Source of the DNA: Chiloscyllium plagiosum
Taxonomy: Eukaryota
Direction of reading: 5' to 3'
NCBI RefSeq assembly: GCF_004010195.1
Contig: NC_057759.1
Location: 163,644 to 221,310 of the forward strand
Length of the DNA stretch: 57,667 bases
The notes beneath the pieces are model-generated. The model did not search any database and was not told the DNA's origin. It worked only from the letters and a program-made list of their open reading frames with translations. This document shows, in pieces, positions 1 to 57,667 of this stretch; the first letter of the stretch is position 1; every line of letters begins with the position of its first letter. A program made the position numbers and the translations under genes.

Positions 1-181
1 CCATGCAAAAGCAGCATTTTTCATGCCAGCTTGCACAGACTGACAAACCCTTGGTATAGTTTTGCAGAGTTTTACATCGCTTCATGCAGTTTCTCAGCAA
101 AATAAAATGTAATTCTTCAAAAAAACATGTTCTCCTGGTTTTTTAACTTTGTGCACACTAGTCCAACACTGGCATGAAACA

Positions 182-747
182 ACAAGTAGAGGAAAAACAA
201 AACGGGACTTACACATCGTCTTCCATCAACAAACCTGGTGGTCCAGGTTGCTGAGAGGCCTTATTCCTGGCTGGGGTATTGATATGGCCCTAGATCAGAT
301 AAGTGACCTTGTGTAGGATATCAAAAAACCTGTAACTCGACCGCCCATGCTTTGAAGCTGGTGAACAAAGAGTTACAGGAGACTCACATGATGATGCTTC
401 AGAATCAACTAGTGCTAGATTTCCCCCTTGCTAAAGGAGGAGACATTTGTTCAGTCATTGGCCCGCAATGTTGCACCTACATCGATTATTTCTTGAAAGA
501 CATTTTGGATAATACAGATGTTATCAACAAAACGGGTCAAGACTCAGGGAAGGTACCTGCCCCACAGTCATCTGATTCACGTGGATGGAGTTTTACTTGC
601 TGGCTATGGTCGCTGTACGGATGGATCCCGTGGGACGTACTGATAATCCTTGGTCTCATCCTAGGAATATACATTGTCGTCCACTTATGCATGAAATGGA
701 CCGTACATTGCTTTTCACCGAAGCCAAAGAGGAATCTGATTAATTGA
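182..747 (+). pseudogene. env: Endogenous retrovirus env remnant (end of SU and whole TM subunit, gamma-type env)
   Basis: Basic cleavage site RGKTKR (188-205), then a hydrophobic fusion-peptide-like segment WWSRLLRGLIPGWGIDMAL. A TAG at 314-316 and a frameshift near 325-335 interrupt it. ORF 352-747 has the ISD-like LQNQLVLDFPLAKGGDIC, a CX6CC motif (CSVIGPQCC), a Trp-rich membrane-proximal region and a TM helix VLIILGLILGIYIVV. Confidence 0.9.
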
Positions 748-937
748 CCCATGTCTCCCCCTCGGACATCCAAGTCTGAACTTCCATGCTGAAATCCAGT
801 ATTTTTTAGACTCTGCTCCTCCATACGATGAACTCGCCAGAGGAGACGCTTGACTTATTAAGAATACAAACTGACTGAATGGACTAAGTATACTTGTATA
901 AGCCAAGTAGTTGTCATGAAATAATAAAACAAGAGAA

Positions 938-2465
938 TGAGAAAGTCTATAGCCTTAATACCTGTCTTTAAACATTTAGACTAAAATATAATACTGAATT
1001 ATAGAACACATTTACTGCACTAGAAAATAGACAAGCAGGAAGGCTCAGAAAAAGGGGGAGGGGGGATCTCAGGGAATGCAGAAGATAGCGACATCTGGGC
1101 TCACCAAATGACAACAGGATGCTGTAATGCAATTAAGAACATTTGCCTTAGCATCAGTGAATCAGTGTGAACAGGACACCAAGTGATAACATTCACAGCT
1201 GTTCCCTTGTGAAATTAATGAGAGTGTTTGATTCTGACCCTGAAACGGAACTCAGTACTATCAAAAGATTTGTAATTAACGGCAGGATGCTGCCAATTAT
1301 AATAGATTCTTATTAACCCTTGCAAGCGGGGCAGACAGAGAGAAAAAAATCTTTGCTGACTTGGGAGTTCAAAAGGACACAAGAGGGAGAGACCATTTTA
1401 GTGCTGAGGCTATTGGAGCCTGTAGAAAATTAACACTTAGTGCTTATCTGCTATGGATTGAATTTAACTGCATTTTGGGACTCTATGATGCTATTGAGTA
1501 GCCATTACCAGTTATTAAATACAAACTCTGCAAGAGGTAATATTAATGAAGCTTTAACTTACTTGCTGTTCTTGCAGGCCACTCTACAGACCTTACAGAC
1601 TGCCCCAACTGTCAATTCTAACTAGTCAGATCTTATGTCTTATTTGAATTTGAATCATAATCTTGCAAAGTGTGTTTAATTCGAGACTAATTATTCATTT
1701 TAAATACAACCCTTACAGTAACATTTCAGCCTCAGGTACAGAATGATTCTGTGCTTAAGATATAAAGCAGGAATCTGCTCCTAGCTTAAAATTATTCTAA
1801 ACCTAACATTGAAGAGATTCTGATACAATCTGTCAGGAAGCCATTTTATGGTCAAAAATTTGCCTTCTTTGCAAAGAAGCCATTTCGTAAAACAATGATA
1901 TCAGACATGCGAGCTGTGTAAGGTTACCTTATGACATCTCCCACTTAATTTAGACTGGTACTTCTTTATAGGAACTTATCTTGCGAGCAGATGCTTAACT
2001 CAGCTAGGTATGTTTTTCCTATCTGATGGATAGTTCAAGGCCTGTAGGAGTGATCAGTCAAGCACACACAGATCTGTCAATTAATTTTACTTTCTTACGA
2101 ATTATTGTCTTTCACTGTTATATGTATAATTAAGAACATGCAATGTTTTTGTAAACTTTTGTATAAAAGAAGACACTTTGTGACAGTACATCAGAGTAGC
2201 CTGCTGGGGCACTTGAAGAGATGGTACCCCACTCTCCTAGGTTATTAGAACTCGTTAGTTTAGCTTATAGGTATCATTGTTATGTTGTAACAGTGATGCT
2301 ATTAGTGAATAAAGGGGATGACTAAAGTTAAACTAAACTGTCTGTAAGAGGTTTTTATTGCAGACTTCCAAAAAGAGTACGATCTCCAGGATGACCAAGA
2401 GACATGCTTTACAGGTCTGAGTCCACAAGGGATTCCCTGGGCTGTCTCAAATCTGTACATTAACA
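938..2465 (+). mobile_element. ERV 3' LTR, ~1.5 kb
   Basis: Starts TG after the purine-rich aaaacaagagaa that follows env and ends ...tacattaaCA. TATAAAA at 2162-2168 and AATAAA at 2308-2313. Colinear end to end with 26162-27528. Confidence 0.85.
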
Positions 2466-2495
2466 TAACCACCCGAAGCCTGGAGGAAGAACACC

Positions 2496-3480
2496 AGATG
2501 CTACAGAGATATCTGTCAGGGCCCCAGCTCTTTCCTCTCTTGCATCCCCTAGCAACCTGGGATAAATCCCATCCAATCCTGGGGATTTGTCTATCTTAAT
2601 AACCTCTAGCCTACCCAACACATCTTCCTACTTATTTCAACATGATCTAGAGTAATCAAGCTTCTACCTCTAATCTCAACAGTCATCATGTTCCTGTCCT
2701 CCGTGAACACTGATGCAAAGTTATGATTCAGAATCTCCCCAATTTTCTCAGGTTTGATACATGGCCTTCCTTCCTTATCCTTTAGTGGACCAATCCTTTC
2801 TCTCATTACCCACTTGCTTCCTATATAAGAATAAAAGGCTTTGGGATTTTCCATACTCCTGCTGGCTGAAGCAATGTCATGACCCTTTTTAGCCCACTTG
2901 ATTCCTCGTTTAAGACTGGTCCAACTCTCCTGATATTCCTCCAGGGCCCGTTCTGTTCTTACCTGCCTGGACCTTATGTATGCTTCCCTTTTCCTCATGG
3001 CTAGTTGTACAATTTCTCCTGTCATCCATGGTTCACGATTCTTGTTTTCCCTGTCCCTCACTTTCAATGGGACATGCCTATCCTGCATTATCTTCAACCT
3101 ATCTTTGAAAGCCTCCCACATATCAAATGTGGACTTCCCTTCAAATAGCTGTGTTCAATACCCATTTCACATCTCCTGCCTTATTTTGATATAATTGGCC
3201 TTGGCCCAGTTTAGTACACTTCCCTTAGGACCACTCTCATCTTTGTCTAAGAGTATACTAAAACTTACACAATTGTGGTCACTGTTCCCAAAGGACTCCC
3301 CACAGCAACTTCTACCACCTAGTCTGGCTCACTCCACAACACCAGGTTCAATATGGCCCCTTCCCTCATCGGACTATTGACATACTGCTCTAGAAAACTG
3401 TCCTGGACGCTTCTTACAAATTCTGCCCCATCCAGACCTCTGGCACTAAGTGTATCCCAGTCAATGTTGGGAAAATTAAA
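2496..3480 (-). mobile_element. CR1-clade LINE ORF2, inverted 5' part (endonuclease end to RT start)
   Basis: The minus strand reads FNFPNIDW...FLEQYVNSPMREGAILNLVL at the 3480 end and DKSPGLDGIYPRLL...GALTDISVAS at the 2496 end. Contains ORF 2606-3121. Confidence 0.9.
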
Positions 3481-4863
3481 CAGTGAGGTGCCAGAGGACT
3501 GCAGGGTTGCTCATGTTGTCCCCCTGTACAAGAAGGGTAGTAGGGATATTCCGGGTAACTACACACCAGTGAGCCTGATGTCAGTGGTGGGAAAGTTGCT
3601 GAAGAAGTTACTGAAGGATAAAATCTATTTATATTTGGAAAAGAATGGGCTGATTGGTGATAGGCAACATGATTTTGTGCAGGGGAGTTCGTGCCTTACC
3701 AACTTAATTTAGTTCTTTGAGGAAGTGACCAAGTTGTTAGATGAAGGAAAAGCTGTACATGTCATACACATGGACTTTAGTAAGGCGTTTGATAAGGTTC
3801 CAAGGTAAATTAATGGAGAAAGTGAAGTCACATGATGTGTAGGGTGTTCTAGCCAGTTGGATAAAGAACTGGTTGAGCAACAGGAGACGGAGTAGTACTG
3901 GAAGGGAGTTGCTTGAAAAGGAGAAAGGTGACCAGTGGTGTTCCACAGGTATCAGTGCCGAAGCCACTGATCAGCAAGCTTGCAGATGACACGAAGATTG
4001 GTGGAGTAGCAGAAAGCATAGAGGACTGTCAAAGAATACAGGAGAATATAGGTAGACTGGACAGTTGGGTGGCAAAGTGGCAGATGGAGTTCAATCCAGG
4101 CAAATGTGAGGTGATGCATTTTGCAAAGTCTAATTCTAGAGCGAATTATACAGTAAATGGAAGAGCCTTGGAAAGTTGATGAGCAGAGAGATCTGGGAGT
4201 TCAGGTTCATTGTACCCTGAAGCTTGCTGCACAGGTGGGTAGAGTGGTTAAGAAGGCATACGGTATGTTTGCCTTCATTGGACGTGGTATTGAGTATAAG
4301 AGCTGGCAGGTCATGTTAAAATTCTACAAGATATTGGTTCGTCCGCATTTAGATTACTGTGTCCACTTCTGGTCGCCACATTACCAAAAGGATGTGGACG
4401 CATTGGATAGGGTGCAGAGGAGGTTTACGAGGATGTTGCCTGATATGGAAGGTGCTAGCTATAAAGGGAAGCTGAGTCGGTTAGGATTGTTTTCATTAGA
4501 AACTAGAAGATTGAGGGGGGAACCTAATTGAGATCTACAAAATCATGAAGGGTATAGACAGGGAAGATAGAGATACGTTTTTCCCAGGGTGACATGTTCA
4601 AGGTGAGAGATGAAAAGTTTAAGGTGGATATACGCGACAATTATTCAACACAGAGTGGTAGGTGCCTAAAATGCATTGCCAGTAGAGGCAGGCAGGTAGA
4701 TTCATTTAAGATGCCTCTGGACAGATGTATGAGTAGATGGGGAGCAGAGGAATACAGATGCTTAGGAATTGACCGACAGGTTTAGACAGTGGATTTGGAT
4801 CCACTCAGGCCTGGAGGGCCAAAGGGCCTGTTCCTGGGCTATAAGTTTTCTTTGTTCTTTGTT
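3481..4863 (+). mobile_element. CR1-clade LINE RT and 3' end (degenerate)
   Basis: EVPEDCRVAHVVPLYKKG, SGVPQ, KLADDTKIGG, WQMEFNPGKCEVMHF, LVRPHLDYCVHFWSP, followed by a (tctttgt)n tail. Confidence 0.92.
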
Positions 4864-4865
4864 AT

Positions 4866-5045
4866 ATTGCCTTCCTAACCGCCAACTGAACCTGCCTGTT
4901 AACCTGAAGAGAATCCTGAACTCGGACTCCCAAGTCCCTTTGTGCTTCAGATTTCCGAAACCTTCCCCCATTTAGGAACCAGTCTCCGCCTCGATTCTTC
5001 TAAACCCATTGCATACCCTCCCACACTGTCATCCATCTGCCAACC
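4866..5045 (-). mobile_element. CR1 LINE RT fragment
   Basis: Closely resembles the CR1 piece at 51640-51750. Confidence 0.7.
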
Positions 5046-5279
5046 GAACCTTAACAGGATCCTGAACTCGGACTCACCCCCGAGGACCTTGTTTGTGCTT
5101 CAGGCCTGGCAGCATCTGTCCAGAGACAGACAGAGAGAAAGCGGAGTCAACGTTTCGAGTCCGGGGCAGCCGTCCTTCGGGAGAGTGGCCTTTGGTCTTG
5201 ATGTGCCGCCGCACAATTTCTTGTTCACTCCCACCTCTCTGTCTGTGTGTGTATTTGTCATTATTATTGAGTTTGGCGA

Positions 5280-5585
5280 GTCCCGGAGCCGGCCCTGTTG
5301 TTTCTCTCTCCTGAAAGGGTTGTCCCTTTAAAGAGCCTTTCCCCTGAAGCAGCTGCTAACGGTCACTTGGGGCACGAGGCGGCCGTTAACCGCCATCTCG
5401 CGCGGGGCCTGAAGCTAAAATGGCGCCGGGGCCACGCGGGAAGGAAAAGTGCCGAGGGACAGCGGACTGTGTCAACATGTCCCGTTCCCGAGGGTCAGGA
5501 TGGTGGTTATTGGGGGGTGGAGGGGGATAGGAGAGATTCCCCCTCCCAGTGAGGAATCTTGTACAGACCGCGAGGTCTCGCTCCG
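5280..5585. promoter_or_regulatory. CpG-rich promoter-like segment with YY1 motifs
   Basis: Local CpG enrichment in a CpG-poor background. AAAATGGCG at 5417-5425 and CGCCATCT at 5391-5398. Confidence 0.5.
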
Positions 5586-5915
5586 TCTCTATACATCTAT
5601 CTTTCTCTGTAACTGTCTGATTATGGCTTGCTTTAATTCTCTGATTATGTCGATTGTTCTTGTACAAAAGAGGTCTCTTTCTTTATGTATCTCCGTGTCT
5701 CTGTCTCTCTCTGTTTGCCTGTCTATGACTTGCTTTAACTCTGTCGATTAGCCTCGATGACACTGTGATTTTGTGCCTCTTTCTGACTCTGTTTGACTGT
5801 GTTTCTTTAAACCTCTATGTCCCTGTGTGTGTCTATGTCTCTCTCTGTTTCTCCCTCCCTCTCTGTGACCCTCTGACTCTCAGTGACTCTGCAACTCTCT
5901 CTGACTGTATGGTGA
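5585..5915. repeat. CT/GT-rich low-complexity tract
   Basis: Degenerate (ct)n, (ctgt)n and ctgact units. Confidence 0.6.
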
Positions 5916-5983
5916 GAGTACTGTTTGTTGCTGAACACAACTCCTGCCTTAGAAAAGTGCCTAACAGTTTGCTTTAATCACAG

Positions 5984-6258
5984 GTATCCCTGTGTCAGTC
6001 CTAGAGCTGAGTGTCCACACTGGAAATGAGGTAATGGAGGGAGACAGCACCTTGTTAAACTACTCTGTTCGACCCCAGTTGAATATATTTTCTGTAAGGA
6101 TGGTGAAGAAATGTAGTGGGAATACACCAACCACTGCAGAACCGTACACACAATCATCAATATCAGCAAAAGTCAAGAGGGCAATTAGCACTGTGCTGTT
6201 TCTAACCAGCAGGCAGAGTCTCTCCTGAACAGCAAATATATCGCCATTTCAGTGCGTT
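5984..6258 (+). pseudogene. Ig C2-type domain exon of the FCRL-like pseudogene
   Basis: Branch point CTAAC (5961-5965) and acceptor tttaatcacAG. Phase-1 translation GIPVSVLELSVHTGNEVMEGDSTLLNYSV (B-strand Cys replaced by Tyr, 6061-6063), a frameshift near 6070, then STPVEYIFCKDGEEM*WEYTNHCRTVHTIINISKSQEGN*HCAVSNQQAESLLNSKYIAISVR. The donor site is degenerate. Confidence 0.85.
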
Positions 6259-6289
6259 TTTGAGCACCTCTATACAAATTGACATGATC

Positions 6290-7200
6290 AGAGCAATGTG
6301 ATGGCACCAGGGAAGCATGCAGAGGGAGATTTACCAGGATGTTACCTTGGGGGCTGGAAAGTTTCAGTGATGGAGAGAGATTGGACAGACTGGGGTTGTT
6401 TTCCTTCGAGCAAGGCAGATTGAGTGTGTGGGGACATGATTTAGATGTATAAAATGATGAGGGGCGTAGACAGGAAGAAACCTCCCCCACCCCCTTGAAG
6501 GAGGGATCAATGACTGGGGGAGGGGCATAGACTGAAGTTAAGGGATAGGAGGTTCAGAGGGGAATGTGAGGGAAAACATTTTCACTCAAGGGGTGGTAGG
6601 GAATTTGGAACTCACTGCCAGTAAGGGGGGGAGAGGCAGAAATCCTCATCACATCGAAGAACGATTTAGATGTGCAGTTCCAATCCAAGGCTAGAGAAGG
6701 ATATTGTGCCTATGGAGGGAATGCAGCGAAGGTTTCCCAGAATGATTCCTGGGATGGCAGGACTGACAGATGGAGAGAGACTGGAATGATTAGGATGACA
6801 CTCACTGGAATTTAGAAGAATTGAGCGGGAATCTCACAGAAACCTATAAATTTGAACAAGGTTGAAACAGAATAAACATTGAGAGGGTGTTGCCAGTGAC
6901 CAGGCGGAGAGTCCAGAACCAGGGGATCACAGTCAAAAGGAAATTGAGTGGGACTGAGATGGGGAGAAATGACTTTACCCAGAGAGTGGGGAGCCTGTGG
7001 AATTCTCTGTCACAGAAAGCAGTCAGGGCCAGAATACTGAATGTTGTTCAGGAAGGAGTTGAATTGAGTTCTTTGGGGCTAAATGGAGAGTGCGGGGAGA
7101 CAGGGGACTGTATTGGGTGATCAGCCATGATCCCTTTGAATGGGCGGAGCAGACTAGTGGAGCCGAATGGCCCCCTCCTGATGAGATTTTCAATGTTTCT
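6290..7200 (+). mobile_element. Two old CR1 LINE 3' fragments in tandem
   Basis: Typical CR1 3' ORF2 and tail motifs (gagatttaccaggatgttacc, gactggggttgttttcc, ctgtggaattctctg). Confidence 0.7.
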
Positions 7201-7567
7201 CTGTGAATGGCCCAGTTGCCGCTGACTGGTGGAGGACAAGGCAAGTTTTGCCTCGATTATATGCAGGCCGTGAAAATGAGGGACAGTAATTTCTAGTTGA
7301 CAATTTAGAGAGAGTTGGTGCAGAGTGATCTTTTGAGTTTAGCATCGAATAGTTTGGGTTGGATTGGTTAGATGTTGTTAATGAGACAGGCTGCACAAAA
7401 GCAATGATACTACTGCGATGGTGAGGGTTTGGAGGGAATTTTCAGACACGAGGGTTTTCCTCCAAACGAACGAGTGTTGGCAGGGGGTTCAGGGCGACAG
7501 GGAACACTGGGGTTGGTGTTTGCTGAAGGGATGATGTTATTGACAGGAAATCCCTCTCTGAATCCAG

Positions 7568-7669
7568 CACAGGCACACAGCACTGAGATGGCAGTACTCA
7601 TTGTCCCACTGTTTCTGATCCTTTCTCTCCTCGCATTGCTTCCCATTAAACTCCGAGATTGGAAACAAG
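7568..7669 (+). pseudogene. Transmembrane exon of the FCRL-like pseudogene
   Basis: Acceptor ctctctgaatccAG, phase 1. QAHSTEMAVLIVPLFLILSLLALLPIKLRDWKQ is an uncharged helix followed by basic residues. The donor reads ttgagt instead of gtgagt. Confidence 0.8.
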
Positions 7670-7754
7670 TTGAGTGAGACATTCCTGCAGGTAACCCCGG
7701 CGATTGTTCTCCAGTTGGCACTCGATGTAGGTTTCAAACTGATATTGCTCATAT

Positions 7755-7905
7755 AGTGTGTGTATGAGAGAGTATGTGTGTGAGTGCGTTTGAGTGAGAG
7801 TATGAAAGTGTACATGTCTGTGTGAGAGAGAGAGACACATACACACACATTCTCATTGACACTTACGCAGACTTTCACGTGCACACTCACACACTCACTC
7901 AGTCA
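7755..7905. repeat. (GT)n/(GA)n/(CA)n microsatellite mix
   Basis: Directly visible dinucleotide runs. Confidence 0.7.
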
Positions 7906-7974
7906 TGTCTGCAGTGCACATTGTAGACCACATTTAAGAATCTGAACACCGTCCAGGGACAACACAGCCCCAAG

Positions 7975-8345
7975 CGCGCTCAGTAGCAGCTATGAGATGC
8001 CCTGCAGAAATTCACCAAAGATCCTCAGGCAGCACCTTCCAAACCCACAACCATGTCCATCTAGAAGGACAAGCACAGCAGATACATGAGAATACCACCT
8101 CCTGCAAGTTTCCCTCTGAGCCACTCACCATCCCAACTTGGAAATATATCAGCCATTCATTTAGTGTCGCTGGGTCAAAATCCTGTAGTTCCCTATCGAA
8201 TGGTATCGTGGGTCGACCTACAGCACAGGGACTGTGGTGGTTCAAGAAGGCAGTTCATTACCTCCTTCTCAAGAGGCCAAAGAGGGATGGATAATAAATT
8301 CTCGGCCCAGCCAGTGATTTTCACAACCCACCAGTGAATTAAAAA
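7975..8345 (+). mobile_element. LINE 3'-end fragment
   Basis: A reverse-complement homolog lies at ~52870-53390, with related ends at 13190-13305 and 48890-48980. Ends in an A-rich tail. Confidence 0.65.
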
Positions 8346-8604
8346 AGAAATAAAGCTCTATTTGGGAATGTGCTTTGTGAGGATGTCGGCAGGCTGAACA
8401 AGTGGCAGACGAAATTACTTGGGGAGACATACAAAACAATGTGGTGTGTTCAGAGGAATGGTCAGCACAGATATAAACTAAAGGTTAAAATTGGAATAAT
8501 TGTTCTTGCGCATCAGTCAAAGAACCCAGATTCAGTTGCTAGCAGGTGAAGCTGAATATTTGCAGTGAAACTTTCCAATGTTCTTTCTCTCTTATTTTCT
8601 CCAG

Positions 8605-8635
8605 CTGATTCTTCGAGCAGTTCCCAGTGGCACAG
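8605..8635 (+). pseudogene. Short cytoplasmic exon 1 (31 nt, phase 1 to 2)
   Basis: Strong acceptor ttctttctctcttattttctccAG and donor AG/gtaatt. Reads ADSSSSSQWH(R), in phase with the TM exon. Confidence 0.7.
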
Positions 8636-8829
8636 GTAATTTAGTGAGGTGGTTAGCAACTTCAAACAGCATTCAAACACTGTCTGAATGGGCTGTAAAT
8701 CACTCTGGGATGCAAACCTGGCAATTTTATATTTGTTCGACAAATTGGAGCAAATGAACTGTTGTGTCTGACTCGTTTGCAAATCTAAAGCACAACCGTT
8801 CAAATTGATGACACACTCACAATTTCCGT

Positions 8830-10990
8830 TAGACAGTGAACTGAGCGTTGGTCAGTCGCATTAGCAGTGAAGTTATCCATTGCAGTTGGAAGAATTGAAA
8901 CAGGGAACTTATCATCTGAATAGGAGAGAAAGTTCAAAATGTCAGTGCAAAGGCTACAGCAGGTCACAAGGAAGACATTTATTGCGAATGGAATTGAGTA
9001 TGGAAGTAGGTAATTGTTACTGCAACTGTACAAGGGATTGGGGTTTCCACATCCGGAGTACTGCAGACAGTTTTGGTCCCTTTACTTGAGGAGGGATGTA
9101 GTTGAATTGGAGGGAGTTCAAAGGAGATCACTGAATTGATGGCCCTGATGAAAGTTTAGTCTTATGAGAAGAGACTGGTACAATTTTGATCTCTTTACTT
9201 GAGGACAGATGCAGTTTATACTGGAGGTAGTTCAGAGGAGATTCTCACAATCATTTCCAGAAATGAAGGGTTTGTCTCGGATGAGCGATTGAGCAGTTTC
9301 TCTGGAGTTTGTAAGAGAGGAGATTGAACTGAAGGTTATAAAATGCTAAAGGGAGTATTGACAAAGGCGTTGGAGAGAGGATGTTTGCTCATGTGGGAGA
9401 ATCTAGAACAAGAGGTTATCATTTCAGGATAAGGCAGACTGAAAACAGAGGTAAGGAGGAATGAATTCTCTCAAATGAGGAAAGGGTTGTAAATCTGTGG
9501 GATCACTCCTTCCAACCCCCACCACTCAGGACTCTGCATAAATTGAAGGAGGAGACAGACAGATTGTTAATCAGTGATGGATCAAAGGGTGTGTTTGCAG
9601 GAAAGTGGAGTTGAGGCTGAGATGGGATCAGCTACGATCGTATGGAATAATGGAGCAGGTTCCTGATGAGCCAAATGGACTCAAACTTAATTTTCACCCT
9701 CCTAGTAGTTTTGCTACTAACTAATAATATATATCCACAAGAACATACAGGCTCGGATCAGGTTAATTTAGCAAAATAGGTTTTAATTTGTGAACATTGT
9801 AAATTAAATACAAAAGTGATTCCACACAAATTTGGTGAAGGATGTTGGTTGAAAGAAACAAAAAGACAATACAAAGTAGGGGGTAAAATTCTAAAGAGGG
9901 TGCAGGAGCAGAGGGAGTTGGGGGTATGTATCCACAGATCAGTGAAGGCGGCTTAAGTAGGGGAGAGCAGTTAACGAAACGCACAGCATCCTCAGCTTTA
10001 TTAATAGGGGCATAGAGTCCAAGAACAAGGAGGTGATGTTGATATTGAAGTTGTAGAAGACACTGGTGGACCTCAGCTGGAGTGTCAGAGAGTGATAACT
10101 GATAGGTAGTGGTTCAACCTGAGGGTTACCATGCCTCACACAAGGGAAGGAGTAGAGGAGGACAGTCCTTCATGGTAACCTCAGTCATTGAGAGATTCAA
10201 ACCCACGCTGTCGATGTTACTCCACATTCCAAACCAATTATCCAGCCAACTGAGCTAACCTGACACCCAACACAAAGCAGAGAGCAGAAAAGAAATTAAT
10301 CCCGGTGACAGCACAAGTCTTGAATGGAGGATATTAGATTATGTTGGAGATACATCTTTGATCTGTTGGGTATTTCTTTATATGTGTGTAACACCTTACC
10401 TTCATAGGCAACAGTAGCTGAATTTAGAAATACATTTGATAAAGGGAGTTGGCCTTCTATTACCCAGGCTGGTTTTCTTCTGTTCTGGACACCTTACTTA
10501 AGGAAGGATGCTTAAACCCTGGATACAGTGTGAAGGAGATTTACGAGAATGATCACAACGATGAGGGATTTTAGATTCAGGGAAAGGTTCAAGAGATTGA
10601 GCTTATTCGCTTTTGAGCAGAGAAGATGAAATGTTGACCTTATTGAGACGTTGAAAGTTTGAACAATTCTGACGGGAAAGCAAGTTATTGTTTCCCACTC
10701 ATTGGTCTATTAGTAACTGGCTGGTCAGAATTTCAAGATTGTCAGTGAGAGTGTGAGATGAGGAGAAACTTATTGAGGTTGTTGGGTTTGGAATGTGCTG
10801 CTTGGGAGAGTGGTGGAGGCGGATTGCATCGGAGGTTTGAAAAGAGAGCTGGATATAAATTTGAAAGAGATGATGGTAGAGGGCAACAGAGATAGGGCTG
10901 GAGACTTGGACTTGCTGGGTAGCTCGTTCAGGAGCTGGTACATACATGAATGGTATCCTTCCATACAGTAAAAGTTTATGAATCTATGAA
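8830..10990 (+). mobile_element. Cluster of degenerate CR1 LINE fragments and one SINE-like piece (~10110-10270)
   Basis: Recurrent CR1 RT C-terminal and 3' UTR motifs. The SINE-like piece recurs at ~14530-14670 and ~55497-55635. Confidence 0.6.
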
Positions 10991-11158
10991 CATACAAGTT
11001 CTGAGCCACGTTTCGGATAATTCCAGGAGGTCATTCCTTGGGACCTTGGCTCAGTGACCTCGTTGCCAGGGGTTTTTGTACGCAAACAGCAGCAAATTGT
11101 TGTCACGAGCGGGATTGGAACTTGGTTGGGTAATGGTCTAGAAATATTTCATTTCAAG

Positions 11159-11248
11159 GGAGGCGATGGAAGATCAAGCTGAGGGCATGAGTGAGGACAG
11201 ACCTGCAAGAAATTTCGAATGCACAGATCGGGTCAAGCCGATTAAATG
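11159..11248 (+). pseudogene. Cytoplasmic exon 2
   Basis: Acceptor atttcatttcaAG and donor TG/gtgagt. The phase-2 start continues exon 8605-8635 and gives an open frame (R)EAMEDQAEGMSEDRPARNFECTDRVKPIK. Confidence 0.6.
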
Positions 11249-11349
11249 GTGAGTATGATTCTGTGAGGTGCTGATCCTGCACCGTCACATATTGGTCAGA
11301 ATTAATGCTGATATTTATCTGATTGGGAAGATCCGCAAAAACAAATCTC

Positions 11350-12305
11350 TTCCTGGAAGTGTTGGAGGGAAGTTTCTGTTGTTTCCTTTACAACAGAGGT
11401 TGATGGGGGAGGGGGAACATGACAGAGGTGTGTAAGATTGGTAGTGTTGTCGAGCAGAGCACCTGAGGGGTTCAGGTCCATAATTCTTTGGAGTTTGTGT
11501 CACAGGTAGACAGGGTGTTTCAGAAGGTGTTTAGAACACTTGCCTTCATTGTACAGACCATTGAGTGTTGGAGTTCGGACACCATGTTGTGGTTGTACAG
11601 GACACGGGTGAAGCCTGCTGTGGTGTATTGTGTCCAGTTCTGGTTGCCCTATTAGAGGAAGGACATTATTAAGCTGGAGAGGGTTCAGAAAAGATATACC
11701 AAAATGTTGTTGGGAATGGAGAGTTTGAGTTATAAGGATGGACTGGGACTATTTTCACTGGAGAGTAGAAGTTTGAGAGGTGTAGAGGTTTATGAAATCA
11801 TGATGGGTATAGATGAGGTGAATGGCAGGTGTCTTTTCCCTAGGGTGGGGGACTTCAAGACCAGAGGACATATTTTTCAGTTGAGAAGAGAAACATTTTT
11901 GAAAATGACATGATGGGTAACATTTTTTGACGGAGAGTGGTTCACGTGTGGATTGAACTTTCAGAGGAAGTGGCAGATACGGGGTCAGTTACAATATTTA
12001 AAAGACATTTAGTTAGTACAAGAATAGGAAAGGTTGGAGAGATAAGGGCCAAGTGCAAACAAGTTGGACTGTTTAGTTTGAGATTATGAACGGCATGGAT
12101 TAGTTGGACTGAAGGGTCTGATTCCTTGCTGAGTGACTCTATGACTCTATTATGAGGGACATGGCCAGGGAGGACAGGAAGCAGCTGTTTCCCTTAGTCA
12201 AAGGGTCAGTAACAAGGGGGGACATCATTTTAAAGTGAAGGGTACGGGGTTTCGATAGTGATTTGAGGATTGTTTCACCCAGAGGACAACGGGGATCTGG
12301 AATGT
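11350..12305 (+). mobile_element. CR1/HER1-type LINE 3' fragment(s)
   Basis: ORF 11704-11913 (LGLFSLESRSLRG...LFPRVGDFKTRGH) and tail gactctatgactctat. Confidence 0.8.
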
Positions 12306-12424
12306 GTGAAGAAAAAAAAATTTGGAATTTCAATTTCTATTTGAACTCACTAATTGTTCCGGTGTGTGGGAATGCCACTTTGTAACTGCAAGTGGTTGCA
12401 TGATTTATTAATGTGGAATATTCG

Positions 12425-13045
12425 TATAAAGGAGCAGGAGGTGGCCATGGAGGAGGCCCTTGAGCCTGTTCCACCATTCAATGCCTGATTGGTGACCTGA
12501 CTCCATAGACCTGTCTTTGGCCCTTATCCCCTTAAAAATCTTGCTGAACAAAAAACTTATCTCTCAGATTTAAAACTAACAACTGATCCAGCAATGCCTG
12601 CTTTTGTGGAAGAGAGTTCCAAACCTCCCCCAGCCTCTGTGCATATTAGTACTTCTCTTCTGAACAGTCTAGTCCTAGTTGTCCGGCTATGCCCTCTCAA
12701 TTTCTAAGATCCCCAAACAGTGGAAATACTTTCAATTTATCCACCCTGTCTTTTCCTGTTAATATCTTCAATCAGATCATCCCTGAACTGTGTAAATTCT
12801 GGACAGAACACACTTAATTTGTGTAATCTCTCCACATAACTTAACCCCTGAATCCCAGGTATCATTCTTGTAAACTCATACTGTACTTCCTCCCGGGCCA
12901 ATCTATCCTTCCTCAGGTGTGATGCCCAGATCTGCTCCAAGTGGGGTTGAACCAGGGTTTTGTATAACTGCAGCATCCCTTCTGCATCCTCGTACTCCAG
13001 TTCTCTCGATATAAAGGCCAGCATTTCATTAGCTTTCGTCAGGCA
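12425..13045 (-). mobile_element. CR1 LINE 3' fragment
   Basis: ORF 12737-13024 (MLAFISRELEY...LYKTLVQPHLE...FTRMIPG). Confidence 0.8.
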
Positions 13046-14350
13046 CTGAGTGTCAGAAATAAAAAGAAATACAGAAATTGTTGGAAAAACTCAGCAGGGA
13101 CAGATTGTTTGCCACCTGGGGACTGACTGTTTACTGTTCAAAACAACTTTCCATCCAATGCGTGTCTATCTACAGCACATAGACTGCAGCAGTTTAAGAA
13201 AGCAGCTCACCTCTACCTTCTCAAGGGAACAACTAGGGATGAGTTGGGCAATAAATGCTGGGTCCAGTGGGTGATACCCATGTGCCACAAGTGAATAATA
13301 AAAAAATGTTATTTACCCCAGGGCCTCCACCTTCCCCATGTGAGGTTGTTCTGGGAGGGGAGATGCCAACTTTGTAGTGAATGTTGATGTAAAATACCCA
13401 TTTGATGTTATTGAGTCACCGGGTTCATGAACTACTTTGAAAAGGTTGATATAAAGGGGGGAGGGGGGGCGCAGTGAAGTCCCAGAGATTCCCACCCCCT
13501 CTCCCTTGGAGAGAAGCCATTTCTCAGCATAGCTGTTTTCAATCTGTCCCACCCTCTTCTCCTGAAACGATGACCCTCTCGTTCTAAATTGTCCCACATG
13601 AGGAAACACCTCCCTCAGTCTCCTTTGTCAATCCCACCTCCTTTAGTGTCCTATATCCCTCAGTTGGATTGCATCTCATTCCTCTAAACTCCAGAAAGAA
13701 TTGGCCTTGATTACTCAATCCCACTTTTGAAGACAAACCCCTCCTTTCTGAACATGAAATGTACAAAATCACATTGCAGTTGGATGGTATCTTGGATGTA
13801 GAATACACATCACAAAGTGCGTTAGTCATAACTTCTGAGAGATCTACAGCCCAGGAAAAGGCCCATAGGCCCATCGAGTCTGTGCCGGTCAGAAACAACC
13901 ACCTCACTATTCTCTAATCCCATTTCCTCAGCACATGGCCCCATAGCCCTGGCGTCACGAATGCACATCTACATCCTTCTTCAATGTGATGAGTGTTTCA
14001 TCTCCTCCCACCCTTACAGGCAGTAGGTTCCAGATTCCCACCATCCTCCGGGTGAACAAGATTTTCCTCACATCCCCTCGAAACCTCCTGGCCCTTAGCT
14101 TCAATCTGTGCCTCTCCTCCACCTCTGTCAAGGGGTGAAAGTTCCTTCCTATCTTCACTTCTCATTGTTTTATACATCCCTCTTTTCAATCTACTCTGCT
14201 GTATGGTCAACAACCCCAGTCTGTCCAATCTCTCTCAATCACTGAAACTCTCCAGCCCCCTGCTGGTAAATCTCCCTGTGAATTTTGTTGGAGTGGTAAC
14301 AGAGAGCAATGTATGTCCCGTTGGAAAAATGTCTTGTCTTTTATTTATAG

Positions 14351-14433
14351 CTCACTCCACTGGTGCATCAGGAAAGAAACACATAGGTTATTTTGTAGTG
14401 AAAAAGAGGGCCGTTAAGTTTTAATCAGCAAAG
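14351..14433 (+). pseudogene. Possible cytoplasmic exon with ITIM-like IGYFVV
   Basis: Acceptor ttgtcttttatttatAG. Phase-1 reading AHSTGASGKKHIGYFVVKKRAVKF*SAK, followed by a degenerate donor ttatgt at phase 0. A paralogous copy lies at ~55319-55399. Confidence 0.35.
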
Positions 14434-14694
14434 TTATGTTTTTAGCAGGCAGTTAATGTAAAGTCACCATTGTCTCATTAGAGAGAGGTGTGGGAGAGAA
14501 AAAGAGAGAAAAGCAACAACTGTTTATGGTTTAACCTGAGGGTTGCCACATCTAAGGCACAGGGAATGATCATTCACAGCAATCTCAACCAGAGCAGCAA
14601 TTGAACTACAAGCTGTCAACGTGACTATACATTGTAAGCCAACTATAGAATCAACTGAGCAAACCAACCCCTACATGGCCAATGGCAAAAATAT

Positions 14695-15180
14695 TGGGTG
14701 GCTCAGTGGCTGGGTGGTTAGCATTGCTGTCTCACAGCTCCAGGGACCCAGGAACAATTCCAGCCTCGGGTGACTGTGTGGAGTTTGCACTTTGTCCCCT
14801 TCTCTGCATGGGTTTTCTCCAGGTGTTCTGGTTTCCTCCCAAAGTCCAAAGATGTGGAGTTTAGATGGATTGGCCATACTAAGTTGTCCACAGTGTGAGG
14901 GATAGGCAGGCGAGGAGGGTTAGCCAATGCAAATGCAGTGTTACAGGGATAGGATAGGGCAGTGTATCTGGGTGGGATGCTATTCAGAGAGTCAGCGTGA
15001 ATTCGATGGGCTGAAAGGCCTGCTTCCACACTGTAGGATTCTATGATGTGGAGGTGAGGGGGATTGGCCATGGTTAATGCAGGGTTACGGGGATAGGGTC
15101 AGGGTTTGATGGGATGCTCTTCACTGGCTTGGGGAGACTGGATGGGCTGAATAGTCTCTGTCCACACTGTGTGGATTATG
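14695..15180 (+). mobile_element. Old HE1-type SINE with a second partial tail
   Basis: tRNA-like head gggtggctcagtggctgggtggttagcattgctg and core gtgtggagtttgcac...ggtttcctccca. Duplicated at ~55663-56150. Confidence 0.8.
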
Positions 15181-15765
15181 GCGACATCAGTGTTTAGCAC
15201 AAAGATGTGGTGAAATTTATTCTGAAATTAATTTTGATGGGATTCATTTTCAGTTTCTGAAATAATGGGGAAGCAGAATCCTATGTTTACACCTCCCCAG
15301 GGTATGTCCTGGTGATGTGAATTTGAATCTTGCTGTGGCAGGTGGTCGATTTGGAATTCGATTTGAAACAAAAATAGATCTGGAGTTAAGACTCTAATGA
15401 TGACTGTTGTCAGGAACAACCAACCATCTGGTTCAAAATTGAAGACTGAGGTGAGGAGGAATTTCTTCTCTCAGAAGGTTGAGTGTTTGGAACTCCTTGC
15501 CACAGAGAGCTGTGTGTGGGGACAGGGAGCAGGTTTATAGCTGGGGTATATAGATTCTTGATCAGTTGGGGAATTGAGGGTTACATGTTAAGTGCAGGAA
15601 AATGAGTGTGAGGAATGGTGCATCAGCCACGATGCTATTGAATGGCTTGAGAGGCCAAATAGCCTTCTCCTGTTCCTGTCTGTGATGGTCCTTCAGGAAA
15701 TGAAATCTGTCCTCCTCATCCAGTCTGCTCTGCACATGGCTCCTAATCCTTTCCAAATTCCTCAC

Positions 15766-15848
15766 CTCCTCCTGGCTGAGCAAGTCGATTGGTTCAAGGA
15801 CATTTCAGAATTGCATCCACTTTCCACTTTGGCAGAGATAGCCACATC
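15766..15848 (-). other. Orphan exon-like segment (83 nt)
   Basis: Minus-strand acceptor ttatttctctgcactctgaacAG and donor AG/gtgagg. Open frame DVAISAKVESGCNSEMSLNQSTCSARR. The paralog at 56746-56828 has lost the donor. Confidence 0.45.
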
Positions 15849-16009
15849 CTGTTCAGAGTGCAGAGAAATAACATTTGTCAGGGTCAGTTTTCGGCTTGTT
15901 GAAATCACATGCTTTGACAAGAGAAATTGGTCTGGATAATGACCCCAGATATTCACAGCTCCTCCTGAACACTATGTCTTTCAGGCAAAGGTTGTTATTC
16001 TCATCCAAA

Positions 16010-16870
16010 TTTAGAGTTATACAGCATGGAAACAGGCCCTTCGGCCCAACTCTTTTTAGCTTAACAGGTTTCCCAAATTCAACTAGTCCCATTTGTCTGC
16101 ATTTGGCCCATATCGCTCTAAACCTTTCTTATCCATGTACCTTTCCAAATGTCTTTAAAATGTTGTAATTGTACCTGCCTCTACCACTTCCTCTGGCAGC
16201 TCATTCCATATACTCTGCCCTCTGTGTGATACATTTGCCTCTCAGATCTCTTTTTAATCTTTCCCCTCTCACCTTAAACCTATGTCCACGAGTTTTGGAC
16301 ACCCCTACTCTGGGGAAAAGACCATAGCTGTTTAACTTACCTATGCCCCTCGTGATTTTATAACCTCTCAGGTCACCCCTCAGCCTCTGAAAAATTGGGA
16401 GTAAAGCTCCCAGATTATGCAGGTTCTTCTTATAACTCAGATCTACAGTCATGGTAACGTCTCTGTAAATCATTTCTGTACCATTTCCAACTTGAGAACA
16501 TCCTTTCCATAGCAGGTTGACCAGCACTGTAGACAGTGTTCTAAAAGTGGCCTCACCAACATCCTGTACAACTGTAACATGACGCCCCAACTCCTGCTGT
16601 CAGTGCTCTGACCAGTGAAGGGAAGCATGCCTTCACCACAATGTCTAGCTGTGACTCCACATTCAAGGAACTGTCTTCCTGCACCCCAAGGTCTGTTTGT
16701 TCAGAAACACTCCCCAGACTTGTACTAGTAACAGTATAAGTCCTGCCCTGGTTTGCCTTACCAAAATGCAACACCTCACATTTATCTAAATTAAACTTCA
16801 TCTGGATCAAATTTCCATCGTACTCTTAGATAACCTCCTTCTCTGTCCACAATGACACTACTTTTGGTCC
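16010..16870 (-). mobile_element. CR1/HER1-type LINE 3' fragment
   Basis: ORFs 16553-16810 (QMKFNLDKCEVLHFG) and 16201-16590 (RLRGDL...LFPRVGVSKTRGHRFKVRG). Confidence 0.85.
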
Positions 16871-16909
16871 TGCTCCTATCTACTACGTTTCTGTTTGTCC
16901 TGTTTTCGG

Positions 16910-17041
16910 GCTGACCAAGCAGAGCAGCAACCATCCTGCATCACATACGCCACTTTGAGGCACACAGGTACAGGAGGGAAGGAGGAACCAGGTCAAGATG
17001 AAGAGGGAAACATTTATGTCAATCTTCCACGGACATCGTGA
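16910..17041 (+). pseudogene. Terminal cytoplasmic exon with tyrosine motifs
   Basis: Long pyrimidine tract ending ttttcGG (AG apparently mutated). Reads ADQAEQQPSCITYATLRHTGTGGKEEPGQDEEGNIYVNLPRTS*, with the ITIM ITYATL and an acidic-preceded YVNL. Confidence 0.75.
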
Positions 17042-17479
17042 GACAGCGTAAAAGAATGATTTGTGAAGCTTCACAAATCAATCAGTAGCAATCCTACCTT
17101 GCAGCAAATGAGGACAAGGAAGAGAAGGCACGTTACTGTGACTAGGCTAGGCTTTGTATCAATTCACTCAGCAAGATGTCAGTTCCAAAGATGGACTTGT
17201 CTTGAGAAACCATCTGCATAATTGTCTATTCCACAACCCTCAGTGTGTCAGTCTATTCCCATTGTTGATGGCCGAGATTTGAGATTTTATGCTGATCATT
17301 CCTATCTTGGATATCCATTTCATCTCCTGGCGAATGAGCCAATGAATGAATGTACTCTCCATGTTTTGTTTAAATTGTGGTGAGCTGGAAATAATTCAAG
17401 GCAGGATTGTTTTCCAACCCTATCTTCATTGCCCTCTAATTTCATCACTTCTAGTACATATCCAGCTCTCATTTCATAC

Positions 17480-18265
17480 CTCATATGGAAGCATACCTCC
17501 ACCACGATCTCAGGCTGCACAATCCAAATCCTAACAACTGAGTAAAGATATTTATCCTCATGTCACTCCTCGCTCTGTAGCTGACAATCTTGAAATTGTG
17601 ACCTCTAGTTCCTGACATACCAAGTAATGGTCACAAAATATTCTTCTTTCCCCTGTCAAAATTCTTCATAATTTTGAACACCGCCATAATATTCCCCTCT
17701 TAATCTTCTCTACTCAAAGGAGAAGGAGTCTAATATCACCAATCCTTCCTTGTATGTAAAATCCTCCATTCCTGCTACCATTCTAAATCTTCAATGAACC
17801 CTCTCCAGAGCTTAAAGCTTCTTAAATAAACTGCCTAGAACTGAACGCAAATGTAGTCTGACCAATGATTTGTGGAGGTGGAGCATCGTCTCCTCAGCTT
17901 TATACTCAATGCCTCTATTTATAACGGCAAGGATCCTATCAGCTTCTTCACAAAGGTTTCAGCTTGCCTGGTCAACTTCAGAGAATGATACACGTGAACC
18001 CAGAGGTCCCTCTGCTCCAGTGATCTCTTCAAAGACATACCATTGACCCTGCATTGTTGCCGTGTGTTTCTGTTAGCAAAATGCATTACCTCACATTTCT
18101 CTGCATTGGAATTCATCTGCCAGATTTCTGCCCATTTGGTAAACCTGTCAATCTTCCTGTGAAGTCACTCAGCAAAATCTTCACAATTCACTCTTCTTCC
18201 TGGGTTAGTATCAACTGCAATTTAGAGATTATATTCTTAACACCCAACTCCTAATTATTTATATA
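17480..18265 (-). mobile_element. Old CR1 LINE fragment
   Basis: ORF 17919-18116 (NAEKCEVMHFA...EQRDLWVHV). Confidence 0.75.
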
Positions 18266-18269
18266 ACCA

Positions 18270-18440
18270 ATGTGTACTTGTCAGTTTCTTCTATGTGCAC
18301 GTAAGTATCAATTCTACCCGTCCGTTTCCCCTATGTGAATGTGTGAGTGTATTTACCAATCTGTTCCTGCGAATTGGGACTGTCTTGTCAGTTGTCAGAA
18401 TCTGTACTTGTCAGTTTGTGTGTCTGTGCGATACATTCTG
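18270..18440 (+). repeat. Degenerate 49-bp tandem repeat cluster
   Basis: Units resembling atctgtacctgtcagtttctgctctgtgaatgtgagagtgtagttatca. Confidence 0.6.
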
Positions 18441-20780
18441 TGATAGTTGTTATTAGGGTGTTGAGACTGGATCTTAATCTTCTCTACATTTTGTGATTTC
18501 TGAGTTGACTGTCAGCCTGTGGGGATGGGTGGGGGGAGAAAGGAGATAAGATGATGGCAGAAGGGAAACTGCTTTATTCCGAGAACCATTCTGAATTATG
18601 GTCACACATTTCTTGTTTGGGGAGAGAGTCTGGGATCTGTGATATCACTGAGACATTTAGTTTTAATTTGTACCCAGACATTGTTTTTGTTTGTGAAAGT
18701 GAGTTTTATTCTGCATGCCAGTCCAGTTTTGTATGATATTTTTATACCAATATGCAACACAACAGCGTGTCATCACCTTTCTCACCAAAATTAGAATCGC
18801 TGATATATGACACAGCTCAGAAGCAGACCATTCAGGTCATTTTGTCTCTATTGGGACATTCTCTTAATGCATCAGTTCTGCAGTAATTGTTGGGAACGTG
18901 AACTTCATCCACTCATTGTCAGTGTCTATATGGAAAGGACAATTTGACATCTGACTTTTAATAACTATAGTGCTAGTTTTGATATGTTTCCCACAATCTC
19001 AATCACACATCATTGGTCAGATCACATTTGTGTTCAGTTCTGCGCACTTTATTTCAGGAAGGATCCTCAAGCTGTGTAGAGGGTTCATCGGAGATTTACT
19101 GGATCTCATTCACCTATGTTCAGTTGTGGTTTTTTTTGTCCGAGTGTAGCATAAACTCTGTAAGTAAACTATTTTCAATTATGCTTAATTTTATTGCATT
19201 TTAGTCTCAATTTATTTTTACATTGCATGTATGTGCATGTGTGGTAGTCTTTATCAGGCACTGCATATCCTCAGCTGTGATAAGTGATGTTGAGAGTCAA
19301 TTCATATCTGGAAATAATTGAGGTCAAATTTTATTATTTTCCTTTCAGCATCCAGTGGCTGAGTGAGAGTGAGTTTACTCTTGAAATGAGATACAGACTG
19401 ACAGCACATGTCTCCTATAGTGAATGGGAAACAGCCGAAGTTCTTTAATTGTTCGTGCCAGTAGGAATCATGTGCAAGTGAAAACGTAACACACTGCAAC
19501 AGAAAGGATTCGGTGCTGCTCTTCAGAGTCAAGGTAGGAAAAGCAATGGACCTTTTGTATCTTGGATAGTGTGGAATCTAACAGAGTAATGATATAAAAT
19601 GTTGGTCTTCAGAATGCCATCAATTTTGTTTCAGTGCATAGTGATGTACTTTTCTGAACACTGCTGAAGTAACAATCAGTGTAAACTGAATCCATTTGCA
19701 ACTAAGTGAAATGGTGGTGAACAATTCAGCTGCATTGGAGCTGACTGACCATAATGCTCCTTGTATAGAAAAGATAATTGGCTAATTCACTTCTATTTTC
19801 TGATGTAGGCAGAACATTCCCCTGCTCTGTAGTGTGAGCATGCACCATTAGCAGTACTTTTGCGTTTCTCTAGAGGTAGGGAGGAGGAAAGGACAAGGAC
19901 TTTTATTTTTTGTCATGCAGTGCGGAATATGTAAACTGCTAAATTCAATTTATTGAACAAAATCAATGTTCAACTCTGCTTGAAGATAAAATGTGCAATT
20001 CTACAAACCGACCAATTTTGGCTTTTTTGTCCCTTTTCTCCATTGCTTTGAAAGGTGGTTATTAGATTCCAATGATACATTATGAATATTACAGCCAGAT
20101 TTCACGTTTTTTTTTGTGATATGTCCCAGAGAGGGGGAGGAGGAATGCAGAGCTCTTTGTAGAAAATTGCAACAATTTTGAAAGATGGACATAATTATAT
20201 GAAAAAGAAGTTTTTGGTTGGACTGAAACAGACAAAGCAAAGCCTTCTACTGTAATATGAAGAAATGCAGATTGATGCTTGATAAACATTGGGATGATAA
20301 GCTCCTCTGCTACCAAGATCCATTTATGCAATTGGATGCTGGCTGATCAGGATGAAAATTGTTAGCTGATTGTTTCTGATCGGTACAGACACAAGTTTTG
20401 AAGGGCCTGATTCTGTGCTATAGGCCTCTCTGACAAAGGATCTGTGGGTAGAAATCACTTTGAATGTAACATTTTGTGTTACTTGCAATGTCAATGTAAC
20501 TGCATGGTTGTTAGACATTGTAATGTGTGTCAGGGTGGTGTATGTTTTTAAAACTCATTTTAATCCGAGAGCAAGAGAGACTGTGTGTGTGTGTGTGTTG
20601 GGGGAAGGGGTGTGGGGGCAAACATTTGATTAATGTGTAGGTACGTAACCATTCTATATAAGGCTTTGACACAGATTATGCATTTGGAATTCATATTATT
20701 TGATTGCTGTGTCTATGTATGTGACAAAAGATTAATTGTACTTCTCAGTTACTAATAGTTGAAATATATCCTTCAATTCA
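18270..20780 (+). repeat. Old duplicated block, copy 1 (paralogs at ~36280-38430 plus 42150-43260, ~48150-51115, and a piece at 25885-26010)
   Basis: Shared anchors include gtgctgctcttcagagtcaagg (~19522, ~38326, ~50565), tgaacactgctgaagtaa (~19655, ~42189) and ttggaattcacattatttaattg (~20684, ~25899, ~43148). Confidence 0.75.
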
Positions 20781-21455
20781 ATTTTGACTCAATATCGACT
20801 TTACATATGGTTGTTCAAAGTGATCGCATCAGCTGTTTGTTCACCTTGATTGTAACATTAAAATTATTGTTACTAAATGCAGACAGTATAAAGATTGGTG
20901 GATTTGTGGGTAGTATAGAAGTTTGTCAAAGAATACAGCAGGATCTAAATCACTTGTAGATATGGATGGAGAAATGACCGATTGAGTTTAATTCAGCAAG
21001 GTGTAAGATGCTGGACTTTGGGAGATCAAATGTTAAGGAAAAGGTACACAGTAAATGGCTGGACTCTGAACTCCCATCCCACTATCCTGGCACAGCCTGC
21101 AACCTTGCAGTTTACAATACTTGAGATGCAGTTCCAGGGAATTTTTGTTTAAAAAAATGTAAGGTCTCTGCCTGCAGCTCCAAATCAGGCAGCAAATTCC
21201 AGATACCCACCACTCTCTACATTTAAAAAAAAAACCTTTTTCCTCATATCATCTAATCCTACAACCACTGAGCTTGAATCAGTGATCCCTGGTTTTTGAA
21301 CTCTCTGCCAAAGTAAACAGGTTCCTCCTGTCTAATGTCTCCCTCTCACTAGTTAGTTAAAAATCACACAACATCAGATTATAATTCAACAGGTTTATTT
21401 GGAAGTGCAGACTTTCAGAGTGCTGCTCCTTCATCAGGTAGCTCACTATTTAGTA

Positions 21456-21663
21456 CTGTAGACCCCCCCCCATACCCGTGGGGGATATGTTCCAGGATCA
21501 ACAGCGGAAAAGCAAAACCGCAGATAGGTGCAAATCCATTAATTTTAATGGGAAATATACCTTCTCGGCAGCCTCCTCATCCCTGGCTCTGGAACATTCC
21601 CTTTTATGTACTTGGACCATGGTAAACCGCAATAACCGGACCCGCGAATACAGGGTCGCCCTA
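21456..21663. mobile_element. MITE, Tc1/mariner (Tigger/pogo-like)
   Basis: Flanked by TA on both sides, with imperfect TIRs ctgtagaccccccccatacccg / cgcgaatacagggtcgcccta. Confidence 0.55.
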
Positions 21664-21850
21664 TATTCCTTAATCATGGCATCTCTGCTCCAAGAAATAC
21701 AACCCTAACCTCTCCCATCTCTCCTGATCGCTACAATTCAGGCAACATTCTAGTAAATCTCCTCTGCACTCTCTCCACAGCAATGATGTCCTTCCTGTAA
21801 TGTGGTGACCTGACTGCACACGTAACCACCAGTGCCTCATATAGTTTCAT

Positions 21851-22151
21851 TGTTAGATTAGATTACTTACAGTGTGGAAACAGGCCCTTCGGCCCAACAA
21901 GTCCACACCGACGCGCAACCCACCCATACATTTACCCCTTTAACCTAACACTATGGGCAATTTAGCATGGCCAATTCACCTGACCCGCACATCTTTGGAC
22001 TGTGGGAGGAAACCGGAGCACCCGGAGGAAACCCACGCAGACACGGGGAGAATGTGCAAACTCCACACAGTCAGTCGCCTGAGTCGGGAATTGAACCCAG
22101 GTCTCTGGCGCTGTGAGGCAGCAGTGCTAACCACTGTGCCACCGTGCCACC
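21851..22151 (-). mobile_element. Young HE1-type SINE
   Basis: Near-identical to copies at 22836, 49298 and 57340, with an (ATCTA)n tail. Confidence 0.9.
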
Positions 22152-22835
22152 CAAAATTGTTATTTCCCTATTTTTGCATTCACCCCTCTGCCAATGAGGG
22201 AGAGCATTCCATGTGCCTTCTTTACAACCCCATCTATCTTTAGGAACCTGTGCACTTGCACACTAAGATCTCTCACTTCACCTGCTCCTCTCAGTATATT
22301 CCCATTTATTGTCTGACTTCCCAAAATGAGTTCCCTCATACTTATCAGAGCTGAACTCCATCTGCCACTTTCTTGCCCACTCCACCAAACCATCTATATA
22401 TAGTTTTGGAGCTTACAGCTATCCACCACACTATCCACTACACGGCCAATTTTTGTGTCGTCTGCAAATTTCACAAATCTGCCCAACATATTCCACTGCA
22501 ACTTATTAATGTATAAAATAAACAACTCAGGTCCCAAAACTGAGCCATGCAGAGCACCACTTGAAACAACTGTCCATTCACAATGGCCACCATTGGCCAT
22601 TATCCTATCTTTCCTGTGATTAGCCAAATTTGGGTCCAATTCCACACATTACCCTGTATCCCATGGGCTTTTACTTCTTTGACCAGTCTGCTGTGATGCT
22701 GCTGCTCCCTTAACAAGCTTGTAAAAGACACAGGCTCCGAAAAGTCGGAGTTGATGGGTTTTAGGGTCATTTTGATTATAGCTAACGGGTAATGCCTCAG
22801 GCAAAAGGCTTCCACATTTTTAAAAAGAACACTTG

Positions 22836-23214
22836 GGGGCGGCACGATGGCACAGTGGTTAGCACTGCTGCCTCACAGCGCCAGAGACCTGGGTTCAATT
22901 CCCGCCTCAGGCGACTGACTGTGTGGAGTTTGCACATTCTCCCCGTGTCTGCGTGGGTTTCCTCCGGGTGCTCCGGTTTCCTCCCACAGTCCAAAAATGT
23001 GCAGGTTGGGTGAATTGGCCACGCTAAATTGTCTGTAGTGTTAGGTGCAGGGGTATATGTAGGGGAATGGGTCTGGGTGGGTGCGCTTCGGCGGGTCGGT
23101 GCGCTTCGGCGGGTCGGTGTGGACTTGTTGGGCCGAAGGGCCTGTTTCCACACTGTAAGTAATCTAATCTAATCTAATCTAATCTAATCTAATCTAATCT
23201 AATCTAATCTAATC
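22836..23214 (+). mobile_element. Young HE1-type SINE inserted in the Gypsy LTR
   Basis: Head ggcggcacgatggcacagtggttagcactgctgcc with B box ggttcaattcc, an 18-bp internal duplication and a tail of about 11 ATCTA units. Confidence 0.92.
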
Positions 23215-25370
23215 GAATGGGGAGTGTCCCAGTTTTCCCAGCTCAGCTTTTCTCTGGTTTCAAATGTGGTTTTTGGCTGTCTGGCTATTGACTGAAAGCA
23301 GTCAGGCAGTTGAAAAAGCTGATGAACCCAAAGAAGCAGGTCCATGATTGTACTCTCTGTCTGACATCTCTCCTGTAAGATCCTGTGTTTGATTTTACCT
23401 TTTGTGCCAAGGGGTATTTATGGACATTATTGTAAATGTTGGGAACACCATCATTAAGTTGGTATAATCTGTTGGGTTTTCAGATTTTAAGTTATTTAGT
23501 ATTCTGTTCTCTTTTGTTTGTGTATCATTCGATAAATTTGTAAATCGAACTGTTTGGTTTAAAACTACATGGTTTGACCAGCTGCATTTCTCGTGGAATA
23601 TCTTCGTTACACCCGCTTAAAACAACTAGCAAAGTTAGGGTCTGGCTTACTTTATTGAAATGTTTGGAGGGGATCTGGCCTTTTCCATAACAGATTGGGG
23701 GCTGTTTGCAGAATTTATTCTGTAGTTCTGATTTGGAATTTGGGTTGTTGGACTCAAAGGCAGCGAGTGGTAAGTATTAGCGTTTTTTGTTCCGCGTGTT
23801 GAATTCAATTGGTTTACACAGCGCTTGGACGGCAGATGCTGGAGATCAGAGACGAAGGTGTGGTCCTGGAAAAGCACAGCAGGTCAGGCACCATCTGAGG
23901 AATAGGAGAATCAATGTTTCGGGCATCAGCCCTTCATTCGGAAACAGTGCTAGGGATAGCAAAGTCTCTTTGAGTCATCAAGAGTTTTCTGGGGATGGAA
24001 GAAGTGACTTCAGATTTTTGCAAAAAGTGATTAAGGCCAAGCTGCTGGAATTAGCAGACAAGCTGGAGCTTGACCTGCCTCCTTCCACGTGGAACAAGGC
24101 GATAATTACAGTAATAACTCAACATTTAAATTTGCTGGAAACGCCATCAGAAGCTTTAGAGAAGGCTAACATGCAATTGAAAGCGAATCAACTCGAGTTA
24201 GAGGCAAAGGTCAAGGAAAGGGCAACAGAAACAAAATAGTTTGAATTACGATTAAAAGCAGAAGAGAGGGAGAAGAGAGAGAAAAGGAAGGGGGAGTTTG
24301 AACCTTGGAAGTTGGCACTTAGACAGGAGTTCAAAAATTCACTTCCTAAATTAATGAGAACTCATGTGTAAGAGCAGAGTGTTAAAACAGCAAGACTGGC
24401 ATCGGGGAAATGGCTGATGATTGAGTTGATCAATAAATCAAAATTGGGCTGCTAAAATCAGTCCTGAAGAAGGGCTTATGCCCGAAATGTCAATTCTCTT
24501 GCTCCTCGGATGCTGCCTGGCCTGCTGTATTTTCCAGCACGACATTTTTCAACTCTGCCAAAATCAGTTTCAATCCACGAGGGATAATAATTGTGGATAA
24601 GAGAAATTCTCACATGGAAAGTAAAAAGTAGATCTCTGTGAAGATCATAAGGATAATTTACCACAGGGTAAAAAGGAAACCCTTGAAGGGGAAAGACAAG
24701 TGAAAAAGCTCTAGTGTTTTCAATAACGTAGGCCACATGGAATCCGTATTAGTAGGTTAGGAAAAGCACTGAGAAGCCAGATGCAGGAAAACAGGATAAG
24801 CCAGTGAATTTTGTTGGAGTGGTAACAGACAGCAATGTGTACAAGCTGGTTGGAGGTTGTTTATGGAGGAGGTGCCAGATCTTCTTAAACCATACACCGT
24901 GAAGGTGAAGTTTACTTGCATAGGCCAGGAGCAGCAGGTAAAGAGGTAGCAATATTCAAAGATACAATAATCCTCTCAATCTGTAATGCTAAAAGATGAG
25001 GATATTTGTACCTCTGAAAGGCTATTGCCAGAAAATGTATGAGTAATTGGAATTCACATTGAAATAAGAAATGCTCAATTGTAAGAAGTGAGGTTAGAGT
25101 GTATGGTGAAGAGGGGAGAAGTCATAGTAGGAGTACTGGACAAACTTTCAGCTCTGGGAATGCAATTTGTCCTTGTTAATGATGTTGATGATTCACTGGT
25201 GGGAATGCCGATTGTAGTTGAAGAGCCAATGGAAATTCAGGCAACTGGACTATTGCAGGATCCATCCTGGGATGTTTCCTGACTGTGTGGTAATGAGGTC
25301 ACAAAGTCACCAGTTGAAACAGGAAAGTTCAAAGAGTACAGATAAGGAAGTTGAAGGGAAATTAGCAGAG

Positions 25371-25567
25371 GAGAAAGTGAGGACTGCAGATGCTGGAGAT
25401 CAGAGCTGAAAATGTGTTGCTGGAAAAGCGCAGGTCAGGAAGCATCCAAGGAACAGGAGAATCGACGTTTCGGGCATAAGCCCTTCTTATGCTTATGCCC
25501 GAAACGTCGATTCTCCTGTTCTTTGGATGCTGCCTGACCTGCTGCGCTTTTCCAGCAACACATTTTC
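25371..25567. mobile_element. Penelope-like terminal fragment with fold-back structure
   Basis: Long inverted repeat around ~25485 and a 16-bp TSD agggaaattagcagag (25355-25370, 25568-25583). Confidence 0.8.
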
Positions 25568-26161
25568 AGGGAAATTAGCAGAGACCCTGTTCGATAAGAT
25601 AGTTGAGACAAACCAGGAAGAGATGACAAAGCAGATATCTTTAGCTCAGGTAAATTAACTGAGTTACAGCAAAAAGATGAAAATTTAAAGCAATTGTATC
25701 AAAAGGCATACACAAAACAAATCCAAATGTATCCCTGATTGTTATTATCTTAAAAATGATGTCTTAATGAGTAAATGGAGAACATCACATTCAGGCAGAT
25801 GAGAAGTGGGCAGAAGTTTATCAAGTTGTATTGTTAGTGGGTTATAAAAAGGACATGTTACGAGTATAGCACATGAGCTACCTGTATAGATTGTCTGTTT
25901 GAAATTCACATTATTTAATTGTCCTCTCTGTATGTGACAACTATTCAGTCAAGGATTAATTCTGTCCTTCTCAGTCACACAAACTTCATGTAAATATGCT
26001 TCATCCCAGTTGGAGAATTTGAACTGCAGGCAGAGGTTGAACAGGCTGGAACTGTTTTCCCTGGAGAGTGACCTTAGAAGTTTATAAAATCATAAGGCGC
26101 ATGGAGAAGTGGTGGAGCTTGGTACAATTTTAACATTTAAAAGGCATGTGAATGAATATAA

Positions 26162-27528
26162 TGAGAAAGCCTTAAAATTTGTCCTTAAATACTTAGAGTA
26201 AATGTAATGTTGAATTATAGAACACAAGAAAATATACAGCGCAGACAGGGAGGCATCAGTCCACAAAAAGGGGAACCGAGGATGTGTAGAAGATAAAACA
26301 CATCTGTTCTCACCAAGTGATAACAGGATGCTCTAAAGCAATTAAGAACATTTGCCTTAACATCAATCAATCTATGTAAAAAAGACCCTGTGATAACATT
26401 CACAGTTGTTAACTTATGAACTTAATGACAGTGTTTGATTGTGATCTCAGAAACTTTGATAGGACCTTACTGTTTATTGCAAGGCTTTTGACATGCTTCT
26501 GAGATGATCAATTATAATGGATTCTCATTACCCGTGTGCGTGTGTGAGAGAGAGATATGAATGTTTTGAATTTATTTGCATTTTGGGACTTTATGATGAT
26601 TTTTGAGTAGCCATCGTTGATTATGAAATGCAAACTCTAAAATGTAATATTGATGAAGCTTTAACTTACTTGGTGTTCCTACACACCACGACTGCCCCAC
26701 TGTCAATTCTAACTCGTCAGATCTTCTGTCTTCTTTGAATTTGAATCACAACCCTGAAAAGAAAGCATGTTTAATTTGAGATTAATAAACCATTTAAAAT
26801 TTAACGTTTTAGCCTCAGATACAGAATGATTTTGTGTTTAAGAGAAAAAACCGGAGTCTGCTCCTAGCTTAAAAATTATTCTAAACCTAACATTGAAGAG
26901 ATTCTGATACAATCTGTCAGGAAGCCATTTTATGGTCAAAGTTTGACCTCCTCTCTAAGATGCCATTTTGTAAAACAATGATATCTGACATGCAAGCTGT
27001 GCAAGGTTACCTTATGACCTCTTACACTTAGTTTAGACTGATACCTCTTTATGAAAGGGACTTACCTCACCAACAGGCAGTGACTGGGCTGGATCTGTTT
27101 TTCCCACCTGATGGATGGCTAAGGGCCTACAGGAGTAATCAGTTAAGCGCACACAGACCTGTTAATTTGCTTCTCTTCTTTACGAATTGTTGCCTTTCCA
27201 TTGTTGTCTAATTAAGAACATGCAGTGATTTTTGTAAAGTTTTGTAAAAAGGAAGCCTGTTTGAGACAGAAGAGTGGAGTAGTCTGCAACGGCTCTTAAA
27301 AGGAAGAGCTGGTATCCTACTTTTCTAGGGTTTTAGAACCTCTGCTAGCCTGGCTTATAGGAGGTAATGTTATGTTGTAGCACTGATACTATTGGTAAAT
27401 AAAGGAGAAGGCTAAAATTAAACAAAACTGTCTGTAAGAGGTTTTTATCTCCAGGACGAACCAAGAGAGGCATATAGATCTGAGTCCACAAGGGATTCCC
27501 TGGGCTGTTTCAAATCTGTACTTTAACA
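26162..27528 (+). mobile_element. Solo ERV LTR of the same family as 938-2465
   Basis: TG...CA ends, colinear with 938-2465, AATAAA at 27398-27403. It interrupts a CR1 3' end (26020-26161 and 27529-27665). Confidence 0.87.
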
Positions 27529-27754
27529 ATATGAAGGATTTATAGAGAGATGGGCTAAGTGCTGGCAAATGGGATTAGATTAAGTTAGAATATCTGGTCG
27601 GCATGGACAGGTTGGACCGAAGGGTCTGTTTCCACGCTATATGTCTCTATGACTTGATGACTCTTCGGTAACTCTTGCACTGTCAGTGAGCACAGTTTCT
27701 CTCCATCTCTGTACTTAACCCCTCCTTCACGGATGGTTGTTGAAACAATGCAAC

Positions 27755-28240
27755 AAGGCCCTAAAGGAGCCTTCCACATCCATCAAAGATTTACCTGCAC
27801 ATCCACTAATATCATTTATTGTATCCGTTGCTCCCGATGCGGTCTCCTCTACATTGGGGAGACTGGGCGCCTCCTAGCAGAGCGCTCTAGGGAACATCTC
27901 CGAGACACCCGCACCAACCAACCAAACCGCCCGTGGCCCAACATTTCAACTCCAGCAACTCGATCCCCTGACCTGTCCGGACTTGTCCGACCTGCCCAGC
28001 TCGTTTTCCACCTATCCACTCCACCCTCTCCTCCCTGACCTATCACCTTCATCTCCTTCCCCACTGACCTATTGTACTCTATGCTACTCTATCCCCACCC
28101 CCACCCTCCTCTAGCTTATCTCTCCACCCTTCAGGCTCTCTGCCTTTATTCCTGATGAAGGGCTTTTGCCCGAAACGTCGATTTTGCCTGTCCTCGGATG
28201 CTGCCTGAATTGCTGTGCTCTTCCAGCACCACTGATCCAA
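27755..28240 (+). mobile_element. Penelope-like element fragment with GIY-YIG endonuclease and terminal repeat
   Basis: FTCTSTNIIYCIRCSRCGLLYIGETGRLLAERSREHL (IIY/YIG motif with a Cys pair), followed by a terminal region carrying a hammerhead motif. Confidence 0.9.
28146..28185 (+). ncRNA. Minimal hammerhead ribozyme motif (PLE type)
   Basis: CTGATGA (28152-28158), stem II gggc-tttt-gccc, GAAA (28172-28175), short palindromic stem III acgt and a GTC cleavage triplet. Confidence 0.75.
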
Positions 28241-29227
28241 AATGTGGCCTATTTGTCTATCTTCATTGTAACTTTGAAAATGCTCTTAATAATTGCAGAT
28301 TTTAAGTTGTTCCTGAATGTCTATTTTGGATGAGGATTCAGTTTATCTATCTTCAACACTGGTGTGTAAATGTCAATGGGCTACATACCCTCTGTTTGTT
28401 AGAGGCAGCTGGTCACTCTTTGCCTTGAACTGAGGAAGTATTACAGTGTCTTAGTCCCTCAGGTATTTTTCTGGAGGAAGACACAAGGACACCACCTGTA
28501 GATCAACATGAGGCTAGTCTGGCAATATTGAACTGATCATTGTCACATTCACTAGGATGTGTTTTTTTTTAAAATCCAACAACTTAACCAGAACCACTGA
28601 TCTGATTCCATTGTTGCCCTGAGCTGCTCCTTGTCTGGGGATTGTGTTTGTTTTGCAAGTGATTTGATACCAATTGATTTGGAGATGCTGGTGTTGGACT
28701 GGGGTACACAATGTTAAAAATCACACATCAGGTGCTTCCAAAAAAACTGTTGGACTATAACCTGGTGTTGTGTGATTTTTAACATGATACCAATTGAGTA
28801 AGATCCAGAAACTGAGCAACAACTGCCCAGCACCATGAATGGGAGTACTCAACCACCACGATGCCTACACAGTTCAATATCCAACTTCCCAACTACTTGT
28901 TGGAAATAGGAAAAACTGCGCTATTTCTAATGTTTTTTATTGAGACCCCAGTGTATGTCTTTTTACAAGAGTGTCACATTCCTAAAGTTGGTCCACCCAA
29001 CCTCAAGAAAGAGCGGAAACAGAACGAAATTAAAACAGGGTTCAGAGGATTGCAAACCACAAGAATGTTCCACAGCAGCTTCTTCCCGCTCTGCCTCCCT
29101 CAGCAGGCCCACACACAGCCCGAGAAAGGCCTCTCTCTTCCCCCCAGCCCGCTCACTCCAAGTTCCGGGACCAGTTCCTGCTCCGCTCGGCCTCTTACAA
29201 ACAGCCCCCGGTTCTCCCTGAACTCAC

Positions 29228-29430
29228 CCCGAATCAATCCCGGTCTCGGAGCCCCCTCTGTGTCCCAGGCTCCCATCCCGATGTGCTGCTGGAAGGAGCC
29301 TGCTGTTCCCTCGCTTCCCTGGGCGCTGATCTCCCATTGCGGTCTGTTTCAAACAAACCTCTGAGTAAATTCTCCTGCATGGCAACGTTGGGGGAGGGTC
29401 TCACGCATGCGCTCCTCTACTCGGGGTCAG
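29228..29430 (-). promoter_or_regulatory. CpG-rich promoter and first-exon-like segment
   Basis: NRF1-like acgcatgcgc (29403-29412), RFX half-site catggcaac (29378-29386), GC-rich tract, and a minus-strand donor GG/gtgagt at 29227. Confidence 0.5.
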
Positions 29431-29444
29431 ATTTGGGAAGAAAA

Positions 29445-29900
29445 TGATTTGGAGATGCCCAGTGTTGGATTGTGGTGTAGAAAGTAACACAACACCAAAT
29501 TATAGTCCAACAAGTCTAAATGGAACAATTTATAGCAACATTTTAGTGTTGTAAATTGGCATAGACAGAGAACACAGGGGCTAACCTTCCACATACTGTC
29601 CAGCTAACACCAATTGTTACACCTAACCTGGGAATGCAACTTTAAAGAAAAGGTTTTGTGATTTACACGTGAAAGAAGTGAAACTGTCATGGTATTCGAA
29701 CAGATGAAAGACTCAACAAACAATCAAGGTATTTTTCAAATGTATAATTTCAGTTACATCACACTGTAAATTTTTGCAATAAATTGTGTGCCTTACAATT
29801 GTGTCCTCCTCAACCACCTGATGAAGGAGCGGCGCTCTGAAAGCTAGTGTGCTTCTAATTAAACCTGTTGGACTACAACCTGGTGTGTGATTTTTTTAAT
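29445..29900. mobile_element. Penelope-like element, second family, with inverted termini
   Basis: The two ends are reverse complements (aacaccaaattatagtccaac / gttggactacaacctggtgt). Related short pieces occur at ~135-175, 21355-21442, 28675-28785 and 38522-38705. Confidence 0.65.
29813..29852 (+). ncRNA. Minimal hammerhead ribozyme motif, second family
   Basis: CTGATGA (29818-29824), stem II ggagc-ggc-gctct, GAAA (29839-29842), palindromic agct with a CTA triplet, flanked by cac/gtg. Confidence 0.65.
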
Positions 29901-30039
29901 TTGGGGGAGAAAGGTTCGGTCCCAGACACAGTTGGGGCGGGAGTGAGCTGGAGGCGAAGCTGGATGATCAAAGCCATTTCCCTGCTCTGTCTGTCACTCA
30001 GTTTCCTCTCCGGACCCGCCTCTCACTCTGCCAGTTCTT

Positions 30040-30100
30040 TCTCAGTCAGGTCGGGCCGACCTGTATAAAAAAGGAAGGGGAGGAAGCTCGGCTCTCATTC
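30040..30100 (+). promoter_or_regulatory. Histone H4 proximal promoter
   Basis: H4-box-like tcaggtc, TATAAAA at 30064-30070 and cap-site-like ctcattc at 30094-30100. Confidence 0.7.
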
Positions 30101-30116
30101 AACAGCAGTGGAGTGA

Positions 30117-30437
<321 letters not shown>

Positions 30438-30464
30438 GAATAAAATGATCCTTTTCCAGCGAAC

Positions 30465-30510
30465 CCAAAGGCTCTTTTCAGAGCCACCCAAACTCTCCGA
30501 TAGAGAGCGT
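30465..30510 (+). promoter_or_regulatory. Histone 3' stem-loop and downstream element (H4)
   Basis: ccaaaGGCTCTTTTCAGAGCCaccca (stem-loop 30470-30485), followed by purine-rich tagagagc. Confidence 0.95.
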
Positions 30511-31831
30511 AGACCTGAGAACGGGGAAGGCAGAACGTAGCGAAAGGGTAGTATACTGTTGTTCGTTATTTTACATTTATCGCGATTTTAAAATTTGAAT
30601 TGCGAAAATATACTGATGCCGTGTTCTGCAGAGAGCATTCGGAGTGGACGGTCCACTTTGTTGCTGTTTACGGTAGCCAATGATTTAATGATTGCAACTA
30701 TTCCTACACTGTAGATAATAGGCTATTTGTCTAATCAAGACTACTGTAATCTGGTTATTCCATGTAAACAATCCCATCGTGACTTTTAAGATGCAGAAAC
30801 ATTAGGCCATTCTGCCCATCAAGCTTGTATGCCATTCGATCCTGGTCGATTTTTCTCACTTATTCTTGTGCCTGCTCCCCGTAACCTTCGATCCACTTTC
30901 TCGTGAATACCTGTCTATCCCAGTAATAATATCAACGTAGAACCCAGGCATTAATGTTACATATTGCAGTATTCATATTTTCGTGGTATCATACGCTACT
31001 CAGTTTTGTTTCTGGGAGCCTACGGATGTCTTAATGGTGCGTTCAATATATTGATAAAAGTGTGGTTCTGTAATCATAGATTGCAGAATTTAAAAATAAG
31101 TGTGATCTTAACATCAAATTTTGGTATTGGGTTAGATATTTCTGGAAAAAAAACCATCGAATGGACTCCCTTTGCGTTAACATGGCTTGTGGTGAGGTGG
31201 AGGCAGGAGAGATAAGGAAAAAATGGCGCCAAGAGACCAACGACTTATTTTCAAAGTTAAAAATGCCCGCCCTCACGTATAAAAGGGCAGCAAGTTTTAC
31301 AGAGGAGAATATGAGCACGTACACGTTGATTGCTTTTTCGATTACGAAATTACAGTGTCGACAATTTTACTTTACCCCATTCTCGCCTTTAAAGCTGAAA
31401 AATGCCTCACTGGTGTTCACTCTGCTCTCTCTCTCCCCCCCTCCAGAGGCAGGGAATAAAAGACCTTAATATGAACCGAGCAGAGAATAAAGCGCAGAGT
31501 CAGGGACCGTTCCTTGCTGTATCCTGCAGCGGCTGACCCATTACTGCACTGGGTCAACACACCTCTTCCTACTGCACTTAAAAGGAAATGTGAGGTCAAA
31601 CCCGATCGCGGACGTTCATGCCACCATTCTTCAACTGAAGACAGAGATCACTCAGGCAGCGACCGTTCAATAAGAAATCCTCTGGTTCAGGACACTGATA
31701 CAAATGCATTTTATGATAAATTCTTTCTCTGATCACAGTATCCAATTAAATGGAGCGTGGAATTCATTGATATCCGATACAAAGGCGAGAGCTCTCCCCA
31801 TTAAAAGTAAACTAATCAATCCAGAGAGTTT

Positions 31832-31878
31832 AGCTCCTTTCACAGATGCTGTGAGTGGCTCTTAAAAGAGCCTTTGGG
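31832..31878 (-). promoter_or_regulatory. Histone 3' stem-loop and downstream element (H2A)
   Basis: Minus strand cccaaaGGCTCTTTTAAGAGCCactca (stem-loop 31857-31872), then gtgaaaggagct. Confidence 0.93.
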
Positions 31879-31902
31879 TTATCAGATTCAAGAATGGTCC
31901 CT

Positions 31903-32357
<455 letters not shown>

Positions 32358-32414
32358 GGTCACAAACTCACAAGCACTTTCACAGAGAATGCTGCACTCC
32401 GCCCACATTGCGAC

Positions 32415-32612
32415 CTCTTATACCTTCGGGAGGAATGGTGGGGCGGCCATTTCTGATTGGTCCCATTGTCCAGCCCCGCCTAATGTTGTTTCAATTCCCA
32501 ATCAGATATCTGCCTCATTCCCCAATCCGGAGAGAGCACGGGGAGGAGGGAGGAAAGTACGGGTGGCAAATCATCAACCGCCTTCTTTCCAATTTGAAAA
32601 GTCCGCCAATTT
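32415..32612 (-). promoter_or_regulatory. H2A promoter
   Basis: TATAA at 32422-32418 and several CCAAT boxes (32456-32460 on -; ~32499, 32522, 32589 and 32606 on +). Confidence 0.7.
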
Positions 32613-33555
32613 CCAAACAAAGGAGTGTGTTTTACACTAAAAAATGAAGTACAAAAAAACTGAATAAGTTTAAAAAACGTTAATAGTCATGTTAATTTAT
32701 TGTACAAATGTATACATCACACGGTCTTACTCTCCCTCATTTGCCCACCTGTATCTGTCCATTTCTGATCTGGAGAGTGGGTTATTTTCTAAACCTTAAG
32801 AGGCTAAAACAAAACTGGCCAAACACTACATTCTGATAAAGCAGCACACGACATTCTTCCGGCTCAGTATCAATGGCGAACATGGTTGTTGAGATGAGAT
32901 GGTCTTGACCAGATCCAGCAAAAATCACATTTCAGTCCGGCAGCTATTTTGGTGTTCTCTTGGTTCACGTTGAAAGCCTCTCACCGACAGCAGAAAGTGC
33001 TTTGCCTTTTGCATTCTGAAAAATCGGATTTAAAACCACGCATTGTCAATGTAAAAAAAAGACTGAAATACATCCATCCGTGGGACTGAAAGCTGTGGGC
33101 ACTTCCGTTTGGTTTGCCAGGGTGAAAGTAAGTGTTAACATTCCACCAAGGCTTTTAACAACTTTAACAAATAAGATGAAAAGACTTTTTTTTCATCTGC
33201 TCTCTCTCTCTCTCTATAGACAGGCCTGTTTATGAAGTCGCTCCCCTCGCCTCGTCAAAATTAAATATAGTATGTGATTAAAAATACCTGGCCAAGAATC
33301 ACATGCAGACCAGAACAAATCAACCTTAAAAATGATTCACCGGTGCTTAATCTGCTGTCTCTCTATTGACAGGGGAAGGGGCTGTTTGTGATGTATTCTT
33401 ACCCCACCCCCTTCATTCCGCATCTCTCAAAATTGCAAACCAATTATAAAAGCGAAATGTAGTACGAAAATTACCTTATCAACATGCAAACTAAAACAAA
33501 CAATTCTTAAAGAAATGGTTCATCTATCTCAGGAAGGTTGTGGGTGGCCTTTTGT

Positions 33556-33821
33556 GGGCGGCACGGTGGCACAATGGTTATCACTGCTGCCTCACAGCGC
33601 CAGAGACCCTGGTTCAATTCCCGCCTCAGGCGACTGACTGTGTGGAGTTTGCACATTCTCCCCGTGTCTGCGTGGGTTTCCTCTGGGTGCTCCGGTTTCC
33701 TCCCACAGTCCAAAAAAATGTCCAGGTTAGGTAGGGGAATGGGTATGTGTGGGTGCGCTTCGGCGAGTCGGTGTGGACTTGTTGCCCAGAAGGGCCTGTT
33801 TCCACACTGTAAGTAATCTAA
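33556..33821 (+). mobile_element. Young HE1-type SINE, internally deleted, in the H2B 3' UTR
   Basis: HE1 head and core, with tail gtaagtaatctaa. Confidence 0.9.
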
Positions 33822-33864
33822 TTTGGGTCGTGGATGTGTGTTTGTTTCAGCGCAATGCGGTCCC

Positions 33865-34224
33865 TCACTTGGAGCTGGTGTACTTGGTCACCGCCTTTGT
33901 GCCCTCCGACACGGCGTGCTTGGCCAGCAGCAGCACGGCGGTCTGGATCTCCCAGGAGCTGATGGTGCTGCGCTTGTTGTAATGGGCCAGGCGGGAAGCC
34001 TCCCCCGCGATGCGCTCGAAAATATCGTTGACGAACGAGTTCATGATGCTCATGGCCTTGGAGGAGATGCCGGTGTCGGGGTGAACCTGCTTCATCACTT
34101 TGTAGATGGAGTAACTTTCTTTCCTAGTCCTTTTCTTCTTCTTGCCGCCCTTCGCTGGCGTCTTCTTGATGATTTTCTTCGCGCCCTTCTTGGAGGCTTG
34201 CTGTGCTTTCTTCTCATCAGCCAT
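33865..34224 (-). pseudogene. H2B: Histone H2B, open frame (119 aa) but probably non-functional
   Basis: [17 protein letters not shown]...TKYTSSK. In-frame deletions give ESYSIYKV (two residues short) and [10 protein letters not shown] (versus TAVRLLLPGELAKHA), plus SSWEIQ for SSREIQ. The stem-loop is lost and the TATA and octamer are degenerate. Confidence 0.88.
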
Positions 34225-34634
34225 AGCGCCGCTCACTTTCTGTCCCAGAATAAGGGAAAGCGAGCTCGGAACTCCCTTTTTACAGACTGACGGTGTCATC
34301 AATGCTATTGAAGGATGGGGGAAAGCCTGGTTCCTGATTGGGTAGTTTACACGGAACCATTCTCAAACACAGTCTCTGTGCTTGGTTAGAGTGGAACGCA
34401 ATGTGATTGTCAGAATCTGCAACGACATGTGAAGTGGATGGTGATTCTGTTCCTGTCAGTCTGACTGAGGGAGATTTATTTTGTGCCTGTCACACACAAA
34501 GTGACTGTGGTATTGGCTCTGTTTCCTTTTGCTCGTTGTTGAGCTGATGTGGGAGTGGAAGGGTGTGTTTCTAGCTCCGCAGGTCTGTTTCTGGTCCTTC
34601 TCTGGGCTGGAATTAACTGAGCTTGCCACTTTTC

Positions 34635-34960
34635 TCAGTGGTTAGCACTGCTGCCTCACCGCGCCAGGCCTGCTTCGATTCCAGTTTCAGACGACTGTCT
34701 GTGTGGATTTTGCACATTCTCCCCGAGTCTGAGTGGGTTTCCTTCGGATGCTCAGTTTCCCTCTCTCAATTCAAAGACATACAGGAAGTTGAATTGGTCA
34801 TGCTAACTGCCCGTAATGTTCCGGGATGTGTAGGTTAGGTGCATTAATCAGGGGTAAATGCAGAATAATGGGGAATGGGTCTGGTGGATTACTCTTCCGA
34901 GGGTCGGTGTGGACTTGTTGGGCCGAAGTGCCTAATTCTACACTTGGGATTCTAAGAATG
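34635..34960 (+). mobile_element. Older HE1-type SINE
   Basis: cagtggttagcactgctgcctcac...ttgcacattctcccc...gtggacttgttgggccgaag. Confidence 0.8.
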
Positions 34961-36289
34961 TGAGTGTTTTCTAGGTTTGGGTTGATGGAACTCGTTCTCA
35001 ACTGCACGGAGTTGCAGAGATGAAAAAAAGTCTATTTTAAACGTTTTTTTTAGTCACGGGTTGAAAATCTCTGTCTTGACATAGGATTGATATATTTCTG
35101 AGAAATTGATTGCTAACTGTGGGCCCAGAGACCGTTCTGTAACTGTGCTTTGCAAGTAACTGCAGTGTATCAGAACCATGTTGCTGCAGTTTTTATTTCG
35201 GAGTATTGAACTTTCACGCAGGGATTTAGAGCATTTCTCAGTCTCATAGGAATGCCTGTTAACCAGCAACCGTTAGCATGCTATATATGTGTCACTTTAA
35301 CTTTATATCTATCGAGTCTTTATTTTGACATTTGGCATGAATTCAACGCCTGTCCATGGAGGCTCTGGTCCTCTGTGTAATAGTCAATTAGTGTTATTTC
35401 AAGACAGGTTTTATTCTGTATCCACCAAACACTGATGTAAGCGGTAAAATTTTACACCATTTGCCTGCCACTTGGAAATGTTCCTCCAATCTGTGCCTAT
35501 CCATTTCTGGGAGGTAAAGCATGTTTGTTTGCTCTATTTCACAGTCTTTACATGTCAGTATGTTACTGGACTGTAACTCAAACCTTCTGAAGTGTAACCT
35601 GTTGTTTTTACTCTGGAGGTGTCAGTCATTAACATAAGAATGTATCTCATTTAGTATCTACAATTTTGAGTGTGACCAAACACCACTTTGGACAGTCTCA
35701 GGTAGGACTCCCTCCCCTCCTCACCCATATCCTTTGAATATCAGCTTCTGAGCATTGACAGTAAGTTTGTATTTATAACTGCAGCATTTGGTAAGGGACA
35801 ATATCTTGTACATTGCAGAAATTGGCAATAACAATGTTACCAGTGATGTCACACTGTTTATGTCAGTTTCTCACCTGGACAGTTGCATTGTATCCTAACA
35901 ATTTATTGCTTTGCAACTGACTCTGTATTTCATTCTTTAACTGCCAGTTTGTTGTTTCTAATCTTGTTTTTACTCAGTTTCTGTCAATCACAGGCATGAG
36001 AGAGGGCAAATATCTCAACATTTCTAACTTTCAGATGAAATGAATGTTTGTTTTTTAAATTCCATCCCTGTTATGTTACAGTGACTTGAAATTGAATCTG
36101 TCAGCATGTGATCTGTGAGCACACACAGTAAGTTAGAGATAAAGTGAAAAGTGAATGATGCCTCTCATTTCTGTCATGCAATTGCAGGGTATATATACTA
36201 CAGTTATTAATTTCTTTCAGGCTTGTGTCAGTTTAAATGTCTCAAAGCAGAAGACAATAAGAAAAATGAGAAGCCAGTGACACTTTTAT

Positions 36290-36480
36290 CTGCCTGTGTG
36301 TACTCAGCTCTGAGAATGAGTGTTGTAAAAATGTACCTTTTTTTTAACGAATGAGAACTTTGTCTTAAATCTATACCTGTCAGTTTCTCCAATGTGAATG
36401 CTTAAGTGCAGTTTTCAATCTGTACCTGACAGTTTCAACTAAATGAATGGCACTGTTTAACCTGACACTTGCCAGAAACT
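36290..36480 (+). repeat. Degenerate 49-bp tandem repeat cluster
   Basis: tgtcag at 36378 and tgacag at 36427, 49 bp apart. Confidence 0.6.
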
Positions 36481-36549
36481 GCAGGAGCTCTTTTTACTTC
36501 AAGTTTCTGTTGCTCAACATGAATAAGATTCTATCTATTGCCATCCATG

Positions 36550-36900
36550 TCAGGGTAGCATCATGGCACACTGGTGTCAGGGACCCAGTTTCAATTCCAG
36601 CCTTGGCTCATTGTGTGCAATTTGCACACAGACATGTTCCCCATGTCTGCATTGGTTTTGTTACGACATGGGGTAAACTTCTTTACTAATTTAAAACCAG
36701 CAACACACTAAAGATTTATCTCATGCAGTAATCAGTGAAAATTTGATCGGCCTAGAACTAGTTGAAAAGATAAACCTGTTAATCTTTACTTTAAGTATAA
36801 CAGAGAGTGATTAACTAACAACTGGGTGGGATGCACTTTGGCGAGTTGTTGCAGGCTTATGGGCCAAATGACCTCTATCTGCACTGGAGAAATTCTATGT
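36550..36900 (+). mobile_element. Old HE1-type SINE interrupted by an LTR-like fragment (~36659-36822)
   Basis: SINE head and tail flank a segment starting tgttacgac, the reverse complement of a gtcgtaaca-type LTR end. Confidence 0.5.
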
Positions 36901-38429
36901 ATTGGAAATGAAAGTGAGACTTTTTTGACCATTGTCAGTCTCTGACAGTCTCAAGCAGTTTGGATAATTTCCACAACTTTATTCGATGGTAAGTTTATGA
37001 TTGTAAAGGTATTTTCTGGATTGGTCAGTCTCTGGTCTGAATGTGTATTTTGAATTTATTGTTCACATTTATAACAAGACCAGTATGAGAGTTATTTCAT
37101 TCTGTGTACAATAATCTCTCGGTATCTGTTTAAACGTGTACCTTTTCATGTCAATGTTTGATTTCCTTTTGGACTGTTTGAAATCAAAGTATTTATTCAG
37201 TCATTTTGTCTGAGATTTGTTCTGTTTACTCCTTGTGGAAATAAATTAAATTACAATATTTGTTTCAATCTGGCAGTTGGCCTGCTATTTAATTCCTCCA
37301 GTTTGGACAGAAAGAATTGATACATGAATTACCTGCAGTCAGAGAGTCAGACAGCATGTTTAAGCCATGGTGAGATAATTGGATGAATAATTAGTCTGGA
37401 TTTTTATTTACTTCTTTCCCTACTTAAGTGGAATACATTGTGAATATGCAGTAGGTTCAGTATTTTCTAATAAACAAGTAGAATTTACTTTTTGACCAAG
37501 GTGAAAGCAAGCATTTAAAATCTGTAGGAAGTTCACTTGTACACTGGGGCTGACACACTTCACTCTCACACTGTCCTGGACTACTTGTTTAATGAAATGC
37601 TAGTTCTCACAGCTGCGAGATCTTTGAGGTCTTGACTTTTCCATTTTTGCCAATAGACCTATTAACCTGATAGTATTTCTGTACTTTGCAAGTTATTCTG
37701 TACCCGCTGTGTATTGGCACCATCTCACTCTTTGTTATGTCCAGAAATTATCATTTTCCTTCAAGTCCTTCCTTACATGAATAAGGACAATAACTGGTGC
37801 AGTCTGCAACTGTTTGTTCTTCTGTGAATGCAGAATTCATCTTGTTTCTTCCATTCACTTGTAAGGTTTGTGGACTTGGGAAGTACTCTCTACCTGTCAG
37901 TCTGTGCTATTCAATGGGACTGTTGATATGGTTTATTGTCCTTCAAAACTCTGCTCAGATGTGACAGACTGTGATCAGATTTGAGTCATGTTGCCTAGTG
38001 AAAAACTTGGAAACTAAAATTTGATGTTGACTATTTGGGCTGTTGTGTACATACACTGATTTTATGTATAAAAAACATTTTTGAAAGAAACAGTTGTTAT
38101 GATACAGGAAGGATACCCACACTTGATTGATCTTGCTTCAATCTTCCTGCATTGTGTTACTGAGCAGTTTAAATGCTTGCTGTTAAGTGGACAGCCAGTT
38201 AGCAAAGGAGAGAGTTTTCAGTTCATGTTTCCTGAAGTAAATAAAAAGGATCTTATTTTCTTTGACTGTTTGCACCTGTAGAATTCACAGGCAAGTGAAA
38301 CCCCAACACATTGTCATAGAATGGATCTGTGCTGTTCTTCAGAGTCAAGGAGGTAAAGGCAATTGACCATTGCAACTCTGATAGTGCAGTGTTTAACTGG
38401 GAGTAGTGATATCAAGGGCTGGCCTTCAG

Positions 38430-39305
38430 AGAGTCACACAGTTATACAGCACAGAAACAGATCCTTTGGTCCAAGCTGTTAGTGCTGACCAGAGATCCTA
38501 ATCTGACCTCGTTCCATTTAAGTTAAAAATCTCCCAACACCAGTTGTAGTACAACAGGTTTATGTGAAAGCACTAGCTTTTGGAGTGATGAAGGAGCAGT
38601 GCACTGAAAGCTAGTGCATCCAAATAAACCTGCTGTATGAGAAACTGGTGTTGTGTGATTCTTAACTTTGTCCACCCCAGTCCAACACTGGCACCTCCAT
38701 ATCATGGCTAGTCCCACTTGCTAGCATTTGGCGCATATCCCTCTAAACTGTTCCTATTCTTGTATATATCCAGATGCCTATAAAAAGTTATAATTGTACC
38801 CACCACCTCCACTTCCTCTGGTATCTCATTCCATACAAGCATCACCCTTTAAGTGATAAAGTAACCCCATAGGGCCTTTTAAAATCTTTTTTCCACAATT
38901 CAAAGCTGTGCTGTCTATTTTTGCACCCGAGGAGAAAGTGAGGACTGCAGATGCTTGAGATCAGGGCTGAAAATGTGTTGCTGGAAAAGTGCAGCAGGTC
39001 AGGCAGCATTCAAGGAGCAGGAGAATCGACGTTTCGGGCATGAGCCCTTCTTCAGGGCTCATGCCCGAAATGTCGATTCTCCTGCTCCTTGGATGCTGCC
39101 TGACCTGCTGCGCTTTTCCAGCAACACAGTTTCAGCTATTTTTGCACTCACCCACATTCGGAAAAAGACCTTGGCTATTCACCCTATCATGCCCTGAAGA
39201 ACTTTTCTCAACCTATACAAAGGTCACATCTCATTCTCCGACAGTCCAGGGAACAAAGCAACAGGTTGTTCAACCTCTCCCTCTAACTCAAAACCTCCAG
39301 TCCTA
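38430..39305 (-). mobile_element. CR1/HER1-type 3' fragment with two Penelope-like insertions (38522-38705, ~38929-39135)
   Basis: CR1 tail on the minus strand. The second insertion is a fold-back flanked by duplicated ctatttttgcac. Confidence 0.75.
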
Positions 39306-39368
39306 GCAACAAAACATACTGATGAGAGTAGTGCAGTTGACATGGTATACATGGACTTCTGTAAGGCC

Positions 39369-40725
39369 TGTGTTGGAGCATAACCCCCGACTAGGGATGA
39401 AAGACTCAGCAGGCAGGATTCAGGCAAGTGATTGGTGTTTATTCAAGCAGAAACTAGTTAGTGCAGGGAGAGGGCCAAATGATCTTCCCCTGAGACTGGC
39501 ATCAGAAGAGAGGTCCACAACACACTGATTTTACAATAAAAAGGAGTACTTCTTATAAACTTTGTTAGTAATCACATTGTATGTAATTGTCATGTTCCTT
39601 CCTCTTACTTTGCATACTTTATTCTATGAGACACCTAACCAATCATTGGTATTTCTATGGACAACCCCAGGATTCCCTGACCTATTAAAGTTTAGCGGAC
39701 ATTGTAATCTCTCGGCAAAAGTGAGGACTGCAGTTGCTGGGTTTAGGTTAGAGTGGTGCTGGAAAAGCACAGCAGGTCAGGAAGCATCCGAGGAGCAGGA
39801 AAATCAATGTTTTGGGCAAAAGCCCTTTATCAGAAATAGAGGCAGGAAGCCTCCAAGGTGGAGAGATAAATGGAGATAAATGTAATCTCTCGGCCTTGCG
39901 ATCTATCTGTGCATCCTATTCATTCACATTCCAAAGTAATTTGCTGTACACCTTCAGGTTTCGCTGAGGCTAGCTTGTCTCTAGGGACAGATTGAATACT
40001 GTTATTCACTGTATTCCATATTATCAAATTCAATTGCTCCTCTTATATTCCCAACTGTCTGAATTATATATGAAGAAAAAACAAAGGACAGCCTGTTTTG
40101 ACTTAATTGCTATCAACTTGTAATTTTAATTTCTGTTATAAAAATGTAGTTACAAAAGTGTAATGTATTTGCCCCCAAGTGTTAGCACCTTGTGATTAAT
40201 GGGCTGTGAGCATTCTTATTTTGTTCTGGGTGTAAAAGGCGTTAGCTAAAGCCAGCTAACCTTCACTTCCAGGTTTTAATGCTTCTTTTCCCCTTTATGC
40301 TTTGGTATTATGCACCCATTTGTTATGTTGAAAATTACTCTTTATGAGTATCTTTTTCTTAATATTCTGACATATTTCAAGAAACTGAGTACTATAAGAT
40401 AACTTTAGCTGTTGCATCCTCAGCTGTTTTAGGGCATTAATGGGCTGTAACTAGCATCTGATATCTGTTCATTAACTGGGACAATTACCCTTTCATTTAA
40501 TGTGGCTGGAGTTACTCATTTATTGGACCTTATGTCTTCCTGTCATTTTTACTGTCCTTGCAGTGGCTTATTCAATGGTATCCTTATGCTCAACTGAGTG
40601 CAAGTAGGCTGTTTAGCTTAGTTTCTGCCTGCCGTCTGTTTCACATCCTGCTGTTTAATTCTACTTTCCATTTACACACCAGTTTGTGTTAACAGACATG
40701 GGCCACTCTATTCTGGCCAGATACA
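39369..40725 (-). mobile_element. Solo LTR, ~1.2 kb after removing a nested insertion
   Basis: TG...CA termini with a GGCC TSD (39365-39368, 40726-40729). Minus-strand CCAAT, TATAA and AATAAA occur in the expected order. A nested PLE piece (39717-39880) has the TSD tgtaatctctcggc. Confidence 0.7.
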
Positions 40726-40739
40726 GGCCACCACTACAG

Positions 40740-42140
40740 CCACGGGGATCAGTGCTGGGATCCTTGCTGTTTGTTATGTAAATTAACAACTTGGATGTGA
40801 ATGTAGAACATATTATTAATCAGCCTGTAGATGAGATTTTCATGTGAAAGCGCAAAATGTTTTAGTGCAGGTTTGGAGGGTATTGGGCCTGTTCCTGTTC
40901 TTTGTTCCATGATATGAAAATTAGGGTGTGATTGGCAGAAACGGGGATGGTCTCAGGCTACAGTATGAGTACATTGGGCAGTGCAATGGCAGATGGAATT
41001 TAATCCTGATAAGTATGAGGTAATGCATTTTGGGAGGTCTAATACGGGAAAGAATTACACAATGAAGGGCTGGTCCTTAGGGAATACTGAGAAAGAAGGG
41101 GACCATGGTGTACAAGTCTATAGATTCCAGAAGGTGTCAGCACAGGCAGACAGGCTGCTGAAGGAAGCATACAGAATTACCTGAGCTGTACAATATAACA
41201 GCAAGAAAGTCTTCTAACAAATTTACAAAATATTGGCTCGGCCACAGATAGAATACTGAAGTGTGCAGTTTTGGTTACCACACTATCAGAAGGTGTGATT
41301 GTATTGGAGAGGGTGCAGTGGGTTGGAAAGTCTCCATCGTGAGGAGAGACTGGATAGGCCAGGTTTGGTTTCGTTGGAGCAGAGGTGGAGGGAGGATCTG
41401 ACTGAAGTGTACCAAATTATGAAAGATACAGACAGAGTAGATTGTGAGAATCTTTCTATCCATGGCTGGTGTGTCTAAGACCAAAGGTTACAATTTGAAG
41501 GTGCAGAGAATGCAGTTTAGAAGATACCAGAGAAAAATATTTTGATCTAGAGAGTGGGCAGAGTTTGGAACGTGCTGCCTGAGGGGGTGGTGGAGTACAC
41601 TCACAGCATTTAAGCAGCATCTGGATATGCCTTTAAAAAAACATGGTATAGTAGGCTATGGGCTAAGTGCAGGTACATTGCAGTTTGGTGTTTGTTGGAC
41701 ATCATGCACATGGTGAGCTGAAGGGCCTGTTTCTATGCTGTAGGACTCCATACCACTATAACATCCTGGTAAATCTTTTCGGCACCATCTCAAGTTTAAC
41801 AACATCCTTCCTGGAAAAGGGTGATGAGCATTGTACGCAATCTCCTAAAGTGCCCTCACCAATGTCCTGTACAGCCACCACATGACATCCCAACTCCTAC
41901 ACTCAATGAAGACCAATGAAGACAAGCATGCCAAATGCTTTCTTCACTGCCCAGTCTACCTGTGACTACTTTCAAGGAAATATGCAGCTGCACCCCAAGG
42001 TTTCTTTGTTCAGCAACACTCGCCAAGGCCCCAGCACTAAGTGTATGAGTCCTGCCCTGGTTTGCTTTATCAAAATGTAAAACCTCATGTATCTGAACTA
42101 AACTCCATCCGCCACTCCTCAGCTCATTGTCCCTCATAAT
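40740..42140. mobile_element. CR1 LINE fragments (40740-41750 on +, 41755-42140 on -)
   Basis: ORF 40981-41184 (WQMEFNPDKYEVMHFG) and minus-strand ORF 41856-42149 (EVLHFDKANQGR). Confidence 0.8.
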
Positions 42141-43459
42141 CAAGGTCATTACCAGTAAGTGTTCTCAGTGCACAGTGATATAACTATTTGAACACTGCTG
42201 AAGTAAAGGTAGGTGTTCATCACCCTGCTCTGTATTATGATGGTGACTACCATCACTGGGACACTTGTGTGGCTCTATCGGGGGAGGAGGAAGGTAGAAG
42301 GACTTTGATTTTCTCTTGTGCAGTGGAGGAAATTGAAATGGTCAAAGTAAATTTGTTGAAGAATGAAACTCTTGAACTCCTGTCGGAAAAGAAAATTGAG
42401 CAGCTTTACCTATCTGCCTTATCTTACTAAATCTTTCCTACTCCACTGTTTCAAAACAGGATTGTGATCACATTGAGTATTTGAAAAAATGGCACCAAGT
42501 TTTCTTGTGTTTTACATCAGACTTCAGAACGAGGGTCAAGAGGAGGGCAGGGTTATATGTAGAAAATTTAATTTCATTTGAAACAAAGGCAGAGATGTGT
42601 TTTTGATGAAGGTAGAGTTAAAAAGAAAATCTGTTCCTGCAAGTTGGAAAAATGGAGAATGATGTTGTGCTCAAGGTGGGAATGGCAGCTCCTCTGATAC
42701 ATTGATGGAAATGGATCGCTGTCTGAATGGGAGTAGAATTGTTAGCTGGATGTTTCTGACTGCTGCAGACCACAATGACTCCACGTGAGAGTGGTATTCA
42801 TCTCAATTGTATCATTTTCTGTTGCCTGCAGTTTATATGAAAATCCATAACTGTTAGTCATTGTCTGTACTTAGGATATTAGTATTTTAAACTAATTCTG
42901 AATTTGTCAGTTGCTCTGTGTGTGTTTATGTAGCCTGTAGTAATTATTCTCCATTTGTCAGGAACAAAGACAGAAATTCCTGGAGAAACTCAGTTCTGAA
43001 CAACAATCATTGGTTACAAAGCTTTAACTCTGCTTTCTCTCAACAGATGTTGCCAGATGTGCTGAGTTTTTTCAGCAATTATGACTTTTGTTTCTGGATT
43101 CTGTCATTTGCAGTTTTATTTGTCAGGCTTTGGCACAGAATGTGTGTTTGGAATTCACATTATTTAATTGTCATGTGTCTGTACGTGACAGCTGTTCATC
43201 AAAGGATTACTTCTGTCCTGCCCAATCACTAATAAACTTAATAATGGTGTTTCATCCTATAAATTGGTGACTTTTGTTTAGTTTCCTTCTATGTCTACAT
43301 TAAACATCTATGTTATGTATGGTTTTTGAAATTATGTTACAGCCTGATTTTTTTCCCCATCTTGCTTTTAACTTTAAAAAATCTCATATTAAATATAGAT
43401 TCAATGTCATTCCCCAGTGTGCATTTCAGACAAGAATTCAGAGTAACGCTCTTTTAAAA

Positions 43460-44465
43460 TGGTGTCAATGTCAATGGGCTTGACAGTATTTGGCAAGAAC
43501 TTTCAAATGTTGATGGTGGGGGTAGGGAATGTTCACAGGTAAAGAGATGACTGGAAAATGAGAAGCTTTCAAAAATGAGATAACGAGAATCCAGAGAGTA
43601 TATTCCTTTTAGGGTGAAAGGAAAGCCTGGTAGGCGTAGATAATGCTGGATGATGAGAGAAATTGAAGTTTTGGTCATGAAGATGAAGGGAGCATATGTC
43701 AGGTATAGACAGCAAAGATAGTGTGAATCCTTAGAAATGTATAAAGGCAGTTGGCATTTCCTTAAGAGGGAAATCAAGAAGGCAAAAAGAGGATATGTGA
43801 TATCTTTGGCAAACAGGGATAAGAAGAATCCAAAGGAATTCTAGAAATACATTAAGGACAAAAGGATAACTAGGATGAAAATGGGGCCCCTCAAAGATTT
43901 GCAAGGTAGCCTTTCTGTGGAACCGCAGGAGATGAGAGAGATAAGAAATGACTATCTTGTATCAGTGTTTATTGTGGAGAAGCACATGAAGAATACAGAA
44001 TGTGGGGAAATGGATGGTGACATCTTTAGAAATGTCCATATTACTGAGGTGGTGGTGTGGGATGTCTTAAAAGGCAAACGTGGTAACTCCCCAGGACCTG
44101 ATAGGTGCATTCGAGAACTCTGTGGAAAGCTAGGGAAGTGATTGCTGGGCCCCTTGCGGAGATATTTGTATCATCAATACTCACAGGTGAGGTGCTGGAA
44201 AACTGGAGGTTGGCTAAGGGGCAACCTTTTCACATGTAAGCTGGTGTGTGTATGGAATGAGCTGCCAGTGGAAGTGGTGAAGGCTGGGTTAATTACAAAA
44301 TTTAAAAGGCATCTAGATGGGTATTTGAATAGGATGGGTTTAAGAGAGATATGGGCCAAGTGCTGGCAAATGGGACTAGGTTAGTTTAGGATATCTGGTT
44401 GGCATAGATAATTCGGACCGAAGGGTCCATTTCTGTATTGTACATCTCTGTGACTCTATGGCTGT
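43460..44465 (+). mobile_element. CR1/HER1-type LINE with large internal deletion
   Basis: Tether region (KMGPLKDLQGSLSVEPQEM...SPGPD) joins the 3' end near 44215-44220, skipping most of RT. Tail tctctgtgactctatg. Confidence 0.8.
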
Positions 44466-45228
44466 GAATGATAAAATTTATTGGAATTGGGGTGGTGTGC
44501 ATTGAGAATGGAGAGAGATTTAAAAAAATTGTAATTGCTTGGTAATATTTGATTCTTAGTTTGAAAATTCCTCTCTGGAAATTGAGCTCAATTTAAACTG
44601 CTCTGTGACTACGGAAAGGCTGTTCTTCAGTTGGAGAATGGTAACTTACCTGCTGTTTGTCAGAAGGAACTGATCACACTTGGCTTCATACCGAGATAAT
44701 ATTACATTCTCTTGGTTCTTCAAGTACTTGTCTGAAGGAAGAGAGAAGAGATATCTCCTAAAACTCAACATTGAAAGGTTTGATACTGTCAAACTCAGGT
44801 AATGTAATATTTATTTAATAATCATTAGGCTGTTTTTCTTTCAAGCCAGCAATTCCAACAGAACCACAGAGCTGATTTTATACTTGGCCTCGGCTGCTTT
44901 TTGCCTGGTCATTGTAACAAAAAAAAAAATCGAAACCAATTTACTGAGACCCTGATCTTAACCAATACCTCTACAGTGCCACAAATGGGACTACCTGATG
45001 CAAGTGCATGTCTGGATTTGAGTTTACTTATCTATCTATACCTGTCAGTTCCGGCTGTCTGACTATAAAAATGCAATCAATTTGAAACCTTCAGTTCCTT
45101 CTATGTGAATGTATATATTGATCTGTACCTGTCAGTTTTAGCTATATCAATATCAGAGTGCAAATACCAAACACTGATGCCAGGTTTTGCTGATCATGAT
45201 ACTCTGGTATCAAATAATCTGTTTCTAT

Positions 45229-45946
45229 TGTTATGAAGTTGAAGGCATGTACTGTACCTTTAAGAGAGACTGAAAGCTGGCAAGCACCTATCATGTGACT
45301 GACTAGCAGTCAGAGTATGCTGGAATATTGAAATGCTGTAACATTTGGCTGTTACCAAGATACCTTAGTTGTTTTCATAACAGTTTGTATTTAACCAATC
45401 CACTTAAATTATGCCTCAAGCTACTAAAATAGAATTGAATTTGTATTTTACTGTTTTGACATCATCAAACCAGTAAAATGATCCAATGCTTCAGATATTA
45501 GAAAAAAAAACACAGGCATTTTGGACAATTAGCCAGAAAAAGCATGAACTGCCATTGAAAGACTGTTATTCACAACACCCTTGATAAAAGGTGCCCTTTT
45601 CATATGAAACATCTTTGCAGCCGAAGACCGAAGATGACCCAGGGAGATCTACAAACAGAGGAAGATCGACACTGGGGATGACAGCCACTGACTGGTTTTG
45701 AAAATTAAGTTGCTGTAAATTTAATAGGGACTTTATTGGATCAGCACATTGGGAGGTAGATAACAAATCTTCAAGCGAAAGGAGGCTTAGAGTTGCAAAT
45801 AATTGTTGTTAATGTTCACTTTCAGTGTTAAATAGTGGAATTTGAGTAGTCCTCTGTCACTAATATTTTAACAGATTATTAGGCAAGGTGAACTTTTCCG
45901 TGTGTTTGGTTTAATTAGCAGAGGGATTTACCACCATGTCGTTATA
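45229..45946 (+). mobile_element. Solo LTR (Gypsy-type)
   Basis: Starts tgttatg and ends gtcgttata (degenerate gtcgtaaca), with flanks ctat/ctaa as an imperfect 4-bp TSD. Inserted in the 49-bp array. Confidence 0.6.
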
Positions 45947-46469
45947 CTAATATGTTAATATGAGAGTGCAGGTCAATATGCAGTGCAGTATGCAAATACA
46001 GTTAATGATCAGTACACATCAGCTTCTGCTCTGTGAATATGGGTGTATTAATCAAACTGTATCTGTCAGTTTCAGCGATGTGAATGCGGGAGTATGGTTA
46101 TTATTCTCTACCTGTCAGTTTCTTCCTTGTCAAAGAAAGAGTGTAATTGTCAATCTATACCTTTCAGACTCTTCTGTGTGAATACATAAATATAGTCACC
46201 AATGTGTAGCTGTCAGTTTCTGCTCGCCGAATAGTTTTGTGTAATTGTCAATCTATCCCTGCAATGTGAATGTGTGAGCTAAGTTCTCATCTGTCACTAT
46301 CAGTTTCAGTCTTGTGAATGTGAGAGTTCAGTTGTCAATCTTTCCCTGTCAGGCTCTGTAATGTCAGTGTTTGAGTGTATTTATTCATCTTTTCCTGTCA
46401 GTTTGTGTGACTGTAGTTATCAACATGTAACTCAGATTCTGCTAGATGAATGAGGCTGTAGTTACTTAT

Positions 46470-47020
46470 TTGACTTGATCTGATTTGTTATTGTCACATG
46501 CACGAGTTGTAATGAAAAGTATTGTTCTGTGCGCTTTACAGGCAGATCATATCATACAAAGTGCATCAGGGTAATAGAACAGAATTCGGAATACAGTGTT
46601 AATGCTGCAGTGAAGGTGTAGAGAGAGAGAGAGAGATTAACATTAAAATTTGAGTGGTCCATTCAAAAGTCTGATGACAGCAGGGAAGCTGTTCTTGAAC
46701 CTGTTGGATGGTGTATTCAAACTTCTCCCTGACAGAAGAGGGTGGAGGAGAATATAACCGAGGTCGGATGGGTTTTTGATTATGTCGCTTGCTTTCCCAA
46801 GACGGGAAAGGTGTAAATGTGGTCATTGGATGGATGGTTGATTTCTGTGATGGACAGGGCTGTATTCAAAACCTCTCTGTAGTTCCTTGGAGTCTTGGGC
46901 AGCACAGTAGCCATACCACGCTGTGACACATCCAGATATGTTGCTTTCTGTGGTGCATCTATAAAAAGTTGGAAGTGTCTTTATGGACATGCTGAATTTC
47001 CTTAGCCTCCTGAGGAAATC
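46470..47020 (-). mobile_element. Rex1/Babar-like LINE 3' fragment
   Basis: Minus strand aggttcaagaacagcttccctgctgtcatcagac, and a 3' end with atgtgacaataacaaatca plus short repeats. Confidence 0.6.
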
Positions 47021-47249
47021 TGCTTGGTGAATGTGTTTAGGTAATTGTCAATCTAAACCTGCCAGTTTTTGCTTTGAGAAGGTTTAGTTAAGTTTAGTTA
47101 AGAATCCTTCCCAGTTTGGCTCTGTAATGTAAATCTGAGTGTATTTATCAATGTTTGCATGACAGAATTTCTCTTGTGAGCATGTGAATGTGGTTATCAA
47201 TTATCCCTGGTAGTTTCTGCTCTGAATATGAAAATATAGTTATTAATCT

Positions 47250-48145
47250 CGAAATAAAAACCAAAAGAACTGCAAATGCTGCAAGTCAAATACAAAAGTA
47301 AATTGCTGGAAAAGCTCAGCAGGTCTGACAGAGTCTGTGGAGTTTGAACAGAGTTAAAATTTCCAGTCCAGTAACCCTTCCTGAGAACTGATGGTAGCCA
47401 AGAAATTATTCATTTTTCTGTAGAAGATAGTGTGTGTTGAAGGGTAAGGAGTAAATGACATATGGAAATAGAATCTTTGAGGAGAAAGTGAGGTCTGCAG
47501 ATGCTGGAGATCAGAGCTGAAAATGTGTTGCTGAAGAAGGGCTTATGCCCGAAACGTCGATTCTCCAGTTCCCTGGATGCTGCCTGACCTGCTGCGTTTT
47601 TCCAGCAACACATTTTCAGCTATGGAGATAGAATCCAAAGAGAGGAAGAACAGTTGTACAGACAAACGAGTGGATCACAGTCAGATGAGGAGGATGAATA
47701 GCTGTTAATAGAGATTGTTAATGACTGTTGGTGTATAATAGCATACTAAGTGATAACAAGGGCTGGTGTGTGAGGTTTCAGGTAATGACACGGGAGAGCT
47801 GTAGCCCTAAAGTTGTATAACTCAATATTGAGACCAGAAGGCTGTCGAGATCCCAAGCAGAAAATGAGGTGCTGTTCTTCCAGCTTGCACTGAGCTTCAC
47901 TGGAGCACTGCAGCAAGCCTGAGACAGAGATTTTGGCCAGGGAACAGGATGGTGTGTTGAAGTGGCAGGCAACTGGAAGCTCAGTGACTTTTTTTCTGGA
48001 CAGAATGTAAGTTTTTGGCAAAGTGGACACACAATCTACATTCAGTTTCCTCAGAATTGAGAAGGCCACATAGCAGCTAGGAGAATGCACACAATCAGTT
48101 CTGAGGAAGGGTCACGAGACCTCAAATGTAACTGTGATTTATCTT
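47250..48145 (-). mobile_element. Penelope-like element fragment (GIY-YIG C-terminal part) with a nested fold-back insertion at ~47479-47620
   Basis: ORF 47746-48090 (LPVACHFN...CKLEEQHLIFCLGSRQPSGLNIE). The nested piece is flanked by tatggaaatagaatc / tatggagatagaatc. Confidence 0.75.
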
Positions 48146-48446
48146 GTTATTAATGTCTACCTATCAGTTTCTCCTGTGAATGTGTCATTTTCAAACCGTA
48201 CACGTCAATTTAAGTGATTTGAAACAGCGAATTTTATCAATTTGTTCCTGTCAGTTTCTGCTTTGTGAATGAGAATGTAGTTATCAGTTTTCCTCTGAAA
48301 TGTCCTGTCATGTGCACATGAGTGTGATTGACCAATCTGTCCCTGTTGTATTCTGCTCTGTGTATCTCAGGATGTAGTTATGAATCTGTATATGTCAGCG
48401 TCTGGTGTATAATTGTGCAAATGCATTTATCAGACTGTACCTGGCA

Positions 48447-48543
48447 GAGTGTGAGGAGTGTGGGGCAGTGGCTTGGGGTGTATGGGGAGTGTGGGACAGT
48501 GGCTTGGGGTGTATGGGAAGTGTGGGGCAGTGGCTTGGGGTGC
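48447..48543 (+). repeat. 31-bp G-rich minisatellite, three copies
   Basis: cagtggcttgggg at 48466, 48497 and 48528. Confidence 0.9.
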
Positions 48544-49297
48544 ATGTTTAAGTATCATGCTCTCCCTTTCAACTTCTGCAGAATGAATATGCGAGAGCAG
48601 CTATCAGTCTACGCCTGTCAGTTTCTGTTGTGTCCACATGAGAATCAGGAATTGATCTAACCTGGTCAGTTTCTACTGTGTGACTGCTCAATCAGTACCA
48701 GTCACATTCAACTCTTCTGTATCAAAGTTGCGTAATTCGCTGGCAGCCAATAATATTCTAAGAGTTGAATAATGACAACGAACCTATTGTTGTTTGTCTG
48801 AAAACCCCATCTGGTTCACTAATGTCCTTAAAGGAAGGAAATTGCCATCCTTAACCGGTCTGGCCTACGTGTATCTCCAGACCCACAACAATGTGGCTGA
48901 CACATAACTACCCCCTGGCAGTTAGGGATGGGTAATAAATGCTGACCTAGCCAGTGATGCCATCATCCCGTGAATAAATTTTGGAAGAAGAATTCTCTGT
49001 GACTGTGATTGATTCTGTGATAGTAGATTTTCGGATGTGATCATTGGGCCTGAATGTCTTCTGCATTTTGTGATTTATGAGAGTCACAGAATTGGTACAG
49101 CCATTCAACCCATTGTGTCCATACTGGGACATTCTATTCTTCACTTGTTCTCCATACTAGTTTCTATTAACTGTTGGGATTCTGAACTTTATCCACTCAC
49201 TGCCAGTAAATGCTAATTTGAGATTATTTCTGCAGTTATCTGTCTTTGAATAACTATAGAGCCAGTTTTGTTCTGTGGGCAACAGTGTCAGCTAAGA

Positions 49298-49615
49298 GTA
49301 GATTAGATTAGATTACATTACAGTGTGGAAACAGGCCCTTCGGCCCAACAAGTCCACACCGACCCGCCGAAGCGAAACCCACCCATACCCCTACATTTAT
49401 CCCTTACCTAACACTACAGGCAATTTAGCATGGCCAATTCACCTGACCTGCACATCTTTGGACTGTGGGAGGAAACCGGAGCACCCGGAGGAAACCCACG
49501 CAGACACAGGGAGAACGTGCAAACTCCACACAGTGAGTCGCCTGAGGCGGGAATTGAACCCGGGTCTCTGGCATTGTGAGGCAGCAGTGCTAACCACTGT
49601 GCCACCGTGCTGCCC
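49298..49615 (-). mobile_element. Young HE1-type SINE
   Basis: Near-identical to 57340-57666. Confidence 0.92.
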
Positions 49616-51114
49616 ACTGTGGATCTCATTTTCTTTTCACGTTCAGTTGTATTTGTTTGGTCTGAGTGTAGGATAAACTCGATCAATATTCACTAATCAT
49701 TTGTGATTGAGGGATGAATGTTGGTTCAATAGTTATCTTTGCCATGAATCTGAATTTTATTGCGTTCAGACTGTTTTTTAACATTTTGTGTACACAGTAG
49801 TCTTTATCAGTTGCTGCTGGAATCTGTAAGATGTAACATCTAACACTAACCGAAGCAATTAATGGTTTGGTGTGTCAACTTATAATTGTCCATGTTTGGA
49901 AATACCTGGGCCTAAATTTCATTTTCTTTCCTGTCACCATTAACTGCCTGAGGTAGAGTGAGTTTTCTGTTATGCTGCCAATCTGTATCACTTGAAAGGA
50001 GTGGCACTGATCTATATCACACTGACATATTCTGTATGTCTCCTTGTGTTTCCAATTTTGCATGTCATGATCTGACACACATTATGGGGTGAATTTAACG
50101 CTGTATAAATCAGTGTTTCATACATTAAAACAATACAGAAATGCTTCTGCATTACTCAGGCCTTCAACCAGAAAGTGAGTGTGGAGGAAGTGTGTGTTCA
50201 TCAGCACCAGGCTCAGTGTGGGAATGGGATTCATTCACTCTCTGACACTAGATATCAATGTGTTCCTTATTCTTGGTTATTGTGTTTCACAGTGCTTCAG
50301 TGCCATCTAAATTGAAACATGCCACTTTTAGTAACTGCAAGTATAATTCATTGTTCAAACTTCTGCTACTTGACATGAATGAGGTATTACCCATTGCCAC
50401 TGGAGTCAGCTCCTGTCAGTGAAAGTGGATGTGTTTGTATATCTGTTAATCTCTGGGACTGCACATGTAGTTCGATAATGTCTACAGCCAATGTTCTTTA
50501 TTTTTAGTGCCTATAGGATCCATGGACAGGTGAACAAGCAACACATTGCAGCAGAAAAGAAACTGTGCTTTTCTTCAGAATCAAGGGGAGAAAAGCAATG
50601 GACCTTTGTAACTTTTATAGTGCGGAGTGTAACTGGGAATAGTGATATTAAGGTTTGGTTTTCAGGATGCTATCAATTTTTGCATAGTGACATATTTTAC
50701 CAATGGATTAATGATCAGTATTAACCGAATCCATTTGCAAATAAGTGAACACTTCAACTGCATTGCAGCTAACCGACTACAGTGTTCCTTGTACAGGAAA
50801 GAGAATTGGCCAATTCTATTTTATTTACTAATCTGGACAGGATCTAGTGCATTACTGTTGTGTTGCTCAATAGTAGGGAGTAGGAAAGCAAAAGGACTTT
50901 TCTTTTCCACCATTCAGTGAAGAATATTCAAACTGTCAATTGAGCAGCTTGACAAACCTACCAATTTTGGCTTTTTCTTTCTTTCTGCATTGCTTCAAAT
51001 AGTAACGATCCAATTCCATGGACTCCTTGACAAAACTATATACTGATTCCTTGCTTTTTTTCTAACATACCGAGGGAAGGGTCAAGAGGAATGCAGGGCT
51101 TTTCATAGAAGATC

Positions 51115-51905
51115 AGAACCCCTGAAGCCCAGGTATCAATCTTGTAAACTTACGCTGTACTACCAGGCCTATCTATCCTTCCTCAGGTGTGGTACCCAGA
51201 GTTCCGCAGATTCCCCACTGTCTGGCTGAAGAAATTCCTCCTCATCTCAGTTATAAAGGGAGTTCCCTTCACTCTGAGGCTGTGCCTTCAGGTCTTAGTC
51301 TCTCCTACTCGTGGAAACATCTTCTCTATGTCCATTCTATCCGGGCCTCTCAGTATTCTCCCAAGTTTCAACCAGTTTCTCCCTCACCCTTCTAAACACA
51401 ATCGAGTCCAGACTCATATTCCTCAACCTCTCCTCATATGACAAGCTCTTCATCCCTGGAATTTTTCTTGTGAACATCCTCTGGACTCCTTCCACGTTCA
51501 GCACATCCTTCCTTAGATAGGGGGGCCAAAACTGCTCACAATGTTCCAAATATGGTCTGACCAAAGCCTGATACAGCCTCAGCAGTACATCCCTGCTCTT
51601 GTATTCTACACCTCTTGAAATGAATACTGACATTCCATTTACTTAACTGCCAACTGAAACTGCCCGTCAACCTGAAAAGAATCCTGAACCTGGACTCCGA
51701 AGTCAATTTGTGCTGCAGATTTTCGAACCTTTTCCCCATTTAGAAAAGTCAACGCCTCTATTCTTCCTACTAAAGTACATAACTTCCCATGTTCCCACAT
51801 TGTATTCCTTCTGCCATTTTGTGGCACACTCTTCTAGCCAAATCCTTCTGCAGCCTCACCCCTTCCTCAATACTACCTGTCCTTCCAGCTATTTTTGTGT
51901 CATCA
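51115..51905 (-). mobile_element. CR1 LINE RT 3' fragment
   Basis: ORF 51337-51633 (FISRGVEYKSRDVLLRLYQALVRPYLEHCEQFW). Confidence 0.85.
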
Positions 51906-52046
51906 AAGAAACACTCAGGACAATGAAATGGCAATGCTCCTCATGTGAATGATGCTAGACCCAGAGCGAATGGCTCCTTGCCCCCAAAGACCAAGGCCAG
52001 AAGAGACCACTCTCAAACAATAAGCTGTTGTACTGGGGCAATCTAC

Positions 52047-52154
52047 AGATTCTGGATCAGTGGTGCTGGAAGAGCAAAGCAATTCAGGCAGCATCCGAGG
52101 ACAGGCAAAATCGACGTTTCGGGCAAAAGCCCTTCATCAGGAATAAAGGCAGAG
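52047..52154 (-). mobile_element. Penelope-like terminal fragment with intact hammerhead motif
   Basis: Near-exact reverse complement of 28137-28240. Hammerhead core at 52113-52140. Confidence 0.85.
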
Positions 52155-52715
52155 TGTCCCAAGGCCTAAAATGTAGGTATCGCCTGAAAACAAGATGAAG
52201 CAATTAGCCATCAGTGTAACGTTCCCTCTTCTAATTCACATTGCCCTGTTGTTAATTTAGTTGACATAGATGGAACATCTCTATGATTTAGATGATTGCA
52301 AACCCGATCGATGATTAATAAATACAAATGTTAAAAGATTTGAAAAGCTTGGGCAGACCTTTGCTCCATCCTATGAGCAAGAGAAACACTAGCGATGTTT
52401 AAATGTGGCTGGGTATTTGAGGGTTAAGATAAACCAGAGAAAATCTCCACTTTCACTGAACCAGAAATGTTATAAAGTGTATATATATTATATTCTTTAC
52501 CAGTCTTTCTTGGTTTGAGATGGTGGAAACTGAGTACACCAAACTGCTATCTGTTTTGGAGTCCTCTATAATCAAAAAACAATTAGCAAAGTGAACCAAA
52601 AGATTATAGATCAGAATGTTAAAATAACAGCAAACAATGCCTCAAAATTAAATATGGAGTGTTAATTAAGATTGCAGTCCCAACCCAACAGTCATATAAA
52701 CCTTAGCTCTTGACT

Positions 52716-55700
52716 ATATAGCAACATTTTCAAAGCAGTTCATGAACCAGGTGACTCAAATAACATCGAATATGTATTTTGCATCAACATTCACGACAAA
52801 GTTTGCGCACACCCTCCCAGAACAAGCTCACATAGGGAAAGTGGAGGCCCTGGGGTAATTTACAATTTTTTTTATTATTAATCACTTATGACACATGGGC
52901 ATCACTCACTGGACCCTGCACTTATTGCCCAACTTATCCCTAGTTGCCTACTTGAGAAGGTAGGGATAAGCTGCTTTCTTGAACCGCTGCATGTGCTATG
53001 GATAGAAGCGCATTGCCCTGAGGGAGGGAATTCCAGGGTTTTAACCCAATGATTCTGAAGAAATAGTGTTATATTTCGAAGTCAGAACACTGAGAGGCCC
53101 AAAAGGGAACTTGTAGAGGGTGGGTGTTTCCATGTATCTGCTGCACTTGTACTTCTAGATGGAAGTGGTCATGGATTTTGAAGGTGTTGCCCGAGGATCT
53201 CTGGTGTATTTTCGCAGTACATCTTGGTATTGCTGCTGGTAAGCATTGGTAGTAGAGGGAGTGGATGCTTGTGGATGTGGTTCCAGTTAAGTGGGGACTG
53301 CTTTTTGCGTCAATGATGTTGAGCTTTTCGAATATTGTTGGAGCTGCAACCATCCAGGCAAGTGGGGAGCATTCCATCACACTCCTGACTTGAGACTGAG
53401 ATACTTGGAATGGCTCAATCAGGGAAGACTCTGACCATATATATCTCTCTAAGGAATAAAATCATTAAGAATCAATATAGTTCTATCTTCCTCAGATGGA
53501 TCCCAGGGTCTACCCTACAAATTCCAAGTTGAGTCACACCCATTGCAATGGCCTCCCTCAGATAAACGGAAAGCCTTTGCATCTCAAAGTACGCCCCTTG
53601 TTCGAGGATCTTGAGGTTTTTAAACAAAATAATAGTTGCCATCCTGTATCCCTGTGTTCTTCACTGAAGAGTACACGGCTCCAGCACAGCTCAAAACTAA
53701 AGGGTCAAAAGAAAAGATGGAAAGTTGTCTTCAACAGCAGTCAGACAGTCCCCAGGTGGCAAATAATATCTGTCCCTGCTGAGTTTCTCCAACCATTTCT
53801 GTATTTCTTTTCATTTCTGACATTCATTGCCTGAAGAAAGCTAATGGAAGGCTGTCCTTTACATCGAGAGGACTGGAGTACAGGGATGGAGAAGAGTTGC
53901 TGCAGTTATACAAAACCTTGGTTAGACGCCACATGGAGCAGATCCACAATTTCTTCAGCCAGACTGTGGGGAATCTGTGGAACTCATTACTGCAGACAGC
54001 TGTCATAATGTCTTTAAGATAGAGATAGGTACTTGATCAGGAGGATCAACTGTTAGAGAGAAGGCAGGAAAATGGGGTTAACAAACATATCAGCCGTGAT
54101 GGAATGGCGGAACAGACTTGATGGGCCGAATACCTGCTACATCTTATGGTCTTGGTTACTAAGAGACTAACAGACTGTGATGCATCACACAGTTTAGGCC
54201 CTCAGATCCAGAGTTCTGAGCACGTACTATGAGCCAGCCACACTAAAGACTGTTCAGGCAGCTGGACGATCAACACAACATACAGGCTAGGAGCCCTGGG
54301 GACCCTGCTTCCCCCATTCTACACAGCTGCAGCTGATCTCATCCCAGCCTCACGACAGTTTCCTGTCCCCACTCCCTTTAACCCCTCACTGATTAATAAT
54401 CTGTCTGCCCCCTCCTTCAATTTATTCAGTGTCCCGACATGCCCCCACATACTGGGAAGTGAACTCCCAGAGATTCCAACCCCCTCTTCCTTGGAGAGAA
54501 GCAATTTCGCAACATCTCTCGTTTCAATCTGTTCCACCCCCTTCTCCTGAAACAATGACCCTCTCATTCAAAATGGTCACACCTGAGGAAACATCCTCTG
54601 TCTCCTTTGTCAATCCTGCCCCCTTTACCACCCTATATCCCTCAGTTGGCTCTCCCTTATTCCCCTAAACTCCAGAGCATATTGGCCTTAACTGCTGAAT
54701 CTCTTTTTCGACGACAAGACCCTCATCTCTGAATATGAAATGTACAAAATCACACTAGATAGTATCTTGGATGTAGAATACACATCTCAAAGTGAGTTAG
54801 TCATAGTTTCTGAGAAGTCTACAGCCCAGAAAAAGGCCCATCGAGTCTGTGCTGCTCACAAACAACCACCTTGATATTCTCTTATCCCATTTCCCCAGTA
54901 CTTGGCCCCATAGCCTTGTGCCACGAGTGCACATTTAAATCCTCCTTCAATGTGATGAGTGTTTCTGCGTCTCCCACCCTTACAGGCAGTGAGTTCCAGA
55001 TTGCACATTACCCTCTGGGGGAACAAGATTTTCCTCATATCCCCTTGAAACCCCCTGGCCCTTACCTTCAATCTATACCCCTCCCCCACCTCCATCAAGC
55101 GGGGAAAGTTTCTTCCTGCCTCCCCTATCTTCATCATTTCACACATCCCTCTCTTTCAATCTACTCTGCTGTAAGGACAACAACCCCAGTCTGTCCAACC
55201 TCTCTCAATCACAACTCTCCAGCCCCCAAGGCAATATGCTGGTAATTCTCCCTGTGCACCCTCTCCCACTTCATTTAGATACGTACCGTAGGTAAAGTGT
55301 CTTTTCTTTCATTTACAGCTCACTCCAATAGTGCATCAGGGAGGAAACATATGTTATTTTGCAGTGAAAAAGAGGGCAGTTAATTTTTAATCAGCACAGT
55401 TATGTTTTTAGCAGGCGGTTAATATAAAGTCACCATTGTCTCATTAGAGAGAGGGAGAAAGAGGTGTTGGGGAGAAAAAGCAAACATCTGTTTTATGGTT
55501 TAACCTGAGGGACACCACATCGAAAGCACAGGGAATGATCACTCACAGCAATCTCAACCAGAGCAGCAATTGAACGCATGCTGTCAGTGTGATTGTACAT
55601 TGTAAGCCTACTATAGAATCAACTGAGCTAACCAACGTCTGCATGGCCAGTGGCAAAAACATTGGGTGGCACAGTGGTTACCATTGTTGCCTCACAATGC

Positions 55701-57303
55701 CAGGGACCCAGGAACAATTCCAGCCTCAGGTGACAGTTTATTGGGAGTTTGCACATTCTCCCCTTCTCTGCATGTGTTTTCTCAGATTGCTCCGGTTTCC
55801 TCCCACAGTCCAAAGATGTGCAGTTCAGATGGATTGGCCTTGCTAAGTTGCCCATAGTGTGAGAGTTATGCACGCTAGGAGGTTTAGTGATGGGAAGTGC
55901 AGGGTTACAGGGATTGGAGAAGTGGTGGGTCTGGGTCGGATGATATTCAGAGGGTCAATATATGGACCTGATGGGCCAAAATGCCTGCTTCCACGCTGTA
56001 GGATACCATGATGTGCAGGTTAGGGGGATTGGCCATGGTGAATGCAGGGTTACAGAGGTAGGGTCAGGACTGCGTGGGATCCTCTTCACTGGCTTGGGAC
56101 AGACTGGATGGGCTGAGTGGTCTCTTTTTCCACACTGTATGGATTCTGTCGACATCAATGTTTAGCTCAATGGTGTGGGGCAATTTATTCTGGTCTCAAT
56201 TTTGATGAGATTCACTTTCAGTTTCTGCAATAATGGGGAAGCAAAATCCTATGTTTTCAGCTCCCCAGGGTATGTCCTGCAGATGTGAATTTGAATCTTG
56301 CTTTGGCAGGTGGTGGATTTGGAATGCGATTTTAAACAAAACAGATCTGGAGTTAAGACTCTAATGATGACTGTTGTCCGGACTAAACAACCATCTGGTT
56401 CAAAATTGAAGACTTAGGTGACGAGGGGTTTCTTCTTTCAGAGGGTTGAGAGTCATTGGAACTCCTTGCCACAGAGAGCTGTGTGTGGGGACAGGGAGAG
56501 GTTGAAGGCTGGAATAGATACATAGATTCTTGATCAGTCAGGGAATTGAGGGTTACATGTTAAGTGCAGAAAAGTGAGCGTGAGGAATCGTGCATCAGCC
56601 ACAATGCTATTGAATGATGAGCAGGCTTGAGAGGCCGAATGGCCTTCTCCTGTTCCTGTCTGCGATGGTCCTTAAAGGAGTGAAATCTGAACTCCCTACC
56701 CGCTCTGCTCTGCACGTGATTCCTAATCCTTTGCAAACTCTTCATTGCCTTCTGGCTGAGCAAGTCGATTGGTTCAAGGACATTTTGGAATTGCATCCAC
56801 TTCCCACCTTGGCAGAGATGGCCACATCCTGTTCAGAGTACAAAGAAATAACATTTGTCAGGGTCAGTTTTTGACTTGTTCCAATTATGTGCTTTGCCAA
56901 GAGAAATTGGTCTGTATAATGACCCCATATATTCACAGCTTCTCCTGTACATTCCGATTGTCTTTCAGGCAAAGTTTGTTATTCTCATCCATTTTCATAG
57001 AGTCACGCAGCACAGAAACAGATCCTTCAGCCCAACTCGCCCATGCTGACAAGGTTGCCCAAACTGAACTAATCCCATTTGTCTGCATTTGGTGCACCTT
57101 TCTTATCCATGTACCTTTCCAAATGTCTTTTAAAATGTAATTGTTCCTGCCTCTACCATTTCCTCTGGCAGCTCATTCTATATACTCACTGCCCTCTATG
57201 TGATAAATTTGCCTCTCAGATCCCTTTTTAATCTTTCCCCTCTCATCTTCAACCTATGCCCACGAGTTTGGGACACCCCTACATTGGGGAAAAGACTATA
57301 ACT
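52716..57303. repeat. Segmental duplication, copy B (paralog of 12927-16328)
   Basis: See copy A. Carries ~700 bp (53016-53715) that copy A lacks. Confidence 0.9.
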
Positions 57304-57339
57304 ATGGTAAATATTCAGCCTGGAGCCCAGTTACAAGTG

Positions 57340-57666
57340 GATTAGATTAGATTAGATTAGATTAGATTACAGTGTGGAAACAGGCCCTTCGGCCCAACAA
57401 GTCCACACCGACCCGCTGAAGCGAAACCCACCCATACCCCTACATTTACCCCTTACCTAACACTACGGGCAATTTAGTATGGCCAATTCACCTGACCCTG
57501 CACATCTTTTGGACTGTGGGAGGAAACCGGAGCACCCGGAGGAAACCCACGCAGACACGGGGAGAACGTGCAAACTCCACACAGTCAGTCGCCTGAGGCA
57601 GGAATTGAACCCGGGTCTCAAGCGCTGTGAGGCAGCAGTGCTAACCACTGTGCCACCGTGCCGCCC
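57340..57666 (-). mobile_element. Young HE1-type SINE
   Basis: (TTAGA)n tail at 57341-57369, with the complete head at the window end. Confidence 0.92.
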
Positions 57667-57667
57667 A

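Follow-up and report, generated by a model that had tools for sequence, protein, structure and literature searches.

A truncated, repeatedly duplicated pseudogene of a likely Fc receptor-like gene in the shark Chiloscyllium plagiosum

The window analysed here, 57,667 nt of Chiloscyllium plagiosum DNA on the 8-Mb contig C50, contains an immune-receptor gene of sharks in a broken and shortened copy (5984-17041, + strand). Its exons were fixed by pairwise alignment with an intact paralog on the same contig, XP_043539736 (named 'PECAM-like' in RefSeq), the 14 exons of which map exactly to the genome. The paralog encodes a leader split over two exons (40 + 30 coding nt), five immunoglobulin (Ig) domains, an uncharged transmembrane (TM) segment and a cytoplasmic tail of six exons with five tyrosine motifs. 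Of these parts, the window copy retains the TM exon, a single Ig exon and four of the six tail exons. It has lost the leader, the exons of domains D1-D3, that of the membrane-proximal Ig domain and the other two tail exons. An earlier note, made from the letters of the window, had proposed five or six exons in receptor order; the alignment gives six, and the phases that it had read (1-1, 1-1, 1-2, then a phase-2 start) equal those of the intact gene.

The Ig exon (5984-6251, +) occupies the fourth-Ig (D4) position and is dead; its intact counterpart (P0001) matches Pfam Ig_2 with E 3.7e-12. The motifs named in the earlier note all lie at their places on the + strand: IPVS at 5986, EY.F.KDG at 6081 and EGN(stop)HCAVSN at 6177, where TAG stands for the tyrosine. 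The first cysteine is changed to tyrosine (6061-6063), 10 nt are deleted after 6066, TAG codons occur at 6114 and 6186, and a 7-nt deletion has struck the donor site. The TM exon (7568-7669, +) has an open frame encoding an uncharged helix, with the donor changed from GT to TT; a longer version, 7547-7690, was rejected as it contains an in-frame stop. The first cytoplasmic exon (8605-8635, +), of 31 nt and phase 1-2, has both splice sites intact. In the second (11159-11248, +), the loss of 2 nt has taken away the tyrosine of DYAEI, the first motif, and shifted the frame. A 32-nt cytoplasmic exon (14351-14382, +) has its donor changed from GT to AT. The last coding exon (16910-17041, +) has an open frame and an acceptor changed from AG to GG; it carries ITYATL, which fits the ITIM consensus, at 16940, and the YxN motif IYVNL within a terminal IYVNLPRTS(stop) ending at 17041. 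A further candidate exon at 15254-15301 was set aside as conserved intron, being in none of five RefSeq isoforms.

In total, the window copy is frameshifted at two points, carries two stops and has splice sites that are broken, and it offers neither the open frame, nor the leader, nor the intact splice sites of a functional gene. It is an ordinary pseudogene, as the earlier note had held in calling it dead. Since the six segments match a RefSeq-modelled intact gene in order, and the introns between them are 70-76% identical to those of that gene, chance is excluded. Homology to the intact gene begins at about 5742, within the D3-D4 intron, of which a remnant (5742-5983, +) precedes the Ig exon; the leader and D1-D3 are thus absent from this copy. 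We found no upstream Ig exons belonging to it within 40 kb upstream, a stretch that contains assembly gaps. What remains is the 3' part of a gene with five Ig domains, truncated at its 5' end, so that this copy has no more Ig exons upstream, where the note had suggested looking.

The copy has histone genes as neighbours. An intact H4 gene (30126-30437, +) is followed by a 3' stem-loop (30465-30510). On the - strand, the block 31832-34224 contains an H2A gene with an interrupted N-terminus (~31900-32250) and a stem-loop at 31832-31877, and an H2B-like frame with small in-frame deletions at ~33870-34224. H4 matches were on C50 in 21 of 40 cases.

The window copy is one of many. A DNA search gave 41 matches, with 24 at distinct places on C50 and 16 on small unplaced contigs; one copy, at 83%, is on contig C4, upstream of exons that we take to resemble osteoprotegerin. 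Blocks duplicated over kilobases, 80-95% identical, occur at three other C50 sites. After dropping one duplicate locus (L067), 40 copies were aligned. The 10-nt deletion is common to 33 of them, which form one clade including the window copy, and 28 of these 33 have TAG at one and the same codon. Extra states in the dead copies number 82, 82 and 87 at the three codon positions. The shared deletion, the shared stop and the even distribution over codon positions indicate that the copies spread after death and have changed neutrally since. We infer segmental duplications inside the histone-gene cluster as the means by which the dead unit multiplied. An origin of many copies in assembly artefacts (uncollapsed haplotypes) is highly improbable: the unplaced contigs and a closest pair differing by 1.5% would fit it, but the mean pairwise difference within the dead clade is 13% and the 24 C50 matches are at distinct places. 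The way in which this copy multiplied amid histone genes clearly exemplifies the neutral spread of a dead gene.

In many dead copies, a GC/CpG-rich, promoter-like segment is joined to the 5' break (4867-5650 in the window, no strand assigned). Across 21 copies, conservation of its core (5340-5490) is far above that of the Ig exon, with 0.019 differences from the window per site in the core versus 0.107 in the exon. One reading of this is that the dead copies were kept or spread through non-coding RNA transcription from a captured GC-rich segment, or that the segment is itself functional. At one intronic site of the intact gene, about 89 single-cell reads differ from it in their letters, and their overhang fits three dead copies within 1-2 mismatches, which would agree with such transcription. 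However, those reads show no splicing and are few, coming from the ~2% of the run that was examined, the core has been lost from several copies, and the conservation can be put down to gene conversion or to low CpG decay. No Rfam family matched the segment, and neither a zinc-finger gene, nor a tRNA, nor an Rfam RNA was found as its identity. We consider either form of this reading unlikely.

Beside XP_043539736, five further apparently intact relatives are on C50, and family homologs were found across sharks and rays. Intact members in RefSeq include XP_043539714, XP_059498323, XP_078069580, XP_067833446 and XP_069783097. In contig 22 of X5, which we guess to be a probable RNA run of a related species, the D2, D4 and membrane-proximal exons are joined at exon boundaries, with D3 skipped. 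The absence of any intact paralog joining such exons in one transcript would have spoken against the earlier note; the 14-exon paralog and this probable RNA contig speak for it. The note had also spoken of a hidden gene relic. The family itself is not hidden, as RefSeq already models it in many sharks and rays as 'Fc receptor-like protein 2/3/4/5/6' or 'PECAM-like'. These names are automatic and inconsistent: a PECAM1-like gene on contig C24 is likewise called 'FCRL5' in some species.

The intact relatives match the Fc receptor-like proteins (FCRLs) of reptiles, birds and amphibians, so the gene behind the window copy is likely of the FCRL family. Homolog searches returned named shark and ray homologs, followed by FCRLs of frog, turtle, caecilian, kiwi, alligator, paddlefish and mammals, and, beyond the cartilaginous fish, tetrapod FCRLs are the nearest relatives of the family. 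In an alignment of 11 rows, five of them shark (A1), the five domains are in register and four tail tyrosines are kept in at least 90%. Domain trees (IQ-TREE) omitted 27 of 151 extracted domains that were mis-cut, near-duplicate or from redundant species. They group the shark membrane-proximal domain, which the window copy has lost, with its counterparts in non-mammalian FCRLs (kiwi, turtle, alligator, caecilian, frog and paddlefish; 100/95 and 100/98). Shark D3 falls in a clade with tetrapod and paddlefish D3 (92/94; best pairwise score 85), and its matches to FCRLA and FcgRI D3 are in register. Shark D2 groups with tetrapod D2 (93/89); its pairwise scores are not discriminating, and its assignment to the D2 type is of moderate strength. 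Pairwise scores do not discriminate for D1 either, which aligns at the N-terminal position and is not grouped with tetrapod D1 in the tree; its placement inside the D3 clade is probably long-branch attraction. A grouping with an unrelated family, which would have counted against the earlier note, was not seen.

The seven best matches in a profile search of the PDB were FCRL5, FcgRI and FCRL4, and the profile is in register with FcgRI over D2-D3 (E 3e-36). The FCRL5 match is not diagnostic, however, as the C24 PECAM1-like control reaches 4e-64 against 2e-49 for the C50 gene. An AlphaFold model (mean pLDDT 72.8, pTM 0.45) was uninformative in Foldseek, giving generic multi-Ig matches with low TM-scores, PIR-B being first and FcgRI having the top identity among those shown. 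The leader is split over two exons as in mammalian FCRLs, but at 40/30 nt instead of 30/21; PMC2413239 gives a 30/21 split leader for only a fraction of Xenopus FCRL (XFL) genes.

The Ig exon left in the window is itself ambiguous. Its position and IPVS start match FCRL4 D4. The note had named IPVS-starting domains as typical of both FCRL and PECAM-1-like proteins; this single exon on its own cannot separate the two. Its domain type scores 124 with a shark PECAM1 domain, 87 with tetrapod FCRL D4 and 79 with D5; FastTree unites it with the PECAM1 domain (0.85), whilst tests of sister placement reject neither FCRL D4 nor PECAM1 (AU p 0.26 and 0.43). Together with the RefSeq name 'PECAM-like', these scores would suit a shark/ray-specific expansion from the PECAM1/allergin-1 side, or a mosaic, whose FCRL likeness comes from shared ancient domain types. 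So would the surroundings: searches for human 1q21-23 markers (calponin-repeat, NDUFS2 and TCR-zeta/FcRgamma families) gave matches off C50 only, that of NDUFS2 being on an unplaced contig, and no classic neighbour is among the genes listed for the end of C50 (~150 kb) or for 50 kb of the contig with NDUFS2. The classic neighbourhood of the family comprises SLAM/CD2 genes, IGSF9, DUSP23 and TAGLN2. The histone adjacency of the cluster weakly recalls human FCGR1A-HIST2H2BF, a pair listed in PMC3047561.

Against a PECAM1 origin stands the separate gene on C24 (48.06-48.10 Mb, P0194). It shares the PVSxP...GSxPIxYxFY domain type with the window exon, and has ITIM-type tail motifs in common with the family, but differs in being on another contig, seen as a single locus, with N-terminal domains that match PECAM1 structures (E 1e-12) and without the FCRL-type membrane-proximal domain. 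The C50 gene gave no match to PECAM1 N-terminal D1-D2 at E 1e-8, nor was one among the best 60 of 71 profile matches. The D3, membrane-proximal domain and four-tyrosine tail match tetrapod FCRLs in order, and we regard the PECAM1-side origin as improbable. Our preferred reading, to which we give a probability of about 0.8, is that the copy in the window is a non-coding duplicate, truncated at its 5' end, of a likely FCRL gene, and that this duplicate was copied many times once broken. On the same reading, the intact relatives are predicted to have an inhibitory role, with B cells as the likely cells that carry them.

The prediction of inhibition comes from the tail and TM. The roles assigned to ITIM-type and YxN motifs, and the ITIM consensus itself, are general background. 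As in inhibitory FCRLs, the TM is uncharged and the six-exon tail has, among its five tyrosine motifs, two that fit the ITIM consensus; neither NxxR nor a charged activating TM was found among the TM exons examined. On binding a ligand or clustering together with the B-cell receptor, the intact receptors would become phosphorylated at the ITIM-type tyrosines (LLYSVV, IIYATL), which might then recruit SHP-1/SHP-2-type phosphatases as inhibitory FCRLs do. The terminal YxN may be a Grb2-type site, and the fast-evolving first domain is likely to be the tip that contacts the ligand. By analogy, the intact receptors likely act as brakes on B cells.

Expression in B cells is likely too. Published single-cell data report fcgr1a-like, fcrl3 and fcrl5 as high in bamboo shark B cells (PMC11372145), and Supplementary Data 2 of the same paper gives the share of B cells with LOC122544513 ('PECAM-like isoform X5') as 47.7%, against 3.2% among the other cells. 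This locus is numbered among histone genes, and from its name and number we infer that it is a C50 gene.

An immunoglobulin ligand (IgM, IgW or IgNAR) of the intact FCRLs, by which antibodies would feed back on B cells, falls within the preferred reading as a special case that we consider possible but not probable. The register of D2-D3 with FcgRI, the likely B-cell expression and a D2 tryptophan, aligned to the FcgRI 'HAWK' and kept in the type-A gene (XP_043539736), would favour it, as would the title of a 1988 paper, 'Fc receptor for shark IgM'. FcgRI itself signals through an adaptor. The D1-D2 linker tryptophan, which has a role in Fc binding, is absent. Moreover, D1 varies more than any other domain: compared with Hemiscyllium it is at 78% and the other Ig domains are at 92-98%, and between two paralogs the figures are 48% and 66-77%. 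Such variation suits ligands that change or that come from pathogens. PMC2413239 also argues that Ig binding is a later mammalian specialisation. It is a bolder and doubtful proposition that the jawed-vertebrate ancestor already had the Fc receptor family, including its D2-D3 core and membrane-proximal domain, the tail with four tyrosines and the linkage of the cluster to histone genes, and that one intact shark gene is the long-missing IgM/IgW/IgNAR receptor giving B-cell antibody feedback.

FCRLs in sharks would contradict published statements. Akula et al. 2014 did not find FCRLs in the genomes of sharks and traced the family to an origin in bony fish (PMC4016189); a 2026 review repeats the absence and asks how cartilaginous fish do without Fc receptors (PMC13337447). 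FCRL names for shark genes are nonetheless already in gene catalogues and in one single-cell paper. Our search, made outside subscription papers, found no paper that treats the FCRL genes of sharks as a family, and no FCRL or Fc receptor term occurs in the main text of PMC7677710 or the supplement of PMC3964593. If a collinear FCRL family is present across sharks and rays, its origin moves back to the first animals with antibodies, and antibody binding and B-cell inhibition become open to study with some six named genes of a single species that is accessible in the laboratory.

Among known systems, the human structures FCRL5, FCRL4 and FcgRI (PDB 9loc, 9mbz and 8din) are the best PDB matches with single protein and profile alike, and are collinear over D1-D3 and beyond. 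The mammalian FCRLs examined have repeated D5-type domains and are without the shark membrane-proximal type, although lion FCRL2 ends in IVYSEV then YENV, resembling the shark tail. The likeness to non-mammalian tetrapods extends further, despite only 17-36% identity per domain. Kiwi XP_025934861 and alligator XP_059575111 have the same order of five Ig domains as the shark gene, and these two, caecilian XP_030043362 and turtle P0033/P0037 share its membrane-proximal domain type, uncharged TM and separate tail exons. We label this shared domain 'D6'; PMC2413239 describes a sixth domain subtype, to which it may correspond. These tetrapod FCRLs and the Xenopus XFLs also resemble the shark gene in four aligned tail tyrosines, a two-exon leader and clustered birth-and-death evolution.

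We aligned the window (C50:163644-221310, within a contig of 8.08 Mb) with the gene for P0009, an intact paralog on the same contig. Six exons remain, all on the + strand: the D4 Ig exon (5984-6251), the transmembrane (TM) exon (7568-7669) and tail exons at 8605-8635, 11159-11248, 14351-14382 and, the last, 16910-17041. Homology to the intact gene starts at ~5742, within the D3-D4 intron, and alignment gaps mark further exons as deleted: the membrane-proximal Ig exon and two of the tail. The receptor motifs named in the earlier note are present where it placed them, and its view that this copy is dead is borne out: besides the deletions, D4 carries a 10-nt deletion, a Cys to Tyr change and two TAG stops, and its donor is damaged; three further splice sites are mutated; and the first tyrosine of the tail is lost to a 2-nt deletion. 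The window copy cannot encode a receptor. A second partial receptor-tail copy lies at 51200-57300, with two tail exons inverted (53697-53653 and 52566-52516), and another dead D4 exon lies past the window end at C50:224209.

P0009 itself (656 aa; 14 exons at C50:2531147-2502959) is encoded by a leader split over two exons (40 and 30 coding nt), then five Ig exons, a TM exon and six tail exons carrying five tyrosine motifs (FDYAEI, AVYSSV, LLYSVV, IIYATL and NVYANV). A second C50 subfamily has six to eight Ig domains; five of the nine loci fetched have open exon sets (at 1.48, 3.85, 4.90, 6.98 and 7.07 Mb) and four are broken. Three of the open loci correspond to the proteins P0045, P0064 and P0190, and the other two are candidates. 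None of the TM exons seen has a charged residue in its core. Homologs named FCRL-like or PECAM-like occur in sharks (Hemiscyllium, Stegostoma, Scyliorhinus, Mustelus, Heptranchias, Heterodontus, Carcharodon and Cetorhinus) and rays (Pristis, Mobula, Narcine and Hemitrygon); of 147 new representative matches, 20 could be named, and none of these was from a chimaera. Mustelus has another kind of shark FCRL-like protein (P0172, XP_078069576): in domain trees its fourth domain lies closer to tetrapod D4, and its two final domains join the D5 type. On contig C26 (11.07-11.12 Mb), tandem genes (L107-L113) each have a PVSVP-type C2 domain and a V domain that we take to be CD300/pIgR-like.

Searching with the Ig-exon DNA gave at least 41 matches, a lower bound with 40 of 56 candidates scored: 24 on C50, 1 on C24 and 16 on small contigs. 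Only one of 30 fetched matches was open (C50:2518015-2518296, minus strand); the other 29 were broken. The 10-nt deletion is common to 33 of 40 aligned D4 exons, counting one partly N copy assigned by the tree and three with 9 or 11 gap positions; these fall together on one side of the tree (89/83), and 28 of them share one TAG. Their extra states per codon position (82, 82 and 87) follow the pattern expected without selection. Blocks of several kb, 80-95% identical to the window, occur at three other C50 sites (all three compared) and include an env-like relic upstream and, at one site, histone genes downstream. The window itself holds H4, H2A and H2B genes (30126-34224; H4 intact, H2A with a broken start, and H2B-like), and 21 of the genome's 40 H4 matches are on C50. 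From these sequences we infer that the dead unit probably multiplied by segmental duplication inside a histone cluster. Within the duplicated unit, an open stretch (307-747, +) that recurs at other C50 sites had no Pfam match; with its CX6CC-type motif and hydrophobic tail, it resembles the closing part of a retroviral envelope gene. At the end of C50 (L186-L187, 8.065-8.071 Mb), exon-like frames resembling HECTD4 likewise had no Pfam match.

Many dead copies have a GC-rich segment (~4867-5650 in the window) fused upstream. Its CpG-rich core (5340-5490) has 0.019 differences per site versus 0.107 for the Ig exon (21 copies), about five-fold less, and relatives at 82-83% on C4 and three small contigs. 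It contains two opposed motifs that we assume to be YY1-like. Immediately upstream of the segment is decayed sequence (3450-4590), presumably a LINE-type reverse transcriptase; downstream of the C4 copy are exons (L134-L135, 112.574-112.582 Mb) that we take to be osteoprotegerin-like.

The earlier note made its reading depend on exons being joined in one transcript, and such joining is seen in run X5 (a different species; guessed to be RNA), in its contig 22. Along 10 kb of the intact gene, this contig covers the D2, D4 and membrane-proximal exons at consecutive record coordinates, skipping D3, and 30 of 755 letters differ. Variants at this contig's depth (65.9) also occur in the TM exon and the second tail exon, suggesting that the contig extends there. 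Run X1, labelled with the window's species, gave a 273-nt contig on D4 with zero differences; it is weak alone because coverage over introns is also low. In the accessible parts of PMC11372145 and its supplement, bamboo shark B cells have high fcgr1a-like, fcrl3 and fcrl5, and LOC122544513 ('PECAM-like isoform X5') and LOC122544517 are B-cell markers. Both numbers fall among those of histone genes, an isoform of that name is present in two C50 genes, and LOC122544513 is presumably a C50 receptor gene.

For the shark receptors, the analysis shows the architecture, the family homology and splicing in a relative. By analogy with known FCRLs, binding of a ligand or clustering together with the B-cell receptor would start the signal, ITIM-type motifs would then be phosphorylated, and SHP phosphatases would be recruited to damp activation. 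We put FCRL membership with an inhibitory role at roughly 80%. Ig binding by the intact receptors seems unlikely; no domain varies more than D1, whether species or paralogs are compared, and this fits a changing ligand at least as well as a fixed Fc. A 1988 title, 'Fc receptor for shark IgM', is a reference entry in PMC6795676.

In the accessible text of PMC4016189, no FCRL homologs are reported from shark genomes, and that of PMC13337447 restates this absence in 2026. The available portions of PMC7677710, PMC9974502 and the PMC3964593 supplement held nothing further on a shark FCRL family, and a literature search, with subscription papers and preprint supplements outside it, found no description of one. 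The family is already catalogued, yet apparently unanalysed.

The window copy is a genuine pseudogene. It marks a genuine family of sharks and rays, probably FCRL. The defining features of FCRLs are drawn from what is available of PMC2413239. In a homolog search, 7 of 19 matches lay outside cartilaginous fish, all frog or turtle and five named FCRL. An IQ-TREE tree of 124 domains on 87 columns, few for that many rows, upholds the FCRL-like family proposed in the earlier note: the shark membrane-proximal domain groups with its tetrapod and paddlefish counterparts (100/95; 100/98 in a 46-row tree), D3 with D3 (92/94) and D2 with D2 (93/89). Against the assignment, shark D1 falls in the wrong place, and the domain type of the window scores highest against a shark PECAM1 domain, with AU tests rejecting neither PECAM1 nor FCRL D4 as its sister. 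For FCRL, five domains of kiwi, turtle and alligator FCRLs are in register with the shark protein (alignment A1), with four tail tyrosines near-invariant, and the seven best PDB matches to a profile of 12 shark sequences were FCRL5, FcgRI and FCRL4. FCRL5 was also the first match for a control, the C24 PECAM1-like gene, but the control matched PECAM1 D1-D2 and not FcgRI, the reverse of the C50 gene. This control locus (L103-L105, 48.06-48.10 Mb) has added allergin-like domains; for some species its RefSeq name is FCRL5, and naming within this group is therefore misleading. For classic synteny, matches to three marker families (calponin-repeat, NDUFS2 and TCR-zeta/FcRgamma) lay off C50, that of NDUFS2 on an unplaced contig. 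Finally, human FCGR1A and HIST2H2BF lie in one 1q21.1 interval in the accessible part of PMC3047561, an adjacency that may weakly parallel the shark histone linkage.
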